IMG/VR virus record: IMGVR_UViG_3300023444_000001 | Span: 1 to 64,000 of that record | Source: a virus | Direction: 5' to 3' (one strand) | Length of the DNA: 64,000 nt | Part shown: positions 1-64,000 of the stretch, piece after piece | Position numbering within the stretch: the first letter of the stretch is position 1 | Layout: each line of letters begins with the position of its first letter | Position numbers and translations under genes: made by a program | Notes under the pieces: model-generated | The model's input: only the letters and a program-made list of their open reading frames with translations | Databases searched by the model: none | What the model was told of the DNA's origin: nothing

Positions 1-1305
1 AACTACTTGTTGAAATTGTCTAACTCCTCTCAAAACTGCCAAAGTACCCGCAGGAGCCTTATGTACACCTCTCGAATCATCAGTTCTTGCTATCAATCCA
101 GCAATATGCCCCATCAAAGGCACATAAGTTTTCCCTTGATTTAATGGGTCTTCAACTTCACCCCAAGGATAAAACAAAGCACCAAAAGATGTTGCATTCA
201 AAGCACCTGCCCATGTCTCTGCATCTGTAACATTGGCTCCAGCCTTAACTGAAACAAGAGCAATACAATCCTTTCTGCTTTCACAATAAGTAAAAAGATC
301 ATTTTGAAGTCCCTGTAAATCTGCATCTGTAGGGCTACCCGAACATGAATGAATATCCGGATCACAAAGAAGTGTTATTGAATCAACAGTATTAAACGCT
401 TGTGTTGTAGCAATAGCCGTACTATGATTCGTTACACTTGGTTGCAAAGTACCATCACTACCTGAAGTAAGAGTGCTTGAACCTACAGCCGGTCTATTTG
501 TAGGAATCGCACTCGCTGAATCTAAATCTGTGGTTACAATATAATTTGAGCCTGTAAGATCATCATTTACTACAGTCTCAACGTAATTTGGAGCAATTTC
601 AAGACCCGATGTTCCCGCTCCTCCCATAGTCAAATATTTCCATTCTTCAACTGTAACATTATTGTACTTGACAATAAGATCAAACTCTTGACTTATCACT
701 GTATTATCAATAGCCTGAGCCGAACTAAGCCCTGAATCTATAGTAATAACATTTGCTGACCTATCTACTGCTACTACAACATGATATTCTGGCCCAGTCT
801 GAAATTCCAAAATACTCCCTGGATAAATTCCTTCAGTTGAAGCAACTGTTATATTTGTATCTCCTATATTTGCCGCAGTACCTGAAATCTTCGTTGAAGC
901 AAGATTACTATTCGCTATATCAACTACAATATTATTCCCCCATGCTCCTCCATTTTTTGCATCAATTTGAAGAGTATTTACTGGAGTTGTAGCCTGATCT
1001 ACAACAGTAACTCCTGCTGTAACTTCATTACCATCTGTAATCCTTAAAACGTAACAACGACTTCCACCATTAGCAAAAAACCCGAAAACTGCATAAGCCA
1101 AATATGATCTTGTATTCCCCCAAGTAAAAAATCCTCCAAAGGTATCCTCAAATTCCTTCCAACTTGTAATAAGAGTTGGAGTACCAACAGGGCCTTTTTT
1201 AGCCCAACCTATAAAAGCCCCAACAGATGTAGCAACTCCCTCAATAGGTCTGGCTCCTAAAGAAACTTCCTCTATAAACACACCTGGATGTTGATATTGA
1301 GCCAT
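1..1305 (-). CDS. Tail sheath protein (3' end runs off the window)
   Basis: Not in the ORF track because it is truncated. Manual translation from ATG at 1305 gives MAQYQHPGVFIEEVSLGARPIEGVATSVGAFIGWAKKGPVGTPTLITSWKEFEDTFG...YAVFGFFANGGSRCYVLRI, the canonical sheath N-terminus. GGAG RBS upstream. Confidence 0.93.
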   Translation of the reverse strand, partial: MAQYQHPGVFIEEVSLGARPIEGVATSVGAFIGWAKKGPVGTPTLITSWKEFEDTFGGFFTWGNTRSYLAYAVFGFFANGGSRCYVLRITDGNEVTAGVTVVDQATTPVNTLQIDAKNGGAWGNNIVVDIANSNLASTKISGTAANIGDTNITVASTEGIYPGSILEFQTGPEYHVVVAVDRSANVITIDSGLSSAQAIDNTVISQEFDLIVKYNNVTVEEWKYLTMGGAGTSGLEIAPNYVETVVNDDLTGSNYIVTTDLDSASAIPTNRPAVGSSTLTSGSDGTLQPSVTNHSTAIATTQAFNTVDSITLLCDPDIHSCSGSPTDADLQGLQNDLFTYCESRKDCIALVSVKAGANVTDAETWAGALNATSFGALFYPWGEVEDPLNQGKTYVPLMGHIAGLIARTDDSRGVHKAPAGTLAVLRGVRQFQQVV

Positions 1306-1551
1306 TTACTTCTCCCTCCTCTTTCTATTTTTCTTCAAAACCAATTCCTTATTAGAATCAAAATCTGCATTTTCTACTTTAAGAACTATCAAATCCTTAA
1401 TCCTAACTAATCTTTGAATATTTTCATCTCTAAATTCACTTTCTGATAACTTAACTACTCCTCTAACCGGAAAATAATGATCTTTTTTATCTTTTACTTT
1501 AATAGAAATTGCAAAATTTCTTCTGTTCTTACAATAATAAAATTTTCTCAT
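1306..1551 (-). CDS. Small hypothetical protein, tail module
   Basis: 81 aa ORF abutting the sheath gene. Confidence 0.6.
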   Translation of the reverse strand: MRKFYYCKNRRNFAISIKVKDKKDHYFPVRGVVKLSESEFRDENIQRLVRIKDLIVLKVENADFDSNKELVLKKNRKRREK

Positions 1552-1564
1552 TTATTCACCCCCA

Positions 1565-2584
1565 TTACGGAAAATTCGTCCAAGGAGGGCCAGAAACTTC
1601 TGAAATTTCTATAATAGCAGTTTTAGCCAATTTCTTTGTTACTGGTACAGGTGAAATCATTTCTGTCTCTATTGAATACCCCAATATTTTTCTTAAAATT
1701 CGCTTTTCCCCAAGAATATCTGCATTTCTAAAATTCACCATTTCAACATTATAAGTCTCTCCTCCAAATCGAATATAACTAAATGCCGGAAGTCTTGTCA
1801 ATACCTGACCTAAAATATCATCCAAATTAGCCTGATATAAACTATAAATCTGAAATTCATAATTCAAATCAAATGCCTCTGGAAAATTTCTTACCTCTAC
1901 ATCTGAAGTAGAAAAATTTTCCAATATATTATCCACATCATCTCTCTCCAAATTAGAACTCATATCAAGCATAAAAATAGAAATTGCCGGATAAATTTCC
2001 TCCTTAAATTCTTCTTCAGGTGGAGCAATATGAACTGGAACTAAAATTCTCTCTTTATTTCCACTGGAATAATTATCATAATATATATCCCCAAGAACAC
2101 TAAGTAATTCCCTATTTACATCTTTCAAAAATTCATGCTTTACCCCAATAATTTCATCTATCCATAATCTAACTCTTTCTGAAGTCAAAATTGTAAATCG
2201 TAACTTTGTAATCCCATTTATAGTTGAATCTAAAATATCCCCCAAATAAAATCTCCTATGCTCCCACCAATTCACAGAATACAAATCAACCAGAAATTCA
2301 TTCTCCGTCGGATCAACTTTCCCAAATCCAAATTTAATTAAAGCCGTATCTCCAAAGCCCTTTTTTGTACCTCTAATCCAAAATCTTACTTCATCCATCT
2401 CTGATAAATCAACAGAATCAGAAAGAGTCTTATCTATAATAACTCCATTCGATCCCGCTGATATATTCAAATAATTTGATCCAATACCTTCTTTCTTTTG
2501 AAAAGTATCTACCGAAATTGTAACTAAACTTGGATCAGAAACCGTCCAAACAGAATCCATTGTATCCAAAAGAATTTCACTCAT
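1565..2584 (-). CDS. Tail/sheath terminator-like protein (Pvc16/DUF4255-like) with an extra N-terminal beta-sandwich domain
   Basis: C-terminal half YPAISIFMLD...FDLNYEFQIYS...DDILGQVLTRLP. N-terminal half is jelly-roll-like (DLSEMDEVRFWIRG...ITKLRF...LWIDEI). Lies just upstream of the sheath. Confidence 0.6.
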   Translation of the reverse strand: MSEILLDTMDSVWTVSDPSLVTISVDTFQKKEGIGSNYLNISAGSNGVIIDKTLSDSVDLSEMDEVRFWIRGTKKGFGDTALIKFGFGKVDPTENEFLVDLYSVNWWEHRRFYLGDILDSTINGITKLRFTILTSERVRLWIDEIIGVKHEFLKDVNRELLSVLGDIYYDNYSSGNKERILVPVHIAPPEEEFKEEIYPAISIFMLDMSSNLERDDVDNILENFSTSDVEVRNFPEAFDLNYEFQIYSLYQANLDDILGQVLTRLPAFSYIRFGGETYNVEMVNFRNADILGEKRILRKILGYSIETEMISPVPVTKKLAKTAIIEISEVSGPPWTNFP

Positions 2585-3069
2585 TTTTTCATACTACTCA
2601 AGAAAATTCCAACTTCAGTCTTTATCTTCGGAATTTCTTTCAACATTTGCCTTGCCGCTGGACCAAACAAAGGTCTTGGAGGTAAATGCTTTGTGGGATC
2701 ACCATGTTCAAGTAATTCTGCTAATTGCTCCATAGTTTTTCCACTCGACTTATGTTTTGCTTTTGTTGCTCCTGCAAATACAACCCCTTTACGAATTTGA
2801 ATAATTCTTAATTTCCTCTTAAACTCTCCTGTTGCTACCCATATACGAGGATCAAGCCCCATTTTCTTTTTCATTGCTTTCCACATAGGAGACAGGAGAG
2901 GAATATCAGAGGGCTGTTCATCAATTCTTTTTCTAACTAACTCAAGATACTTCGTTGAAGAGTGATATAAAAACATCTTATCCGCAATAGAAATATTTCT
3001 CGAATATCCTCTTAAATAAGATGGAAAATCTTTCCACCCCATTCCTGAAATTTTCATTCCAATATTCAT
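2581..3069 (-). CDS. Neck/tail completion protein (HK97 gp10-like)
   Basis: LEHG...LPPRPLFGPA motif and position between head closure and terminator. Confidence 0.65.
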   Translation of the reverse strand: MNIGMKISGMGWKDFPSYLRGYSRNISIADKMFLYHSSTKYLELVRKRIDEQPSDIPLLSPMWKAMKKKMGLDPRIWVATGEFKRKLRIIQIRKGVVFAGATKAKHKSSGKTMEQLAELLEHGDPTKHLPPRPLFGPAARQMLKEIPKIKTEVGIFLSSMKK

Positions 3070-3500
3070 AGCCCTGGGCTTACCTTTTTTGCAAAAATTT
3101 TAATTGTAACATCATTGTCTAACATCTTAGTAAATCCTACTTTAACAATATCATATCTTTTACCATTAAAAATCAAACAATCTTTTTCCCAATGATCTAA
3201 ATTTATTTCTCTTTTTTCTATCTCCTGATTAGTAGTGGAAACCATTAAATCTACGTCAACTGAAAGCCCCACCAATTTTAATTCTTCTGAAGATGGAGTC
3301 TCTGTAATTACACCTCTAAATGTTCTTCCAGAATGAAAACTCTTCCTTAAACTTTCAGAATAAACACCATCTTCTTCAGATGTTTCAGAATCAAATTTTT
3401 GATATTCTACATCTCCACCAAACAAGTACAAAACAGTGTTCAATTTTGATATAAGGGTCTTTGGACCAAAATACCCACTAAGTTTATTTCCATAACTCAT
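3066..3500 (-). CDS. Head-closure/stopper-like protein
   Basis: DGVYSE...D-x-LIFNGKRYDI pattern, size and synteny. Confidence 0.55.
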   Translation of the reverse strand: MSYGNKLSGYFGPKTLISKLNTVLYLFGGDVEYQKFDSETSEEDGVYSESLRKSFHSGRTFRGVITETPSSEELKLVGLSVDVDLMVSTTNQEIEKREINLDHWEKDCLIFNGKRYDIVKVGFTKMLDNDVTIKIFAKKVSPGL

Positions 3501-3799
3501 CCTACCCTACACTTTACTAAAAGAGTAGACTCAAATGAATTTTCTCCCGAGGTATATCTAAAATACACAGTATAATCCTCATTCTCTGTCATATTATAAA
3601 TTGTAACAGACACTATATTTTCTACCAAATTTGGAATACCTTTAATAACAGTCGCAGATACATCAACTCCAGAAGAATCTAATACTACAACATCATCTAA
3701 AACTGGAGTCTCACCATATCCAACATTTTCCCCAATATCAATAGACAACAAATGAGTCTCATTGGGACTTATCCTATGAATCTCAGGAATAACTCTCAT
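3497..3799 (-). CDS. Small beta-rich virion protein
   Basis: 100 aa all-beta pattern within the structural operon. Confidence 0.45.
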   Translation of the reverse strand: MRVIPEIHRISPNETHLLSIDIGENVGYGETPVLDDVVVLDSSGVDVSATVIKGIPNLVENIVSVTIYNMTENEDYTVYFRYTSGENSFESTLLVKCRVG

Positions 3800-3802
3800 C
3801 TA

Positions 3803-4303
3803 TTAGGCTCCAAGAAATGTTATTTCCCAATCTACTTGAAGTGTATCAGAAGTTGTAACATTTACAGCCGTAGAAAATAACCCACGAGCCATACAGTCAC
3901 CAGCCGCATGAGTTGCACTATTTATCAAAGCCGCTTCAATTATACCTGTTGCATTCAAATCTCCTGCCTCAAAAGAAGCCCTATACTGAACCACATTATC
4001 ATCAGTCAAACCCCAAGTTCCTTTCAACTTCGGATACCCTGTATCCAATATCTCAGGAATCCCAGTAACTGCAATAACCCCTGTATCCGCTTTTGATGGA
4101 GCAGTATTTGATGTTCCAACTTCCAAATAACTAATCATAGCCCTTGCATCAGTAGCACTCATATGATCTGCAATCAAAGCGTCTCCTTGATCTACAACCA
4201 AATTATTTGACCATCCAGTATCCTCTTTTAAGTTTCCTTCTTTATCAAATACTCTTGCTCTCAATCGACCAAAAATTTTAATTTCACTCATTATAGAAAC
4301 CAT
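3803..4303 (-). CDS. Virion structural protein (fiber-base-like)
   Basis: NLVVDQG...YLEVGT...IIEAAL...AR...VNVTTSDTLQVDWEITF, a common phage structural pattern. Confidence 0.6.
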   Translation of the reverse strand: MVSIMSEIKIFGRLRARVFDKEGNLKEDTGWSNNLVVDQGDALIADHMSATDARAMISYLEVGTSNTAPSKADTGVIAVTGIPEILDTGYPKLKGTWGLTDDNVVQYRASFEAGDLNATGIIEAALINSATHAAGDCMARGLFSTAVNVTTSDTLQVDWEITFLGA

Positions 4304-4314
4304 AAATTCCTCCT

Positions 4315-4578
4315 TTACTTCAACTTTTTAGGAATTATACAAAAGAACTTAAAACCATCTTTTTTTGCCATATACTTATAATCCCCAGAAGGTCTCTTAT
4401 TTGGAGACTTATTAGCACAAAAATCCATTAAATTTGCCTGAAAAAACTCTGGAGAAACTTGAATTGCATATCCTTTATCCTCTACAATCCCTTCAGGTAA
4501 ATTAACTTTTGCTTCCTTCTTTTGAAGCAAAAATTTTTCAAAGTCTTTATTCACTTTACCCTCCTTTTCTAACCACAA
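4315..4578 (-). CDS. Hypothetical protein
   Basis: 87 aa ORF overlapping the upstream gene. Confidence 0.5.
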   Translation of the reverse strand: MWLEKEGKVNKDFEKFLLQKKEAKVNLPEGIVEDKGYAIQVSPEFFQANLMDFCANKSPNKRPSGDYKYMAKKDGFKFFCIIPKKLK

Positions 4579-6661
4579 AATTCAAAGTTCTCTTAACAAC
4601 ACGAAATAACAAATTTTCTTTCTCACTTACAAAATTCAAAATCCTTCTCTGAGAAGAAAAGAAATAAAGTATAACCTTTTCTATTCCCCTCAAACCCGCA
4701 GAAACAATATCCGAAATTCCGACTAAATCAACAATTTGTCGAAAAAATGTCCCTGTTTTAATCAAACTATCTTGAACATTTACCCCATCAAAAATCACTT
4801 GATGAATCATTCCTAATGAAGCATTAACCCAATCACTAATTCCAACTGTTTCAACCTCACTTCTTACAAAATTTACTCCCCTTGAAATTAAGTCACTCAC
4901 TCCAACAGAATCAATAATATTCCGAGAAAATGATTCTACTCTAACAAATATATCAGATATTCCAACTAAATCTACTAATTGCCTAAAAAAGGAGCCAACC
5001 TTATTTACAGAATCAGTAATATTCAAAGTATCAATAATACTTCGACTTAACATACCAATTTTAGAAACCATATCCGTAATTCCAACTACATCAAAAATAT
5101 TTCTTAAAAAAGCAACTTGTCTTGAAACTATATCTGATATAGAAACTGAATCCCCTAATTGCTTAAAGAATGTTCCAGTTCTTAAAACTATATCCGATAT
5201 TGAAACTGAATCTCCAATAAATCTAACAAATACCCCGAAAAAATTCAAATTATCGGAAATACTTTCTTGGTCATACAAATTTCTCAATTTATAAACCTGA
5301 TTGGAAACAGTATCTGTAATAGAAATAGAATCTATTTTACTTCTAAAAAAAATTCCTACTTTATAAACATTATCTGTAATTCCAACCGAATTTACAAGCG
5401 ACCTTATAAATGCTTCTACATTTGATACTATATCACTCACTCCAACAGAATCTATTAAGGTTCTAACTAATCCTCTACTTTGACTCATTAAATCAGTTAT
5501 ACCAATAGAATCAAAAATTTCTCGAACAAAAGAACTACTCTTTGAAACTACATCAGTTATTCCAACAGAATCAATAATATTCCGCAAAAAAGATTCTACC
5601 ACAAAAATAGAATCTGTAATATTTACACTTTCACTAAAATTCCGAAAAAATACTCCTATTTTAGAAACTACATCTGTAATACCTACATTATCTGCTAAAC
5701 TCCTTGCAAAGACACCTATATTTGTCATTATGTCCGATATAGATACTGTATCTGCTAAACTTACTGCTATGCCTTCTGATAAAGATACCATATCTGTAAC
5801 TCCAGCAGAATCAAAAATAGACTTAATAAAATTTCCTCCTTTACTCAATACATCACTTATTCCAAGTGAATCTACAGCAAGTTTCTTATATGTCGCCATT
5901 TTATTCATATTATCATTTATTCCAACAGATTCCGTAAGTAATTTACTATACGTTCCAATCCTATTCATACTATCAGATACTCCAACAGAATCACTTACTT
6001 TAGAAAAAGTTTTTCCACCAAACCAACTTGAATTTGATCCTTCAATAAGATCATAATTAAATCTTCCATACATAGTCGAAGTAAAACTTACAAACCCAAA
6101 TCCCATTTTACCAGCAGATACGCCATAAGTATTTTGTACAAAATTTGAAGCAATAACATTGCCATCTATTCTAAACTCTGCTCCTCCAGCAGAAGTATCA
6201 CCACCTTTATACCAACACTCCAATCTATACCAATGATCTGACTCTAAATCATAAGGATAAAAAGTATTGATAAATTGCGTTCCAAATCTATCCCAAGCCT
6301 GACATCTAACTCTATAACCTTGCCCTGAAACCCCAGTTCTTCCAAAACCTATAGTTGCAAAAACTACCGCTCCACTTGTCTCTATTTGTAACAAATTTCC
6401 AACATTTACTGCTGATTGCTGAAAGTATGTTGACGATGAATACTTAAAATAAAACCTATAATAAGAACTTACTTGACTTGCAAAACCAGCCCCTAAATAC
6501 CCAGAAACATTGTTCTCACTTCCTAATTTTTCTACTTGAAATCCATACGACCCATCTACAGCAATAGCAGGATATGTAAGCACTACTCCTGGATCATATA
6601 CTTCAGTACTAAAACTTCCTTTATTCTGACTTTCAAAACTTTCAGAGAAAAAAGTCGCCAT
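4556..6661 (-). CDS. Fiber-like protein: N-terminal lectin/jelly-roll domain plus ~22 tandem 20-aa repeats
   Basis: WYRLECW...EFRIDG domain followed by DSVGITD-type repeats every 20 aa. Confidence 0.75.
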   Translation of the reverse strand: MATFFSESFESQNKGSFSTEVYDPGVVLTYPAIAVDGSYGFQVEKLGSENNVSGYLGAGFASQVSSYYRFYFKYSSSTYFQQSAVNVGNLLQIETSGAVVFATIGFGRTGVSGQGYRVRCQAWDRFGTQFINTFYPYDLESDHWYRLECWYKGGDTSAGGAEFRIDGNVIASNFVQNTYGVSAGKMGFGFVSFTSTMYGRFNYDLIEGSNSSWFGGKTFSKVSDSVGVSDSMNRIGTYSKLLTESVGINDNMNKMATYKKLAVDSLGISDVLSKGGNFIKSIFDSAGVTDMVSLSEGIAVSLADTVSISDIMTNIGVFARSLADNVGITDVVSKIGVFFRNFSESVNITDSIFVVESFLRNIIDSVGITDVVSKSSSFVREIFDSIGITDLMSQSRGLVRTLIDSVGVSDIVSNVEAFIRSLVNSVGITDNVYKVGIFFRSKIDSISITDTVSNQVYKLRNLYDQESISDNLNFFGVFVRFIGDSVSISDIVLRTGTFFKQLGDSVSISDIVSRQVAFLRNIFDVVGITDMVSKIGMLSRSIIDTLNITDSVNKVGSFFRQLVDLVGISDIFVRVESFSRNIIDSVGVSDLISRGVNFVRSEVETVGISDWVNASLGMIHQVIFDGVNVQDSLIKTGTFFRQIVDLVGISDIVSAGLRGIEKVILYFFSSQRRILNFVSEKENLLFRVVKRTLNFVVRKGG
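4700..6000 (-). repeat. Degenerate coding tandem repeat, 60 nt period
   Basis: Motifs such as tccaacagaatc recur in register in the 60-nt lines; boundaries approximate. Confidence 0.8.
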
Positions 6662-6665
6662 TCAC

Positions 6666-7193
6666 CTATCCAAGTATAGACTTATAAGCCCAATTAGAAA
6701 AAGCATCTAAATCCACATAACCTCTTTTCAAAACTATACGAAACTCATTCATATCAAAATATGGATCAATCTTTTTAGAATCAACCTCCTTATGCCCTAA
6801 AACAGAATCAATACTTATTAAATATAATTCCACTCTAACTAAATAAGCACACATAATCAATGCTGACCAAATCTGTTTCGGTGTAGGATATACCTCCGGA
6901 GTTGAAATTAAACATATTCCAATACTATTTTCATTATAACCCAAAGCATGAGCACCAACCTCTCCTAAAAAGTCGTATGGATTATCGTTCAAGTCTCTTC
7001 CAGGCATAATCAAACCATCAAGACTTGAATCATAACGTTTTTTTCTCCAATCATCTTTTGTTAAAAATCCATTTCCTATAACAGCATTATATCCTATATC
7101 TTTCCATCCTCTTTCTAAATGCCATCTTCTAATAGTCTTAACATCACCAAACTCTGATGCAGACCCATGCAATATAATTTCATTTTTTTCCAT
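6666..7193 (-). CDS. Endolysin, N-acetylmuramoyl-L-alanine amidase (Amidase_2, T7 lysozyme-like)
   Basis: IILHGS, WHLERGWKDIGYN, GAHALGYNENSIGICL, GHKE...KIDP. Confidence 0.9.
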   Translation of the reverse strand: MEKNEIILHGSASEFGDVKTIRRWHLERGWKDIGYNAVIGNGFLTKDDWRKKRYDSSLDGLIMPGRDLNDNPYDFLGEVGAHALGYNENSIGICLISTPEVYPTPKQIWSALIMCAYLVRVELYLISIDSVLGHKEVDSKKIDPYFDMNEFRIVLKRGYVDLDAFSNWAYKSILG

Positions 7194-7383
7194 TAGTCTT
7201 TATCTTTGCTCTTCCCCAGATATAAGCACACACCGGGGCCAAGGCGCCGGTGAATACCGCATCGAGTTTGCCAAGCATCGCCAGATGGTAATACATCCAG
7301 ACGATCACAGCCGTGAAGATAGTCTCCGTGGAGAATAGACGCTGTACACGGCCTTGTATCCATTGACTCCATGTTTCTCGCAT
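7180..7383 (-). CDS. Putative holin (two TM segments)
   Basis: 67 aa, two hydrophobic helices, basic C-terminus, directly upstream of the amidase. Confidence 0.6.
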   Translation of the reverse strand: MRETWSQWIQGRVQRLFSTETIFTAVIVWMYYHLAMLGKLDAVFTGALAPVCAYIWGRAKIKTNGKK

Positions 7384-7386
7384 TTC

Positions 7387-7614
7387 TTACCTCCTATCAT
7401 TATTCAAAGTATCAAGTTTCCGCTCGATTCGTTCCAGACGACTTTTCATATCTTGAGCCATCTCATCAAATTGATCTCGTGATACATAACGCTCATCACA
7501 ACCCTCAGCACGACGTTCGATATTACGGAGTCTATAGCCCATCACCTGATAGGAGCCCCAGAAGCCCAAGATCACTGCACCGAAGGTCATTGCTGCTGGT
7601 AGATACTCGTACAT
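7387..7614 (-). CDS. Single-TM coiled-coil protein, lysis cassette
   Basis: N-terminal hydrophobic helix; C-terminal RLERIERKLD. Confidence 0.55.
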   Translation of the reverse strand: MYEYLPAAMTFGAVILGFWGSYQVMGYRLRNIERRAEGCDERYVSRDQFDEMAQDMKSRLERIERKLDTLNNDRR

Positions 7615-7632
7615 ACCTTCTAATCCTCCCTA

Positions 7633-8694
7633 TTACAAAACAGTAACTTCAATCTCATTGGATTGAACTAACAAATCAGATGAAACAACTGTCGAGGTAT
7701 TCCAAGTCCACATCTTGTAAAAATAACTTCCAGAACTTAAACCTGTATCTACATATTCAATAACTCTTGGATCACTTACCACTTTTATTAAATCATTATC
7801 TCTTGTAACACCAGAACTTTGGCTCCTGTAAATTTCATGTTTCAAAAAATCATAATCTGAAATTTTCTGCCATAACAAAGTAACATCTGATCCTGAAACA
7901 CTTCCGCTTAAAACCATCTTAGTTGGAGCCAAAACAACTCCTCTTGGCTTAAATACCTGATGTAATCTATCCCAAATAATCAACTGAGAATCAACTACAT
8001 GACCTCTACCAGCCCCTTCAAAATATCTCTCCTTATATTCTGATGCTAACTCAAGCCATGACTTGAAGGGACTATCCAACCCGGATTCAGAAATAGATAA
8101 ATCTCCTCCAGACGTAGAATAAGAACTTCCATGCAATCCTTCTCCTTCTTCATTCGACACTGAAGAAAATTCATCTAATTCTTCTGCTGACCGTAATTGG
8201 GCCATAAAAGCCGAAGCCAAAAAAACAATAAGATATTCATACTTAGCAGGTAAAGTTGCTATTTGATATTCTCCATCATTAAAAACGTTCAAAGCATCAT
8301 TTATTGCCTGCAAATAAACTGCATCCTCAAACAAATGCTTTGTGAATAAAAAAGCATCTTTTCCAAGACAATCTAATTCCTCAACAGGAATCAATTCAAG
8401 AGAAGACGTAGAAGAAAATACTTTTCTATTTCTTTGTGCTAAATAACCATCAACTGAATTTATCGCTAAAACTAATTCTCCAAGAGTATCATAATTGACA
8501 TCTGCAAGAGAATAATTCAAATCTACTATTGAGCCTCCAATAACTGACGTAACAAAATATCCATCGGATGTAATTTTAACTGTAGCCTTTGATGCCCCTC
8601 TCGAATCAACTTTAACAGAAATAGCGGATATTTCTGTTTCAATATCCGCTATTTTCCGTCTTACCCGTGAAATCAGATCGGCTTGATCCGCCAT
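7633..8694 (-). CDS. Head-tail adaptor-like protein with a C-terminal FN3 domain
   Basis: LISRVRRKIAD N-terminus. FN3 signature VTLLW...YRS...YVDTGLSSGSYFYK...SNE. Confidence 0.6.
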   Translation of the reverse strand: MADQADLISRVRRKIADIETEISAISVKVDSRGASKATVKITSDGYFVTSVIGGSIVDLNYSLADVNYDTLGELVLAINSVDGYLAQRNRKVFSSTSSLELIPVEELDCLGKDAFLFTKHLFEDAVYLQAINDALNVFNDGEYQIATLPAKYEYLIVFLASAFMAQLRSAEELDEFSSVSNEEGEGLHGSSYSTSGGDLSISESGLDSPFKSWLELASEYKERYFEGAGRGHVVDSQLIIWDRLHQVFKPRGVVLAPTKMVLSGSVSGSDVTLLWQKISDYDFLKHEIYRSQSSGVTRDNDLIKVVSDPRVIEYVDTGLSSGSYFYKMWTWNTSTVVSSDLLVQSNEIEVTVL

Positions 8695-8908
8695 TTATTT
8701 GTTCCTTCGACTTAAAACCCATACCCATATTTAATGCTTCAGAAGAAAGGTTTTCCAAACGTTCTTTTCTTTTCTTCTCTAAAAATCTTTTAATTTTATC
8801 TGTCATAAATCCACTCTTTGGAACTCCAAATTTAATGGCCTCTTTTTGAAACCGTTGCTGTTGAAATTTATCTAATCCCTTCGGTTTCATAAAAGAAAAT
8901 TTATTCAT
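8639..8908 (-). CDS. Hypothetical protein
   Basis: 89 aa ORF in the head operon. Confidence 0.45.
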   Translation of the reverse strand: MNKFSFMKPKGLDKFQQQRFQKEAIKFGVPKSGFMTDKIKRFLEKKRKERLENLSSEALNMGMGFKSKEQINGGSSRSDFTGKTENSGY

Positions 8909-8914
8909 CTTCTA

Positions 8915-9187
8915 TTACCTCATAGATAATGCTACCCACCAAAAAGATAAACCAGACGTTGGTGCCGTAGAACTACGAGATACTGTAACTGCTCCATCTG
9001 TAATTACTCCATCACTAAAAAAGTGCTCATCAGAAGCATAATCTACTTTTGGAAGAATAACCAAACAAACATTCTGATCTTCATCCAAGTTCGTAAATAC
9101 TTCCACAGTCAATCCCGTCCCAGTAAAACTTGCATCACCCCATGATAAAACCTTTCCAAAAGGTGGCAAAGCATTCTTTTTGCTCAT
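8915..9187 (-). CDS. Small virion protein, possibly capsid decoration
   Basis: AAGGAGG RBS; beta-rich; downstream of the capsid gene. Confidence 0.5.
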   Translation of the reverse strand: MSKKNALPPFGKVLSWGDASFTGTGLTVEVFTNLDEDQNVCLVILPKVDYASDEHFFSDGVITDGAVTVSRSSTAPTSGLSFWWVALSMR

Positions 9188-9203
9188 TTAGACCTCCTTA
9201 GAC

Positions 9204-9229
9204 AAAAGGGCAAGATATTCCTTGCCCTT
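9204..9229 (-). terminator. Intrinsic terminator after the capsid genes
   Basis: Minus strand AAGGGCAAG-gaatat-CTTGCCCTT followed by TTGT. Confidence 0.65.
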
Positions 9230-9261
9230 AAATCAAATTCAAATTTTCAGCCATTAACAAC

Positions 9262-9495
9262 CTACCGAACCAGAAGATTCATTCGTTCCAAAGCATCATA
9301 TACTCCAGAAGGAACCTTCTGACTTTTTCCAGCCAAAAACTTATAACTTTTTCCCCCAACTTTAATCGTTATATCTTTTGTAACAACAACTTTAGTATCA
9401 GTAGGCACTGCATCCCTTGTTACAACCTTCTTTACTACTTTAACAGGATTTTTTTTATCAACTTTTCGGGCAACCTGTTTATCCTTTTTAACCAT
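9262..9495 (-). CDS. Small basic protein after the major capsid gene
   Basis: Lys/Val-rich; YKFLAGKSQKVP motif. Confidence 0.6.
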   Translation of the reverse strand: MVKKDKQVARKVDKKNPVKVVKKVVTRDAVPTDTKVVVTKDITIKVGGKSYKFLAGKSQKVPSGVYDALERMNLLVR

Positions 9496-9507
9496 TTAAT
9501 TTTCCTC

Positions 9508-10392
9508 TTAAGCAGACTCCATCAATACAGCATTATTTGCCTCAATCAACCCTGTACCCCAAATAGCGTACCAAGCCAAAGCGTGCTCCCTACCAAAATC
9601 AGTAACACCATTATCCCTCAACTCTACTGGAAGTCCTTGAGCCCATGCCAAACAATAATCACCAAACATAACTGCTTCATAAACAAGAACCGTACTCTGA
9701 ACCGTAGTCATCATAGTTGTTGAAACAAACCGAACATCCTCATATCTTCCAACTTCGCCAGTAAACAACTGACCTGGAGCACCATAAGAAGAAGCAGAAA
9801 TCCAATCAGGATCATCTCTCAAACTCCTCAACTGATGAGGATGAGCAAAACAAATATAAAAATCCCCATTAAACTTTGGGGCATCTGCTGATTCCAAATC
9901 TTCAACTGCATCTTTAATCAAATCTGTATCAAAAGTATTTGCCGCAGTCAAACTCGCCATATCCGCTACATTGTCAGCATACCGAGTATTTCCTGCTCCA
10001 TTTATTACAGCAGTCTGAAGTTGAGTATCAAGAACTTTAGCCATATTTCTACCAAGCAATTTTGCCGCTTCGGACAAAACATCATGAGTAGCCGTCTGAA
10101 GCAAATACTCTGAAACAGCCGTAGCCTTACCTTGCTCTGCCACAGTTATACTAACCGTAGTTGCAGCCAGAGCATCATAAGTCATCTGAACACCTTCAGT
10201 AAGAGCACCACCTCCTGCAAGATCAGAATACTTCGTAAACTGAATAGTCTGCCCAGGAGTTTTTCCAAGTTCAGTTTTCTCTTGAGCAAACTGGGCAAAC
10301 TTCAATACCGGCATTGCAGCGTAAAAAATCTCCTTACTATATACCGTCTGCAATACTTCCGGCAAATTAGTTGTCGTAGTAAGCGTAGACAT
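9508..10392 (-). CDS. Major capsid protein (N4-gp56-like family)
   Basis: KTELGKTPGQTIQF, LTEGV, HPHQLRSLRDDPDW, GEVGRYEDVRFV, DFGREHALAWY; follows the scaffold gene. Confidence 0.92.
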   Translation of the reverse strand: MSTLTTTTNLPEVLQTVYSKEIFYAAMPVLKFAQFAQEKTELGKTPGQTIQFTKYSDLAGGGALTEGVQMTYDALAATTVSITVAEQGKATAVSEYLLQTATHDVLSEAAKLLGRNMAKVLDTQLQTAVINGAGNTRYADNVADMASLTAANTFDTDLIKDAVEDLESADAPKFNGDFYICFAHPHQLRSLRDDPDWISASSYGAPGQLFTGEVGRYEDVRFVSTTMMTTVQSTVLVYEAVMFGDYCLAWAQGLPVELRDNGVTDFGREHALAWYAIWGTGLIEANNAVLMESA

Positions 10393-10418
10393 TTATTCTC
10401 CTCCATTCAAAGGAGACC

Positions 10419-11207
10419 CTACTTTAGACCAAAACTCCTTTTAGGAGGTTTAGCCCCAATAACCTTCCAAATCTCGCTACGACTTTTTTCATACTCTTCT
10501 GGAGACATATTCTTTATTGCTTCCGCAGTAAATTCCGGAATTTCTACTCTTTCCGTTCGACTAATTACTCCAAAAGTCTTCTCTGGACCTGGACTTACAC
10601 TCTCTATATTTGAGTTTGTAGAGCCTCTCTTTTCCTCTAAAAGTACCTCTTTTCTAATACTTTCGTAAGCCATTTTAGCCTTATCAATACTCTCATCAAT
10701 TTCTTCTTTACTATTTCCCCCCACCAATTCTGGGACAAGTTTTCCTTCTGCTTTATTAAGTTTTTCCAATCTATATGCCTTTAATTCTGATTCATGTACT
10801 GCTTGATTAAGAGCCTCAATATTAGCAGTCAATTCTTCTATCTTCTTCATTGTAGCCTTATCTTTCTTTTGCTTCAACCGTTCTAATTTTTCCTTTTCAG
10901 AAAGTTTTTCACTTTCCAATTGCTCTACTGTTTCTGACAACTCTGATAATTTATCATTTAACTCCTTAATTTTCTTATCCCTTTCTTTTATTTTTTCTCG
11001 TTCTCTCTCTAAAGATTTATACATTTTAGCCTTTTCAGTTGCTCTTACTTCCTCCCTAATATTTCTTATTTCCTCCAGTATTTCTGGAGATTTCAACAAA
11101 TCCTTATTTTTTACTTGCAATTCTTCATCATTTGCTTCCTCTTTATTTTCAATAGAAGGTTCTACTTCAGTTGAACTTACTTCTTTAATATCATCTTCTT
11201 TTTCCAT
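10419..11207 (-). CDS. Capsid scaffolding protein
   Basis: Acidic coiled-coil with IKNMSPEEYEKSR near the C-terminus; directly upstream of MCP. Confidence 0.8.
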   Translation of the reverse strand: MEKEDDIKEVSSTEVEPSIENKEEANDEELQVKNKDLLKSPEILEEIRNIREEVRATEKAKMYKSLEREREKIKERDKKIKELNDKLSELSETVEQLESEKLSEKEKLERLKQKKDKATMKKIEELTANIEALNQAVHESELKAYRLEKLNKAEGKLVPELVGGNSKEEIDESIDKAKMAYESIRKEVLLEEKRGSTNSNIESVSPGPEKTFGVISRTERVEIPEFTAEAIKNMSPEEYEKSRSEIWKVIGAKPPKRSFGLK

Positions 11208-11221
11208 TTTCTCTCCCTATC

Positions 11222-11401
11222 TCACCTTACAGTTTTTGTATCATAAGCCGGATTAGGACCGGGTCTTCCTGATGCAACCTTACCAGACTTCCTCATAGCC
11301 TTACTATAAGCAAAAGTCATAACTGAACCACGCATCGCTCCACCAAGATTAGGCCAAGGGCCTTTTCGAGATGGACCTTGAGTCTGATTCCTTGTAGCCA
11401 T
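11222..11401 (-). CDS. 59-aa basic protein (below the ORF-track cutoff)
   Basis: MATRNQTQGPSRKGPWPNLGGAMRGSVMTFAYSKAMRKSGKVASGRPGPNPAYDTKTVR; strong AAAGGAGGTG RBS. Confidence 0.7.
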   Translation of the reverse strand: MATRNQTQGPSRKGPWPNLGGAMRGSVMTFAYSKAMRKSGKVASGRPGPNPAYDTKTVR

Positions 11402-11435
11402 TCTTTAACACCTCCTTTCAAACCAATTTATTCTA

Positions 11436-11465
11436 AATATAACTACACATCAAAACATTTGTCAA
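11436..11465 (-). promoter_or_regulatory. Sigma70-like promoter for the capsid operon
   Basis: TTGACA-N18-TATATT on the minus strand in an intergenic gap. Confidence 0.55.
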
Positions 11466-11471
11466 GTATTT

Positions 11472-14400
11472 CTACCAAACTATTCTATCTTCAACCTTTG
11501 GTTTTCCTGGAGCACCATGTGTTTCAATCCCAGTTATATAACTTGTACGAGTTGTATCCGAATAATTTCCAAACGTATTATAAGCAAAAACTGTAAAAGA
11601 ATAAATAGTCTTAATATCTAATCCAGTAACTACAATCTGAGTATCTGCTTTTGCAACAGATGATTCTGGAGGAGCAATTCCAGTAGTATCCATTATACCC
11701 CAAACAGGAATTGTTCCTTGTTTATATCTTACAACATACCCAGCAATATCTGCTGAATCTCCTTGACTAAAAATCAAATTGACTGAACTTGATCCTACTT
11801 CTAAAGTATCTACATTTGTAACTGGATCAGGATAAACCCTATTCAATGTTTGCTCTGTAGCATAAGCCCCACCATTAGACCCGGTTGTATCAGCATACTG
11901 CATCAATGAATCAAAAGGAAAAACTGATACAGAATAATACTGTCCAGCCAATAATCCATTTATCGTCATTGTAGTATCTACCCGAGACAATGAAGAATCT
12001 ACTATTACCGTTCCTGAATCTTTTGAAGGTGGATACTGTTCAAACCCCACTTTATATCTTCCAGCATATCCCTTCAAATCAGAATCTTGATTTCTCTTAA
12101 ATATCACATCAAGACTCGTCTCTGTTGCATTTATTAACTGAACTCCTTGAGCCGGATTTGGAGGCCAATTTCCATGCGTATTAACTGTTACTGATGATCT
12201 CCCCAATGAATCAGCAACAGAATAATTCTGATTTTCATCAAAAGCAAATACTGATACTGAATATGTACTTGCAGAATCCAACCCAGTAATCACTAAACTT
12301 GTATCACTTCTGCTCAATGATGAATCTTGAGCAACAACTCCTTGACTCCTTGAAGTAGGTGCCGTAGAACCCTGCAAATATGTTGCAACATATCCTGCAA
12401 TATCAAGTGAGTCCCCTTTATTCCAAACCAAATCTATACTTGTAAATCCAACAGATGTTGTATCAACACCTAAAACATTATCTGGAGCCAAACTATCCCC
12501 TTTAGAAAAATAAACTACTAATTCAGGTCTTTTTGCCTGATCTAAATACTCGCTCGATGCAAAAGCATGACTATCTGGAGATTTATGCACATCCCACAAT
12601 TGTACATTCAAAAAATCTATTGGAACCGTCTGGCCTTTAATAACCTTTCTCATCAATGCTGTAACATCAAACTTATACTCCCCATAAGAACTCAAATAAA
12701 TTGAATCTATTGCTGACCCTCTACCACCCCCAGAATCCCATTTAATAGTATTCCCCATAGGAGATGCCCATGTAGCCAAACTATCCACCCACGAGTCTAT
12801 ACAAGCGTATAACACTATTGTATCCTGCCCTCCAGATACAAAATTATACTTCACAAAACTTGAATCTATTATATCATAAGGATGCACCAAACCAGAAAGA
12901 TCAAATTGACTGTAACCATATCTCCAAAAAGTTGAATCTGGTCCAGGATCATTTTTTACCAATATTGTCGCATTTCTTCCATAATTAGTATTCCTATCAC
13001 TTCCATCCTTTGTAAAAGTATCAAATGTTCTCCCCTTATAATCTGAACTACCTCTTTCTCCAACCGTAAAAGAAGAGTAAGACAATTCAAGAGTTGTAGA
13101 ATCTGCCCATGATCCAGAGCCTAAATTTGAATAATTATTGCTTTCATCAAAAGCAAAAACAGAAACCGAATAATTTTCCGAAGAATTTAATCCATTTATT
13201 CTAAATGTTGTATCTAATCTTGAACTTGTAGTTCCCCAAAGTTGTCCAGACTGATAATTTACTGGAGCATTATTTAACCCAACATTTGCTTTAATCATAT
13301 ACCCCGCAATATCAAGAGAATCCCCTTTATTCCAATGAAGCCTCATCCATGTTGTACCAACAGAATCTATTGAAACCCCTCCTACCATATCAGGAGGTAA
13401 AACATCTCCTACTGGAGCCAAACCATACAAAAAATAACTATCTCTAAAAGGTATTTTCAAACTATCATTAACAATAGAATAATCATTATGTGCTGAATCA
13501 CTCCAAACATAAGCAATATGATCTGTAATTCTTGCCGCTTGAATTTTTCTATAGGTAGAATCTGGCCCTGGAACATCAACTTTAACCGTATCCTGCTCAC
13601 GTAGATTAACTCCAACCCATCCATGCTCAAATACTCTTTGATAACCAATAAATCCCAGGGAATCTCCTGCTGTCTTTGATGGAATCAACTCTACATTATC
13701 TATCCAAATTGATCGAGATTCATTATTTCTTAAAATTGGAGTTATTCCAAATTCAACCTGTACATTTGTCAATAAACCTGAAGTCCTATTTGTATCTATT
13801 TCAACTGGAATATAAACTGTTCTCCACATTTTAGGAATATGAACACAATCTACTCTATATAAAGTTCTATTTGAATGTATTCTAACTCCAATCAATTTGG
13901 AATCAATAGATCGAGCATCAAACTTCAAAGTATACTCCGCTTGATTATTCAAAGAAAAAGTATTTGATCCAACTGCAAAATCATAAAAATCATTCTCTGG
14001 AACATTTATATTTCCATCTCTCCTATTAACATTTATCTGAATTTTCATAGCCCCAGAACCTGATTTAACCACATCTGTAACCCTTGAAATAGAAATTGAA
14101 TCAGAAGGCACTCCAGAACCTGATACAGACCATCCACTTAAATTTACATCAAATGTTCCATTCGTAATCTTATTCTCTTTTGAAAAATTTAACAATAAAG
14201 GTCGCCATTTATCTACAGGTTGTCCTAACCACCATCTATTAGGCCCAACACTATCTGGATTTGTAGAAATACCATTTGAATCAACAAAATACTCATCTCC
14301 CCAAACTGCATGAGGTTTTGCGTATTTCATTTTAGTCATTCCATTCCCACCAAATATTGTCATCAACCCAAGATTGAATCTTTCACTTCTAATTGCATCC

Positions 14401-15908
14401 TTTTCATTTGATGCAGATACTAATTGTGGTAAGTAATTATTGCTATATGAGGCATATCTATATCTTTTTGCTTGAGTCAATTCAAGCAAATTATCTAAAT
14501 CATCTCTATAATTACCTGCCCACCTACCATTAGTTAAATCCCAGGGGCTACCACCCCAACCAATCTCAGCCAAATTCATAATTTGAACTAAACTATCTTC
14601 TATTCCCATAAAAGACATACCTCTTGCATTTACAGACAAATAAATTAAACTATCATTTTGACTTTGAAACATACTTGCCGCCCTAATCAATGCAGAATCA
14701 CTTGATTCTCCCTTTTTCCCCACATGATTATAAAAATACGTATCATAATTAACTCCAGCACAAAGCAAAGTATTTCTCGAAGATAAAACTTTTTCAATAG
14801 TATTTATCTCAAGAGATGCCTTCAATTCATAAGGCCATACACCATGAATTGCTCCATCTCCTTCAAGTCCTTTTAACAAAATACCTTCCCAAGAAGAATA
14901 AACTCTTCCTCCTTGTTCTGCAGAACTCTGCAAATAATATACTGTGCTTCCATTAGGCCATGATGTAGCCGGATAAGAACCATTTTGCCAAGACCTTATA
15001 ACATACAATGAATCATTTCCAGTTCCCGAATTATCCCAAACTTTATCAACTCTACACCATTCATTTTTTTTAATTTGAATAAACGGACGATGAGAACCAT
15101 AAGTAATTCCATCTCCTCCATCAGGTGGAGGAAACATACTTGCATCATTTACCTTCAAAAATCTTCCACTACCTGATGCTCTCATTAAAACTGTACTATC
15201 ATTATATAAATATTCAATTGTATCCGGAACTGAAAATAACAAAGACTGAATAGAATCCGCCACAACAGTACCTATTGTATCTTGATATACTGGAGCAGTT
15301 AATCTAAGATTCATTAGTTGTATATCTGAATGTAATACTTCAATAAAATCTGGATTATAAATACTCAAAGAATCTAATCTATCACGTTTCTCTTGAACAT
15401 TTGACGTACCAGAACCGCCCAATTCTGTATCCCCATCCCATCCTATATCCAACCTTGCAACACGTTTAATTGTGTCCCCCATAAAATAACTCATGTTCAA
15501 TCCATTAAAAGTATATCCAACTTTTGGATATTCATAATCAAATCCCTGAATATACAAAGAATCTGTTCCAACTCTTGACCAAATACCAGAAGACTTCTTA
15601 AAAAGACTAAACCAAATAAAATCTTCTTCCGGCATTACTTTAGCCACAATAACAGTATCACTACTTGTAAATACTCTTGGAGGCAAAATTTTTACCCCAA
15701 TCGTGTCAAAATCAGGGTAACTCAACATATCATATGTAACTTTCAAACTATCCCCAGAACCCAACCCAATCCATCTAATGCCTATTGTATCTGGAACAGT
15801 CAATTTTTGTTGACTTTTGAGCCATACATCAAACGTTTGAGAAAAAATACTGGTTGAACTACAAACCAAAAATCCCATTACCAAATATACAATGTATAGT
15901 CTTTTCAT
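11472..15908 (-). CDS. Giant secreted multidomain protein: signal peptide, putative glycoside-hydrolase-like region, CBM4-like domain, DNRLRE-like domain, four FN3 domains
   Basis: Signal peptide MKRLYIVYLVMGFLVCSSTSIFS. LGQP...YQRVFEHGWVGVN. NGTFDVNLSGW...WIDNVEL. DTF...NTNYG...FDLS...FASSE...RPELVV. Four P-D/N...L-x-W/F...D-x-x-GY...YS-x-SVF repeats. Confidence 0.8.
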   Translation of the reverse strand: MKRLYIVYLVMGFLVCSSTSIFSQTFDVWLKSQQKLTVPDTIGIRWIGLGSGDSLKVTYDMLSYPDFDTIGVKILPPRVFTSSDTVIVAKVMPEEDFIWFSLFKKSSGIWSRVGTDSLYIQGFDYEYPKVGYTFNGLNMSYFMGDTIKRVARLDIGWDGDTELGGSGTSNVQEKRDRLDSLSIYNPDFIEVLHSDIQLMNLRLTAPVYQDTIGTVVADSIQSLLFSVPDTIEYLYNDSTVLMRASGSGRFLKVNDASMFPPPDGGDGITYGSHRPFIQIKKNEWCRVDKVWDNSGTGNDSLYVIRSWQNGSYPATSWPNGSTVYYLQSSAEQGGRVYSSWEGILLKGLEGDGAIHGVWPYELKASLEINTIEKVLSSRNTLLCAGVNYDTYFYNHVGKKGESSDSALIRAASMFQSQNDSLIYLSVNARGMSFMGIEDSLVQIMNLAEIGWGGSPWDLTNGRWAGNYRDDLDNLLELTQAKRYRYASYSNNYLPQLVSASNEKDAIRSERFNLGLMTIFGGNGMTKMKYAKPHAVWGDEYFVDSNGISTNPDSVGPNRWWLGQPVDKWRPLLLNFSKENKITNGTFDVNLSGWSVSGSGVPSDSISISRVTDVVKSGSGAMKIQINVNRRDGNINVPENDFYDFAVGSNTFSLNNQAEYTLKFDARSIDSKLIGVRIHSNRTLYRVDCVHIPKMWRTVYIPVEIDTNRTSGLLTNVQVEFGITPILRNNESRSIWIDNVELIPSKTAGDSLGFIGYQRVFEHGWVGVNLREQDTVKVDVPGPDSTYRKIQAARITDHIAYVWSDSAHNDYSIVNDSLKIPFRDSYFLYGLAPVGDVLPPDMVGGVSIDSVGTTWMRLHWNKGDSLDIAGYMIKANVGLNNAPVNYQSGQLWGTTSSRLDTTFRINGLNSSENYSVSVFAFDESNNYSNLGSGSWADSTTLELSYSSFTVGERGSSDYKGRTFDTFTKDGSDRNTNYGRNATILVKNDPGPDSTFWRYGYSQFDLSGLVHPYDIIDSSFVKYNFVSGGQDTIVLYACIDSWVDSLATWASPMGNTIKWDSGGGRGSAIDSIYLSSYGEYKFDVTALMRKVIKGQTVPIDFLNVQLWDVHKSPDSHAFASSEYLDQAKRPELVVYFSKGDSLAPDNVLGVDTTSVGFTSIDLVWNKGDSLDIAGYVATYLQGSTAPTSRSQGVVAQDSSLSRSDTSLVITGLDSASTYSVSVFAFDENQNYSVADSLGRSSVTVNTHGNWPPNPAQGVQLINATETSLDVIFKRNQDSDLKGYAGRYKVGFEQYPPSKDSGTVIVDSSLSRVDTTMTINGLLAGQYYSVSVFPFDSLMQYADTTGSNGGAYATEQTLNRVYPDPVTNVDTLEVGSSSVNLIFSQGDSADIAGYVVRYKQGTIPVWGIMDTTGIAPPESSVAKADTQIVVTGLDIKTIYSFTVFAYNTFGNYSDTTRTSYITGIETHGAPGKPKVEDRIVW

Positions 15909-17134
15909 TGACTCTTGCCTTTCATCCTTAACATTGTATTCTTAATATCCTCAAAATTCTTTGCCTTCGTTGATATACTCAATTCATCTACAACTCCATC
16001 CCAAGGATAATTTATTACTCCAGATGTATTCTTAATTGCTCCAATCCAAACTTTCATTGAATCAGCAATATTCCATCCTGTAATTCCAGAAGGAATGGCC
16101 GGACTTAAAACATTAGAACTATCTTTTATCACACCATTTATGTACAATTTTATTTCAGACAAAGAATCTGAATATACAGAAGCAATATAATACCATTTAT
16201 TTACCTGCAATTTATTTTTTGCTGATAAAATTGTATTTGTTCCCGCAGTATCAATATATCCTACCTTAAACAATGAATCTGACCCATCAACATAAAATCC
16301 CCAAAATCCCTTCATTCCATAAGTAGAACAAACCATCATTGTATCGGAAGATACTGCTGTTTCCGGTTTAATCAGCATTTCAACAGTCTTTGCTACCAAA
16401 GAACTATCAGCATTTTTTTCTGCTAATTGAGTTGAACCGTCAAAATCTAAACCTCCAACCCTCCCATTCAAAGCAGTCTTATAATAAGGAGAAACCTTTG
16501 TAATTATACTATCACCAAAAGAAGTCTCTGAATATAATGTCTGATTAAATTTCCAAAGAAAAACTGTATTTGAATCAGGATCAAGAGTTCTATTTGTATA
16601 ACCCATTCTATTAAAAATCTCATACAAATCAGACCAATCTACCTTCCTATCTCCCGTAATATCATAAATTGAATACCCTGAATTATTCCAATGTTCTGCA
16701 ATCAAATTCAAATCAACACCATTTACAATACCATCTTCATTTACATCCCCTCTCAATCCAACAAACCTTGTACTGTCCACAGATAAACAAGATTCAACCA
16801 AAGGATTATTTTTCAAATATCGTCCAATCCGAATATAATACCTAAAAGATGAATCCCATAGTGCAAACGAAAGATGAACGATCCCATTTGAATCTGGACT
16901 TACATACCCAAGGTCTATAGTATCTGGATATAAGCCAATTACACTCCCCAAATAAACTTTATAAGACATTGAATCCGAAACAACTTGACTTGAATCTATT
17001 GTACAATTTCCTGAATCAGCATAAACTGTATTTCCATCCAAAATGCTAACTGAAACAACTTTATTCTCATGGGTTATACCTTTGGAATAAAGTAAAAAGA
17101 AAAGCAAAATCAAACAAGAAATAACCTTTTTCAT
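15905..17134 (-). CDS. Secreted dockerin-like plus LamG protein
   Basis: Signal peptide. Duplicated Ca-binding motifs GDVNEDGIVNGVDL and DITGDRKVDWSDL. LamG signature LDFDG...TVEMLIKP...WYYIASVY...LYING...IG...WDGVVDEL. Confidence 0.8.
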   Translation of the reverse strand: MKKVISCLILLFFLLYSKGITHENKVVSVSILDGNTVYADSGNCTIDSSQVVSDSMSYKVYLGSVIGLYPDTIDLGYVSPDSNGIVHLSFALWDSSFRYYIRIGRYLKNNPLVESCLSVDSTRFVGLRGDVNEDGIVNGVDLNLIAEHWNNSGYSIYDITGDRKVDWSDLYEIFNRMGYTNRTLDPDSNTVFLWKFNQTLYSETSFGDSIITKVSPYYKTALNGRVGGLDFDGSTQLAEKNADSSLVAKTVEMLIKPETAVSSDTMMVCSTYGMKGFWGFYVDGSDSLFKVGYIDTAGTNTILSAKNKLQVNKWYYIASVYSDSLSEIKLYINGVIKDSSNVLSPAIPSGITGWNIADSMKVWIGAIKNTSGVINYPWDGVVDELSISTKAKNFEDIKNTMLRMKGKSQ

Positions 17135-17575
17135 CTATACAACCTTAACTCTATATTGAGAAAATGAACCTTTTTCATTGATAGGGCTTAATCCATCTCC
17201 TTGTATAATTCTAAAAATTCCATCTGTAATCCAAATCCATGCTACTCCTGTAACAAGAGCATTAAAATAAAGACTAAACAAACTGCCCGAACCATTTATG
17301 CCTTTTCTTGATCCTAATCGTGAATACCCAAAAGCAATTTTTCCTATATCTCCTTCAATATACCCCATATCTAAAGCAGTTTCAATATTACCAAAATTAT
17401 CCAAAAATCCACCTTTTTCAACTACAGGAGATAAATCAGGATAACTTGTAGAACTTTTAACTTGAACTTTAGATGTATCACTTATGCGAATAGTACCTGC
17501 TACACCATGAAGTTCCCTTACTCCATGAACAATAAAATTTATCTTAAAATCATTTCCAACCAATACTTTACTCAT
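17135..17575 (-). CDS. Cohesin-like domain protein
   Basis: 146 aa beta-sandwich pattern VGNDFKINF...GGFL...GKIAFGYSR...GINGSGSLFSLYFNALVTG, next to a dockerin gene. Confidence 0.65.
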   Translation of the reverse strand: MSKVLVGNDFKINFIVHGVRELHGVAGTIRISDTSKVQVKSSTSYPDLSPVVEKGGFLDNFGNIETALDMGYIEGDIGKIAFGYSRLGSRKGINGSGSLFSLYFNALVTGVAWIWITDGIFRIIQGDGLSPINEKGSFSQYRVKVV

Positions 17576-17922
17576 TACAAATTCTCTAAAATCTCTGTTC
17601 CTCCAAGAGACCGCAACTTTTGAGCCTTAACCATTTCTAATTCTAAAAGTAATTTATTCTCTTCAAAAAGCAAACTTTCAAATTCATTTCCCGCAGAATA
17701 TACATCTACAAGACTATCTCTATTATTTATATTTACTCGATCTAATGCTTTCCCATATTGTTTTTCCGCATTTTTTCTCTTCTTTTCCACTTCTTCCAGT
17801 ATAAATTTAATCCTATGTTCTTCCACAATAGCATCTCTTGCTAAATCAGCCCTTTGAAACAAAAGTGCAGTATATTTTTTCCACATCTCATCAATAGTTA
17901 TCTTCGGAGACAAATTACTCAA
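17575..17922 (-). CDS. Coiled-coil hypothetical protein
   Basis: TTG start with GGAGG RBS; TAATG overlap with the cohesin gene. Confidence 0.6.
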   Translation of the reverse strand: MSNLSPKITIDEMWKKYTALLFQRADLARDAIVEEHRIKFILEEVEKKRKNAEKQYGKALDRVNINNRDSLVDVYSAGNEFESLLFEENKLLLELEMVKAQKLRSLGGTEILENL

Positions 17923-17943
17923 TATATCCTCCCTGGCACATAT

Positions 17944-20900
17944 TCAGTCTTTGGAGTTGATATAATTCTTCCCTTCAACTCTATCACCAAAAACTTTTTT
18001 TAATTCTTTTTCCAATTTTGAATTTCGAACTCGAATAATTTTCACATCCTCAAAGTTTATTCCTCCCTCATGCACAAATTGAACTTCTTTCCGAAATACA
18101 TTTGAAGCAATTTTCTTCCCTTTAACCTCCAAATTCCCAGTTACCCCTTTATATAAATTTTCTACCCCAGAAAAAGTTTGCCCCTTAATTTTAAACAAAG
18201 TTTCCTTCTGAAAAAAGATATCTTTATCCAATACAAATTTGAACTCTCTATTTTTTCCGACAAATTTCGAGAAATCTAATTCTCCTCCTATCTTTCCCTC
18301 TTCTTCTAATGTAGTTGGAATCCTCTTAAACCATAAAGCCTTCATTCCATCTTCACTTTTCAAATTCAAAATAATAGGCTTCAATTCTCTATCTATTGTC
18401 TCCACCATCTTTTCTCTTGGAACTGACTCAATATAAAACTTTTTCAAATTATCTAACATCTCCGACATGAATGTATCACCAATATCTTCCTGCTTTATAG
18501 GAATTAACTCCGAAAATCTCTTTGTAGCAAAAATCCTATTACGAGCCATAATATCTATTGGAGAATCAGAAGTCAAAATATAACTATAGACATCCCTATC
18601 CTGACCCAAACGAAAATTTCTCCCATTTCTCTGAATAAATGTCTTAAAATTCTTCGGCAAATCAAGATGAATTGTAACTTTAGCCATTTGAACATTTATT
18701 CCTTCAGACTTTGCTGAAGTTAGAATCAAAAATTTCTGCTCTGGAATTTCTGAAAACTTCTTGAGAATCTTTTGCACATCCATATTCTTTGTAGAACCTG
18801 TTAAAGCAACAGCCCTATCCTTCCCAAGAAAATTCCTCAAATTCTTTGCTACTTCATTTGATTCTGTATGAATTATAATCTTATCATCGGGATGTTTCTT
18901 AGCAATTTTCAAAATTTCCTTATAAAAAGCATTATCTTTCCCTGAACCAGAACGCAAAACCTTCATTAAATCGTGCCGCCTATGTGTTTCTAATTGAACT
19001 AATTCTTTTGTTGCTCCCTTTCTAATCAACTCCTGCTTCTTAATTTCATACATTTTTTCCAAATTTCTATATTCCATTTTTTGAACTTTAGTCAACTTTA
19101 CCTTTATTAACTGTTTATTTCTCATTTCAACAGGTAAAGCCTCATTAAAATAATCAATCAATCTGATCCCTCTTATTGGAGCCTTTGCAACAAATATTGA
19201 ATCATCGAACAAACTATTAAATGTCTTAACCATCAAAGGCCGAGCAAAGTTATTCTCTGTTGTCAACCCACCAAAAACTCTTCCTCCAAATTTTGCCCCA
19301 GAAAACATATCGACAAATTCTCTCTTTGTCATTCCTGTTTTTCCGGGCTGTAACCATTCAATAGTATCCCACATCTGCCCAATATTATCCTTTATAGCCG
19401 TACCAGTAAGACCAACCTTATATTTAATCCTTTTTGAAACCAAATCTCTTAAAATCCTTGATTCTTTAGAATATGCTTCATAATCAAACACATCCCCAAC
19501 AGGAGTTAAATCATGAATTTCATCTATAACAACCATATCATACTTCATCCGTAATTCTTTAACCAATGAAGCCGCATCCTTATGTGTTATCACATCTATT
19601 TTATACTTACCAGGATTTTTCAACATTTTCAACTCTATGTCTCTTTTCCCTGAAATCAATCTTCCCTTATATTTACTAAACTTTTTAATCTCACTAACCC
19701 AATTCATTTTTGTTCCTGATGGAACTACAACTAAAGCCCTTTTTACTTTTCCTGCTGAAATTAAATCTGAAATAGCAGAAATAGATGTCGGAGTTTTTCC
19801 AAATCCCACTCCAGCATTGAGTAAAACATTTTTCTGCTGAACAATAAATTCCTCTGCCGCCCTTTGAACTGGTTTCAAAGTTATACCTTCTTTAATACCC
19901 AAAATCTTTCTATCAAATACCCCTCCCTTCAAAACAATATTATTTTTTATATCTTCAAACTCATTTTGCCAATTTTTAATTCTCTTCCATCGAATAGCAT
20001 GAATATCAAGCCATTCTTCAAAATAAAATTTCCTTCTTTCCGGAAATCCTCTAACCCATTTAGGAATAACATAATAGGCTTTCCCAGTTTTAACATTCTT
20101 CCTGATATAAACATTCAAATACCTCATAGCCTTATTAAATTCCTTTGGAGTTCCTTGACTCCACTTCAATAACAATTCGGGAGAAGGCAAATTTTTTGCC
20201 ATATCTGCACTTATACCCCAATCTATCAAAGTTTTACTTCTTGAACGATAAGGCCAAATCCTATTAGTATAATTTATAAACTCTGATCCACCCAAACTAT
20301 ATGGATCACTCTTAACAAGAGCATCTCTAACAATAGCATTTACTATCTCATCAGGAGGAATAAATTTTACAGGAATAAATCTTTCATCATCAATATCTAA
20401 AACATCAATTCCAATTTTTTTTAATTCATCTCTTGAACCCACATAAGCAATTTCCTTAACCCCATCTCTTGCTTCCGTTATAGCCTCTGGAGTAAAAGAT
20501 TTCAATGAACCTTTAACTCTAAAAAAGACTTTATGATATTTTTCTGGATTTATCTTAAACTGGTAAAATTTACCTATTTTTCCAAGTATTCCATCTTTTT
20601 TAACCTGCAAACCTAAAGTTTCTAATCTTCGCAATGCAGTTTCTCTTGTTTTTCCAAGTACAACAAAAACATCCTTTGGAGACATTAAAGCCAACCGAAT
20701 CTGATCTACAGCATTCATACTACCCAGTATTCCACCTAATTCACTTTGTGCTTGTGAAAATAAACTATCAGCAATTACTCTTGAAGCATTTTTTCCTTTG
20801 AATCCAGCCTTTCTCATAGTCCGCAAAGTTGAATATCCATCATTAAGTAATCCATCAACACTCTTCAATCCACGCTTTGTATAAATTCCAATTCTTTGAT

Positions 20901-22269
20901 GAGTAACCAACTTATCTAAAACCTCTAATAATTTTTTTCTGTCCACAGTTTTTGTACTTTGTTTTATTGCTTCAACAAGAACTTGACTTGCATTTTCAAC
21001 TCCAAGCAAATTAAACTTTTCCCAAGTAAATGCTGGTTGCCCCAAAAGTTGAAAAGCAATTCCATTCATAGCATCAAAAGCACCTCTTTTGACCGGAAGA
21101 GAAAAAGCCGCATTTACAAAATTCTCTACCTCATAATAATTACTATTTATAGCCTCCTTCAATTCACTCTCTGATTTCTTAAGAAGAACTTTTGCAAATG
21201 TTTTCATCCTACCCTTTCCCCCAACAGACTCCATTTTTGCAACTTCTCTAACCAAAGACCGAAATGTAGGCCCACTCATTTTATCTAATAAAGCAAGAGT
21301 CTCACCTGAAGCAAACCTTTTTGCTCGTTCAATAACAATAGAAGGTAATCCTTTATGAACTAAATCTCTTGGAGAAAATTCTTGAGGAGATAATCCAGCC
21401 CTTTCAAAGGCTTCTCTTCTACGAGCCATAAGAGCCGTATAGACTGGACTTAATCCACATTGACAATATGGATGGGGAAATGTTGGGGCCTCATCAGTAT
21501 AATATACCCCTCGAAGAGAAAGATTTCCAACAGAAAGACCCTCTCCTTCAAGAGGTGTTGCATTAGCCAATTTTTCACAAATCTCTACTCCATGTTGATC
21601 CAAATGATTTGAAGACAAATCCCACTTAACAAGAGGAACTCCCCTTTCTTTTGAAAAAAGAACAGTAGCCTCCTGATAAGCCCTTCCTGCTTCTGATCTA
21701 ACTAATCTTTGTCCCCATTTTAATTCTGAAGCCCCATAAGGAGACCTTCCCGGAATATTATAAGTCAATCTTCCTTTTAACTGTTGTCTAACAAAACTAA
21801 TGCTTTTCCCCTTTTTAAGAACTGAATACCCAAAAGTTCTTATACGTTTATCCAAATAATTTAATCTATCTTCAATAGTTAATCCATTAAAGGGCTTAAA
21901 ATATTGCATAAAAGCCCTTTTCTTAAAATCCTTAATTTCCTCCATCGAAATTGAAGATAATCCCATTTTTCTAAAAATTCTTTGCTGATGATAAAATGCT
22001 CTGTTAATAGATTCTGAAACTGCTTTATTTGTTTTAACCTGAAGCCCAAACATCAATTCTTTTGTATTTTGTCGAAGTATTTCTCTTGAAAACTTTTCAT
22101 CCTCTCGAAGTAAAAATCTCTCACCCTTAAATGAAGATGTAACTGTATTTGCAAGATCAGTATATGCTCCATACAAATTATCTCCAATACGTTTACTTTT
22201 TCTTACATTTATATCTAACGCATGAACAAAACGCTTTCTCTGTATTTTCGTAGATAAATACTTAGGCAC
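17944..22269 (-). CDS. MuF/SPP1-gp7-like head morphogenesis protein fused to an SNF2-type helicase
   Basis: MuF part: RLVRSEAGRAY, VKWDLSSNH...C, PHPYCQC. SF2 part: GVGFGKT, DEIH, TGT, SEGINVQ, QRNGRNFRLGQ. Directly downstream of portal. Confidence 0.85.
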   Translation of the reverse strand: MPKYLSTKIQRKRFVHALDINVRKSKRIGDNLYGAYTDLANTVTSSFKGERFLLREDEKFSREILRQNTKELMFGLQVKTNKAVSESINRAFYHQQRIFRKMGLSSISMEEIKDFKKRAFMQYFKPFNGLTIEDRLNYLDKRIRTFGYSVLKKGKSISFVRQQLKGRLTYNIPGRSPYGASELKWGQRLVRSEAGRAYQEATVLFSKERGVPLVKWDLSSNHLDQHGVEICEKLANATPLEGEGLSVGNLSLRGVYYTDEAPTFPHPYCQCGLSPVYTALMARRREAFERAGLSPQEFSPRDLVHKGLPSIVIERAKRFASGETLALLDKMSGPTFRSLVREVAKMESVGGKGRMKTFAKVLLKKSESELKEAINSNYYEVENFVNAAFSLPVKRGAFDAMNGIAFQLLGQPAFTWEKFNLLGVENASQVLVEAIKQSTKTVDRKKLLEVLDKLVTHQRIGIYTKRGLKSVDGLLNDGYSTLRTMRKAGFKGKNASRVIADSLFSQAQSELGGILGSMNAVDQIRLALMSPKDVFVVLGKTRETALRRLETLGLQVKKDGILGKIGKFYQFKINPEKYHKVFFRVKGSLKSFTPEAITEARDGVKEIAYVGSRDELKKIGIDVLDIDDERFIPVKFIPPDEIVNAIVRDALVKSDPYSLGGSEFINYTNRIWPYRSRSKTLIDWGISADMAKNLPSPELLLKWSQGTPKEFNKAMRYLNVYIRKNVKTGKAYYVIPKWVRGFPERRKFYFEEWLDIHAIRWKRIKNWQNEFEDIKNNIVLKGGVFDRKILGIKEGITLKPVQRAAEEFIVQQKNVLLNAGVGFGKTPTSISAISDLISAGKVKRALVVVPSGTKMNWVSEIKKFSKYKGRLISGKRDIELKMLKNPGKYKIDVITHKDAASLVKELRMKYDMVVIDEIHDLTPVGDVFDYEAYSKESRILRDLVSKRIKYKVGLTGTAIKDNIGQMWDTIEWLQPGKTGMTKREFVDMFSGAKFGGRVFGGLTTENNFARPLMVKTFNSLFDDSIFVAKAPIRGIRLIDYFNEALPVEMRNKQLIKVKLTKVQKMEYRNLEKMYEIKKQELIRKGATKELVQLETHRRHDLMKVLRSGSGKDNAFYKEILKIAKKHPDDKIIIHTESNEVAKNLRNFLGKDRAVALTGSTKNMDVQKILKKFSEIPEQKFLILTSAKSEGINVQMAKVTIHLDLPKNFKTFIQRNGRNFRLGQDRDVYSYILTSDSPIDIMARNRIFATKRFSELIPIKQEDIGDTFMSEMLDNLKKFYIESVPREKMVETIDRELKPIILNLKSEDGMKALWFKRIPTTLEEEGKIGGELDFSKFVGKNREFKFVLDKDIFFQKETLFKIKGQTFSGVENLYKGVTGNLEVKGKKIASNVFRKEVQFVHEGGINFEDVKIIRVRNSKLEKELKKVFGDRVEGKNYINSKD

Positions 22270-23680
22270 CTACTTTCCCCTTAAACATATCAGCAAAAGT
22301 ACCTCCTCGACCACTTATACTTGCTTCTTGTTCTAATTGAGTTTTATGCTCTTTATCAATTCGAGCCAATAATTCAGATATATTTTTAATTCCAAGACGA
22401 CTTAAAGCCCCTTCACGATCTATCAACCCCAAAGATAATTCCATTTCTAACTCTTGCAACAAAGTAATTCTATCCTTGGGCAATGGGTCCTTAAATACTA
22501 CCGAAGTATCATATGCTTCAAAATCATCTCCATCCTTCAATTTTGGAATTTTTTTCTTTGTCTCCAAAATCTTCAAGATAAGTCGATTTGTTCTTTCTAA
22601 TCCACGTCCATACGTAAGCCTTTTTAACTTCATTCTTTCTACAAGCGGCATATATTGAACATGAAGTGCCGCCGCAGATGTATTTGAAATAGGCTGCATT
22701 TGTCCTAAAGTGGCTTCAGGAACATTAGACATCTCATGTAAACTCTTTTTTAACAATTCCAAATACTTTATCGAAGAAGATAAATTACCTGCCAGATTCA
22801 AAAACTTAACATCTCCATCCGTTGGTATATTTGACCAAACCCGCCCCGCAGACCTAATAACATTCTTAAATGAAACTCCTTTTATAACTGTAATAGGGGC
22901 ACCATAATAGGCTATTGTATCTGAAACATCCGAAATTTTCTCATTATATTCCAAATTCAAATCTATTAAATTTATCATATCACTTAAACCCCAAAATACT
23001 CCACTTATAGGCAAATTTGAAATATGCACCAAAGGAATCTCCATAATAGGATTTTCCAATGATTCCTTTAATTCATCATCAAGGTATAATTCAATTTTAT
23101 CTTCATAAAAAATCTCTTTATATTTTCTTCTAACTCTTTCTCCAGTTTCAGTATTAAACTCATATATCGGAAATTCAATTTTTACCCATATAAGTCTTTC
23201 TCTATCACCTGGACTCCATACCACATCAACTAATCTGCCATCAACGACATTTAATGTAATCTTCTGCGAAACTTCATCAAACCAAATTTTTAGCCATGAA
23301 TCCCCCGTAACTCCTCCCTCTTGAACTAATTCATACAAACGTAATCCACGAAAACTATCAGAACCCCAAGCCTTTATTAAGGCTTTTTCTCCCAAAGACT
23401 CATTAACCTTCGGCAAATTAAATTCCAACCCATTTCCAATTAAAGCAAAAGAAACCTTATCTACAAATGCTCTAACAAAATTCACAGTTAATTGAGATTC
23501 TCCCTCTTTTCCCTCAAATATCCAATGCTTTCCAAGATACCACTTCCAATATTGATTATATTTTCTCCTCCTTTGTTCAAAAGCAACATCTTGATCTTCA
23601 GAAACATAATACAGAGGACCTTTAACTGCATTTTGTCCCGACTTAGATTTGCTAAAATCTATTCTCTCATTAGTAGCCAA
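22262..23680 (-). CDS. Portal protein (SPP1 gp6-like)
   Basis: YLGKHW, NFVRAFVDK, GGVTGD, IPLVHISN, ISNTSAAAL; follows terminase. Confidence 0.9.
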   Translation of the reverse strand: MATNERIDFSKSKSGQNAVKGPLYYVSEDQDVAFEQRRRKYNQYWKWYLGKHWIFEGKEGESQLTVNFVRAFVDKVSFALIGNGLEFNLPKVNESLGEKALIKAWGSDSFRGLRLYELVQEGGVTGDSWLKIWFDEVSQKITLNVVDGRLVDVVWSPGDRERLIWVKIEFPIYEFNTETGERVRRKYKEIFYEDKIELYLDDELKESLENPIMEIPLVHISNLPISGVFWGLSDMINLIDLNLEYNEKISDVSDTIAYYGAPITVIKGVSFKNVIRSAGRVWSNIPTDGDVKFLNLAGNLSSSIKYLELLKKSLHEMSNVPEATLGQMQPISNTSAAALHVQYMPLVERMKLKRLTYGRGLERTNRLILKILETKKKIPKLKDGDDFEAYDTSVVFKDPLPKDRITLLQELEMELSLGLIDREGALSRLGIKNISELLARIDKEHKTQLEQEASISGRGGTFADMFKGKVGA

Positions 23681-25334
23681 ATATATACCTCCTATTTAAT
23701 CTTCTCCTTCTTGCTACATCCTTAAAAATATTAAAATCATCGTCCTGCATTTCGACCATTGTTCCATCTTTAGAAGCCAAAACCATTAAGGCTAAACTAT
23801 CAGCAAAATCATCTCTTGAACCTTTAATCATCGGGTCTTTTCCACAAACCAAAAATGCTCCACGCCAAGATTTTGTCAAATTAGTAACTTGCTCCTTAAA
23901 TCTTTTCCATCGAGCAAGAGATTTATCAGCCTTTTTACCCGGAACATGAATTCTCCCCGCATTAACTTCAGTCAACAATGTTTTCCACAAAATACTCTTA
24001 GCAGATAATCCTGAAAATGGATAGCCTCTTACAACTACACTTGAATCATATCTATCATAATAACCAATAAATCTATCCGCAACCGGATCACCTTTACCTT
24101 GACTATCAATATAAACTACTCTAACATTGTAATTATTCAAAAATTCTACTATCTGTCCAAATTGACTTTCATGATCTTCCCCAAATAATTCCAACCAATT
24201 TTCAACATACAACTGGGCATTTCCTTCCTCATCCACAGAATCTAAATCTATCTTCCCAACAGTACAAACAGTGGAACAAGGTGATTTTCCAATGTCTATT
24301 CCAGCAACATGAGTTCCCTCTTTATCTAATGTAACAATATGCCAAGACTCATCAACCATTTTTTCAAAAAACATATCTTCAGTAATTAGTGTCCCTTGAG
24401 AAAAAAGCCATTTTATTTCATAACTCATCTTAAATTCATCAGAATCTTCTCCTAAACGATCTTTCTCTTTCTTAATAAACTGGGCATATTTCAAATGAAT
24501 AGAGTTATGATCTTTTTCATACTGTTTCTTTTTATCTCTTATGGCTATCTGATATGGTACCTCTGTATGATAATCTCCTAATCCATCCGCTTTTCTCCGC
24601 CTATTTCTCTTTACAGCATAAAAAAAATCAGATTTCAATCTATTTGGACTTCCCGTTTTAACTATAACCCCATTATAAGCCGCAAGCATCGGATGAATTG
24701 ACTTCAAAACCTGCATACTATCGGCATCTTGAGCCTCATCAATAAAAATAAGCATATAAGTCTTACTCTCAATTAAAGCCTGTTTATTGCAAGTAGCCGC
24801 CTTACAAAATGAACCATTAGAAAGACGTAGCCCCCCATATCTTCTATCCAAATTAAGATCAAGGTCTGGATCACTTAATATCATCTTAGCATGATCTGTT
24901 TCAATTCGCATTTTGGTCCGAAGAAATGTTGTATCTACTTGATCTGCTCTTGGAGCAAACATACCTACCCAGATACCATTCTTATAAATCGAAAGTTTAT
25001 CCGGATAATATTCTGCAAGGGTAGGTAACAAAATCATTGCTGAACCTGTAATTCCAGCAACAGTCTCTGTTTTTCCTGATTGTCGTGCAAATAAGGCTGT
25101 TATTTCTTCTCCATTATTTAGCAATAAAGACTTGAAAACCTTAAATGCAAACTCTTTCTCATAATCATAAAAATTTAACTTTGTCAATTTTTCCGCAAAC
25201 ACTATAAGCCGCTCAGCCAGAAAATTAACATCAAATTCCGGCATTTTATCCGGAACATCATTAGATTCCTGATTCTCTAATGCAACTTGAGCATTATATT
25301 TCTCTAAACTAACCCTTCGAGCAATTTTAGGCAT
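23670..25334 (-). CDS. terL: Terminase large subunit
   Basis: Walker A ARQSGKT, Walker B IFIDEAQ, nuclease motifs GIDIG and DDFADS. Confidence 0.93.
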   Translation of the reverse strand: MPKIARRVSLEKYNAQVALENQESNDVPDKMPEFDVNFLAERLIVFAEKLTKLNFYDYEKEFAFKVFKSLLLNNGEEITALFARQSGKTETVAGITGSAMILLPTLAEYYPDKLSIYKNGIWVGMFAPRADQVDTTFLRTKMRIETDHAKMILSDPDLDLNLDRRYGGLRLSNGSFCKAATCNKQALIESKTYMLIFIDEAQDADSMQVLKSIHPMLAAYNGVIVKTGSPNRLKSDFFYAVKRNRRRKADGLGDYHTEVPYQIAIRDKKKQYEKDHNSIHLKYAQFIKKEKDRLGEDSDEFKMSYEIKWLFSQGTLITEDMFFEKMVDESWHIVTLDKEGTHVAGIDIGKSPCSTVCTVGKIDLDSVDEEGNAQLYVENWLELFGEDHESQFGQIVEFLNNYNVRVVYIDSQGKGDPVADRFIGYYDRYDSSVVVRGYPFSGLSAKSILWKTLLTEVNAGRIHVPGKKADKSLARWKRFKEQVTNLTKSWRGAFLVCGKDPMIKGSRDDFADSLALMVLASKDGTMVEMQDDDFNIFKDVARRRRLNRRYIFGY

Positions 25335-26302
25335 TCTTCTTTTAACTCCGCAATAATTTCATAACTTCTTAAATCCACTAAAACCAAAACATCTGGAGGT
25401 TTTTTAGGTGCCTTTTCAAGCCAAGAAAAAGCCTCCTCAATATCTCCTTTTCTTATTAAACTTCTTGCCAATATTACAAAATCTTCTCCAAAATTCGGAT
25501 TCTCCAGTATATTTTTCTTAACTAAACTAATTGCATCATCAAAATTTTCTAATCGTAAACTACTTTCTGCTTTCAATCTTCTTGCATATTGAATATTATA
25601 TAAAATATAAGACTTTTTCTCTACTATATCAGCAACTTTATATCCTTCATGAAATTTTTTATGCTCAATCAATTCTCTTGCAAAATGAAGCAATAACCAT
25701 CCTTCTTTATCATTCTCAAAATCTACTGCTTTTTCAACTAAGTCTAAACTCTGTTCTCTTCTCCATTTCTCTCTTTCAAGATTTTTTCTTTTCCTGCATT
25801 CAATCCAAACTTTATCAGGAAGAATAACATCCATGAAACCAGCACCAATCAATCTATTGTGAACATCTCCTATCCACCAACCTTTATTAACCCGCCATAT
25901 TCTATTTTGAAATCCCCTAAACCTGAACCTAACTTCGTTAGTTTTTCTATGCTTATATGGTCTTCTAAAATATGAAAGAGCATATCCAGCCACTTTTTTC
26001 CCAGAATTATCTAAAAGACCTCTTAAATATTCAGAACTTCCCCTTAAAGTTTCATCTCCATCAACCATAATAGCCCATTCAGTTTTAACAAATGAAGAAC
26101 AAACATTTCTTAAATGAGCAAAAGAATTATTCCATTTCTCTTCTAAAACTTTTGCTCCAAATTGTTTTGCCAATTCTACAGTTCCATCCTTTGATCCAGT
26201 ATCTAAAATCACCATATCATCAACAAAAGGCACAATACTCTCCAATGTTTCTTTTAATTCCTCCTCTTCATCTCGTACAATCATTGATAAAGTTAAACCC
26301 AT
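25304..26302 (-). CDS. Family 2 glycosyltransferase with C-terminal TPR-like helices
   Basis: MIVRDEE, DTGSKDGT, W-x-x-SFA-x-x-RN, VDGDE, VHN; helical C-terminus. Confidence 0.88.
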   Translation of the reverse strand: MGLTLSMIVRDEEEELKETLESIVPFVDDMVILDTGSKDGTVELAKQFGAKVLEEKWNNSFAHLRNVCSSFVKTEWAIMVDGDETLRGSSEYLRGLLDNSGKKVAGYALSYFRRPYKHRKTNEVRFRFRGFQNRIWRVNKGWWIGDVHNRLIGAGFMDVILPDKVWIECRKRKNLEREKWRREQSLDLVEKAVDFENDKEGWLLLHFARELIEHKKFHEGYKVADIVEKKSYILYNIQYARRLKAESSLRLENFDDAISLVKKNILENPNFGEDFVILARSLIRKGDIEEAFSWLEKAPKKPPDVLVLVDLRSYEIIAELKEECLKLLEGLV

Positions 26303-26448
26303 ATTTTCCTTACAATATCCATAATTCGACTGCTTTTATCAATTTTCTGATTCTTCTTATCAAAATAAGTCTTTTTATTGCTATAAAACCTGCTTGTTCT
26401 TCCATATTCAAAATCCAAATATCTGCTCCCACCCTTTCTCTTTGACAT

Positions 26449-26586
26449 TCATTTTACCTCTTTCTTCTTTTTCTTATTAGGCAAACGCTTCAAATACTTC
26501 TTTCCATACTTACGAACCCATCTTCGAGCAATTCCTGGGTGAAAAGCAAATAAAAATCTCATCTGTGCTTTTGACTTAAAAGGCAT
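26449..26586 (-). CDS. 45-aa basic phage protein
   Basis: MPFKSKAQMRFLFAFHPGIARRWVRKYGKKYLKRLPNKKKKKEVK; the MPFKSxAQ pattern recurs in small phage proteins; AAAGGA RBS. Confidence 0.7.
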   Translation of the reverse strand: MPFKSKAQMRFLFAFHPGIARRWVRKYGKKYLKRLPNKKKKKEVK

Positions 26587-26602
26587 CATTCATTCCTTTC
26601 TA

Positions 26603-26646
26603 CAAAAAATCCCCCATAAATCTCCCTTTCAGGCTATTCATGGGGG
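26603..26646 (-). terminator. Intrinsic terminator-like hairpin
   Basis: Minus strand CCCCCATGAAT...ATTTATGGGGG followed by ATTTTTT. Confidence 0.6.
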
Positions 26647-26677
26647 CACTATAGTCAATCTAATTATCAAACTAATA

Positions 26678-26971
26678 TTACAATATCTTTTTTCTCCTGT
26701 CAACCTTAACAACACTATATTTTCCAGATTCTATCCATTTACGTGCTAATTCTCTATCTTCTTCCCTCCCACAATCCAAATTTCTATCTGGATACATCAG
26801 CATATCTTCCAAACAATGAGCCACTGTACCAGTATATATCATTCCAGGGCGTCTCCCATTTCCCCAATTAGAAATAATTGCCAACAACTCATAAACTCTT
26901 TCTCTTAACAAAGTATTTGAACCCATTATTTTACTCCAACAAAATTTATTTTTAACCGTCTTCTTCCCCAC
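26678..26971 (-). CDS. Hypothetical protein
   Basis: ORF; true start may be MGSN at 26926. Confidence 0.55.
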   Translation of the reverse strand: MGKKTVKNKFCWSKIMGSNTLLRERVYELLAIISNWGNGRRPGMIYTGTVAHCLEDMLMYPDRNLDCGREEDRELARKWIESGKYSVVKVDRRKKIL

Positions 26972-27420
26972 TCCGCTAAAAGCAAAGCCTCAGCCAACCC
27001 ATGATCTTTTCTAATCCAATCATAACTTATTTTAGGAAAAATCCTTTTAACTGCCACAAGAGATTTTCCTTTCTTATCTGACCCGGGAATACCAATTAGC
27101 ATATCTCTTTTCCATTTAACCGGAGATACCAACTCAAAAGGAATTTTCAAACAAGAAAGTATTCCTATCCAAACCCCATATCCATATCCATAATTAAACA
27201 TTGAAGATACACCCTGCTTCGGCATAGCCTGGGCTTTTTCTACAATAGCATAAATTTTCTTTTTCTTTGCAACCCCCAAACAAATAATCTCAACCATCTT
27301 AGACTCATCATATAATCGTTTTCCCGAAACTCTAATAAATGGACATTTAACAACTTTAATTTCTTTTTCATCAAGAAAAGCCACTGCTCCAGTTATCCCT
27401 GGATCAATCCCAATAATCAT
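26926..27420 (-). CDS. ruvC: RuvC-like Holliday junction resolvase
   Basis: IIGIDPG, IVEK, QGVSSMFNYG, P-x-x-WK, DHGLAEALLLA. Confidence 0.88.
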   Translation of the reverse strand: MIIGIDPGITGAVAFLDEKEIKVVKCPFIRVSGKRLYDESKMVEIICLGVAKKKKIYAIVEKAQAMPKQGVSSMFNYGYGYGVWIGILSCLKIPFELVSPVKWKRDMLIGIPGSDKKGKSLVAVKRIFPKISYDWIRKDHGLAEALLLAEWGRRRLKINFVGVK

Positions 27421-27611
27421 TCTTCCCTCCGTGCTTTTTCTCTCAAAAGTTTATAAGCAATCTGTATTCGCTTATCAACCTCCTTTCTCCATTTTATTCT
27501 ATCTTCCTCAGATTGATTTTTTATATAAGGAGGAAGAGGCGGCCAATTAACATCTTTTAGAACTGACTTAATAGAACTCGATGATTTCTCTTTTTTCAAA
27601 AATTTTTTCAT
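27417..27611 (-). CDS. Small hypothetical protein
   Basis: ATGA overlap with ruvC. Confidence 0.55.
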   Translation of the reverse strand: MKKFLKKEKSSSSIKSVLKDVNWPPLPPYIKNQSEEDRIKWRKEVDKRIQIAYKLLREKARREE

Positions 27612-27614
27612 AAC

Positions 27615-27806
27615 TTATTCTTTTTCCTTTTTACAATCAAGCATATTTCTAACCGGAATATCAACCTGTGCTCTCCAAGCCTTATCAAATCTTGAAAATT
27701 TTGGCATAGGTTCAGGCTTAACCCCTCTTACTAAATCAATACCCCTTTTATAACAATCCATACAAATAATAGCCGTCTTAACACCACATTTCCTGCACAG
27801 CATCAA
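27615..27806 (-). CDS. Small Cys-rich protein
   Basis: Two CxxC motifs; AAAGGAG RBS. Confidence 0.55.
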   Translation of the reverse strand: MMLCRKCGVKTAIICMDCYKRGIDLVRGVKPEPMPKFSRFDKAWRAQVDIPVRNMLDCKKEKE

Positions 27807-27827
27807 TTTTCTCCTTTCAATTTTTTC

Positions 27828-28037
27828 TTAATGAAACACATAATATGCCCAAGCATATCCCAGCCCCACGCAGAGCATCCCCCACAATATCCACGGAGTA
27901 GCCCGGTCGATCATCTCGGTGATCTTGCCAGGCTGATATGGTGGCACATCCCGCCAATCGCCCTGGCGGACATGATCTCTAAGGTGCCAGAGTCTCAGTG
28001 CATCCCAATCTTGTCTACTACGCTCTTGTGGGTTCAT
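27828..28037 (-). CDS. Small membrane protein
   Basis: C-terminal TM segment; GC-richer island. Confidence 0.55.
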   Translation of the reverse strand: MNPQERSRQDWDALRLWHLRDHVRQGDWRDVPPYQPGKITEMIDRATPWILWGMLCVGLGYAWAYYVFH

Positions 28038-28396
28038 GGCTTTCCCTCCTCTATCACCCGGTTGACTGCTTCCAGGTCCGCAATCTTACGCTCCAATTCG
28101 CATCGCTGTTCGATGGCCTTCTTTAGTTCCGCCATTGCCCAATCGCGCTTGCGCTCTGTATTCTGCAGTTGTACTACAGCCTCGATATACGCCCGTCTGA
28201 GGTCCAGCACTTGTTGATCTTGGCGCAAGACCTCTACCACGACTATGGCACGGAAGAGGTACAATATGCCTATCAGGATTCCACTGAAGGCAACTGAGCC
28301 TATGACAATTTCGTACCAATGCACTTTTAGCCTCCTCTCTTTATATGGCCCCCGGTGGGGTGATCGACTGCTGGCCTGCAAGTCTCCACTCTGCAC
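28034..28396 (-). CDS. TM plus coiled-coil protein
   Basis: Hydrophobic helix then coiled coil; true start probably the internal GTG after AGGAGG. Confidence 0.55.
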   Translation of the reverse strand: MQSGDLQASSRSPHRGPYKERRLKVHWYEIVIGSVAFSGILIGILYLFRAIVVVEVLRQDQQVLDLRRAYIEAVVQLQNTERKRDWAMAELKKAIEQRCELERKIADLEAVNRVIEEGKP

Positions 28397-28554
28397 CCTC
28401 TATACCGGGGGCTCATGGTCATTTATCCTGTCCCGGAGGGCCTGTATCCTGCGCTCGATGTGTCCCTTGACACCCTCCAGTTCCTCAATGGTCTGCTGGT
28501 AGCAGATTATCGCGACTTTGTTCGTGTCCATGTTTCACCTCCATTTGGTTAACA

Positions 28555-28776
28555 TTATCGTTTCTGATAGTATTCAAAGACCATAACTATCATCTGCGTT
28601 AATGTCTCGTTGCCTTCTATTAACCCCTTTATTGTCCGTCCGTCTCTGCCGAAGTTTACAAGCATAGTGGCCCGTGCCTCCAGCAACTCTCGCTTCATCG
28701 GCAGAATATCATCCTCCTCAAGCGCTTTGACCAGTTCCCATATCTTACATCGGTTTAATCTCATTGCCCCCCCCAT
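28555..28776 (-). CDS. Small hypothetical protein
   Basis: ORF in the GC-richer island. Confidence 0.5.
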   Translation of the reverse strand: MGGAMRLNRCKIWELVKALEEDDILPMKRELLEARATMLVNFGRDGRTIKGLIEGNETLTQMIVMVFEYYQKR

Positions 28777-28778
28777 AT

Positions 28779-28985
28779 CTAATTAGATGTGCGTCTTAAT
28801 GCCTGATAGAAAACGTCATTCATCAGTAATTTTTTTCTGGTATCGCTGATAAACTCAGAGCCGCCCAGACAAAAATCAGGATGCCTTGAGTAGAACTCCT
28901 CAAATTGTCTAAGATACGCATCAGCGGCCTGCATCTGTTCTGCTGTCCCGTAAGGCATTGTTAATATTTTTTTCGCCCTTTTCAT
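28779..28985 (-). CDS. Small hypothetical protein
   Basis: AAGGAGG RBS. Confidence 0.55.
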   Translation of the reverse strand: MKRAKKILTMPYGTAEQMQAADAYLRQFEEFYSRHPDFCLGGSEFISDTRKKLLMNDVFYQALRRTSN

Positions 28986-29019
28986 CTTTCCCTCCTTTTC
29001 AGGTTGCGGCCAGTGGCCG

Positions 29020-29433
29020 TTAGTCCTTTATCAGGTTTATGACGTTGTCTTTCGTTATCTCTGCTATGACCGCTGGGGGCAAATTCCAAAAGTTTATTAC
29101 TATAGGCTTCCTGGTGTCTGTAATGATTGCCAGGTCCCCACCACGGCCGGGGCAGATAGTCACATGGTCATTGCGACGTTCTGCCTGCCGCGCCGCCTCT
29201 TCGAGTATGGCCTTTGCGTCGCCAGTGCGCATGATATTATCGCCTGCATCGCTTGCCAGGTGATACGCATGCCGGAACACCGGGCCGTGAAGGGTTAATT
29301 GTCTGGTTTCGGAAATTTCAATGTAAAGCATGTCACACCTCCTCAATCCTGCCAGCCCTCGAAGGGCCCGCATGTAATCTGCCTCTGTGCAGTCGTCACC
29401 ATAGCGCTGTTTGTATGCCTGCCAGACCACCAA
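29020..29433 (-). CDS. Hypothetical protein
   Basis: ORF; likely start at the internal MLYIEI after GAGGAGGTG. Confidence 0.5.
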   Translation of the reverse strand: MVVWQAYKQRYGDDCTEADYMRALRGLAGLRRCDMLYIEISETRQLTLHGPVFRHAYHLASDAGDNIMRTGDAKAILEEAARQAERRNDHVTICPGRGGDLAIITDTRKPIVINFWNLPPAVIAEITKDNVINLIKD

Positions 29434-29576
29434 TGTTCGTCTGGTTTTTCTCCATGTAATGACTTATTGGCGGGGCAAGGAATCTTTTCCAATTGTGCAC
29501 ATGAGGGAATATGTTTAATTTGTTCAGATTTTTTCATCTCATCCCTCCTCAATTAAATCAAAACCAAATTTTTTCT

Positions 29577-29831
29577 TTAATCCCATCCCCAACAACCACA
29601 ATAATATAAATCTGTCTCTTTATCCGGTCGATAAGAGAAAAATGGTAATCCAATCCTTGAATCTGTAACATTATCACATTGACAGCATTCAGCCTTTCTT
29701 CCTTCCAAAGAAGGCATTTCAGCAATTTCTATGGCTTCCGGAACTATACCAAAACAACTTGCACAAACCGGATTTCCTTTTTCATCAACAGCAGTTGCTG
29801 TATGTCCACATTTCATCATAACTATAGACAT
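29577..29831 (-). CDS. Small Cys-rich (zinc-finger-like) protein
   Basis: CGH, CxxC, CCQC, YYCGC; AAGGAGG RBS. Confidence 0.65.
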   Translation of the reverse strand: MSIVMMKCGHTATAVDEKGNPVCASCFGIVPEAIEIAEMPSLEGRKAECCQCDNVTDSRIGLPFFSYRPDKETDLYYCGCWGWD

Positions 29832-29883
29832 TTTTCCCTCCTTTAGTAAAAATAATACCTTTCCTCACAAAAATCAAATTTTC

Positions 29884-30399
29884 TTATTTCAGATATGAAT
29901 ATGAATACACATCCTTCAAAGTCCGAAATTTATCTCCTTTTCCCATTCCATATCCAACAAGAAAGCCATCCTCCTCTCTTACTTTGAATCCGACATATTT
30001 CACCCTATCTATGCCCTTATCCCTTTCAAACAAAACACATCCCTCAATAGACCTCGGATTTTCCTTCTCTAAAGACCTTTTTACTTCTTCAAAACTTTTT
30101 CCTGTGTCTAAAATATCATCTATAATCAAAACATTTCTATCTTTCACTTTCTTCAAATCAAACATGAAGTTTACTTTCAAATTTTCCGAAGGATTTAATT
30201 CTTCTCCATAAGAAAAAACTCCAGCAAATTGAATTTCCGGTGATAAACCAGAATATCGAATTAAATCCCATCCAAAAGGAAATCCTCCTTTCAATACAAT
30301 AAGAAAGAAAGGATTCTTTCCCCAATAATCAAAATTTATTCTCCGAGATATTTCATAAACCTTTCCTTTTATTTCCCTTTCCTTAAATATTTTCTTCAT
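29884..30399 (-). CDS. hpt: Hypoxanthine-guanine phosphoribosyltransferase
   Basis: VLKGG, PRPP-binding VLIIDDILDTG, FLVGYGM, FRTL. Confidence 0.88.
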   Translation of the reverse strand: MKKIFKEREIKGKVYEISRRINFDYWGKNPFFLIVLKGGFPFGWDLIRYSGLSPEIQFAGVFSYGEELNPSENLKVNFMFDLKKVKDRNVLIIDDILDTGKSFEEVKRSLEKENPRSIEGCVLFERDKGIDRVKYVGFKVREEDGFLVGYGMGKGDKFRTLKDVYSYSYLK

Positions 30400-30450
30400 T
30401 TTTTACCTCCTTTAGTAAACTGAACTTTTCTAATCTCATTCTTTTTTAAG

Positions 30451-30490
30451 AAAAAATTAGACCGGACTTTTCAAAATCCAGTCTTTTTTT
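30451..30490. terminator. Bidirectional terminator-like hairpin downstream of the CRISPR repeat
   Basis: AGACCGGACTTTT/AAAATCCAGTCT stem flanked by A-tract and T-tract. Confidence 0.6.
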
Positions 30491-30572
30491 AAGAAGAGTA
30501 TCCATGACCCTCTTTTGTCTATCCATTTAAGGGGGGGGGGTATTATCTTTCTTTCCTTTCCCTCTATAGGAT

Positions 30573-30604
30573 GTTTCAATCCACGCCCCCGCGCGGGGGG
30601 CGAC
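30573..30604 (-). CRISPR. Solitary type I-C CRISPR repeat (possible minimal array with a degenerate second repeat at ~30514-30540)
   Basis: Minus strand GTCGCCCCCCGCGCGGGGGCGTGGATTGAAAC: 32 nt, GC hairpin and ATTGAAAC end, intergenic in AT-rich DNA. Confidence 0.88.
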
Positions 30605-30637
30605 TGTATACACCTCAAGTGTTTTAACTCCTTTGAA

Positions 30638-30892
30638 TTACATCTTCATTTCCGACATCCTCCTTTCATATTCAGAATCAAAAAATTTCGTCTTATTTCC
30701 ACATTCAGAACAAATTCCTTCAAACTCTGTTTCCTCTTCATCTATTGTTCTCCAACATTTCATTTCATCAGACAATTTTACTGGAGGTTCTCCACAACAA
30801 ATAGACCTCCAATCTGGCTCAAACTCTTCTTCTCTTTCACAAAATTTCTCTGCTTTACAACGACAACAATTCATTGTACACATCTCATCCAT
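30638..30892 (-). CDS. Small acidic Cys-rich protein
   Basis: 84 aa with multiple Cys pairs; immediately upstream of the CRISPR repeat. Confidence 0.6.
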   Translation of the reverse strand: MDEMCTMNCCRCKAEKFCEREEEFEPDWRSICCGEPPVKLSDEMKCWRTIDEEETEFEGICSECGNKTKFFDSEYERRMSEMKM

Positions 30893-30898
30893 TTTTTC

Positions 30899-31069
30899 TC
30901 ACTTATCTTTCAAAAGTGTTACGTGAATAACCTCAACCCACTTTCTACACCTTGCACACTTTCCAAATACAAGATCAGTTGGATATTCGAGATCAGAGGT
31001 CAAAGTTCCATAAATTGGCCAATGACCACAAATAGTCTTCCAATCCTTATCAATTCTAATTCTTTTCAT
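30899..31069 (-). CDS. Small Cys-containing protein
   Basis: Start revised to MKRIRID after GGAGG; CGH...CARC. Confidence 0.55.
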   Translation of the reverse strand: MKRIRIDKDWKTICGHWPIYGTLTSDLEYPTDLVFGKCARCRKWVEVIHVTLLKDK

Positions 31070-31364
31070 TTTGTGCCTCCAATTTTCGATACCATTCTTC
31101 AGGATACCCAGGATACTCCATTCTACGAAGAGTGGAGCGAATCCCAAGGTCTTTAGCCAACTTATCACGAAGATCAAACCAAGGATTGTAATCCACATTA
31201 TCACCTTGTTCTTCACTCCAGCACTCTGGGAAAACCATCCCTGCTAAAGCGTGTGAATATCTCTCGTTCCTATCTAATCTTGATACTGCATCTGTTATAG
31301 CAACCAAGATTTCCTCACGACCATTGAGTTTTACAAGTGCTGATTTTATTGTCGATATACGCAT
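31056..31364 (-). CDS. Hypothetical protein, paralog A
   Basis: Start revised to MRISTIK (GGGAGGT RBS); highly similar to 32162..32461. Confidence 0.8.
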   Translation of the reverse strand: MRISTIKSALVKLNGREEILVAITDAVSRLDRNERYSHALAGMVFPECWSEEQGDNVDYNPWFDLRDKLAKDLGIRSTLRRMEYPGYPEEWYRKLEAQNEKN

Positions 31365-31527
31365 TACAAACCTCCCTTTCATTATACCAATCTTCTTCTC
31401 CATCATCCCACCGAATTTTTACTCTTCCTTTATGAGAATCCAAAGCAATTACTTCTGCATATCGTACTTTATCCCCTTCTGGAATTTCCAAATTCTGTTT
31501 GAGATAAAACATTGTTGATTGTCTCAT
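31315..31527 (-). CDS. Small hypothetical protein
   Basis: Start revised to MRQSTM, after the promoter and a GGGAGGT RBS. Confidence 0.6.
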   Translation of the reverse strand: MRQSTMFYLKQNLEIPEGDKVRYAEVIALDSHKGRVKIRWDDGEEDWYNEREVCNAYIDNKISTCKTQWS

Positions 31528-31547
31528 TGTAACCTCCCTTTGTTTGA

Positions 31548-31610
31548 AAGTTAAAGTTTGATTGTATAATATAATATAATATATCTCTTTGAAAAAGTCA
31601 AGGGTTTTGT
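31548..31610 (-). promoter_or_regulatory. Repeated early-type promoter, copy 1
   Basis: TTGACT-N17-TATATT with tandem ATATT; near-identical copies at ~33000 and ~49360. Confidence 0.82.
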
Positions 31611-31632
31611 TTGTCAAAAGATTCTTTCCTCC

Positions 31633-31821
31633 TTACTCAATCTCACAATATTCCTCAATTAGACTGATAACCTCAGAATATGACGAACTTTCAAAAGCAC
31701 GTTTAACAAACTCTTTTGCTCTCTCCTTCTCCCCAGCCTTTAGCAAAGCCTTCTTCGTAAGGCCAATCAAATTGAAAACATTCCCATTCTTTCCAACCAA
31801 TTTCACTACTGGCTTTTCCAT
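31633..31821 (-). CDS. Small conserved-looking phage protein
   Basis: LVGKNGNVFNLIG...ALLKAG...SSSYSEV pattern. Confidence 0.7.
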   Translation of the reverse strand: MEKPVVKLVGKNGNVFNLIGLTKKALLKAGEKERAKEFVKRAFESSSYSEVISLIEEYCEIE

Positions 31822-32030
31822 TTTATTCCTCCTTGTTTTGAACCTGGTTGAACCTGGATTTTACCATCCAAAGTCTTAGTCACCAAAGACAACTCTGAAT
31901 TTTCATCCATCCCAAAAACTACCAACAAATAAGCAACATTCCTTCCAATTTCATCACCACACCAATGGCACATAACCTTCCCATTCCCCAAAACAACTAT
32001 TCTCTCCATTACCATTGAAATGCAATCCAA
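31806..32030 (-). CDS. Small hypothetical protein
   Basis: CHWC motif. Confidence 0.45.
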   Translation of the reverse strand: MDCISMVMERIVVLGNGKVMCHWCGDEIGRNVAYLLVVFGMDENSELSLVTKTLDGKIQVQPGSKQGGIKWKSQ

Positions 32031-32161
32031 GCCAATTCATCATTTTCTCCTTATTTTTTTAGTCCTAAAATCAACTGTGCTGTGTTCAAAAAGAAGAGAG
32101 GAAGAAAAAAGAAGCCAAAATTTTCTCTTCCTCTCTTCTCAAATCAGAATCAATCCCAATC

Positions 32162-32461
32162 TCAATCGGTGGCATCCAACTTTTGGTACCATTCTTCAGG
32201 ATAACCCGGATATTCCATTCTGCGAAGAGTGGAACGAATCCCATATTCTTTTGCCAACTTATGCCGGAGATCAAACCAAGGAGTGTAGTCAACCCAATCT
32301 CCCTGTTCATCAGACCAACACTCCGGGAGAACCATCCCTGCCAAGGCATGAGAATATCTCTCACCTCGATTTAATTTTGTCAGAGCATCTGTTATCGCCG
32401 CAAGAATCTCCTCCCGACCACCCAATTCCGCCAACACACCTTTTATTGTCCTAACTCGCAT
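32162..32461 (-). CDS. Hypothetical protein, paralog B
   Basis: Shares ERYSHALAGMV-x-PECWS and GIRSTLRRMEYPGYPEEWY with paralog A; AAGGAGG RBS. Confidence 0.8.
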   Translation of the reverse strand: MRVRTIKGVLAELGGREEILAAITDALTKLNRGERYSHALAGMVLPECWSDEQGDWVDYTPWFDLRHKLAKEYGIRSTLRRMEYPGYPEEWYQKLDATD

Positions 32462-32541
32462 TGCAACCTCCTTCTTGTTTCCTTGTTTTGCACCAAATCA
32501 TTTTCACAGTTTCTTCATCTCATCCTTACTTTTGCCTTTGT

Positions 32542-32943
32542 TTAGGATTGAAGAAGTAACTCCTCCTTTTGTTCTTTTGTCATTTCCTTAAGTAAGAGAA
32601 TTTTTCCATTAAGGATTGCATATCTGTTGAGTTGACCATAGGTCATTAACATCTCTACATCCTCAACTCCTTGATCGAGAAGTTGTTGTAACTCTTCTCT
32701 TGAATAAAACCTGTTACGAGGTTTCACTTCAACCCCACCTTTGAAATATGCTCTATTTTCAACAAAGGTGGAAAATGGAGAAGGTTTCTCTATCTCTCCT
32801 TTTTGAATTGAAGTATAACAGTGAGTAGCACCCCACTGTTGCTTCTTTCTCCAAAATTCGTGTGTCTTGTTTCCGTATCTCATAGCCTTATTACTTCGGC
32901 TATTTACCCCAGACCGGATTTGAATTGTAGAGTGGGTAGTCAT
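32542..32943 (-). CDS. Hypothetical early protein
   Basis: First gene after promoter copy 2; AAGGAGG RBS. Confidence 0.7.
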   Translation of the reverse strand: MTTHSTIQIRSGVNSRSNKAMRYGNKTHEFWRKKQQWGATHCYTSIQKGEIEKPSPFSTFVENRAYFKGGVEVKPRNRFYSREELQQLLDQGVEDVEMLMTYGQLNRYAILNGKILLLKEMTKEQKEELLLQS

Positions 32944-32976
32944 TTTGTGCCTCCTTAAAGTTAAGGTTAAAAGTGA

Positions 32977-33032
32977 AGTTTAATTGTATAATATAATATA
33001 ATATATTTGCTTGAAAAAGTCAAGGGTTTTGT
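32977..33032 (-). promoter_or_regulatory. Repeated early-type promoter, copy 2
   Basis: TTGACT-N17-TATATT with the same flanks as copy 1. Confidence 0.82.
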
Positions 33033-33039
33033 TAAAAAA

Positions 33040-33970
33040 TTTTTACAGTCTAAAATAACAACTCCTTACTTTTCTTATTTCAAAAATCAAATTCACTATT
33101 ACTACTCTCTATAATGTCTACTTTTCTACATACACTCTCAATCATTGTCGCCTATATGAGGGTACCCGCATTAACTTGTTCTTATTTCTTAACTTACAAA
33201 AGTGGGAAATTTTTCACATACTGCTATTCTGTAACAATTCTTACATTAAATTCTTCTATAAACGACATCCTATTTACCTCAATAATCTTTCTAACCTACT
33301 GTCAATAAATAACTTACAATATAAAACCTCTCTTCTATTTCAAAAAGAGAAGTCTTTTTTCTTAATTCTAAATTTCAATTTTACTCTCTCTTCACAACTT
33401 CAAATTTCTTATTTTTATGTTCCATAATTTCAAATTAACTCAACTCATTTCTTTATACTGATCTATACTAAAATATCTATAAAATTCATTAACTCAACTG
33501 GTAGGCAAAAATTTCCTATCTCCATAAAATTCAATATACCTTCAAATGCTGTAACTTATTGCCTACCAACGAGTTCCATAAGCCTCCCACCTATTTGACA
33601 AAAACAAACTTGATTTCTATACAATAACACAACTCTATCCTAATTACTGGAATTGGACTTATCTTTATAACTTCTTGGTAGGAAACTACTTAACTCAACT
33701 GAAGGCTAAGAAGGTAAGAAATTTCTCTTCTGTTCTTTTTCTATACAAACAACCTAAAAGAACCACTTTTTCCCTTTTTTCTTTATTCCCGCAAAAATTT
33801 AATTCATTATACCTTATTCTATTATCCTTTGAAACCCTTCTTTTATATTTACCGCGAAATTTCAAGGAATACCAACCTTGGCGCAAAACCTTCCAAAATT
33901 TTTAAACTTTTAACAACCTTAATAAGAAAATCCTCTTACAACTATCAATCTTTTCCCCGCGAAAATTTCA
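33040..33970. other. Large AT-rich non-coding region with short direct and inverted repeats
   Basis: No convincing ORF. TTAACTCAACT at 33435, 33489 and 33690. TGGTAGGCAA/TTGCCTACCA inverted pair at 33499/33559. Confidence 0.55.
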
Positions 33971-33972
33971 AA

Positions 33973-34632
33973 TTATTTCCATCTAATACCAACTCTTACC
34001 AACCCTTTTCCCCCGAAAATATATGCTCCACCGAAATCTACAAACTCATTTATATTCCTTGTTGCAACCATTCCTCCAAAAAATTTCTTAGAATTTAATC
34101 CCAATCCTCCCAATAACCCGAAATTCGTATGAAATAAATGAAGAGACTGAAGTTCCATAGACAATCCTACTTCCGATTTCGGATATATCCCTCCCACCGA
34201 AATTCTCCAATAATTCTCCAGCCATTTTTCTCCTTTTTCTGCTCTTTCTTTCTTTATAGCCTGAGTAGGAGCAACTATTTTTCCTTCACTTGTTTCTCCT
34301 TTTATCTTGACTTCTTTATTCTTTTCCTCAACTATATGAACTTTTGAAACAGGAGTGGGAAATTTAAGTTCTGTTTCTGATTTTACTGCTGGATGTAATT
34401 CCTTATTTCCAACGATCTTCCTGTTTATCTTTGCATACCCTTCTTTTTCCAATTTTTTGCCATAATCTGTTTCCATCTGCTCAAAAATCTTATTATATTT
34501 CAATTCCATACTTTTATTCTTATACCAGATATAACCAAAAACTACTGCAAGTATCAAAATCAAATGCCATAATTCAACTGAAATTCTCAAGTGCTTTCGC
34601 ATTTCCAATATCCTATTTGAAAGATAGAGCAC
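33973..34632 (-). CDS. Membrane-anchored protein (N-terminal TM, C-terminal amphipathic beta strands)
   Basis: LWHLILILAVVFGYIW; ends GLVRVGIRWK; probable start at the internal MRKH. Confidence 0.65.
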   Translation of the reverse strand: MLYLSNRILEMRKHLRISVELWHLILILAVVFGYIWYKNKSMELKYNKIFEQMETDYGKKLEKEGYAKINRKIVGNKELHPAVKSETELKFPTPVSKVHIVEEKNKEVKIKGETSEGKIVAPTQAIKKERAEKGEKWLENYWRISVGGIYPKSEVGLSMELQSLHLFHTNFGLLGGLGLNSKKFFGGMVATRNINEFVDFGGAYIFGGKGLVRVGIRWK

Positions 34633-34745
34633 AAAAGATTAAAATTCTTAAAATAAGCCTGCTCACGAGGTTTTCTTATACCGAGTAATATAAAGAGATT
34701 AAAAAAAGAGAACTCCTCACAGAACCCATCAAATGAAGTCATACG

Positions 34746-36176
34746 TTATTTCCCAAAAATTTCCCGCAAAATTCCTTTTCCTTTGGCTCGTATAAAAACC
34801 TCATCCCTATTATCTCCCATATTCTTCAATGTCTGAGCCATATCCATCAACGTTCTTAATTGATCGGTAACATTTGGATCAAGAACTCCTCCATCAGATT
34901 TTTCTATGTGAACAGCATGAAAAGTTCTCTGAGCCTCTATCTCAATAACTGTCTTTACAAGATTTAACAAATCAGAAGAACCTTCTATTTTGAAAGTAAA
35001 ATCATATCCACAAAGACTTCCTTCTTTATATCGGGGACAATTTTCATCCAAATAACACGTATTACAGGAAATCTTTTCAACTATCCTTTCATCTAAAACA
35101 GGGACTTTTGGCTTTTTTTCAATAACTTCACTTTTTACTTCAACAATTTCATTGTCTCTTTTCATACTTGCTTTCACCCCCTTATTTCCTAACTTCTTGG
35201 CTTCTTTTATATCTTCCGGACTTAACCAATAAGCATTTTTACATTGATATTTATACCAATCAGTCCACTTTTTCCACATGAAAGCATTGATGATATTACA
35301 AGGTCTTGCCAATCCATTCTTAAATCCTTCCCAATCAAACTTGTCCCCAATAGTTTCTTCTATTTCTTCCTTATACTTTTTTTCTATTTTGCTTTTGAAT
35401 TTCTTTCTCAATATATCGGACTTTTTTCTCGTATCAGCAATTATCTCAAAATTTTCCATTCGTCCATGTGAAGAGAAAAATATTGCTCCAAATCTTCCAC
35501 CAGAAATCCAACTTGTAGAATCTACAGTAAAAAATGGTCTTCTTACTATATCTTTTTCACTACTTAAACCAAACCCATGAAGCAATATTTTCTTTTTTCT
35601 TGCAAATCTAAAATACCGATGTAAAGTCAAATCACTCCGTACCCAACCTGACCCTGTTCCAATGTAATCATAGGCATCAAACCATCCTAAATCTTCTATT
35701 TCTTTATTTGACTCACCTTGCAAAACAGGTATCAGATGTATTCCCATGTCTTTCGCCTTATTTAACCACTTTACTCTCTCTGCTTTTCCAAAATCCTCAG
35801 AAGTAAAATCTAATTCAGCGAACGCTTGAACAGATTCTCTCATCTTAAAGGCAAAATCTAAATATTCATTATAATACTGCTCTATATCAAGACTTTTCCC
35901 TTTTGCCCCTCCAGATTTTTCTAAATCTATATTCAACGTATATCCACCTGAATCAATAAATACAAAATCAAAGTCTCTCAAAAATTCTTCTTTTAACTGT
36001 TCTATAGACTTTTTCCTTATCAACTTTCTTAAATAGTAAAAAGACAATAATACATTTCTAATTCCTATCATTCTCAATATACTTCTAAACTCGTTTGTCT
36101 CCGCACCAGCAAAAAGCAAACAAGTATTGTATATCTTTGGATAACATCGAAATTCCATGCCATTAAATTCTTGCAT
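34746..36176 (-). CDS. dpdA: DpdA-like (TGT-fold) deazaguanine DNA transglycosylase with a C-terminal Cys4/helical extension
   Basis: FIDSGGYT, ELD, IPVLQ, HGFG, VDSTSW; clustered with folE/queD/queE/queC; C-terminal CNTC-x5-C-x8-C. Confidence 0.78.
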   Translation of the reverse strand: MQEFNGMEFRCYPKIYNTCLLFAGAETNEFRSILRMIGIRNVLLSFYYLRKLIRKKSIEQLKEEFLRDFDFVFIDSGGYTLNIDLEKSGGAKGKSLDIEQYYNEYLDFAFKMRESVQAFAELDFTSEDFGKAERVKWLNKAKDMGIHLIPVLQGESNKEIEDLGWFDAYDYIGTGSGWVRSDLTLHRYFRFARKKKILLHGFGLSSEKDIVRRPFFTVDSTSWISGGRFGAIFFSSHGRMENFEIIADTRKKSDILRKKFKSKIEKKYKEEIEETIGDKFDWEGFKNGLARPCNIINAFMWKKWTDWYKYQCKNAYWLSPEDIKEAKKLGNKGVKASMKRDNEIVEVKSEVIEKKPKVPVLDERIVEKISCNTCYLDENCPRYKEGSLCGYDFTFKIEGSSDLLNLVKTVIEIEAQRTFHAVHIEKSDGGVLDPNVTDQLRTLMDMAQTLKNMGDNRDEVFIRAKGKGILREIFGK

Positions 36177-36192
36177 TTTTATCCCTTGAAAT

Positions 36193-36726
36193 TTAATACC
36201 TTATTATCAAAAACTTCTCTGGGGTAACCTCATAATGATCCAAATATGCTTGTGAAGAATAGCAATTCCTTTTAACCCAAATTTTCTTGGTCAGCATATC
36301 TCCAGACAGATTTACAGTCAAATCATACTTTTCCGATCCATAAGCAAAAGTCCATAATGATCCAGAATATGCACCATTCACTGCCACATTCATTACTGCT
36401 CTATAAACTGCTTGATGATGATTTCCATTATATTCTCCATATTCTCCATGCGAAACAACTAATTCTGGTAAAATATCTTGTATTTTACTTGAAACAAGAC
36501 TCATAATTTTTTCTATATCACAAAGAGAAGATTGTTTCAATTCCCCATACAAAGACTTAAATCCTAAAATTTCAGAGGCTTTATTAAATTCTGATTTTCT
36601 AATAGAACAATCTTTCGTATTAAGACCTAAAACATATACTTCAGAAAAAGAAGCAAAAACTTGAATCAATCCTCCAGCAAAAATTGTCTCGTCATCAAGA
36701 TGGGCCACTATAATCAAAACCTTCAT
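36193..36726 (-). CDS. PIG-L/LmbE-family N-deacetylase
   Basis: VAHLDDE, R-x-x-EF, SH...GEY...HH, YSSQ. Confidence 0.85.
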   Translation of the reverse strand: MKVLIIVAHLDDETIFAGGLIQVFASFSEVYVLGLNTKDCSIRKSEFNKASEILGFKSLYGELKQSSLCDIEKIMSLVSSKIQDILPELVVSHGEYGEYNGNHHQAVYRAVMNVAVNGAYSGSLWTFAYGSEKYDLTVNLSGDMLTKKIWVKRNCYSSQAYLDHYEVTPEKFLIIRY

Positions 36727-37312
36727 TTTCTTTTTCCAATATTTTGCAAGAAAATATCAATCCACGAGGAAAATATTCATACAAAACATCCTCCCGTATA
36801 ACATATCCAAAAAGATAAAAACTTTCCTCAAAATGAAATCTATCTTCATGGGCTAAAACTATAAATTGAGGTTTCATTAAGACTATCTTCTTTATTCCTT
36901 CCTCATATTTATCTTCAAAAAAATACAAGACTTCCGACAAAATCACTGTTGTCCAATATCCTATTTCATCCTCTATATTATCTTTCAAAATATCTTTTTT
37001 TTCAAATTCAATAAGCCCTTCAACCCAATATTTTTCCTTTGCTTCTTCAATCCATTTATCAACTTTATCCCATCCTTTGACATACCTTCCCGGAAGCAAT
37101 GAAGTTAAATTTCCCTGACAACAACCAATCTCCAGCGTATTACCTTCAAAAATCTCTTTTACTCGCCTTAATAATCTATTCAACCAAATGGCCCGTAAAG
37201 AAAAGAGATTGAATCCTTCTGACCCAACCACACTCATATCCCAGGCACTATCTTTAGTAATTTGATCTGAGTAATCAATATTAGTCCAAAGATTATTCTT
37301 TATGTCTTTCAT
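36695..37312 (-). CDS. Class I SAM-dependent methyltransferase
   Basis: LEIGCCQG and SEVLYF (NodS-like flavour). Confidence 0.8.
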   Translation of the reverse strand: MKDIKNNLWTNIDYSDQITKDSAWDMSVVGSEGFNLFSLRAIWLNRLLRRVKEIFEGNTLEIGCCQGNLTSLLPGRYVKGWDKVDKWIEEAKEKYWVEGLIEFEKKDILKDNIEDEIGYWTTVILSEVLYFFEDKYEEGIKKIVLMKPQFIVLAHEDRFHFEESFYLFGYVIREDVLYEYFPRGLIFSCKILEKENEGFDYSGPS

Positions 37313-38109
37313 ATCGAATATACAACCTTAAATCTACGCCGTTCTATTTCTGAACAAATCAATATTTGTCTTCCATCATCAGAGCATAAAATTCGATCTT
37401 CTCCAAATACTCCAAAACCTTTTTTCACAGTAAAACGTTCTCCTCTTTTACAAAAGCATCCACAAACCCATCCATCCTCTAATATTTCTACTTGTTCTCC
37501 AACTCGAAGAAAACATTCTTGTGGTTTAATATAATATCCTATTCCACACTGATGATTGCTTTCATCAATTTCAATTCCATTATATTTGGCTTTTATTTCC
37601 CTCCACAAAACCGGAACCTCAAATTCACTTTTATTTCCACAGTCAAAAATATTGTGAAACGCAATTATTCCTTCAGATCTAACTAAAGGAGTATATAATT
37701 CATAATCTCTTCTTGCACAAACTATATCATGATTTCCATCAATAAAAAGAGCATCAACAAAATCTTCTCCAACTATTTTCTTAATCATACCAGATAAAAT
37801 AACCGGAGAAGACTCTCTTATTGAATCTAAATTCAAATAAATCGGCCAATATTTTGGATCGTTCCCAATCCATTTTGCTTTACATATATCAATATCAATA
37901 CTAAACACCCAATCACAAACATGACAAAAAGCCCAAGCAGTATATCCTTGACTTGCTCCTATTTCAACTAAAACCTTTGGCTCTATTCCTTTCAAAATAT
38001 TCAAAAATACAAATAATTCTCTTGAATTTTGTTCCCCTCCTAAACTTTCAGAACGTTCTGCTATTTTCCACAATTCTTTCATATTCCATGATTTAACCAT
38101 TACATCCAC
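37309..38109 (-). CDS. Class I SAM methyltransferase (Methyltransf_24-like)
   Basis: VEIGASQG, SIDID, LFIDGNH, GIIAFH. Confidence 0.82.
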   Translation of the reverse strand: MDVMVKSWNMKELWKIAERSESLGGEQNSRELFVFLNILKGIEPKVLVEIGASQGYTAWAFCHVCDWVFSIDIDICKAKWIGNDPKYWPIYLNLDSIRESSPVILSGMIKKIVGEDFVDALFIDGNHDIVCARRDYELYTPLVRSEGIIAFHNIFDCGNKSEFEVPVLWREIKAKYNGIEIDESNHQCGIGYYIKPQECFLRVGEQVEILEDGWVCGCFCKRGERFTVKKGFGVFGEDRILCSDDGRQILICSEIERRRFKVVYSI

Positions 38110-39098
38110 CTTCCAAGCAACCTTGTATATCCTTCTTTCATAACAGCAAAAGAATAATTCTCTCTAATAAATTCTCTATTTACATCAATAAATCCATCCC
38201 AACTTTTAACTGCTGTTTCAAGGCACTGATATACTGTTTCATCATCAGCAAACAGTACTTTCTTTCCCTTAATATGAAAATAATCTGGAATATTTGGCAA
38301 AACTAAAGCCCTTCCTGAAGCCATAGCCTCTAAAGCCGGATATGAAAAAGTATCAGTCAACGAATAATTCCAATATACCTTCGATTCCATAAATGCTTGA
38401 GCCATCTCATTTCTATTCAAACTAAACCGTGTCTCAACGTTAGACAAATTCAATGCTTCAACCTTCTTAGCCTCTTCTTCCCAAGGAAAAACAAGCAAAA
38501 ACTTTATTTTCTTCAAATCTCTAATTATACTTAATACTTCATCTATTCTTCTAATTAGATGCCAATGCCCAGTCCATAAAACATCAAATTTTATGGGTCT
38601 CTCCCTGTCTACGCCAAAAGTTTGGAGGTCAATACACAATGGAATTACAACTAATTCTTTTGGAATAGCATAAGGAAAGACCCGAATTATCCTTTCAATA
38701 CATTCCTTTGTTGGAACAACCATTAACGGTAATTCAAACATGAATTGTCTCATTTCACTAATTGCTTTCTTATCCCATAAATGGGGAATATAATGAGCAT
38801 AATAAATCGTTTTATCATACCATAAAGACAAAAACCTATATCCCAAATTTCCATAAAAGACTACATCTGGACATATTTTCTCTAATTTCTGCAATACAGA
38901 CCAATAATTCACCAAAGCATTTTTTTCATATTCCCATTTTGAATCCTTATTTTCCAACAAATTTGTCTTAATCTCAGATTTCACAAGAGAAAATTCTATA
39001 CCTAACTCCTCACAAATTCTCTTTATCTGAAGGATAAATGTATGATGACCTCCAGTCTTTTCTGCTTGCATTTTCTGCGTAACATAAACTACTTTCAT
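38100..39098 (-). CDS. GT-B (family 4-like) glycosyltransferase
   Basis: GG in the N-terminal loop; DTFSYPALEAMASG. Confidence 0.85.
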   Translation of the reverse strand: MKVVYVTQKMQAEKTGGHHTFILQIKRICEELGIEFSLVKSEIKTNLLENKDSKWEYEKNALVNYWSVLQKLEKICPDVVFYGNLGYRFLSLWYDKTIYYAHYIPHLWDKKAISEMRQFMFELPLMVVPTKECIERIIRVFPYAIPKELVVIPLCIDLQTFGVDRERPIKFDVLWTGHWHLIRRIDEVLSIIRDLKKIKFLLVFPWEEEAKKVEALNLSNVETRFSLNRNEMAQAFMESKVYWNYSLTDTFSYPALEAMASGRALVLPNIPDYFHIKGKKVLFADDETVYQCLETAVKSWDGFIDVNREFIRENYSFAVMKEGYTRLLGRWM

Positions 39099-39110
39099 AC
39101 TTCAGTCTCC

Positions 39111-39812
39111 TCAAGCAATAATTTTTTTCACACTTAAAATATCATTGCATCTCTCTTTATCATAATATCCTATTTTAGCCCTTTTAACATATTCATCAAA
39201 TAAAAAACTTTCTGCAGGCCACATTGCAAAATTATTTCTCAACTCATCTTCTGAAAAAAATCCATAAAGACCAAAAAATCTCCTTAAACAGGCTGGACAA
39301 TTTCCACAATGTCCAAAATTTCCATTATAACATGACACAGTGCTCAACAATACATCTTTAGGATACTTACTTTTTAAGTACCAACTTATTATCCTTCTTT
39401 TAGTCCAAAAGAGAAAAGGAGAAAAAATTTCTATTTTTTTCTCCTTTCCGAGTTTTGTCAAACATTCAGATAAAATCTTATTTGCTTGTTTTCCTTTATC
39501 CTCAACTTTATCACCACAAATACCAATAAGCCCAATTTTATTTCCGTAATTGGCCGCTATTGTACAAAGAATTATATTTCTCCACGGAATATAAAAATCC
39601 TTTCTTTCCCAATTTCTACCATAATTTTTAGCCGAGTCATCAATCAATAAATCCATCCCAACTTTCTCTGCTATCATTTTAACAGCAAACTTTTCCTTTT
39701 CTATATATTTGCTTCCAATATCAACAAATAAAACTGAGGGTTTGTCAAGATACCACCATGCACAATATGAATCTACTCCCCCACTAAAAAGCAAAATCAA
39801 ATCTTGTGGCAT
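39111..39812 (-). CDS. queC: 7-cyano-7-deazaguanine synthase
   Basis: SGGVDS, IPWRN, SP-x-x-x-x-TK, SCY...CGNCPACLRR. Confidence 0.88.
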   Translation of the reverse strand: MPQDLILLFSGGVDSYCAWWYLDKPSVLFVDIGSKYIEKEKFAVKMIAEKVGMDLLIDDSAKNYGRNWERKDFYIPWRNIILCTIAANYGNKIGLIGICGDKVEDKGKQANKILSECLTKLGKEKKIEIFSPFLFWTKRRIISWYLKSKYPKDVLLSTVSCYNGNFGHCGNCPACLRRFFGLYGFFSEDELRNNFAMWPAESFLFDEYVKRAKIGYYDKERCNDILSVKKIIA

Positions 39813-39886
39813 ACAATATTATCCTTATCTTTGATTCTTCAAAACCATCTTTGTATTCATAAAAGTAAAATTTCTCTTAATTTATC

Positions 39887-40804
39887 CTATCCTCTATAAT
39901 CATGAGTTAATACCTTATTCTTTGGTTCTGACCATTCTAATTGAACCTTGTGATTGTAATAACATCCACTACAATTTTTTACCGATTCTATCCATTGTTG
40001 TTTGTATTTTTTCAAATCCCAGGAAAAAATATCAAAAGAAAACTGACCAAATACATCGTTACACGCAAGAATTTTTCCATCGCAATCTATTATCAAATAA
40101 TCCGGCTTGGAACAATGCCAAGATAAATTCCAATATTTGGGCAAACCCTCAAAATAATCGCGAATATTGTGGATTTTAAGCCCCTCATCAATTAACTTAA
40201 GTCCTATCTTTCTTATCTTTTTCGCTTGCTCAAAATTGATAGCAAGATCATTTTTGAACCTAAATTCTCCATCTCCACTGTGAACTATTCCTGCTATAAT
40301 CCAAATTCCCTTTGAATCAAAAAATCTTACTATATCTTCAAATTCTAAATAATTTTCCTTCGTCAATATAACATTCGCTGTTCTATCCCCTATATGAGTA
40401 TTTTTAACCAATGCTCTTTTCCCCATTACAGCCTTATACAAATCTGCCTTTTCTTTTCTTAAACTTAAAATGGGTTTACCATCATTTCTCTCTTTTAATG
40501 TATCCACAGAACAAGTTAAACTCTTCAAATTATCAGGAACAATTCTTGTTCCATTTGTAATAACAGTATATGGAATATCAAGATTATTAACTTCATCTAC
40601 AATTTCTCTAAAATCCTTTCTTAAAAGAGGCTCTCCGCCAAACAAAACCAAGATTTCCGGATCAATTTTCTTGATGATTCTCAAAACATCAAAAATTTTA
40701 TCTTTTGATAATTCATTCTTTATTCCCCTTCTTGGAACTCTACAATATCTACACCGGATATTGCATCTTCGAGTCAAATATAGACAAACTTCCCTTATCA
40801 TCAT
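39887..40804 (-). CDS. Radical SAM enzyme with a SPASM/twitch-like C-terminus
   Basis: CNIRCRYC, GGEP, TNG, C...DG-x-x-x-AC...CSGC. Confidence 0.88.
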   Translation of the reverse strand: MMIREVCLYLTRRCNIRCRYCRVPRRGIKNELSKDKIFDVLRIIKKIDPEILVLFGGEPLLRKDFREIVDEVNNLDIPYTVITNGTRIVPDNLKSLTCSVDTLKERNDGKPILSLRKEKADLYKAVMGKRALVKNTHIGDRTANVILTKENYLEFEDIVRFFDSKGIWIIAGIVHSGDGEFRFKNDLAINFEQAKKIRKIGLKLIDEGLKIHNIRDYFEGLPKYWNLSWHCSKPDYLIIDCDGKILACNDVFGQFSFDIFSWDLKKYKQQWIESVKNCSGCYYNHKVQLEWSEPKNKVLTHDYRG

Positions 40805-40945
40805 TCCAAACCAAAATTAAGAGTTGAACACCTGCCTTACTATCCTTATAATTCTTAAAATAAGCCGCACAGTAAGGTTTTCTTTTCAAAAAGGTATATT
40901 GAGTAGAAGAATAATAAAAACCTTCCTCAGACGTTTGAAACAAGG

Positions 40946-41896
40946 TCATTTATATATTCTCCCTTGAGATACAACCTCTCTTGCCATTCTTGTTTCTATC
41001 ATAGCCTGTGGTATAAATTTCCAAGGTCTCTCCAAAAACCCAGTTACGAGAAAATCATCCTCAACCCAAATTTCCAAATTTTTCTCTCTTGCCATATTCC
41101 AAATATCCCAAACTCTTTTATTCTCATTAAATCCCATCCCATAGTAAAATCCTATTGGAAAAACAAAATAAGCATCAAACCCAGGCACATAATCATTCTT
41201 TTCCCATAGAATCTGAACTCTCTTATTTCTATAATTTAATTTCGATTGGATCAACCTATGAACTCTACAATGATCCCATTGAACATCTAACCGAGGATAA
41301 GCCTTTCCCAATTCAGCCACTATTTTATCCACAAACTTAAACTTAACATCCGAAAAATAATGAAGATTTAACCACATACAGTAATCTTCAGCACCTTGAA
41401 ACTTTGGATTAAATGGAAATCTCATAAATATACTTTTATCGGCTATAGCCGCTCCAATTGAAATTCCATTGAACCAATTAAGCCAAGACCTCCATACATC
41501 TTCTCTCGGATCAGGTATTTTTCTTCCCCTATATAAACAGGAAAAATAACAAACAGTATTTGGCTCACAAGCCTCAAACATATCCTTTACCACTTTGGGA
41601 GAAGTAAATACATCATCAGAATCTCGCAATAGAATAAATCTTCCTCTCGCTGATTTTATTCCAAAATTTCTTGCCTCAGACAAACCATGATTTTTTTCCC
41701 ATCCAACCAAGTTCCATAATACACCTTTAAGATTCTCTTCAACTATATCTTTTATTTCAGGCCCTCCATCGCGAACAATTATAACTTCAAAATTTACTCC
41801 CCTTTGAAAACTTAATGACCTTAATACCTTTTTGAACATATCCTTACGCCAATCAGAATCTATTAAAACAGGAATAATTACTGATACATCTATCAT
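40946..41896 (-). CDS. GT-A (family 2) glycosyltransferase
   Basis: VSVIIP, RDG, ARNFG, DSDD, AEDY. Confidence 0.88.
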   Translation of the reverse strand: MIDVSVIIPVLIDSDWRKDMFKKVLRSLSFQRGVNFEVIIVRDGGPEIKDIVEENLKGVLWNLVGWEKNHGLSEARNFGIKSARGRFILLRDSDDVFTSPKVVKDMFEACEPNTVCYFSCLYRGRKIPDPREDVWRSWLNWFNGISIGAAIADKSIFMRFPFNPKFQGAEDYCMWLNLHYFSDVKFKFVDKIVAELGKAYPRLDVQWDHCRVHRLIQSKLNYRNKRVQILWEKNDYVPGFDAYFVFPIGFYYGMGFNENKRVWDIWNMAREKNLEIWVEDDFLVTGFLERPWKFIPQAMIETRMAREVVSQGRIYK

Positions 41897-41899
41897 CTT

Positions 41900-42475
41900 T
41901 CACTCTCCATTCTTATGCAGAAACAAATTCATAGCCTCTTCCTTCGGAAAATTTTCCCCTCTAATTGCACTCGTAGTAACTACAACTCCAGGCTCTTTAA
42001 TTCCTCTCATTTGCATACATAAATGCTGACCTTGAAGAACAACCATCACTCCAAAAGCGTCTAAAACATCAAAAAGAAAATTTGCAATTTCTTGGGTCAT
42101 TTCCTCCTGTACTTGAGGCTTTTTGGCAAAATACTTGATTATTCTTACTACTTTAGATAATCCAACATACTTGGCATCAGGAAGGTATGCTACGTAAGCC
42201 TTTCCAAAAAATGGCAAAAAATGGTGGCTACACACAGAATAAAACGAAATATCCGAAAATACTATGAGTTGATTATATTGCTCCCTATTGGGAAAAACAG
42301 TAATTTTATCTAATTCTGACTTATCCCACATGGCCCCACAAATATCAAAAAGCATCATATGAGCCCATCTTTTTGGGGTATCTTTCAAATTAGGCAAAGT
42401 TAAATCAAATCCCAAAATATCAAGAATATCTGAAAACTTCTCTTCTAATTGTCTTTCAATCTTTAATGTGTTCAT
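41900..42475 (-). CDS. folE: GTP cyclohydrolase I
   Basis: TPKR, CSHHFLPF, GLSK, QVQE, HLCMQMRG. Confidence 0.95.
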   Translation of the reverse strand: MNTLKIERQLEEKFSDILDILGFDLTLPNLKDTPKRWAHMMLFDICGAMWDKSELDKITVFPNREQYNQLIVFSDISFYSVCSHHFLPFFGKAYVAYLPDAKYVGLSKVVRIIKYFAKKPQVQEEMTQEIANFLFDVLDAFGVMVVLQGQHLCMQMRGIKEPGVVVTTSAIRGENFPKEEAMNLFLHKNGE

Positions 42476-42710
42476 CTATTTTCTTCAAAATCCCCAAAAC
42501 TGCTGAACTATCTCTAAAAACCATTCCTGTAAAAGTCTTAGGACAATCGTCTGGTGATCCAAATTTACAAAAAGGTTCAAAATTATTCACTTCAACTATT
42601 GACCTTTGACACAAACAATTTCTAAAAGAATTAACTCTTAAAATTTGAACTGGAATTTTTTCAAAATTCAAAAGTAAAATATCAACCTCTGAACTTTTAT
42701 TCTCATTCAT
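42456..42710 (-). CDS. Hypothetical Cys-containing protein
   Basis: 84 aa, overlaps queE and folE. Confidence 0.55.
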   Translation of the reverse strand: MNENKSSEVDILLLNFEKIPVQILRVNSFRNCLCQRSIVEVNNFEPFCKFGSPDDCPKTFTGMVFRDSSAVLGILKKIDEHIKD

Positions 42711-43420
42711 TTTAACCCCACAAACTTATGAACTTGGGGGATTATTCTAACCGGATAATTTCTAAAATCCCAATTACTTAAAATATCTTTACAAAATGAT
42801 TTTCCTTTGCTCCACTCAGGTTGAAATACAACAGAAATAAAACTTGGAATATCCTCAAGAATATTCTTAACTTCTTCCATATCTCTCTTTTTTGTCAAAA
42901 CAAACTTAACTTGCCCACTAAATAATCCTTCCTTCATATATAATTTCCAATTATCATTCAATTTTCTTTCTATTTTACTGTTTCCAGAATTTTTTAATTT
43001 CGGAGAAAGTGACCAAAAATCTACCCAAGGAAGCAATGAACTATCAAAAAAAGTCCCATTTGTTTCTATTACTACCCAGTTAAACAACCCCTTATCTTTT
43101 CCCTCATAAATAAATTTTTCCAGAAATCTACTTTGAAGTAAAGGCTCTCCACCTGTAATAACTAAACTTTTTGTCTTCCATCTTCCATCAAAATATCCAA
43201 ACAATTCCTCTTTACTTACTTCATCAAACAAAGAATACTCTGTATCACACCAACTACACTTAAGGTTACATCCCGCCAAACGAATAAAAATACTTGCTTC
43301 TCCAACTATTATTCCTTCTCCTTGTATAGAAAAAAATGGCTCTTTTGCTAATTCTAACCTATTTTTAGCCCGAGTCAATTCCCTCTTCCCTCCATTTCTT
43401 TTAACTCCAATATTCAACAT
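42707..43420 (-). CDS. queE: 7-carboxy-7-deazaguanine synthase
   Basis: FFSIQGEG, GCNLKCSWCDT, TGGEP, ETNG, SPK, QVHK. Confidence 0.95.
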   Translation of the reverse strand: MLNIGVKRNGGKRELTRAKNRLELAKEPFFSIQGEGIIVGEASIFIRLAGCNLKCSWCDTEYSLFDEVSKEELFGYFDGRWKTKSLVITGGEPLLQSRFLEKFIYEGKDKGLFNWVVIETNGTFFDSSLLPWVDFWSLSPKLKNSGNSKIERKLNDNWKLYMKEGLFSGQVKFVLTKKRDMEEVKNILEDIPSFISVVFQPEWSKGKSFCKDILSNWDFRNYPVRIIPQVHKFVGLK

Positions 43421-43772
43421 AATGTTTAGAGGATTCCCAAAGACGTACTTTATCTAACGTGACTTCTACTTGAGAAAAATCTAACTTCTGTTTGAATCTC
43501 TTATAAATCCATTCAGCAAAATTTTCTGCGGTAGGATTACAAGAGACAACTTCATTTAGAAACTTGTGATCTAACTCTACGTCAACTATCTCCTTCAACA
43601 TATCAGAAAAATCAGAAAAATTCCAAACAACCCCATTAGACTTAACAGTTTCAGATATTATAAATACTTCTACTTTCCATGTATGCCCATGCAAATTAGT
43701 ACATTTTCCAAATTCTTTTCCTTTTAACTGATGGGCAGAATCAAATTCTTGACTTATTCGTAACCTAATCAT
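43401..43772 (-). CDS. queD: 6-carboxytetrahydropterin synthase
   Basis: FDSAH, C-x-x-LHGH, LDH, PTAEN, LWES. Confidence 0.95.
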   Translation of the reverse strand: MIRLRISQEFDSAHQLKGKEFGKCTNLHGHTWKVEVFIISETVKSNGVVWNFSDFSDMLKEIVDVELDHKFLNEVVSCNPTAENFAEWIYKRFKQKLDFSQVEVTLDKVRLWESSKHYVEYWS

Positions 43773-43781
43773 TTCATCTCC

Positions 43782-44054
43782 TCACTTGATAATAATATCT
43801 AAAATTATAGCCGATTTTTTGACGCTATCAATTTCTACATCCTTAAATCCTGGCCGAATAAAAACATCCCTACCTTGAGAAGCCAAAATTGAACGTGCAA
43901 TAATTATACCTTTAACCGCTTGATTTACACTTCCAGCCCCAACAGACAATAAACTTACATCATGTCTTTCCTCGTAAGTCTTTACAATAGCCCCAGCCAA
44001 ACTGTGTGCATTTGATTTTGCCGCAACTCGCATTTCCACTTTATCCTGATTCAT
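43782..44054 (-). CDS. spoVS: SpoVS (Alba-like fold) protein
   Basis: RVAAKS...LAGAI...VGAGSVNQAVKGIIIAR...PGF. Confidence 0.9.
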   Translation of the reverse strand: MNQDKVEMRVAAKSNAHSLAGAIVKTYEERHDVSLLSVGAGSVNQAVKGIIIARSILASQGRDVFIRPGFKDVEIDSVKKSAIILDIIIK

Positions 44055-44060
44055 CTGAAA

Positions 44061-44522
44061 CTAATCTCCCTCCGCATACTCAATATTTCCTCTGCGAGTA
44101 ATTTCCCTTGATAACAATGCAGTAGCCTTTTCACACCCCGAACAAATAACCTTAAAATATCTCAATTTCCCTGATTCAACATCTAATCTCTTCTTCAAAA
44201 ATATAACATCTTTTCTGGTATTAGCAAAAGCCTTTCTATCCGAAACATTCTTAAATTCCTCCTGACACTTTTTAGACAATAAAGCCTCTTGATAAGCCGC
44301 ATCTAATGCCGATGTCAAAATAGAAACTACTACCTCTAATTTAACTCTTTGATAATCGGCCCAAATCCCAAACTTAACAAATCTTCCATGTAAAAATCCA
44401 ATTTCTTTAGAAGATAAAACAGTTATATCTTCCGGTAATTCTGGCATTTTTGACTTTTTAGGTTCTTCTAACTCTGACTCCTTCAAATATTTCTTTATTT
44501 CATGTTCTATTTCAAATTCCAT
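44061..44522 (-). CDS. Helical hypothetical protein (possibly UvsY-like)
   Basis: Coiled-coil ending LLSREITRR, near the nuclease and recombinase genes. Confidence 0.5.
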   Translation of the reverse strand: MEFEIEHEIKKYLKESELEEPKKSKMPELPEDITVLSSKEIGFLHGRFVKFGIWADYQRVKLEVVVSILTSALDAAYQEALLSKKCQEEFKNVSDRKAFANTRKDVIFLKKRLDVESGKLRYFKVICSGCEKATALLSREITRRGNIEYAEGD

Positions 44523-44542
44523 AGTAAACTACTGCCTTTCTT

Positions 44543-45541
44543 TTACTTCAAACAAAACAAATAACTCAATGCCTTTCTGCTTCCATCAAGGTCAAAATTC
44601 AAAGTCTGCTTAATAACTTTTTTACCCCATCCACATCCCTCCTTTTCTCTAATTATCAAAGTTTTTGCGTTCCACAAACCTTCAATAAACTCATCAATCG
44701 CTTTAGACTTAATCGAAGCAAGATTTTCCTCTCCTTGAACATTCCCCATTGGTATTCCAAGAAGGGAAGAATGTTTTTCCGACCAACGAATTGGCAATTT
44801 AACCCATTTATCCGAAGAATCAAAATGATACTCAACCTTCATACATTCACCCGGATTGCACCAATACCCAAACTGAATTTCAATCTTTAACTCCCCCTTA
44901 CTATCGCACCAAAACTCAAGGTATTCCGCCAATTTTCTTCCTTTCATCTGTTCTTCCATATACGTCTTATATCTTTCTTCTTCAGTTTGAGAATAATAAT
45001 CCTTTTTCTCTTCCTTTTTTGCATTCAATAATACTTTAGTGCCTACTTTACTTGCCTCAATTACCTCTTTAGTAAATTTAACTCCACCTGGAACTTCAAA
45101 AAGTCCTGATCTTGCATGATCTAATTCAACGAAAAAATTCATTTCTTCTGAATTAAGAGATACTCGCTTTCTCTTCTCATTCAACATAGCAAAAATAGAA
45201 TCCCCTAAAGGAGAACATCTCAAATCCACTGTCCATGAATCATATTTTGGCTCTACCAAATCCCTCAAGGCATTTACACTTGCCTTCTCCTCCTGTAACT
45301 CTCTTTGTATGCCCCGCATTATCTCTAATCTCTCATTCTCAGGAAGAGTGTACTTCCTTTCCATTTCAATAGAATGCTCTAAATCATAAAGCCATCTTTC
45401 AACTGGCCCCATTTCAGATGGGTCTTTCTTATCCCAGTCAAAAGATGATCCTTCCAGATTAGAAGTTGAATCTTGAGCAAAGCCAAGACTTGAGAATACC
45501 ATCGCTACAATTACAACTAAACTTAAAAATACAGTTTTCAT
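44543..45541 (-). CDS. Secreted hypothetical protein
   Basis: Signal peptide MKTVFLSLVVIVAMVFSSLGFA. Confidence 0.7.
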   Translation of the reverse strand: MKTVFLSLVVIVAMVFSSLGFAQDSTSNLEGSSFDWDKKDPSEMGPVERWLYDLEHSIEMERKYTLPENERLEIMRGIQRELQEEKASVNALRDLVEPKYDSWTVDLRCSPLGDSIFAMLNEKRKRVSLNSEEMNFFVELDHARSGLFEVPGGVKFTKEVIEASKVGTKVLLNAKKEEKKDYYSQTEEERYKTYMEEQMKGRKLAEYLEFWCDSKGELKIEIQFGYWCNPGECMKVEYHFDSSDKWVKLPIRWSEKHSSLLGIPMGNVQGEENLASIKSKAIDEFIEGLWNAKTLIIREKEGCGWGKKVIKQTLNFDLDGSRKALSYLFCLK

Positions 45542-45558
45542 TTCAACAACTCCTGAAG

Positions 45559-45828
45559 TTAAACCTTGAACTTACCTCTATTTCTCACAACATCAATTTT
45601 AGGTTTTACAATTTGAATCCTGCTATTTTTCAAATGAGCCATAAGAATCAAAGCCAATTTCTCAAATTTCAAATCCTCCTCTACTTGTCTGCATAATTCT
45701 CTAATCTCTTCAATAGAAGCCGCCCTTACAATATTCTCTGAAGAAATTTCCTGCAACACAACTCTACCTGAAGTTTCCTTGAATAAAGCAATTCCATATT
45801 CAAATTTCTTCTCACTATTCTTACTCAT
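45559..45828 (-). CDS. Hypothetical protein
   Basis: ATGA overlap with the upstream gene. Confidence 0.6.
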   Translation of the reverse strand: MSKNSEKKFEYGIALFKETSGRVVLQEISSENIVRAASIEEIRELCRQVEEDLKFEKLALILMAHLKNSRIQIVKPKIDVVRNRGKFKV

Positions 45829-46661
45829 GTCAACTCCTCAAACCGAGTATCACTAAAACAAATTGAACACCAAGGGCATGATTTAGCAGTTGAATCCTTT
45901 GTTCCCTTACAAAATCTATCAGCAAACCTCCCATCTCTTATATTCTCCAAAACAAGATCAACTCCATCAAAGATTCTATCCACAATCTCATCATTACGAT
46001 TGATACAAAACTCTTTTACATCCCTCAAATCTCCAGACAAAAGAGTAGATTTAGGCATTCTTACTGCCGCCACCCAATCTTTACAATAATACTGAACTCT
46101 AACTTTTTTACATCCTCTCTGTCGAGCATACAAATATGCTTGAATCTTATGAACATCTTTTGCTTCCTTCAAATAAGCAAAAGAAGCCGCAGTAATAGAC
46201 TTCAATTCAAAAATTTCCTCCTCACATCCCTTTTCTAACTCAAATACTCCATCCGCATGACCCAAAATTTTTCTTTTAGAATCAAAAAAATTCACTTCTC
46301 TCTCAAATTTATACAAAAAACCCTTTTTAACCATCTCCTCATAACAAGTTTGAAACCAACTATGTACTATTATTCCAAACGAAAATGTCCTCAATAAAAC
46401 AGGATCAACAAGTGCTTTCTCTTTATCAGAAGGCTCAACTTTCATCTTAATGTATTGAAGTCTCCTCAAACATTTCTCTCCAGCAAGAGAAGAAATATGA
46501 AATACTCCGATCTTTCTTTTCTCAAAATCATGAAAAACCGGAGTAATCTCATATCCATGCGAATCCATCCAATATAAAAATGAATTTAATCTTTCAATCA
46601 ACTGTGCTCCATTTGCTTTCTTTTGTTCTCGTATATTATCTAAAACATTTCTTAAAGTCAA
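45825..46661 (-). CDS. Cas4-like PD-(D/E)XK exonuclease
   Basis: H-x-SS...C, GHADG, ELKS, QAYLY, C-terminal CPWCSIC. Confidence 0.82.
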   Translation of the reverse strand: MTLRNVLDNIREQKKANGAQLIERLNSFLYWMDSHGYEITPVFHDFEKRKIGVFHISSLAGEKCLRRLQYIKMKVEPSDKEKALVDPVLLRTFSFGIIVHSWFQTCYEEMVKKGFLYKFEREVNFFDSKRKILGHADGVFELEKGCEEEIFELKSITAASFAYLKEAKDVHKIQAYLYARQRGCKKVRVQYYCKDWVAAVRMPKSTLLSGDLRDVKEFCINRNDEIVDRIFDGVDLVLENIRDGRFADRFCKGTKDSTAKSCPWCSICFSDTRFEELT

Positions 46662-46670
46662 TTTATTCTC

Positions 46671-47132
46671 TCACTTTTCTCCAAAGACTGGGGAGCCAAA
46701 AAAATAACCATTAACCTCATCAATACAGGAAGAAAAAAACTCCATATCACCCCTTCTCCACAAAGACAATAAAAAATCTTCTGAATACTCTTCTTCAAAA
46801 ACTATTGGGCCTTTCCAAAAAGTCAATTTTATGGCCCGTGTACGCCAATCCCAAACTCCATCCCCTTTTATTTCTGAACTAAATCTTATCTTTTTATTTA
46901 TTGTAATATTCAATGAACTAATAAACCATTTTAATACTTCTCTAACATATTCAGAATCTTGAATTGTTTCTTTTTCAATTTTTTCTTCTGTCCAACCAAA
47001 CCACTTTTTAACTTGAAACAATAACCTCTTAAACCCCGAAATTCCCTCTTTCTTACATCTTTGAACCTGTTCAAGTTTTTTATCCCTATTTTCTGCGATA
47101 AACTCAGGAAATATTTCTTTCAATAAAATCAT
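46671..47132 (-). CDS. Hypothetical protein
   Basis: 153 aa ORF. Confidence 0.6.
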   Translation of the reverse strand: MILLKEIFPEFIAENRDKKLEQVQRCKKEGISGFKRLLFQVKKWFGWTEEKIEKETIQDSEYVREVLKWFISSLNITINKKIRFSSEIKGDGVWDWRTRAIKLTFWKGPIVFEEEYSEDFLLSLWRRGDMEFFSSCIDEVNGYFFGSPVFGEK

Positions 47133-47160
47133 CTTACCAATACCATCAAAAAATTAGACT

Positions 47161-48177
47161 TCATTCTATTATTCCTCCTTTATCAAGTTTTTCAAGAATC
47201 TCCTTTGCAATATACCATTTTGGCCTTTTTCTTAAAGTTTTATACTCAAGCAATCCATTAGGCAATCCTCCCCATCTTCCTGGAGCCTCTGAATCTTCAA
47301 GAAAATCAAACTCTCCTCTAACAACTGAAGTATTCAAAAACACTTCTTTTGCAAGTAAAAACAAATACTCAGCCGCACTTGATTCAGATAAATGCCCTCC
47401 ATCAGAAAGACTATTAAATACAAGTTCTGTTTCAATATTATAATCCAATAACAAATTCTCTACCTGATTTATGGCAGGTAATATTACATTAACATTTCTA
47501 CTATAATCAAAAATATCAAAAAAGTCTAATTGCCAACCATTATCAATAACAAGACTCAAAAACCTATCAATCCAATCCATTGTAGGAGTTTGACAATACC
47601 AAGGACGTCCTTCTCCTCTCATGTTATCCATTATATCATCTACTTGAACTCCTCCAATTTTAATTTCTATTCCTTTCTTAGCCTCAAATTTTTGAACCTC
47701 CTCCTGAACTACATCGTAAAAGTCATAAAATGTACTATCCGTAGCCCTCCAATAATATCTATTTGGCTCTACCCAAATATTAAAATACAATCTATCTGGA
47801 GAGTTCTTTTTCAAAAATTTCTTAATCACTTCAATATACAAATCAGCCCAAGAATGATAATCAACAGGTGGGTGCTTAGGATAAACCACTCTTCCATTAG
47901 GGTCTTTTTGAGTGGTAGATACAGAAGCCAAATCTTTTGGAGTTCCCCAAATTCTAATTTGAGACCATCCCCCTTTAGAAGTAATTCTATGGGCAAGATT
48001 TATCTGATCCTGCAAAGCCTTTTTTCCTGTACGATGTAATCCTACTAATTGAACATGGTGCTGATTTTTCCATCCATTTTCCTTTTCCCATACATTTATG
48101 GCCTCAAAAGGAACAACATGAGTCTTAGATGATCCCCCCCATAAATCACACCCAGGCAAAGCATTGATTTTCCTCAT
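47161..48177 (-). CDS. Glycoside-hydrolase-like protein (clan GH-A, GH39-like)
   Basis: PP-x-DY-x-x-W, YFNIWVEPN (cf. WNEP), KIGG, LDFF, GLL...RPKWY. Confidence 0.6.
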   Translation of the reverse strand: MRKINALPGCDLWGGSSKTHVVPFEAINVWEKENGWKNQHHVQLVGLHRTGKKALQDQINLAHRITSKGGWSQIRIWGTPKDLASVSTTQKDPNGRVVYPKHPPVDYHSWADLYIEVIKKFLKKNSPDRLYFNIWVEPNRYYWRATDSTFYDFYDVVQEEVQKFEAKKGIEIKIGGVQVDDIMDNMRGEGRPWYCQTPTMDWIDRFLSLVIDNGWQLDFFDIFDYSRNVNVILPAINQVENLLLDYNIETELVFNSLSDGGHLSESSAAEYLFLLAKEVFLNTSVVRGEFDFLEDSEAPGRWGGLPNGLLEYKTLRKRPKWYIAKEILEKLDKGGIIE

Positions 48178-49211
48178 TCCTCAATTCCTCCATACAAAAC
48201 TGGATCATTCAATCCATACTTTTCAAAAGTTTGTTCATTTGAATTTGCATCCGATCTCAGCCTGACAAACCTTGGATGACGAACAGTGCCTGACTTACTC
48301 ATATACTGTCCCATTATTTCAACAACCGAACCAATTAACTCTTCCTTCCGATTTGAAATTTCAGCCCTCATTTCTTCATCCATTCCAGAAGTTTGTCCAC
48401 ATTCATGCAAATTTCCCTTTGAATCATATAATCCATATTTAATAGCACCTATCCATCCATTATTTCCATACTTTCCATTACCATCAGTGAATCCCGTAAT
48501 CACAACATCCCAAGTTTCAATCCTTTTAACCTTAATCCAAGCATTTTTATTACCATACTCCAACCTCGTATCCTTAATCATACCCCCTTCTCCACCAGAG
48601 CCAATAGTATCAATCAAAAAATTTATTCCATCCTTACCAACATATCTTGGCACAAGATGAATATATTCAACAGCGGCTTTATCCTCTATCATAGCCAATT
48701 CTATGACATCTCGAAAATAATATTCCAACTGCTGCCTTCTTATACCATCAGGCTTTGCCATCATAGGAACTCCCCTCAACCACAAAAGATCAAAAACATG
48801 ATATTCAACATAACCTATCTCTTTTTGCCTCTCAATAGCCCTCTCTTCACTCGACCCCATAACAGAAACTGTATTTCCAAACTGTGTCACATCATCACCG
48901 TTTCCTACTATTTCTCCGTCTAAAACTGTATATCCTTCCAATTTAATATCCCTCAAATGAGGAACATTATCTGACTTATCTACCGGAATATTTGTCTTAG
49001 TTGAAATATGTCGAGACAACAAGATGTTCCTTCCATTCCGATCTTTAGGAATATACAAAAGGTACCTACTCCCATCCAACTTTGGCTCCACAATAAAATT
49101 AGTATCCTGAAGCATTCTTTGAACAGGATAAGGAACATAATCTCCAGTTTTTACAACAAAACTTCGTCCAGCAACGGCCGGATTCACAAACTCTGGAATA
49201 AACTTATACAT
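48174..49211 (-). CDS. lig: ATP-dependent DNA ligase
   Basis: EPKLDG, LDGE, VFD, EGGMIK, WIKVK, RHPRF. Confidence 0.92.
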   Translation of the reverse strand: MYKFIPEFVNPAVAGRSFVVKTGDYVPYPVQRMLQDTNFIVEPKLDGSRYLLYIPKDRNGRNILLSRHISTKTNIPVDKSDNVPHLRDIKLEGYTVLDGEIVGNGDDVTQFGNTVSVMGSSEERAIERQKEIGYVEYHVFDLLWLRGVPMMAKPDGIRRQQLEYYFRDVIELAMIEDKAAVEYIHLVPRYVGKDGINFLIDTIGSGGEGGMIKDTRLEYGNKNAWIKVKRIETWDVVITGFTDGNGKYGNNGWIGAIKYGLYDSKGNLHECGQTSGMDEEMRAEISNRKEELIGSVVEIMGQYMSKSGTVRHPRFVRLRSDANSNEQTFEKYGLNDPVLYGGIEE

Positions 49212-49241
49212 TTCAACTATCTCCTTTCTTTTTCAATTAAG

Positions 49242-49310
49242 TCTATGGGAGCAATCAACTATAATAAGGCGAGGCACTTCTCCTTTCTTATAATCAACTA
49301 CTCCCATAGA
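49242..49310 (-). promoter_or_regulatory. Long RNA hairpin in the ligase 5' leader
   Basis: TCTATGGGAG/CTCCCATAGA outer stem, extended by G-U pairs only on the minus strand. Confidence 0.55.
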
Positions 49311-49333
49311 AATCATTTTTCAAACTTAAACTC

Positions 49334-49388
49334 AAGTTAAAGTTTGATTGTATAATATAATATAATATATCTCTTTGAAAAAGTCAAG
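49334..49388 (-). promoter_or_regulatory. Repeated early-type promoter, copy 3
   Basis: About 55 nt identical to copy 1; TTGACT-N17-TATATT. Confidence 0.82.
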
Positions 49389-49399
49389 AGAATTGTTAT

Positions 49400-49711
49400 T
49401 TATTCAACAAATCCCCTATCTTGCAATTCTTTCAAAACAGTCTTATCTCCAACTTTATAAAGTTTTATTAACTTCAAATTTTCCTCACATCTCTTGAGAA
49501 CCAATTTTCCAAACTTAGTTCTTTCTGTTCTCTTCAATTCTTTTATTAAATTAGTCAATGTATTCTCTGGAAACAATGATTTAATCTGATTTAATCCCCA
49601 CAAAATAATCTTATCAATTCTAAGCCAATCTTCCCTTTCAAACATATCTCCATTTTTATACTTTGTATACAACCAATCAACCTCAGAATATACTTCGCTA
49701 TACGTCATCAT
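49400..49711 (-). CDS. Hypothetical protein
   Basis: 103 aa ORF. Confidence 0.6.
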   Translation of the reverse strand: MMTYSEVYSEVDWLYTKYKNGDMFEREDWLRIDKIILWGLNQIKSLFPENTLTNLIKELKRTERTKFGKLVLKRCEENLKLIKLYKVGDKTVLKELQDRGFVE

Positions 49712-50051
49712 TCATACCCTCAAGCAAAAAATCTTTCAACCTCATAACAACAACTTCCAATAAAGGCTGTCCAACTTCATTCGTAAATGATATTACTCGA
49801 AACCATATTTTATCAGGATATGCTAATATTTCCTTTTTTAATTCATCCCTATTCAATCGAAAAGATTTATAAGTTGTTGTCTTTAACTCACAAACCTTAT
49901 CTTTACCTATCAAATCTAAAAACCACGGAGCCTGATTTCCCGATCCCGGAGTTTCTTCCATTTTCAATAATTTAGACAAACTTTTTGCCTGCATCCGAGA
50001 CCTATCATAAGACGTTGGAATATCCTTACTCATCCACTTTGGTTTTTTCAT
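49698..50051 (-). CDS. Small PD-(D/E)XK resolvase-like nuclease
   Basis: TPGSGN...D...ELKTT-x-KSF; downstream of recA. Confidence 0.6.
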   Translation of the reverse strand: MKKPKWMSKDIPTSYDRSRMQAKSLSKLLKMEETPGSGNQAPWFLDLIGKDKVCELKTTTYKSFRLNRDELKKEILAYPDKIWFRVISFTNEVGQPLLEVVVMRLKDFLLEGMNDDV

Positions 50052-50137
50052 TTTTTAACTTATCCTCAACATCCTTCAACAAATCCCTCAAAAGACGCTC
50101 TTCAAAACACAATCGCCCTTTTTCTCCTTGAAGAGAC

Positions 50138-51256
50138 TTAAGACGCTCTTTTAATTCCTTTTTTCTTACTTTTAACAGATTCTTCTTTTTCAAAACAAAA
50201 ACCATTTTTTACTTCCTCCAAACTAATTCCAAGTTCTTCACAAATCTTCCCATGTACCTCCTTTACAAAATCAATATCTTCTCTTAATGCTTCTACAAGA
50301 GCAGGAACTCCATGAAAACTTTTTCCTTTAATATTAAACCAACCCGAACCCGAAGATTCAACTACTCCAAGTCTCGTACCAAACCTAATTATTTCTCTAA
50401 CCCAATCAAAAGCCCCCTGCTTAAAACCACTTCTACTTTTAACCACAAGATAAAGCGAACCTGTTCTAAAAGGTACAGAAGTTTTATTTTTAACAACCTT
50501 GCAATCAATTCCAAAAGTAACAAGATTTTTCATATCTCCTTCAAACTCCATTTCTCCTTTTTTCAATCGAACTCTAATAGAATCAGAATATTTTACCCCA
50601 CGTCCTCCAGGCAAAATTTCTGGAGAACCCCACTGATCCAAACTTGATCTGATTTGATTCACCAGAATGACTGTCGTATTATTTTCTTTGCCTTCAGAGG
50701 TTTTAGAATTTAGAGCCGCATGAACTTTTCTTAACCCCTTATTTATTAAACGAGGATTAACTGCCATTTGCTCCTTTTCCATGGGAACATCTAATTCCAA
50801 CCTTGAACTCATAACTGCAACTGAATCAACAACAATTAACGAAATATCTTCCGCTCTAATAAAGGCTTCAATAATATCAAATCCTTCATTCCCATTCACA
50901 GGTTCAGACAAGTAGACCTTATCAAGATCAATACCAATTTTATCCGCCCAAATATCATCCCATGAACCCTCAAAATCAATATATACCACCTTTTTATCCG
51001 GAAAAACTCTCTGTGCCTCTCTCATAGCATGAAAACACACAGTAGATTTACCAGATGATTCCAAACCATAAATTTGAACAATTCTCCCACAAGGCCATCC
51101 TCCTCCAATAAGATAATCCAAAACAGGAGAACCAGAGGAAAATCTCTCCAAATATCTTTTTCGAGATTTACTTCTACAAAGCACTGTTCCAATACCAAAC
51201 ATCTTATTCAAAACTTTTACTGCTTCCTCACTTGTAAAAACTTCTTTATCATTCAT
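50138..51256 (-). CDS. recA: RecA/UvsX recombinase
   Basis: GGGWP-x-GRI, GLESSGKS, VVDSVA, NQIR, PGG, KNK. Confidence 0.95.
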   Translation of the reverse strand: MNDKEVFTSEEAVKVLNKMFGIGTVLCRSKSRKRYLERFSSGSPVLDYLIGGGWPCGRIVQIYGLESSGKSTVCFHAMREAQRVFPDKKVVYIDFEGSWDDIWADKIGIDLDKVYLSEPVNGNEGFDIIEAFIRAEDISLIVVDSVAVMSSRLELDVPMEKEQMAVNPRLINKGLRKVHAALNSKTSEGKENNTTVILVNQIRSSLDQWGSPEILPGGRGVKYSDSIRVRLKKGEMEFEGDMKNLVTFGIDCKVVKNKTSVPFRTGSLYLVVKSRSGFKQGAFDWVREIIRFGTRLGVVESSGSGWFNIKGKSFHGVPALVEALREDIDFVKEVHGKICEELGISLEEVKNGFCFEKEESVKSKKKGIKRAS

Positions 51257-51576
51257 TCCACTTCACCTTCAACAATTTCAGACTTAAATTCCATTATATC
51301 TGAAGCAGTCAAAATTCTCTTTTTACACTCATTAACAGAAATAACTTGACTTGTTACTTTTATAACAAGATAATTCTCTCCTACTTCTCCAAAATCTTTA
51401 ATCCATTTTCTCGCCTCCTTCGTGCTCTTAAATCCAGTTTTAACAAGAGAAATATCTCCAACTCTACCAAGACCTTTTTGAGAAAAAGTTCCAACAGAAA
51501 ACCTTCCAAAATTCTTTTCCTGTGTAGTCATCATTTCATCCATTATCAATTCTCCCTTCTTTTCAATCACAATCAA
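51253..51576 (-). CDS. Hypothetical protein
   Basis: ORF overlapping the recA start. Confidence 0.55.
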   Translation of the reverse strand: MIVIEKKGELIMDEMMTTQEKNFGRFSVGTFSQKGLGRVGDISLVKTGFKSTKEARKWIKDFGEVGENYLVIKVTSQVISVNECKKRILTASDIMEFKSEIVEGEVE

Positions 51577-51874
51577 CAGCCTCAGAATTTGTCCAAAAAG
51601 TCATAGTTGTTCCAGCAAGCCTTACCTTTACTTTGCCAGACAAAAAACTCCAGGACTCCACATAGACCTTTGTTCTCCCTGTAGTCCAAACCAATTCGCT
51701 TGCAACGAGGAGAGACAATGCCTGTGTGTCTCCCTCAACAGAATACTCGACCGCCTCATCAAATATCTGTTCAGTTGCCGCAGCCAAATACCCTCGTTTC
51801 AGAGTACAAGAGCCATCAAGATTTGCTCTCAAATTTCCAACTATAAGCAAAAGAAAAACAAAAGTAATAAACAA
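51563..51874 (-). CDS. Small secreted protein
   Basis: Hydrophobic N-terminus; AGAGGAGG RBS; two Cys. Confidence 0.6.
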   Translation of the reverse strand: MFITFVFLLLIVGNLRANLDGSCTLKRGYLAAATEQIFDEAVEYSVEGDTQALSLLVASELVWTTGRTKVYVESWSFLSGKVKVRLAGTTMTFWTNSEAVDCD

Positions 51875-51890
51875 CTATTTTATCCTCCTC

Positions 51891-52082
51891 TTAAATATCT
51901 TCTTCTCTAACCGTCTTCCTCCCATTAGCCTTTGCCCGATACATTGCAACTGTTAAAATCCCTTCAACCAAATGACTCAATTTCGGAATAGCACTAACCG
52001 AACACTGAAATCCTTGGTCATGACAAAAATTCCTAACTGTCATACTTACCACCAACAACTTTTCTTTCTGTGTCTCTTCCAC
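51891..52082 (-). CDS. Bacterial-type histone-fold protein
   Basis: 63 aa. LLVV...VR...S...LS...RAKANGRKTVREEDI includes the histone-fold RKTV-x-x-x-D (R-D clamp). AAGGAGG RBS. Confidence 0.85.
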   Translation of the reverse strand: MEETQKEKLLVVSMTVRNFCHDQGFQCSVSAIPKLSHLVEGILTVAMYRAKANGRKTVREEDI

Positions 52083-52094
52083 TTTAGACCTCCT

Positions 52095-52709
52095 TCAATC
52101 CCAAGTGATTGCTCCATCATCATCCAAAAATCCACACTTCTTTTTTAACTCTTCCGAAGTCATCGGTTTCAGAATGGTATCCAAAGGTGGCAAATCCTTT
52201 GTCAACTCTTCTGGAACATCCGCTTCCTCAAGTGTATCAAAGTTGTACGAAGTATTAAATCCCTCACCAGTCCGAGTAATTTCAAATTTATACCCAGACA
52301 ATCCTCTTGGCTTTTTACTGTTTATCTTCTCTAACTGACCCAAAACCAATATCCCTGGAGTATAAAGTTTAACAACAGGAACACCATCAAAAGATTTTGA
52401 TGTTGAAGACCAACTGCCTCTGTAATCTACAACGTAAAATGCTCCAACAAATCTTGGAGAATTTCCTCTCTTACAAAGAGGACAATTTTCTCCTTCATCA
52501 CCTTCATCAATATCAGACAGACAAACAAATGTACGCCATCTACCATCAACTTGCACAGAGTGCTGATAATGAACATAAGGTGAATCTGAAACAAACTGAA
52601 TAACTGCTTCGGCTCCATCCAGCAAGAAAAACTTTGGAAAAGTTGCTTTTCTACTCTCTTCTGCTTTTCTTTGGGCCTTTCTAACTTTATCCCATCCTGT
52701 TTCAGCCAT
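52095..52709 (-). CDS. Single-stranded DNA-binding protein (gp32-like)
   Basis: H...C...CPLC, ITRTGEG-x-x-TSY, acidic tail; next to the polymerase. Confidence 0.75.
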   Translation of the reverse strand: MAETGWDKVRKAQRKAEESRKATFPKFFLLDGAEAVIQFVSDSPYVHYQHSVQVDGRWRTFVCLSDIDEGDEGENCPLCKRGNSPRFVGAFYVVDYRGSWSSTSKSFDGVPVVKLYTPGILVLGQLEKINSKKPRGLSGYKFEITRTGEGFNTSYNFDTLEEADVPEELTKDLPPLDTILKPMTSEELKKKCGFLDDDGAITWD

Positions 52710-52722
52710 TTCTACTACCTCC

Positions 52723-54441
52723 TTACGCCTTCACCCAATACTTGTCAACTTTGACATCTACAACAAGCGGTACAATCAATTCCACTGCAGTTTCCAGAAT
52801 ATGCTTTATCTCTTTAGCAATATCTGGAAGGTACTCATCCCCTACCTCCACAACTAACTCATCATGTACTTGAATCAAAATCACCCCCTTTCCCTTCAAA
52901 AATTTGGCCAATTTAACCATAGCCATCTTAACAATATCTGCTGCACTTCCTTGAACCTTCGTATTTATGGCCAATCTCCGTAAAAGCCCATATTCATCAT
53001 TCATACCGGAAAAATCTCTAAATCTCCCCATAAATGTTGTTACTCCATTATTTATCTTAGCCCCCCTATAAACAATATCAGCATAATCTTTAATAGAAGA
53101 AAACCTCTCAAAATAAGCCATTAAAAACATCTTGGCTTCATCTTCTGATATACCCAATCCTTGAGATAAACCATAAGGCCCCATCCCATATACAATTCCA
53201 AAATTTATTGTCTTCCCCATACTCCGACTAACTTTATATCCAACAATATCAGATAATTCATTTGCAGTCCTTTGGTGAATGTCTTCTCCATTTCTAAAAG
53301 CATCAACCATACGTTCATCATGGGACAAATGAGCCAAAACTCGCAATTCAATTTGTGAATAATCCGCCACTACAAAAGATTTATCCTTTCCAGAAATAAT
53401 TGCCTTTCTAACCTGTCCATCTTCCCCATACGTAATATTCTGAAAATTTGGATTATTAGAGGAAAACCTTCCTGTTTGTGTTCCCACAGAATTAAATCTA
53501 CCTCTCATTCTTCCATCTTTTTCACTTTTCACAAGAAATGAATTGATATATCCCAACGTTTTTCCAATCTCTCTATACCGCAACATCTTTGAAGTGATTC
53601 CAATAGTATCTTTTGCACTTAATTTCTTCAAAATATCCCTACCAGTGGCATACCTTCCTGTACTTGTTTTTTCAATAACAGGCAATTTCAAATCTTCAAA
53701 CAAAACCTTCCCAACTTGCATCGGAGAATTTAGATTGAATCTATATCCAACAAGATTTCCACAGAAATTATCTATCTCTTCAGCCTCACACTCTAATTTA
53801 TTTTTCAAACTAAGTAACTTTTCTCTATCTACTTTAACCCCAGTTTGCTCCATCAAAACTATGACTGGGATCAATTTCATTTCCAACTTAAAAACCTTAT
53901 CAAGATTTCTAAGGCCAAGTTGATTCTTATATTCATTCCACAATTTCAAAGTATATATTGCATCTTCCATCGAATATTTAGCCAACTTCTCAAGACTTTT
54001 AGAAACATTCTTAAACTCATCCATCTTATACCCATACCGCTCAAAAACCACTTTTTTAAGTCCAGCCGGAAGATTGGAAAAAAGCAATTTTCTTGCTACC
54101 ATAGCATCAAAGATATTTCCATCTTTATCAAATTCAATTCCTTCTCTAAACAACAATCCACAATCAAAAGTTGCATTCCAGGCTATCTTATTCAACTTTG
54201 ATTCAAAGAGCATATCCAAATATTTTCTGGAAGATTCAAATTCCTCAAACTTTCCATCAACAGAGAATTTTTCCTTTATACATTCTCCAACCAGAAATAA
54301 ACTCTCATATTTATCTTCCTCTCCCCTAATCGCCAATGATAATCCAAGTATTTCTGAATCATGCTCCAACCCCTCAGTTTCAAAATCAAAGGAAAACTCC
54401 CCCCTTGAAAATGCTTTTTCAACAAAATCCTTAATCTTCAT
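52723..54441 (-). CDS. polA: Family A DNA polymerase (3'-5' exonuclease plus polymerase; no 5' nuclease)
   Basis: DFETEG, TGRFSS, DYSQIELR, KTINFGIVYG, VQGSAAD, QVHDEL. Confidence 0.95.
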   Translation of the reverse strand: MKIKDFVEKAFSRGEFSFDFETEGLEHDSEILGLSLAIRGEEDKYESLFLVGECIKEKFSVDGKFEEFESSRKYLDMLFESKLNKIAWNATFDCGLLFREGIEFDKDGNIFDAMVARKLLFSNLPAGLKKVVFERYGYKMDEFKNVSKSLEKLAKYSMEDAIYTLKLWNEYKNQLGLRNLDKVFKLEMKLIPVIVLMEQTGVKVDREKLLSLKNKLECEAEEIDNFCGNLVGYRFNLNSPMQVGKVLFEDLKLPVIEKTSTGRYATGRDILKKLSAKDTIGITSKMLRYREIGKTLGYINSFLVKSEKDGRMRGRFNSVGTQTGRFSSNNPNFQNITYGEDGQVRKAIISGKDKSFVVADYSQIELRVLAHLSHDERMVDAFRNGEDIHQRTANELSDIVGYKVSRSMGKTINFGIVYGMGPYGLSQGLGISEDEAKMFLMAYFERFSSIKDYADIVYRGAKINNGVTTFMGRFRDFSGMNDEYGLLRRLAINTKVQGSAADIVKMAMVKLAKFLKGKGVILIQVHDELVVEVGDEYLPDIAKEIKHILETAVELIVPLVVDVKVDKYWVKA

Positions 54442-54477
54442 CTTTAATGCCTCCTTTTCTCTATATTTTATATATAA

Positions 54478-54510
54478 TGAAGATAATATATTCTCCCGTA
54501 AAAGTCAAGA
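54478..54510 (-). promoter_or_regulatory. Related sigma70-like promoter upstream of polA
   Basis: TTGACT-N17-TATCTT, resembling the repeated promoter. Confidence 0.6.
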
Positions 54511-55437
54511 GTTTAATTTCTCAGATATAATTCTTGATATTACATCCTCCTTCTTCAGATATACTTGTTTCCATTCCTCAACGGTATGTTGTGCTGGGTC
54601 TTTATATATTAGCCTAACCAAGTATAAATTCATCATAACTTCCTTCAACTTAGAAACCAACCGATTCCGTCCCTTAAATCCCGAAAAATCATTATCCAAA
54701 GCCAAAACTAACCTTGAAAAATTCAAAAGATTTTGAATTTGTCTATCAGTAACTCTCCATCCAAGTAGGGCTATAGAAGAATTTCCAGCCCTCCAAACAT
54801 TCTCACAATCGAGTTCACCCTCTACAATAACAGGAATTTTTGAATCCTTAACCAAAAGCGCCCTATAAAGTCCATATAACCCTCCCAACTCTGATTTTAA
54901 CCCGCTTGGATAAACATATCTTCGATCTGAATAAACACCTCTATAAGTTACTCCTATTATTTCTCCTTTTAGATTTCTTATGGCAAAAACAAGACAATTA
55001 CTCAACTTATCATACCTTACATCATTAAGATTTATTCCTCCTAATTTTCTTCTCTCCAAATACTTTACTGCAACAGAATCTTTATCTTCTCCTTTTAATT
55101 CTGGAAGAGCAAAAAATCTAACTTTTGGAGACTTAACATCTTCACATTCTCTCTTCCTGTATAAATCTTCCAACAATTTGTCTCTTTTTGCAATTTCTTT
55201 CATATCAAAAAAACCAGATATTTTATCTTCTTTCAATCCTTTTTCTCTAAGAAGCCTTAAAACAGAACCTCCTTTTCCACATCCAAAACAAAACCAAACC
55301 CCTTTATCCAAATTCAAAAAGAAACTTCCCTTTGTTTCTCTATGAAAAGGGCACAACGAACGCAATTCATTCCCAACTATTCTTGGATTTTTAAGCCCAA
55401 AAACTTCAATAATCTTCTCATAAGATTTTATCTTCAA
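54505..55437 (-). CDS. dnaG: DNA primase (CHC2 zinc finger plus TOPRIM)
   Basis: CPFH...CFGC, VEGELD, LDND; TTG start with AGGAGG RBS. Confidence 0.9.
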   Translation of the reverse strand: MKIKSYEKIIEVFGLKNPRIVGNELRSLCPFHRETKGSFFLNLDKGVWFCFGCGKGGSVLRLLREKGLKEDKISGFFDMKEIAKRDKLLEDLYRKRECEDVKSPKVRFFALPELKGEDKDSVAVKYLERRKLGGINLNDVRYDKLSNCLVFAIRNLKGEIIGVTYRGVYSDRRYVYPSGLKSELGGLYGLYRALLVKDSKIPVIVEGELDCENVWRAGNSSIALLGWRVTDRQIQNLLNFSRLVLALDNDFSGFKGRNRLVSKLKEVMMNLYLVRLIYKDPAQHTVEEWKQVYLKKEDVISRIISEKLNS

Positions 55438-55557
55438 ATTTTTCTCCTCCTATAATAATATATAATAATATAATTAGGCTGTTATAGTTTAATAAAATAA
55501 ATAATCTACTCCTATAACCTATAAAGAAATACTTTCTTTATAGTTTATAGTAGTATA

Positions 55558-55725
55558 TTATTTGCCTTTATCCTTACCAAAAACTTTATCTTTAACTACT
55601 AAATAAATTCCCTCTTTTAGTTGAACTAACATACATTGAATTACCACTCTACAAAATTCACAATTTGAAACAGAAACTTTCTTTCCACTTTTTAATTTTC
55701 CAGTACCAAAACATTCAATGCTCAT
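55558..55725 (-). CDS. 55-aa Cys-containing protein (below cutoff)
   Basis: MSIECFG...CEFC...; AAGGAG RBS; ATGA overlap. Confidence 0.55.
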   Translation of the reverse strand: MSIECFGTGKLKSGKKVSVSNCEFCRVVIQCMLVQLKEGIYLVVKDKVFGKDKGK

Positions 55726-55895
55726 TTTTCTTCTCCTTCCTTGGAATCCTCTTTATGCCAAATAATAAACGTAGTAATTACAGCAAAGAAAATTGCTATA
55801 ATTGCCAAGTACCAAACTTCAGGCAAAAATTTCATAATACTAATCCAAATAACACTTGTAACTAAACTTTCAGGCCATTTATTCTCTTGACTCAT
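55722..55895 (-). CDS. 57-aa membrane protein (below cutoff)
   Basis: MSQENKWPESLVTSVIWISIMKFLPEVWYLAIIAIFFAVITTFIIW...; AAAGGAG RBS. Confidence 0.6.
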   Translation of the reverse strand: MSQENKWPESLVTSVIWISIMKFLPEVWYLAIIAIFFAVITTFIIWHKEDSKEGEEK

Positions 55896-55921
55896 AGTTC
55901 TTCTCCTTTCTTTTCAGGTTT

Positions 55922-57211
55922 TCAAAGAGGCAAAAATTCACTTCTTTCTTCTCTACTTTCAATTTCTCCAAGAGTATTAGGATTGTCCAAATCCCACCTT
56001 ATAGTATAATTTCTTCTATCTGATCTTTCTCTGATTTTCAAAAATTTGATTCCTTGAACCTTCTCCTCATTCATTTCTTCAGTATGCCAAATAGAAAATA
56101 CAACGTCAGAATCCTGGCTAATTGCATAAGCAAGACCAACTTCATCAAGAGACCCCGATCCTTGAACTCCTCTTTGAAATTGCCATGAGGCTATAACAGG
56201 TACTCTAAATTTTCTTGCAACAAGTAAATGCAATCCTCTTGAGACCTCTGAAACCGATTCCCACCCAGTTTCTGCAATCAAATATGCACCGTCAATCAAA
56301 AGTATTTCTGGCCTATATTGTTCAACTTTTTGAATAACTGCTGTTAAACTAACTTGATCTTCTATTTGAGTAATAACAAACAACTCTTTGTCCCTGAAAC
56401 TTTCCATTGAAATTTTAAGTCTATTCCATTCCTCTTCATCAAGTGCTCCTTCAGTTATTTTTTCATAACTAATTCCTGCACTAATAGAATCAATTCTTCT
56501 TGCAAGTATTCTTGAAGGCATTTCCATTGAGATCATCAAAACTCTTAATCCCAATTCTCTTAACTTTGACGCAATTAAACACATAAGCCAAGTTTTTCCA
56601 ACCTTTGGTTTTCCATATAAAGAAATAACTTCTTCTCTATGAAACCCTAAAACACTTTCATCTAAAAATTCTATCCCCGTAGGTATATCAATTCCTTTTG
56701 TAACCTTCAAATCTAAATAGGACTTAAATCGACTTTCAACATTTTTTCTTAAATCAATATCTTTTGTCTTCCTGCTAACAATATACAAAGAAGAAACTGA
56801 CTTTTCTGCTATTTTAGATGCGTTTTCAATATTATCCTCTTTTAACGACTCTGCACAATTTACAAGCATATTGCTCAATATGTTCTTTTGTTTTCTAAAC
56901 CTTAATTGTTCAATCCAATATTCAACAGGCTCTTTTCCAACATTTATCAATTCAAATCCAGGAAAATTTTTCTGAACAGTTTCTAAATCCGGAACTGTTC
57001 CAAATTTTGCTTTATGTCTTTCAAGAAACCTGAAAACCTTTTTTTCTAAATTTTCAAATAATTCCAATCCAATTTCATTATCTACTACAGGGCGCCAATC
57101 TTTTGAAACTATTATTTCACTTACGAAAGACATTCCAACACTCATTTGTATTTTCCTTTCATGTTTCCAAAATTTCGCTTTCAAGTCCTTCTTCAAAATA
57201 ACTTGATTCAA
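55922..57211 (-). CDS. dnaB: DnaB-like replicative helicase
   Basis: GKPKVGKT, SMEM, ID, Q, QDSD, KIR; true start probably MSVGMS. Confidence 0.9.
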   Translation of the reverse strand: MNQVILKKDLKAKFWKHERKIQMSVGMSFVSEIIVSKDWRPVVDNEIGLELFENLEKKVFRFLERHKAKFGTVPDLETVQKNFPGFELINVGKEPVEYWIEQLRFRKQKNILSNMLVNCAESLKEDNIENASKIAEKSVSSLYIVSRKTKDIDLRKNVESRFKSYLDLKVTKGIDIPTGIEFLDESVLGFHREEVISLYGKPKVGKTWLMCLIASKLRELGLRVLMISMEMPSRILARRIDSISAGISYEKITEGALDEEEWNRLKISMESFRDKELFVITQIEDQVSLTAVIQKVEQYRPEILLIDGAYLIAETGWESVSEVSRGLHLLVARKFRVPVIASWQFQRGVQGSGSLDEVGLAYAISQDSDVVFSIWHTEEMNEEKVQGIKFLKIRERSDRRNYTIRWDLDNPNTLGEIESREERSEFLPL

Positions 57212-58133
57212 TTAAATGAAGAAATTTTTGAGCCAATAACCTATATCTCAATATTTGAACTAAAGATACATGAGATATTCTTGGCCCAGGTCTAAATTCT
57301 CCTTTAGGACCTTCTTCTGAAATCATACGTAAAATAACTCCTATATATTCTCCTTCAGATTTAATTTCGTTATCAAATTTATTCATTAAAAACTCTGGTA
57401 TTAAAATAACTCTTCCAGCGTTCATAATTGTAATTTTATCTACAAACAATTTAGATAAAACAGATACAATGTTATTTCTCTTAAAACTGTCTAATTCCTC
57501 TGAGAACATCTCAATCATACTATCAAACATTTCTCTAAATTTAATCATAGATTGAAGATGACTTATACTTTTACCTTTAGATATAAATTGCCATTCTTCA
57601 TCAAGTAAAACTACCGGAATAATTCTCAATCCTTGAAACACCTCATTTGGTATTTCTGGAACAATAAATCCCAATCCATATTCACTATTTTTTTCTAAAC
57701 TCGACTTTCCATATTTTGCAAACTGATAGATTACAAAATTCAAATTTTCCTCTCTATAATATAAAGAAGGCTTGAACCCATCAAATCTATACATCCAATC
57801 CACAACATTTGAAAAATCTACTGGAGTGTAAACACTTGAGGTAACACTCCTAACCAACCCTTCGTAGGTTCTAAATAATATTGGAGTTAATTCTAATTCT
57901 CTTAATTTTCCCTTCATTTCACTCTCAGAACCCACCAATTTTTCAAATGCTTCCCACCCTTTCTTTGTGAATAAATATTTTTCTCCATTATAGATTAAAC
58001 TTTTAGAACCAGATTCTATTTTTATTCTGAAATCCTTCGGTTTAAGAAAAAAGTCTTTTGTTTTCTTCTTTTGTATCCTTGCTTCCTCATATATCTTTTT
58101 TTCTATTTTCAAAAACATGGCTTTATTCTCCAA
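57159..58133 (-). CDS. Hypothetical protein
   Basis: 324 aa ORF between loader and helicase. Confidence 0.65.
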   Translation of the reverse strand: MENKAMFLKIEKKIYEEARIQKKKTKDFFLKPKDFRIKIESGSKSLIYNGEKYLFTKKGWEAFEKLVGSESEMKGKLRELELTPILFRTYEGLVRSVTSSVYTPVDFSNVVDWMYRFDGFKPSLYYREENLNFVIYQFAKYGKSSLEKNSEYGLGFIVPEIPNEVFQGLRIIPVVLLDEEWQFISKGKSISHLQSMIKFREMFDSMIEMFSEELDSFKRNNIVSVLSKLFVDKITIMNAGRVILIPEFLMNKFDNEIKSEGEYIGVILRMISEEGPKGEFRPGPRISHVSLVQILRYRLLAQKFLHLIESSYFEEGLESEILET

Positions 58134-58277
58134 ATCTAAGTCTTGAGTTTGTAGTTTGTAAATCTCTTGTTTTAATTCTTAAAATAACGAGGTATATCAA
58201 GAGTTCTCCCACTCAGTAGTGGTAAAGTATGAAAAAATATAATCGTCCATTACAACGCATCTATGAAGGTTTTAACC

Positions 58278-58922
58278 TTAATCAGAATCCTCCTTGAAAA
58301 GAATATCTTTCACTCTCTTTTGCTCTACTGTCTTTCTAAAATCGGAACCTCTAACTTTAACTCCATAAATACAACCGGCTAATAATGAAACTACGCTCTC
58401 TCCATAATTGCTCTTTATCTCTATTGGCTCTTTATTGCTTGTAAACAATGTTGGCAATTTCCTATACACTCTATATCGCAATAAATTATCAAATACAGCC
58501 TCTGTAAGCCCAGACCTTCCCCGAAATTCTTTTCCAATATCATCAATTCCAAGCAAATGTACATTTCTTATCTGTTTATGCCATTTTCTCTTTTCAACTT
58601 CACTCCACCAACTTCCAGCAAAGACATCTACAATCCCTGATAATGAAGCAAATTGAACAGAATACTTTTTCCGTTGGAACAGTATCTCTTTCATTACTCC
58701 TATCATTAAATAAGTCTTTCCCACTCCAGTATTTCCCAAATAATAAAGCCCAATTCCTTCTTCAAACATCTCGTCAAACTTATCAACATACTTCAAAGAA
58801 ATCTCTAAAGCCTTTTTATCTCCTTTGAAATCTTTTAATTCTAAATCCCAAAATTTCTCTAATATTCCTGCATGAAGCATTTTTTCCACCCGAACATTCT
58901 TTTTAGAATCTGATCGAGTCAC
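58278..58922 (-). CDS. DnaC/IstB-like helicase loader ATPase
   Basis: GNTGVGKT, IDDIGKE, TSN, G-x-DFR. Confidence 0.88.
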   Translation of the reverse strand: MTRSDSKKNVRVEKMLHAGILEKFWDLELKDFKGDKKALEISLKYVDKFDEMFEEGIGLYYLGNTGVGKTYLMIGVMKEILFQRKKYSVQFASLSGIVDVFAGSWWSEVEKRKWHKQIRNVHLLGIDDIGKEFRGRSGLTEAVFDNLLRYRVYRKLPTLFTSNKEPIEIKSNYGESVVSLLAGCIYGVKVRGSDFRKTVEQKRVKDILFKEDSD

Positions 58923-59400
58923 TATCTTCTTCCTCCTGATTTATTCTATCATTCATAATAAACCCTATCTTAGAAATTATACTCCTTCTAAACCCATATA
59001 AAACCGGAATGGAAGGAGAATCCACTTTAATAACTCTATAATTGTTCATTAGAAAGTCTATCATTTTTACTACTCCGGATGGAGTATAAGTATCAACCAA
59101 CTTTTTTAACAAACCATATTCTTTACCACTAATTTTTCCATAGGGAACTTTGAACTTTATGCTAAACTTTGAGGAAAAATATTTTCCAATATCTTTCACA
59201 TTCAAAATATTTGTATCCTTTAATACATTCCCAATAAAAACACCTTCGACTTTATTCTCATTTTTTTCTTGATTTATTCTTCTTACTATATTTGAACAGA
59301 AAATCCATAGAGCCCTATCTCCCATATCAGAAAAATTTTTCCTTTTCAGTTTATCTACTAAATACTGAATTTTTTCTTCTTCAGTCATTTTTAATCTCAT
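58903..59400 (-). CDS. Hypothetical protein (replication-initiator-like position)
   Basis: Directly upstream of the DnaC-like gene. Confidence 0.55.
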   Translation of the reverse strand: MRLKMTEEEKIQYLVDKLKRKNFSDMGDRALWIFCSNIVRRINQEKNENKVEGVFIGNVLKDTNILNVKDIGKYFSSKFSIKFKVPYGKISGKEYGLLKKLVDTYTPSGVVKMIDFLMNNYRVIKVDSPSIPVLYGFRRSIISKIGFIMNDRINQEEEDSDSIRF

Positions 59401-59803
59401 CTAATATCTTATACAGACTCTTCAACATTTCACTTTCTCTTTTACTTTCAAATTTTCTGTTTTTAGATTTTAATTCTCTTGCTTTCAAGGAAATTTCATC
59501 TAAATCAGAATGTTCAATCTTTGATTTTACAATAGATTTGACTTTGATTTTTTCTATCATTTTTCTTATTTCTTTCTCTGATACCCATTGAGGTAAAGAA
59601 AACTCCTCGCAGGATTCTAAAGAAGAAACATTTTTTCCAAGAATACATTCCATATCTCCCTTTTGTAAATTCTTTGAAGAATCACTTTCAAATCCATATT
59701 CTCCTACAATTCTTGAGTGTTCACAATAACAGCATTCTTCATTTACAACAGATTTTCCCCATTCTTCTAAAAATTTGTCTTTTGAAATCTTTTTCTTCTT
59801 CAT
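59381..59803 (-). CDS. Hypothetical Cys-rich protein
   Basis: CCYCEH...C...C. Confidence 0.55.
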   Translation of the reverse strand: MKKKKISKDKFLEEWGKSVVNEECCYCEHSRIVGEYGFESDSSKNLQKGDMECILGKNVSSLESCEEFSLPQWVSEKEIRKMIEKIKVKSIVKSKIEHSDLDEISLKARELKSKNRKFESKRESEMLKSLYKILDEIKND

Positions 59804-59812
59804 AAGAAACTC

Positions 59813-60175
59813 TCACTTTTTTGAAGAAAGAACCTCTGAAGCCTGTTCACCTAACTCTTCTTCTACAACACTCCATGCCTTCTGAAACGTTTTCTTAGCA
59901 TTCTTTATATCTTCTTTACTTGGATTAAGAGGTAATGTAAGTCCTGCTTCTATCCTTGCAGATTCATAATTTCCCAAGTTTAACGTAACAGAAGAACTTA
60001 CACTTACACTTCCAGAACTTTTCAGTATTGGAAGCAAACGATCAATAACTTTTTCTGAAACAGATTCTGCTGTAATTTTTTCCTCTGTCATTTTTTTTCT
60101 CCTTTTAATCTTCTGCAAATAATTCCCAAACTTCCTTCTTAAATTCTTCCGGAAGAGAAACACCCTGCTTGACAT
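59813..60175 (-). CDS. Conserved phage hypothetical protein
   Basis: TLNLGNYESARIE motif; real start probably MTEEK. Confidence 0.6.
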   Translation of the reverse strand: MSSRVFLFRKNLRRKFGNYLQKIKRRKKMTEEKITAESVSEKVIDRLLPILKSSGSVSVSSSVTLNLGNYESARIEAGLTLPLNPSKEDIKNAKKTFQKAWSVVEEELGEQASEVLSSKK

Positions 60176-60386
60176 ACTTCTTAACTAACTCAGCAAGACC
60201 TTTAGCCTGTTTTTCCGTATACCACCTCCATCCCTTATCATCTCTAATTGTAGCCGGGGGAATAATTCTTTCCTTTTCCCACTTTCGTATTGTCTGTGAT
60301 CCTCTCTTGCACAAAGTAGCCACTTCTTTTACACTATACAGCATAACAAGATTAGATTCTCCTTCTATTCTAAAAGGTTTTGGCAT
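60105..60386 (-). CDS. MerR-like HTH DNA-binding protein
   Basis: YSVKEVA...TIRKWE...IIP...GWRWYT. Confidence 0.82.
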   Translation of the reverse strand: MPKPFRIEGESNLVMLYSVKEVATLCKRGSQTIRKWEKERIIPPATIRDDKGWRWYTEKQAKGLAELVKKYVKQGVSLPEEFKKEVWELFAED

Positions 60387-60387
60387 T

Positions 60388-60813
60388 TTAATCCCTCCTT
60401 ATTTCCTTACTTTGTTCTTGCTTCTTAATACTCAAAACTTCAATAAGTTTTTCCTTCAATAAAGCCTCTATCTCTTCTTTTGTTATTTTTCCATTATTAA
60501 ACTCCATTTCAAATCCTTTTTCAATCAATGTTGGAACTTTTCTAACACAGGATTTCCTAATTTCAGGATGTATCTCAACTAATGACCATCCAAATGATTC
60601 ATCTAAAGTAATCATTCTTCTAATCTGTCTCTGAAGTTTCATTCCCTCTCCAAATAAAGTGATAGTCTCATTATTATCTCCTCCATTTTTCTTAATCCAT
60701 TCAAGAATCCCCTTTTTTAAGACTTTAAGTTTTAACTCCAAATCTTCTTTTGCATTTTTTAGAAGAAGATATTGCTCCGCCATTTTCCATAAAGTGCTTT
60801 CATCTTGTTTCAT
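60388..60813 (-). CDS. Hypothetical coiled-coil protein
   Basis: 141 aa; AAAGGAG RBS. Confidence 0.6.
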   Translation of the reverse strand: MKQDESTLWKMAEQYLLLKNAKEDLELKLKVLKKGILEWIKKNGGDNNETITLFGEGMKLQRQIRRMITLDESFGWSLVEIHPEIRKSCVRKVPTLIEKGFEMEFNNGKITKEEIEALLKEKLIEVLSIKKQEQSKEIRRD

Positions 60814-60827
60814 TTTACTTCTCCTTT

Positions 60828-62183
60828 CTAAATCTTAAAATCCTTGACAGAATAACCAAGTTTCTCATATAAAAACTTTCTCTTTCGAGCCATCCCAAGA
60901 GTAATTAACATATTTGAATCTACAATATCAATAATAACAGGAAATTTTTTCCCCTTAAATTTACGCTGTATTCTTCCAGTTGCTTGAATTAACCCCAACT
61001 TGTTTCCAATAGGAGTAGTCAAAACAAGTGTATCAAGTCTTGGAATATCTAATGCTTCCTTTACCATTTGAACTGTGGCCAAAATAATACTTCCCTTTTC
61101 CTCCAATTTTTGCCTATCTTCTCTTGAAGTTTCTCCGATATAAAGTCCAATTTTTCCTCTAATAGTACCTTCAAGTTTTTCTTTCAAATATTTCAAATGT
61201 TTTACCCGATGAGACAGAACTAACACAGTTCTTCCAACCCTATTTATTTCAATAATTTTATCTATAATCAATTCATTTCTTTTTCTATCCTTAGATAAAG
61301 TTGTTATCAACATTCCTAAATCAAGTTTATTTCTCCAAGAAGAAAATGCTTTATAATAAGGAACTTTTGTATTAATCTTGATCTGAAAAACCTTTGTATT
61401 CTTAAATTTCTCTTCTTTTCTATAAACAATAGAACCTATACCATATATGAAAATTTTTTCTAATCCATCAGTTCTTTTATCTGTTGCAGTCAATCCAACC
61501 CGTAATTTTCCAGGGAATTTTCTTATAACTTTACTCCACTGCTCTGAACCTAACCTATGAACTTCATCGGAAATAACAAGCCCAAATTCTCGAAAAATTC
61601 TTTCCTGCCGAAGAAGTGATTGAATCATTCCTATCACTATAGGCTTATCTAAATCAAAATATCCATTTCCAATTTTTCCTACTTCAACTCCAAGAAAATT
61701 TTCAATTCGATTTGCCCACTGATCCATCAAAAAGTTTTTATGGACTAAAATCAATGCTTTGACTCCACACCGTCTAATCATTTCAATTCCAACAACAGTT
61801 TTCCCAGACCCTGCAGGCATTACAATAATCCCACCTTGATTTTTCTCTAATTGTTCAACTGCATCATTCTGATCTTTATAAAGTGGTTTTAACAATTTTG
61901 CAGGGAAAGAAACTTTTTCTCCTTTTGCTCTTTCATCTATTGTTACAAATTCATCTATATACCCTTCAATCGGAAATTCTCTTGGAATTTCAATTGTATT
62001 TTCAGAATCTATAATCTTATAGTAAAATAAATACTCAGAGATTCCCTTCAAAGAAAATCCCATATTTTTCAACTGTACATACTTTGGATTCTTGAACATT
62101 AAAGCATTTTTTATTTTATCAAGAATTAGCATATTATTACAACCACTTAATACTAAACTATGATTTTTACGAACATAAATCAT
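60828..62183 (-). CDS. SF2 DEAD/H helicase (UvsW/ResIII-like)
   Basis: PAGSGKT, DEVH, TAT, LDIP, QATGRIQR. Confidence 0.9.
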   Translation of the reverse strand: MIYVRKNHSLVLSGCNNMLILDKIKNALMFKNPKYVQLKNMGFSLKGISEYLFYYKIIDSENTIEIPREFPIEGYIDEFVTIDERAKGEKVSFPAKLLKPLYKDQNDAVEQLEKNQGGIIVMPAGSGKTVVGIEMIRRCGVKALILVHKNFLMDQWANRIENFLGVEVGKIGNGYFDLDKPIVIGMIQSLLRQERIFREFGLVISDEVHRLGSEQWSKVIRKFPGKLRVGLTATDKRTDGLEKIFIYGIGSIVYRKEEKFKNTKVFQIKINTKVPYYKAFSSWRNKLDLGMLITTLSKDRKRNELIIDKIIEINRVGRTVLVLSHRVKHLKYLKEKLEGTIRGKIGLYIGETSREDRQKLEEKGSIILATVQMVKEALDIPRLDTLVLTTPIGNKLGLIQATGRIQRKFKGKKFPVIIDIVDSNMLITLGMARKRKFLYEKLGYSVKDFKI

Positions 62184-62192
62184 AATATTCTC

Positions 62193-64000
62193 CTATATTT
62201 CCTTTATTTTTTCTTTCATAACCTTTCTAATCAAATTAGCCAATTTACTTGGTAATTCAGAAACATTCTCAATGCATAAATTCTTTGAATATAAGTTACT
62301 CCTATTATTTCTCCTTTTATAATAACCCGACGAATCTCTAATCCTAATCCCAAAAACTGGAATCTCCTTTTCTACTTTCTTAATAACATTAGCAGTATGA
62401 GTTATTGCACTACGGAAACTATAATTACGTGCCAAAGGTTCTCCATCACTTATCACGAAAAGCCATTTATTGGGATTTTTACAATTCTTCTTAAAATCTT
62501 TTACTACCATTTCAATAGCGACTCCATCTCGATTATTTCCAGCCACATCGGCTAAAAATCCCAAACTTTCTTTCTTTGCTTTTGGAGAATAAAATCTTAT
62601 CACATTTGTAGAAGTAGCAAGCGGAGAAAAACGTCCATCATCACCTAAATCTGCTTTATGTCCATATACGAAAAATTCAATTCCAAGTCTTAAAAATACT
62701 TCAGTCAAAAGAATTGCAGTATGTTTTGCCATAGTTGCTTTTAATCCAAACATACTACCTGACATATCAACTAAAATAGCAATAGCCGGAGTTAAAATTT
62801 TACCTTCAACCTTTCTATAATAAAGATTGTCATTATCACTTCTTACTAAATACAATTTTCTTCGATCTAATTTTCCATTTTTTAATCCTGCAACTGTTCT
62901 TCCCTTTTTCTTTCGAGTAAAATTAAAGATTTTAACCATTTTTGAAATATTAGGCCCTATTTCTCTTAAAGATTCAGAATAAGAATCTAATGATACATTA
63001 GATTCAACTTCAAATTCTTCTTTCCCAAATTTCCCTTCAATTCTTTCAAATGATCTTTCTTCAAGTCTTTTAATCTCTCTAACTGTTTCGGTTTTCAATT
63101 CCTTATATGTATTAGCCTTCTCGGTTATTATACCTATAATAATTTCTATACTTTTTTCTAACTGCAAATCTTTGTCTTCATCATCAACTTTATCTTTATT
63201 TCCTTCCTTACTATCAGAAATATTTTTAGAATCTGATTCTCCTTTATTATTCTTTCTTATTCTTATTCTACCTTTCTTATTCTTATCATCAATAGAAGAA
63301 TGTTCCTCCAATTTTTTTTCAACTTTTAATCCCAATTTTCCTTTTCCTTTACCTCTTCCTTTAATTTCTACAGTTTTAGGATTTATTTTACTTTTATCCC
63401 AACACTTTTCAAATTCCTTATAAATCTTAACAGTCAAAGATTTTACTTCTTCTGATTCAGTAGGAAATGGAGTAATTAATTCTATTGCCTTTTTTATTTC
63501 TTCATTCCACTTTTTCATAACTTCTTTATCTATCAAATGAGGATATCGAACTAATTTTGCCCAAGTACTTATCCAAGATGATTTTATTATATCTTCTACA
63601 GAAAGTCTTTTTTTCTTCAAAAATGTCTTAAATTCTTTACAATACTCTTTTATAATTTCTTCCATTCTTTCACTCATCATGTATTCAGCAACTTTTTCTA
63701 TATACCCTATATATCCGGGGGCATAATTTTTCAACTTTGCTTCAATTCTTTCATCTTCAAGAATATTCCATATAAACTTAAGTCTATTGCATATATCTGA
63801 ATCTGAAATATCAATCCCTTCTGATTTAGCATAATCAAAAACTTCTTTAATTATTTCTACCGGAGTTTCTATTAGATGAAGTAATTCGTGCAAAGTTATC
63901 CCGATTACTATATCTGTCTTTTCCCCGATAGACATTTTATTACAGGATTTACTTTCAAACATTGAACAATCAACAAAGATTTGCTTTTTCTTCAAATCAC
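62193..64000 (-). CDS. CobT-like protein with an HExxH motif and a C-terminal VWA domain (5' end outside the window)
   Basis: HELLH, N-x-x-EDERIE, MIDAS DMSGSM, ISDGEP. Confidence 0.82.
   Translation of the reverse strand, partial: DLKKKQIFVDCSMFESKSCNKMSIGEKTDIVIGITLHELLHLIETPVEIIKEVFDYAKSEGIDISDSDICNRLKFIWNILEDERIEAKLKNYAPGYIGYIEKVAEYMMSERMEEIIKEYCKEFKTFLKKKRLSVEDIIKSSWISTWAKLVRYPHLIDKEVMKKWNEEIKKAIELITPFPTESEEVKSLTVKIYKEFEKCWDKSKINPKTVEIKGRGKGKGKLGLKVEKKLEEHSSIDDKNKKGRIRIRKNNKGESDSKNISDSKEGNKDKVDDEDKDLQLEKSIEIIIGIITEKANTYKELKTETVREIKRLEERSFERIEGKFGKEEFEVESNVSLDSYSESLREIGPNISKMVKIFNFTRKKKGRTVAGLKNGKLDRRKLYLVRSDNDNLYYRKVEGKILTPAIAILVDMSGSMFGLKATMAKHTAILLTEVFLRLGIEFFVYGHKADLGDDGRFSPLATSTNVIRFYSPKAKKESLGFLADVAGNNRDGVAIEMVVKDFKKNCKNPNKWLFVISDGEPLARNYSFRSAITHTANVIKKVEKEIPVFGIRIRDSSGYYKRRNNRSNLYSKNLCIENVSELPSKLANLIRKVMKEKIKEI

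Follow-up and report, generated by a model that had tools for sequence, protein, structure and literature searches.

A MuF-like minor head protein fused to an SNF2-type ATPase in uncultured phages: a probable virion-carried motor

MuF domains are known to carry cargo into phage heads. Directly after the portal gene of an uncultured phage, one reading frame joins a domain of this kind to a helicase-like ATPase, and the question raised by this locus is what a DNA motor would do in a minor head protein. The window, meaning the whole stretch of DNA that was analysed, covers 64,000 nucleotides (positions 1 to 64,000 of virus record IMGVR_UViG_3300023444_000001) of a genome of 81,937 bp. By analogy with head-packaged proteins of other phages, the fusion protein is probably a virion-carried motor that is delivered together with the DNA.

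The fusion gene and its recurrence

The domain-architecture search for MuF with SNF2, which had been proposed in a preliminary description of this DNA, found the same helicase in 15 of the 134 other, distant proteins that match the N-terminal domain. These 15 belong to three clades and, together with the window's protein, make up 16 fusion proteins, each representing a separate 50%-identity cluster. The features of the locus and of the protein are listed below.

17944..22269, minus strand: fusion ORF, 1441 aa, GTG start, 165 kDa
21400..22269, minus strand: MuF/SPP1-gp7-like minor head domain, residues 1-290, core about 60-280
20500..21147, minus strand: predicted alpha-helical middle module, residues about 375-590, common to 16/16 fusion proteins
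19900..20499, minus strand: extra segment of about 200 residues (about 591-790), shared only with the relative P0009
18505..19899, minus strand: SNF2-like SF2 ATPase with both RecA-like lobes, residues about 791-1255; motifs Q, I, II (DEIH), III (TGT) and VI intact
17944..18504, minus strand: C-terminal region of about 185 residues plus stop codon, no relative found
22262..23680, minus strand: SPP1-type portal gene (Pfam SPP1_portal PF05133, 5.3e-34; phrog_64, 7.8e-45)
23670..25334, minus strand: large terminase subunit (phrog_2, 3.2e-22), upstream of the fusion ORF like the portal gene
10419..11207, minus strand: scaffold-like protein, 262 aa, so named from its position only
9508..10392, minus strand: major capsid protein (Pfam Phage_capsid_3/4)

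A single ORF of 1441 residues after the portal gene had been reported and was confirmed; its minus-strand orientation was absent from the preliminary description. The TAA stop of the portal gene and the start of the fusion ORF overlap by 8 nt, and a Shine-Dalgarno sequence, GGGGA, is located about 8-12 nt 5' of this start. The product is the sole MuF-like protein among the 246 ORFs of the genome, and every one of its segments is basic (pI 9.0-10.0). A DnaB-like helicase, a family A polymerase (PolA), RecA and a second SF2 helicase have their own genes 30-40 kb away. It can be seen that the SNF2 part of the fusion is not the replication helicase of the phage, as a separate replisome is present elsewhere in the genome.

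In all 6 distinct loci fetched (L002, L003, L004, L005, which is the same as L007, L006 and L023), the fusion gene is found directly after a homologous portal gene, and the order of portal followed by MuF gene is also that of SPP1 and Mu. Downstream of the fusion gene, L002, L003, L004, L005 and L006 possess a scaffold-like gene and a phrog_1357 capsid gene. The neighbouring genes (portal, scaffold-like and capsid) in related loci are 27-50% identical to those of the window. The window's portal shares 35-38% identity with the portals before the fusion genes of L002, L003, L006 and L023, its major capsid protein 42-50% with the phrog_1357 capsid proteins of L002 and L003, and its scaffold-like protein 27-31% with L002_260, L003_245, L004_258 and L006_218 (blastp, E 4e-12 to 2e-16). 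The terminase is 43% identical to that of L023. The fusion protein itself diverges faster than its neighbours, since its collinear alignment with P0009 has 27.7% identity over 1311 aa, as compared to 43% for the terminase and 38% for the portal. No full-length match to it was found in 50,697 GenBank phage records. The place of the fusion gene after the portal gene is fixed in a lineage of uncultured phages of roughly 80-100 kb. In related phages, the gene that separates the fusion gene from the capsid gene encodes a homologue of the 262-aa scaffold-like protein.

This recurrence bears on whether the ORF is an assembly chimera, a danger already named in the preliminary description, or whether the ATPase is a decayed relic without motor function. 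A second assembly, made from a run that possibly gave rise to this DNA, does split the ORF into two contigs, one ending at 20302 and the other starting at 20304. However, these contigs abut and have equal depth (38.5 and 40), P0009 is collinear across 20303, and the middle region is matched in one phmmer stretch. Moreover, the architecture is common to the 15 other proteins and 6 loci, and the ATPase motifs are all invariant. Both possibilities are close to refuted.

Domains of the fusion protein

The first 280 residues or so, previously described as MuF-like, are MuF/gp7-like by PHROG profiles, predicted fold and position next to the portal gene, although not by Pfam. Compared alone with PHROG profiles, residues 1-330 match phrog_1657, 'head morphogenesis', over residues 62-277 (1.7e-10), followed by phrog_4728 (3e-5), phrog_115 (4.5e-5) and phrog_19443 (6e-4). 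The latter three families are shared with SPP1 gp7 (1.5e-66 for phrog_115), and the same part of the phrog_115 profile is matched by Mu gp30 at just 1.8e-4. By tblastn, 68 actinophage records were matched with E down to 3e-7, and the genes concerned are annotated as MuF-like minor capsid protein, head or capsid maturation protease, or similar. The AF2 model of residues 1-330 (pLDDT 83.7, pTM 0.80) has 78 matches at E<=1e-3 in BFVD, the entries of which are predicted and not solved structures, with a top query-normalised TM-score of 0.62. Among the best 50 of these 78, the named entries are mostly minor capsid, MuF-like or head morphogenesis proteins, and the matches listed include MuF-ADP-ribosyltransferase and MuF-zeta-toxin fusions. 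As modelled, the fold appears similar to that of MuF minor head proteins.

Pfam family PF04233 (Phage_Mu_F) has no match in residues 1-330 even at E<=10, nor across the whole genome, and it matched 0 of 52 aligned relatives of the domain at E<=0.01. Comparison of the relatives' profile with the single SPP1 gp7 sequence gave an hhalign probability of 0.7% and only 8.5 bits in hmmsearch. Conserved positions of the domain are E193, R196, W216, H222, C231 and P265-H-P-x-C-x-C271. The HPxCxC motif is absent from gp7 and Mu gp30, which both have ...NCRC there.

Judged from its sequence, the region of residues about 790-1255 is a SWI2/SNF2 ATPase, with Pfam matches above their cut-offs and conserved core motifs. 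Helicase_C is matched over 1117-1222 (1.5e-15; 57.8 bits vs a cut-off of 23.5) and SNF2-rel_dom over 811-1003 (7.3e-9; 35.6 bits vs 24.9). Further matches are DEAD (1.7e-12), ResIII (4.2e-12) and, over 721-1250, phrog_62 (4.2e-56). Among solved structures, the Sulfolobus SNF2/Rad54 core 1z63 is the closest relative (1.4e-15 over 817-1256, both lobes). The earlier observation of intact SF2 motifs held up in the alignment, in which Q802, G822xGKT826, D916-E917-x-H919, T955-G-T957 and Q1213/R1217/R1220 are invariant in all 16 fusion proteins. Motif III (955-957) and the Helicase_C match, which begins at 1117, are about 160 residues apart, a spacing that would fit an SNF2-type insert. Four named bacterial SNF2 subfamilies were rejected as identities, each being a generic helicase-lobe match only: DpdE (66.5 bits vs an NCBIfam cut-off of 500), DrmD (63.1 vs 610), RapA (54.1 vs 576) and ZorD (35.7 vs 1500).

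Between these two domains lie the roughly 500 residues that had been left unassigned, and no Pfam family was found there (residues 281-800) at E<=10. Structure prediction of this middle stretch, which had been suggested, gave a mostly helical model of low confidence, in which the helical module of residues about 375-590 is the sole part with pLDDT 57-75. G423, E510 and G553 of the module are conserved among the 16 fusion proteins, and the pI of residues 291-600 is 9.97. The extra segment that follows has pLDDT under 50, and phmmer with residues 331-780 found P0009 as the sole match (6.9e-32).

A middle region modelled at such low confidence could be a flexible linker, and the protein might be a polyprotein of convenience. 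In that case the helicase would be released by self-cleavage or by a protease of the head, or translated separately from an internal start, and it would work in cytoplasmic replication, recombination or transcription without ever being in the virion. Peptidase processing of multidomain phage proteins is a theme described in PMC5512222. However, all 16 proteins retain the middle module as well, and DnaB, PolA, RecA and another SF2 helicase are already encoded in a separate module. No split form was seen either: the helicase is absent within the fetched flanks of 10/10 loci with a short MuF relative (L010-L019), so nothing suggests an independent helicase gene. A polyprotein of this type is quite improbable.

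The C-terminal region of about 185 residues, which was absent from the preliminary description, is also without a Pfam family (residues 1251-1441, E<=10). Phmmer matched it only to itself and not even to P0009; it has no NCBIfam match, and its best Atlas score, 0.79, is below the lead threshold.

Proposed role and comparison with known systems

At slightly better than even probability, the best explanation is that this phage uses its only MuF-type minor head protein to carry an SNF2-type, ATP-driven dsDNA translocase as cargo, which is ejected to act on the incoming genome. The observed base of this explanation is the domain make-up, the conserved ATPase motifs, the position after the portal gene and the separate replisome. 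SPP1 gp7 and the MuF-toxin fusions suggest that the N-terminal domain would bind the portal during procapsid assembly, and this binding would enclose a few copies of the fusion protein inside the head. The basic 165-kDa protein would exit with or just before the DNA at infection, the new host cell would supply ATP, and the motor would track along the entering genome. Most likely, it would remove host factors bound to the DNA, such as nucleoid proteins and nucleases of restriction or defence, or stay ahead of them, or else open the DNA for first transcription, a role resembling the early protection by DarB minus the methylase. A protein of 165 kDa must unfold for passage through the tail, which counts against ejection, but precedents exist. 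If the protein is ejected, phages would deliver ATP-driven DNA translocases as first-minute effectors, with a bearing on restriction escape of incoming DNA, genome uptake and transcribability, and SNF2 enzymes would gain a defined role in bacterial virus infection.

Alternatively, the motor might work in the producer cell, tethered to the portal via the MuF domain, and act in procapsid assembly or packaging. For example, it might handle the DNA end or organise the first DNA to enter, and afterwards be either retained in the head or lost. The gene lies within the packaging/head operon, between portal and scaffold-like genes (the scaffold-like gene being seen in 5/6 fetched loci), and ATP is present in the producer cell and absent from the free virion, both of which count for this alternative. 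However, we know of no precedent for a MuF-tethered motor in the producer cell, and divergence faster than that of portal and terminase suits a conflict protein more than a core assembly part. In addition, SPP1 gp7 is described in PMC6316719 as dispensable for assembly and as important when infection starts. Action in the producer cell is unlikely.

According to PMC6316719, the portal directs gp7 to the inside of the procapsid, and toxin cargo is borne by gp7-like proteins, in agreement with the earlier statement that MuF proteins are packaged near the portal, some with a toxin or enzyme at the C-terminus. The MuF-toxin fusions of temperate phages likewise have C-terminal cargo on a MuF domain (PMC6316719, PMC5512222); theirs is a small toxin or nucleotide-modifying enzyme, whereas the cargo here is an SNF2 motor of about 465 aa behind a conserved helical module. 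The N4-type virion RNA polymerase is also a very large head-packaged nucleic-acid enzyme ejected onto the incoming genome (PMC11445570, PMC5512222), but it is of another enzyme class and has no MuF domain.

P1 DarB, which has an anti-restriction function, serves as a precedent that a helicase-bearing protein can ride in the virion. The incorporation of DarB is dependent on DarA/Hdf, whereas the fusion protein would be targeted by its own fused MuF domain. The preliminary description had drawn on DarB, and the analogy stands in part. DarB is a virion head component with a methylase and a SWI2/SNF2 ATPase (PMC5512222), and both are large proteins with an SNF2-like ATPase, encoded beside the portal gene (darB beside prt in P1). 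Head association, presumed by analogy for the fusion protein, and a proposed action on incoming DNA are further likenesses (PMC5512222). In contrast to DarB-like proteins, in which an EcoKI/TaqI-like N6-adenine methyltransferase domain precedes the ATPase, the methyltransferase motif [DNS]PP[YFW] was found in 0/16 fusion proteins. BLASTP against DarB aligned only two short segments, motif I (E 3e-4) and motifs V-VI (7e-5). A DarB-like methylase-helicase identity was rejected, as no methyltransferase was found and the ATPases resemble each other in helicase motifs only.

Iyer et al. 2017 (PMC5512222) name both MuF and the SWI2/SNF2 ATPase as hubs of the polyvalent-protein network, in which the proteins are, like the fusion protein, multidomain and encoded among late or virion genes. 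There, the ATPase appears in combination with an adenine methylase; MuF with SNF2 but without methylase is unmentioned in the main text of that paper, and its supplementary architecture list may contain it. The general theme of MuF cargo and polyvalent proteins was thus already published in 2017, and the claim is limited accordingly to a bare SNF2 motor without methylase as conserved cargo in a whole lineage of uncultured phages.

A further reading, with a small probability, is a novel infection-initiation motor that, after ejection, moves along the entering genome and helps to draw it in, or strips it of bound proteins, whether these belong to the nucleoid or the defences of the host or are the miniature histone of the phage, if co-packaged. 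If true, it would be a virion-delivered 'chromatin remodeller' in bacteria. The phage histone had no match in five related virus records, which are fragments (10-48% complete). The phage genome probably carries a 7-deazaguanine modification.

The fusion gene and its genomic setting

The virus record that holds the window is complete (81,937 bp, with direct terminal repeats), and nearly all of its genes are carried on the minus strand. The fusion ORF, which encodes a MuF-like N-terminus followed by an SNF2-like ATPase, is a real gene. A ribosome-binding site, GGGGA, lies before its start, and it overlaps the end of the upstream portal gene (TAA stop) by 8 nt.

Features of the record (coordinates in the window)
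17944-22269, minus strand: fusion ORF, GTG start, 1441 aa, 164.9 kDa, pI 9.8
Directly upstream of the fusion gene: SPP1-type portal gene (PF05133, 5.3e-34; phrog_64, 7.8e-45)
Before the portal gene: large terminase gene (phrog_2, 3.2e-22)
11472-17922: four intervening genes, namely a 115-aa ORF, a 146-aa ORF, a 409-aa protein with dockerin and LamG, and a 1478-aa protein with FN3 and CBM96
39111-39812: QueC homologue (Pfam QueC, 1.6e-17)
60828-62183 and 62193-63995, same strand, upstream of the DnaB/PolA genes: second SF2 helicase and 600-aa CobT-type VWA-like protein

In a second assembly, of a possible source run, the fusion ORF is found in two abutting contigs of equal depth, one ending at 20302 and the other starting at 20304. 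The alignment of P0009, the closest fusion relative, is collinear across the break at 20303, a position at which the population may be variable. Together with the existence of a family of 16 fusion proteins, these findings argue strongly against the possibility, raised in the preliminary description, that the fusion is an assembly artefact; an artefact or a relic is an extremely improbable explanation. One contig of depth 2, with 20-letter sides around a skip of 1187 nt, was dismissed as noise. An RNA library of the same sample yielded two tiny contigs (87 and 105 nt) at 19785-19917, the start of the helicase domain, one of which aligns in part to each strand (19785-19844 minus and 19818-19844 plus), as a fold-back would; the two are too little to interpret and say nothing on expression.

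At 25304-26302, directly upstream of the large terminase gene and overlapping it, a family 2 glycosyltransferase is encoded that has a TPR-like tail. The second SF2 helicase (ResIII 3.9e-28, Helicase_C) adjoins the 600-aa protein, whose match to a CobT-type VWA domain is weak. Additionally, a 701-aa protein (4556-6661) gives an odd whole-protein Pfam match to Ribosomal_S5_C (3e-11) in which no single stretch passes alone, probably a repeat or compositional effect.

Domains of the fusion protein

The first part of the protein had been described as a MuF minor head protein, and this assignment holds in a wider sense only. Pfam Phage_Mu_F was matched neither in the fusion protein, nor in a six-frame search of the genome, nor in 52 aligned N-terminal relatives, and these results count against strict membership of that Pfam family. 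By contrast, PHROG profiles, annotated phage genes, the predicted fold and the gene position agree on a MuF-like N-terminus. Residues 1-330 alone match nearly the whole of phrog_1657, 'head morphogenesis' (62-277 against 69-299 of 337, 1.7e-10), and also phrog_115, phrog_4728 and phrog_19443. These last three are matched by SPP1 gp7, the MuF-type minor head protein of that phage (phrog_115, 1.5e-66), while Mu gp30, the F protein of Mu, matches phrog_115 in the same profile region at only 1.8e-4; Mu F and the fusion protein thus lie at a similar distance from the profile of the gp7 family. When the single SPP1 gp7 sequence was compared with the profile of the N-terminal family, the match was not significant (hhalign probability 0.7%).

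A tblastn search of 50,697 phage records returned 68 matches, all in actinophages (best E 3e-7), and the genes carry annotations such as 'MuF-like minor capsid protein' or a maturation protease of the head or capsid. The AlphaFold2 model of the N-terminal part, built from 52 relatives, is confident (pLDDT 83.7, pTM 0.80), and a fold search with it matched 78 predicted structures of viral proteins (E<=1e-3). Of the 50 matches listed, the named ones are for the most part minor capsid, MuF-like or head morphogenesis proteins, with fusions of MuF to an ADP-ribosyltransferase and a zeta toxin among them. The position of the gene, directly after the portal gene, is the MuF position of SPP1 and Mu. 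An invariant P-H-P-x-C-x-C marks the N-terminal family and is present in 121 of 134 relatives, whereas the equivalent stretch in gp7 and gp30 ends in NCRC. The fusion gene is the sole MuF-like gene of the genome, so the MuF function of the phage, whatever its nature, falls to the fusion protein. When a complex between the portal (61-row alignment) and the MuF domain (52 rows) was predicted, the score was 0.00, with the mark set at 0.32, which speaks neither for nor against binding.

The complete SF2/SNF2 helicase reported earlier was borne out. Helicase_C, DEAD, ResIII and SNF2-rel_dom of Pfam lie within residues 800-1222, each above its cut-off, and phrog_62, 'DNA helicase', covers residues 721-1250 (4.2e-56). 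Among solved structures, the Sulfolobus SNF2/Rad54 ATPase core ranks first (1z63; 1.4e-15 over residues 817-1256), and HELLS, DDM1, ISWI, INO80 and RapA come next. The Q motif, GxGKT, DExH, TGT and the Q..R..R of motif VI do not vary across the 16 aligned fusion proteins. The NCBIfam models for DpdE, DrmD, RapA and ZorD match the lobes only, and their scores, far under the cut-offs, place the fusion protein in none of these subfamilies. A replication helicase is ruled out as its identity by the separate replication module, in which a DnaB-like helicase, a family A polymerase, RecA and another SF2 helicase are encoded. Cleavage of the protein to release a cytoplasmic helicase is a distinctly doubtful reading.

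Between the MuF domain and the ATPase, a helical module is common to all 16 fusion proteins (conserved G423, E510 and G553), which argues for a single origin of the fusion; a further ~200 residues are common to P0001, the fusion protein itself, and P0009. Structure prediction of this middle region, proposed in the preliminary description, was run on residues 331-800 with a six-row alignment and gave a model of low confidence (mean pLDDT 47.1). Its best match among 48,161 chains (Z 7.5) and the others are generic helical hairpins at model residues 112-200, and no fold assignment is supported. A divergent methylase in the middle region, making the protein a methylase-helicase of DarB type, was rejected: no Pfam family was found there, and adenine-methylase motif IV occurs in none of the 16 proteins. 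The protein atlas returned no usable match for residues 290-790, and for residues 1255-1441 the best score, 0.79, was under the lead threshold.

A family of fusion proteins at a conserved position

A full HMMER scan with residues 1-330 over 1.84 billion representative proteins (E<=1e-3) matched 134 other proteins, mostly stand-alone proteins of ~300 aa. Among the 23 relatives of at least 600 aa, 15 also match the helicase region (E 1e-23 to 5e-51), 6 are without recognisable cargo, and 2 are repeat proteins with spurious multiple matches, which were excluded from the fusion count. The fusion therefore recurs, and its 16 members form three clades.

Clades of the fusion proteins
Clade 1: P0001, P0009
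Clade 2: P0010, P0017, P0021, P0026, P0049
Clade 3: P0028, P0034, P0084, P0100, P0104, with P0088, P0090, P0122, P0132

No meaningful Pfam family and no alternative cargo were found in the other long relatives of the MuF domain, P0008, P0030, P0098, P0112, P0127, P0139, P0076 and P0120. In the two repeat proteins, P0051 (2963 aa) and P0064 (1553 aa), a stretch of 30-60 residues from the MuF core (~190-260) is matched 18 and 8 times, each time weakly and at a spacing of about 95-100 residues; these repeats could be derived from a MuF-core segment or have arisen by chance.

In all six distinct fusion loci fetched (L002, L003, L004, L005, which equals L007, L006 and L023), the gene immediately before the fusion gene encodes a portal of the phrog_64 / SPP1 type. 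Downstream of the fusion gene, L002-L006 carry an ORF of ~100 aa, then a scaffold-like gene and a capsid gene (phrog_1357); the L023 contig, that of P0009, ends 320 nt beyond the fusion gene. The portal, 262-aa scaffold-like and capsid proteins of the window are 27-50% identical to their counterparts in L002-L006. About 6.7 kb, filled by the four genes at 11472-17922, separates the fusion gene of the window from its scaffold-like gene. In L002-L006 no more than one or two ORFs of ~100 aa are found here, so the block looks inserted into a conserved head operon. A split form, as two neighbouring genes, was sought at 10 loci with short MuF relatives, and the absence of the SNF2-like helicase from the fetched flanks of all 10 indicates that the fusion is not a merged gene pair.

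L023 carries a QueC homologue (L023:3252-4040, Pfam QueC 8.6e-16) and a 458-aa protein (L023:1392-2768) that is 30% identical to the 476-aa ORF at 34746-36176 of the window, the pair being without a Pfam match; the two L023 genes, for QueC and the 458-aa protein, lie just upstream of the L023 terminase. PF01702 (TGT) gave nothing above cut-off in five related records (10-48% complete) and nothing in the window's own genome, and this probe of the relatives is thus uninformative on a DNA-modification link. The phage's own histone was matched in none of the five related records, all fragmentary, which is equally uninformative.

A shared-word homologue search with the whole protein gave 7 matches, only itself at full length and the rest in the helicase. 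Locus searches with P0001 and P0009 in viral contigs found no relatives, and the clade alignment A3 against genome contigs gave 22 pattern stretches, none confirmed, and no prophage or host. None of 50,697 GenBank phage entries covers at least 80% of P0001, P0026 or P0084, the matches being in the helicase part only. No description of a MuF-SNF2 fusion was found in the literature searched, although the supplements or external architecture list of PMC5512222 may hold one. The general principle, that MuF carries cargo and that polyvalent proteins associated with virions contain SNF2 ATPases, was published in 2017 (PMC5512222).

Proposed role at infection

The SPP1 portal binds gp7 and thereby places a few copies inside the procapsid; virions without gp7 assemble, but only ~25% are infectious, and for gp7-like proteins with C-terminal toxins, delivery of the toxin at infection has been proposed (PMC6316719). 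In phage P1, DarB forms part of the head and shields the incoming DNA; among the 'polyvalent' early effectors, both MuF and the SWI2/SNF2 ATPase serve as hubs (PMC5512222). DarB and the fusion protein match at the level of motifs only.

From these parallels, we lean towards a protein that is loaded by MuF, leaves with the DNA and acts as a translocase on the entering genome in the new cell. Through its MuF domain, the basic 165-kDa protein would be taken into the head, from which it would exit together with the DNA. After infection, translocation of the ATPase along the duplex would clear or outrun host DNA-binding proteins, or open the genome for first transcription. Action of the motor in the producer cell instead appears unlikely. 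Between L023 and the window, the terminases are 43% and the portals 38% identical, compared to 27.7% over 1311 residues for the fusion proteins. This faster divergence of the fusion protein fits a role in conflict.

Follow-up and report, generated by a model that had tools for sequence, protein, structure and literature searches.

The locus described here lies on the complete genome of a phage from a microbial mat (81,937 bp, GC 0.33, encoding terminase, portal and DNA polymerase), whose record is closed by 127-bp terminal repeats; the window is positions 1 to 64,000 of this record. Every long phage gene is carried on the minus strand. Gene-family searches of the whole 81,937 bp returned no Cas5d, Cas1 or Cas7, so that the earlier statement that there is no cas operon in the window extends to the complete phage; this absence rests on those three families, the Csd1 search being uninformative (it was silent on its own control too). 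No tyrosine integrase was found in the phage and, judged from this lack, it looks virulent. The features of the locus are listed below in the order in which the minus strand reads them.

31548..31611, minus strand: 64-nt promoter element, the predicted operon start (TTGACT-17-TATATT at 31601-31573, a consensus match only)
31315..31527, minus strand: gpA, a 70-aa open reading frame and the operon's first gene (frame and ATG)
31056..31364, minus strand: gpB, 102 aa, an orphan apart from one paralogue at 32162-32461 of this phage
30899..31069, minus strand: gpC, 56 aa, a basic open reading frame (pI 9.2)
30638..30892, minus strand: gpD, 84 aa, an acidic orphan (pI 4.5) with 9 Cys
30573..30604, minus strand: solitary type I-C CRISPR repeat, 32/32 identity to the repeat of I-C arrays, only copy
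30602-30584, minus strand: stem-loop of the repeat (from the letters; layout per PMC8524198)
30583-30573, minus strand: prospective 11-nt 5' handle, UGGAUUGAAAC (from the letters; layout per PMC8524198)
30541..30572, minus strand: spacer-like 32-nt segment (psiS), purine-rich, which would come after the handle once Cas5c cuts
30531..30540, minus strand: C10 run, the sole G or C homopolymer of at least 9 nt in the genome
30485..30530, minus strand: remaining tail, with TGGAT at 30525 and 30504
30449..30484, minus strand: intrinsic-terminator-like hairpin and T-run (hairpin 30484-30459, 11 pairs, AATTTTTT tail)
29884..30399, minus strand: phosphoribosyltransferase gene (PF00156, E 1.7e-20), next downstream, outside the unit and marking its boundary

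The repeat, GTCGCCCCCCGCGCGGGGGCGTGGATTGAAAC, occupies 32 nt at 30573-30604 and by its letters is of type I-C. The initial annotation had described a 32-nt I-C repeat oriented with phage transcription, and this description stands: the identity is perfect, and since all long genes are on the minus strand the repeat lies in sense with phage transcription. That it is solitary was likewise confirmed, no second copy being found in the 81,937-bp genome even when up to 11 mismatches were allowed. Read as RNA, it divides into GU / CGCCCCC / CGCGC / GGGGGCG / UGGAUUGAAAC, that is, a 2-nt 5' overhang, a 7-bp stem, a 5-nt loop and a 3' overhang of 11 nt that ends in ATTGAAAC, the same layout as that of the I-C repeats described in PMC8524198. 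The unit has 75% GC, with all 32 positions intact, against 33% GC for the phage. In Rfam, which covers only some repeat families, no CRISPR-DR model matched at gathering thresholds; CRISPR-DR9 scored 23.4 bits on the minus strand against a gathering score of 45.

The stop codon of gpD lies 33 nt before the repeat and the terminator about 90 nt after it. The three nucleotides directly before the repeat are ACA, not a TTC PAM. When the phage flanks were compared with 63 leaders and 62 trailers of arrays with the same repeat, their likeness was at the level of shuffled controls. Only the 32-nt unit is therefore CRISPR-like, which argues for acquisition of a precise unit and not of a dragged-in array piece. 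Exact-match scans of IMG/VR and of metagenomes contained no uninterrupted, repeat-free version of the site.

Upstream, the promoter element is present in three copies of 89-100% identity (31548, 32970 and 49334), with a weaker partial fourth at 54480. Its hexamers score 10/12 and lie about 970 nt upstream of the repeat, while a weak 9/12 site is found about 270 nt upstream. The four genes in between, which make up a short, early operon, yielded few matches. Neither the longer TTG form of gpA (31315-31617), nor the longer ATG form of gpB (31056-31406), nor the longer GTG form of gpC matched a Pfam or PHROG family. Among 5.8 billion proteins, gpB matched only itself and its paralogue (76% identity), a pair that is underlain by the DNA repeat D1, which spans 249 nt at 79% identity. 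The protein search with gpD returned only itself, again with no Pfam or PHROG match, and its Atlas look-alikes all score below 0.9 and serve as leads only; by position only, gpD is a candidate anti-CRISPR protein. The operon layout suggests that the repeat is co-transcribed with these upstream genes.

Downstream of the repeat, the letters follow the order that had been reported, namely 32 nt, the C10 run (G10 on the plus strand) and TTAAATGGATAGACA, and the hairpin and AATTTTTT tail agree with the terminator that had been claimed, terminator-like by sequence. The 32-nt segment and the coding strand of the phage are equally rich in purines. The terminator stem contains a third TGGAT (30480); the three TGGAT motifs within 50 nt form one of eight such clusters in 82 kb. 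It had also been proposed that the tail echoes the repeat with 8 of 10 positions matching. The letters of TTAAATGGATAGACA are as quoted, but as a degenerate second repeat the tail was rejected: the highest local-alignment score between repeat and downstream 118 nt is 7, a value that 373 of 2000 shuffles and 32% of 1385 coding-strand windows of the phage equalled or exceeded. Neither a full nor a partial second repeat was found, whether genome-wide at 11 mismatches or fewer or in the flanks, which align at chance level, and the reading of the locus as a mini-array was therefore abandoned. Virus-borne mini-CRISPR arrays, which Medvedeva and Faure are said to have described in 2019, are reportedly used in inter-viral conflict. 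Like them, the present locus places a CRISPR repeat on a virus in which no cas genes were found; unlike them, with their two or more repeats around a spacer, it has a single repeat, and its adjacent segment matches no virus in exact-match scans.

The exact 32-mer forms arrays in at least 120 genome stretches labelled as many phyla. One of these, locus L091 from a Syntrophus metagenome-assembled genome (MAG), encodes Cas5d-Csd1-Cas7-Cas4-Cas1-Cas2, with 12 exact repeats behind them in the same orientation. The initial annotation had expected the repeat to help identify the host; being identical in so many stretches and phyla, it does not name one, and host identification by this route was rejected as the repeat is too widespread, the exact-repeat carriers listed having a GC of 0.44-0.70 against 0.33 for the phage. 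Comparison of 1153 spacers from the listed arrays with this repeat against the phage gave no match (best 21/24), nor did one low-GC spacer from the sample's contigs match the 64-kb window. The same repeat is carried by other phage contigs as solitary units and one-spacer arrays, among them the IMG/VR phage contigs L006 and L009, where it forms two-repeat, one-spacer arrays. In the mat sample of the phage, at least 14 contig pieces have a repeat-spacer-repeat structure with this repeat, and the RNA library of the sample contains a repeat-bearing contig at a depth of about 11,800, so that type I-C systems with this or a near-identical repeat are present there and appear in the RNA library. The RNA-library contigs that cover the repeat differ from the phage by 2-3 letters and have foreign flanks, and thus derive from other loci. 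Contigs of this library, which can contain DNA, match the phage only at 29830-30032 and 33097-33269.

The phage is a singleton without close relatives in the collections searched. The identity of its TerL to relatives does not exceed 40% in IMG/VR or 36% in INPHARED; their hosts include bacteria as unlike as Streptomyces, Bacillus and Bacteroides, and the DNA polymerase comparison gave no pointer to host or relatives. A blastn search of 28000-33000 against phages returned zero matches, as did protein searches in IMG/VR for relatives of the phosphoribosyltransferase and gpD. Neither the phage nor its operon genes have relatives in these collections, and conservation of the unit gives no evidence for function.

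It had further been proposed, as one of two options, that the RNA guides Cascade to a host gene or a competing element, and that the 32-nt segment would have a target flanked by a TTC PAM. No convincing target was found in the phage, in IMG/VR, in the JGI metagenomes or in 120 CRISPR-cas neighbourhoods. Within the phage itself the best match elsewhere is 22/32, and self-targeting was rejected. In IMG/VR, both the 32-nt exact pattern and the first 20 nt gave 0 hits, while in the JGI metagenomes the first 20 nt hit 2 contigs that represent one sequence, with the PAM TTG and a match that stops at nucleotide 20; given this PAM and a rough estimate that places it at about chance, this match was rejected as a target. 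It lies inside a coding region that, on visual inspection, resembles a cytochrome c biogenesis gene of the ResB/Ccs type. Thus neither IMG/VR nor the metagenome contigs yielded a viral target in these scans, which are exact-match scans and blind to targets mismatched in the first 20 nt. Against 128 loci, the segment gave one TTC-flanked 10-nt PAM-proximal match, in L091, about 110 nt before cas5d of the Syntrophus I-C operon; 2.3% of all phage 10-mers do as well in the same 120 loci. A related MAG gave a second match, but its PAM is wrong and its position is not homologous, and no CreR-like handle-plus-segment was found in the two Syntrophaceae MAGs (4 matches against 6, and 4 against 3, in the control). 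The cas-locus scan used 8-kb blocks, the majority of which, estimated from operon length, probably stop short of the cas3 promoter. Whether the segment resembles what follows other solitary repeats was also considered; this likeness was rejected, as the L106 match ties with an ordinary spacer as the top one among 1310 segments.

Taking these observations together, we propose that the unit is a phage-encoded solitary I-C repeat acting as a candidate RNA anti-CRISPR, a decoy of the Racr type, and we put the probability of this reading at about one half. Operationally, PMC10651486 treats as a Racr candidate a solitary repeat unit whose phage has no cas genes and which lies in sense orientation within a transcription unit. 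The present repeat is full-length (32/32), has no second repeat nearby and lies on a phage, not beside cas genes. The proposal of a candidate RNA anti-CRISPR made in the initial annotation is therefore retained as regards its form, a perfect solitary sense repeat in an operon of a phage in which no cas was found; its mini-array form and its target are not. The identity over 32/32 positions to the repeat of arrays that lie beside I-C cas genes makes the unit a substrate-grade mimic, and the I-C arrays with this or a near-identical repeat in the same mat sample also speak for the decoy. Several observations count against it: the RNA-library contigs over the repeat come from other loci; the phage and its operon genes lack relatives in the collections searched; the authors of PMC10651486 chose candidates with a promoter at most 250 bp upstream, and the best predicted promoter here lies outside that distance; and the listed carriers of the exact repeat differ from the phage in GC, as given above. 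A pure decoy also leaves the 118-nt tail with its unique C10 run unexplained.

The sequence, the I-C identity, the orientation, the solitary state and the context of operon and terminator are observed; expression, cleavage, assembly and inhibition are steps that we infer, as follows. Host RNA polymerase would start at the strong repeated promoter (31601-31573), and the resulting RNA of about 1.1 kb would comprise the four small orphan genes, the repeat and the 118-nt tail and end at the terminator hairpin. In a type I-C host, Cas5c would cut at the foot of the repeat stem on its 3' side (after 30584) and stay with the 11-nt 5' handle, where Cas5c and Cas7 would nucleate Cascade with no need for Cas6 or a 3' hairpin. 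The downstream fragment, consisting of handle, 32-nt segment, C10 run and tail, would then draw Cas5c and a filament of Cas7, and Cascade-like complexes would thus be seeded on a targetless RNA, tying up host CRISPR proteins. In published I-C systems, Cas5c recognises the cut site and the handle and together with Cas7.7 clamps the handle and nucleates assembly, and the head of the I-C Cascade is Cas7, not Cas6 (PMC8524198, PMC7684278). A non-targeting crRNA lowers interference, according to PMC10651486. The gpD protein (acidic, Cys-rich, 84 aa) may serve the RNA as its protein partner, in the way that AcrIC5 does for RacrIC1.

The closest case for comparison is RacrIC1 (Camara-Wilpert et al. 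2023, PMC10651486), the type I-C RNA anti-CRISPR encoded by a prophage of Bifidobacterium pseudocatenulatum. RacrIC1 closes its operon at the 3' end; an acrIC5 homologue, co-transcribed with it, precedes it by 11 nt, and RacrIC1 alone inhibits type I-C and rescued a targeted phage in a type I-C strain. Like RacrIC1 as described there, the present unit is a solitary I-C repeat on a phage, placed just after a small protein gene with which co-transcription is expected. Unlike RacrIC1, it follows an orphan, gpD, without known similarity to AcrIC5, at a gap of 33 nt; the phage looks virulent, and behind the repeat come a tail of 118 nt that includes a C10 run, and a terminator. With RacrIF1 it would share repeat mimicry and the proposed competition with host crRNAs for Cas proteins. 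For RacrIF1, however, the active RNA is what lies upstream of the cut, bound by Cas6f and a long Cas7f filament without a 5' handle, whereas in type I-C Cas5c would stay with the downstream fragment and the phage tail would be the scaffold. The I-C mechanism proposed above is to that extent an extrapolation.

An alternative that we regard as unlikely, though with an appreciable share of the probability, is that the unit encodes a one-repeat guide RNA, either Cracr-like or a weapon between phages, in which the handle and the next 32-35 nt would be a complete I-C guide after the Cas5c cut; its aim would be a cas or toxin promoter by partial pairing, by which immunity is silenced, or, if pairing is full, a competing phage. 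With its repeat, a segment of spacer length and a terminator, the unit reproduces the layout of the single-repeat V-A Cracr of Liu et al. (10.1101/2024.10.29.618823), in which one repeat-like and one spacer-like sequence are followed by a rho-independent terminator; the likeness is one of form only. I-C Cracrs are reported there too, and as I-C Cascade nucleates on the 5' handle, with no Cas6 at the 3' end, one repeat could suffice. A length of 32 nt falls within the spacer range for this repeat, where it is rare (25 of the 1153 spacers in the same-repeat arrays listed). The repeats of the Cracrs described there are degenerate, in contrast to the perfect phage repeat, and the reported I-C examples include two-spacer arrays. 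Their definition involves at least 9 PAM-proximal matches to the spacer portion of the host CreA or CreR, and hence to the cas or toxin promoter; the best that the phage segment offers is the TTC-flanked 10-nt match in L091, at a chance rate of 0.023. This match favours a guide, but it is weak by that rate, its counterpart in the related MAG has neither the right PAM nor a homologous place, a CreR-like unit is absent from both Syntrophaceae MAGs, and no full or 20-nt protospacer was found in IMG/VR by exact match, the lone metagenome match being near chance. With a composition equal to that of the phage coding strand, the segment may be plain phage spacer DNA. More specifically, the locus may hold a complete working one-repeat type I crRNA (repeat and terminator with a 32-35-nt guide, perhaps bounded by C10) that reprograms host Cascade, sending it to silence a host defence promoter or attack a rival phage, beyond soaking up Cas proteins; this we consider doubtful.

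That the repeat is a neutral relic, acquired a single time (recombination with a host array or another mobile element being one conceivable route) and persisting without function, appears improbable to us. The singleton state of the phage denies function any support from conservation, no target was found for the 32-nt segment, the RNA-library contigs over the repeat come from other loci, and a GC-rich island of 1.7 kb about 1.1 kb downstream marks foreign DNA recently taken up in this region. On the other hand, a relic would hardly be expected to keep all 32 positions of a 75% GC unit intact in a 33% GC genome, to consist of exactly one repeat captured without leader, trailer or spacer, or to be placed in sense behind a stop codon and ahead of a terminator, a position from which expression would be expected; moreover, the same repeat recurs on other phage contigs. 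We give little credence to another RNA or coding role, such as a Cas5c-dependent site of mRNA processing or stability, where the repeat hairpin would give the upstream mRNA a structured 3' end after cleavage, or a small open reading frame through the repeat (53 aa with a TTG start at 30618, or 28 aa with a GTG start at 30613). An AAGGAG stands 9 nt before the TTG start, but this motif is common on the strand, 31 of its 102 copies preceding an open reading frame of at least 40 aa; the GC-rich codons are foreign to the phage, and the small frames were judged unlikely. Coding would also leave the 32/32 identity to a CRISPR repeat unexplained. Very improbable is an assembly artefact, in which the repeat was threaded into the phage contig from the sample's deep arrays of the same 32-mer. 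Many array contigs in the sample do share the repeat, the low-coordinate Logan contig of run X1 ends exactly at the C10 run (30540), and 30541-30578 is bridged by no piece among the contig pieces listed. Yet an 85-nt contig at depth 47.5 joins, with no differences, 26 nt of the repeat to 59 nt of phage on the upstream side; contig depths on either side of the repeat are alike (35 and 46), and 94% of the words sampled from 29800-31300 are present in run X1. The two sides agree in composition and strand bias, the terminal repeats close the record, and the break at 30540 falls at the G10 run, a common cause of contig breaks.

A decoy RNA of the solitary-repeat type is a known phage strategy and not a new one. 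If active, the present unit would be a second natural type I-C RNA anti-CRISPR, and its carrier would be a virulent, DNA-modifying, low-GC phage with no relatives in the collections searched; it could also be used as a genetic off-switch for I-C tools. As the repeat is common, letter for letter, to I-C systems of many phyla, one small RNA could in principle span a very wide host range. Since the I-C processing enzyme keeps the downstream fragment, the sequence that follows a solitary repeat would matter here, unlike in the I-F model case.

The 32 letters of the phage repeat are identical to those of the repeats in arrays of at least 120 genome stretches. In one of these, a Syntrophus MAG locus (L091), genes for Cas5d, Csd1, Cas7, Cas4, Cas1 and Cas2 are followed by an array of the same repeat, all on the same strand, and this gene order and array strand fix both the subtype (I-C) and the sense orientation of the repeat. 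The initial annotation, which had called a type I-C repeat unaccompanied by a cas operon, is therefore borne out, and its second part extends to the whole phage genome, in which a gene search found no Cas5d, Cas1 or Cas7. Rfam gives a CRISPR-DR9 match on the same strand, below threshold. The repeat is laid out as a 2-nt overhang, a 7-bp stem, a 5-nt loop and an 11-nt tail, and the 32-mer occurs once in the phage genome, even when up to 11 mismatches are allowed. The last three bases upstream of it are ACA and not TTC, the type I-C PAM. The repeat and the genes preceding it are:

31527-31315, minus strand, gpA, ORF
31364-31056, minus strand, gpB, ORF
31069-30899, minus strand, gpC, ORF
30892-30638, minus strand, gpD, ORF; acidic product, pI 4.5, 9 cysteines
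30604-30573, minus strand, type I-C repeat, sequence GTCGCCCCCCGCGCGGGGGCGTGGATTGAAAC

A 64-nt element carrying TTGACT-17-TATATT occurs at 31548-31611, 32970-33033 and 49334-49397 with 89-100% identity, and a weaker fourth copy lies at 54480-54511. Its promoter is near a sigma-70-type consensus, and judging from sequence the repeated elements probably mark a set of co-regulated early promoters. The copy at 31548-31611 precedes the run of four small genes, gpA to gpD, none of which had a Pfam or PHROG match (gpA, gpB and gpC were searched as longer forms with upstream starts). Among 5.8 billion proteins no homologues of gpB and gpD were found, save for one gpB paralogue; the two paralogous stretches (window 31075-31323 and 32172-32420) share 79% DNA identity over 249 nt and 76% protein identity, and lie in neighbouring operons that are both promoter-led. 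The repeat starts 33 nt downstream of the gpD stop codon, and the gene after the terminator encodes a phosphoribosyltransferase. The repeat unit looks like the 3' end of an early operon, which would be placed in an accessory region that separates the packaging module from the replication module.

The labels of the repeat-bearing stretches, at least 120 in number, include Desulfobacterota/Thermodesulfobacteriota, Acidobacteriota, Dehalococcoidia and other Chloroflexota, Verrucomicrobiota, Planctomycetota, Bacillota, Bacteroidia, Alpha- and Betaproteobacteria, Gemmatimonadota, Armatimonadota, Spirochaetaceae, Latescibacterota and Methylomirabilis, and one contig is labelled Patescibacteria. It had been proposed that the repeat, matched against CRISPR repeat databases, would help identify the host; with the exact 32-mer in so many phyla, and a GC of 0.44-0.70 among the fetched carriers versus 0.33 for the phage, the repeat is unable to name one. 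Eight IMG/VR contigs carry the exact repeat, some as plain arrays at contig ends. One (L004) has a solitary copy, and two phage contigs of higher GC, L006 and L009, each carry an array of two repeats and one spacer beside small genes (at 3608-3704 and 4333-4432, respectively) and, several kb away, a separate near-perfect solitary copy (L006 at 10912; L009 at 1071 on the reverse strand). Such solitary and one-spacer copies in other phage contigs indicate that this repeat family is used by phages repeatedly. In L030 and L059 (DATMXF010000040.1, Patescibacteria group label) we also observed the type I-C repeat in six scattered single copies, some exact and others with a few 5'-end changes, which are spaced about 0.8-1.5 kb apart over about 12 kb and do not form an array; two have a similar 'ggaaaccttaaggt.aggaagcga' stretch before them. 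Another IMG/VR contig, L002, has a solitary exact repeat at 115-146 on the reverse strand and, 23 nt later, a degenerate-looking repeat (GTCGCC...GGATTGATAC), and could be a short-spacer CreA/Cracr-like unit.

The letters quoted by the initial annotation for the stretch 3' of the phage repeat were read again and are identical, and the terminator claimed there is seen as a terminator-like hairpin with a T-run at 30484-30449. The degenerate second repeat, or echo, claimed in the tail was rejected: when the repeat is aligned locally to the 118 nt that follow it, the top score is 7, which is at chance level, being equalled in 373 of 2000 shuffles and in 32% of 1385 windows of the phage coding strand. 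The phage unit does not have the two repeats of a mini-array. The tail is still unusual in two respects. Apart from its C10 run, no G or C run in the 82 kb reaches 9 nt, and the strand has only 10.6% C. TGGAT, with which the handle begins, is also present three times in a stretch of 50 nt (window 30480-30525, minus strand), the third time in the terminator stem as TGGATTTTGAAAAG; this was noticed post hoc, and triplets this tight form eight clusters in the 82 kb, the tail's included.

The 32-nt segment that follows the repeat (30541-30572) does not recur in the window when up to 3 mismatches are allowed, and the search for a self-target in the whole phage gave a best match of only 22/32. The larger collections were scanned for exact matches only: IMG/VR contained neither the full segment nor a 20-nt pattern, and in the JGI metagenomes the first 20 nt were found in one sequence, present in two contigs, with PAM TTG and a match ending at nt 20 within a coding region, which is about the chance expectation on a rough estimate of the collection size. 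Among 128 fetched loci, 8-kb blocks of which most probably stop short of the cas3 promoter judging by the estimated operon length, two gave the best PAM-proximal matches: a Syntrophus MAG with TTC plus 10 nt, antisense to the ORF that immediately precedes cas5d, and a Syntrophaceae MAG with CTG plus 11 nt, on the sense strand, mid-gene and at a non-homologous position. A TTC plus 10-nt match is obtained in the same locus set for 2.3% of all phage 10-mers. A handle-plus-segment unit was found in neither MAG genome. None of the 1153 spacers taken from arrays of this repeat matched the phage (best 21/24), and the leaders and trailers of such arrays do not resemble the phage flanks.

Contiguity of the region was checked with assembled contigs of a DNA run (X1) from the source microbial mat. 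In X1, 94% of sampled words of 29800-31300 were found, contigs cover both flanks of the repeat at similar depths of 35 and 46, and its upstream junction is spanned by a contig of 85 nt. None of the contig pieces listed spans 30541-30578, the contig on the far side stopping at the G10 run, so that contiguity on that side rests on the original assembly; we regard an assembly artefact as very improbable. At least 14 repeat-spacer-repeat pieces with the same repeat are also present in X1, and in the RNA library of the same sample (X2, only 14.8 million letters) a contig of 56 nt, in which 24 foreign nt precede the repeat with 2 differences, reaches a depth of about 11,800; this contig could represent the 5' end of a highly active pre-crRNA or another solitary repeat RNA in the mat. 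These pieces show that I-C systems with the same or a near-identical repeat are present in the mat, and the X2 contig that they are represented in its RNA library.

By the operational criteria of PMC10651486, the phage unit is a solitary repeat unit, hence a candidate RNA anti-CRISPR (Racr). The same paper describes RacrIC1 as a lone type I-C repeat that lies 11 nt downstream of an acrIC5 homologue, is co-transcribed with it and by itself rescues a targeted phage; in an I-F model, interference is also weakened by non-targeting crRNA (PMC10651486), so that competition for Cas proteins suffices. Both the cut site and the handle are recognised by Cas5c, which remains at the 5' end; the handle is clamped by Cas5c and Cas7.7, nucleating assembly, and the head of I-C Cascade is a Cas7 and not a Cas6 on a hairpin (PMC8524198; PMC7684278). 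From this we infer that, of the products of a type I-C solitary repeat, it is the downstream fragment that is bound by protein. In the phage this fragment would run from the handle through the 32-nt segment and C10 to the end of the tail at the terminator, and would seed Cas5c-Cas7 complexes on RNA chosen by the phage. With no target in sight, a decoy is the simplest outcome, and we estimate the probability that the unit is a decoy RNA at about 0.5. The same logic would make a one-repeat guide RNA feasible in I-C, and the type V-A Cracr, a viral crRNA-like regulatory RNA, offers a parallel in its single-repeat form (10.1101/2024.10.29.618823); we hold this reading to be doubtful. Three features are particular to the phage unit: it matches a pan-phylum repeat without a single difference, its phage is far from the carriers of that repeat in GC, and its long tail contains a unique C10 run. 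It is unlikely that the unit is a relic, and a different RNA role or a coding role is more improbable still.

The candidate decoy is carried by a tailed phage whose 81,937-bp record, of which the window is the first 64 kb, has direct terminal repeats of 127 bp and a completeness rated 100% by IMG/VR. Its GC is about 0.33 and its strand bias strong, with 91 of 110 ORFs on the minus strand in a simple non-overlapping ORF selection. Tailed-phage genes are present (large terminase, portal, family A DNA polymerase, DnaB-like helicase, UvsX-like recombinase), a head-morphogenesis domain is fused to a helicase, and neither tRNA genes nor a tyrosine integrase were found. The phage has no close relatives, TerL identity being at most 36% to cultured phages and at most 40% to IMG/VR contigs. 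In the structural region, a 701-aa gene (window 4556-6661) encodes a repeat protein with many repeats of 60-nt period and a 26-nt core present 11 times, always spaced by multiples of 60. A GC-rich island (window 27830-29500; GC 0.42-0.585 versus about 0.33), in which the strand skew is weaker, lies about 1.1 kb downstream of the type I-C repeat. Its six or seven small ORFs matched neither Pfam nor PHROG, and it has the look of DNA recently acquired from a phage or host of higher GC. One further gene may relate to DNA modification:

34746-36176 (window), queuine tRNA-ribosyltransferase-like gene, phrog_887, E 1e-41

DNA modification and a CRISPR-directed RNA may be combined in this phage.
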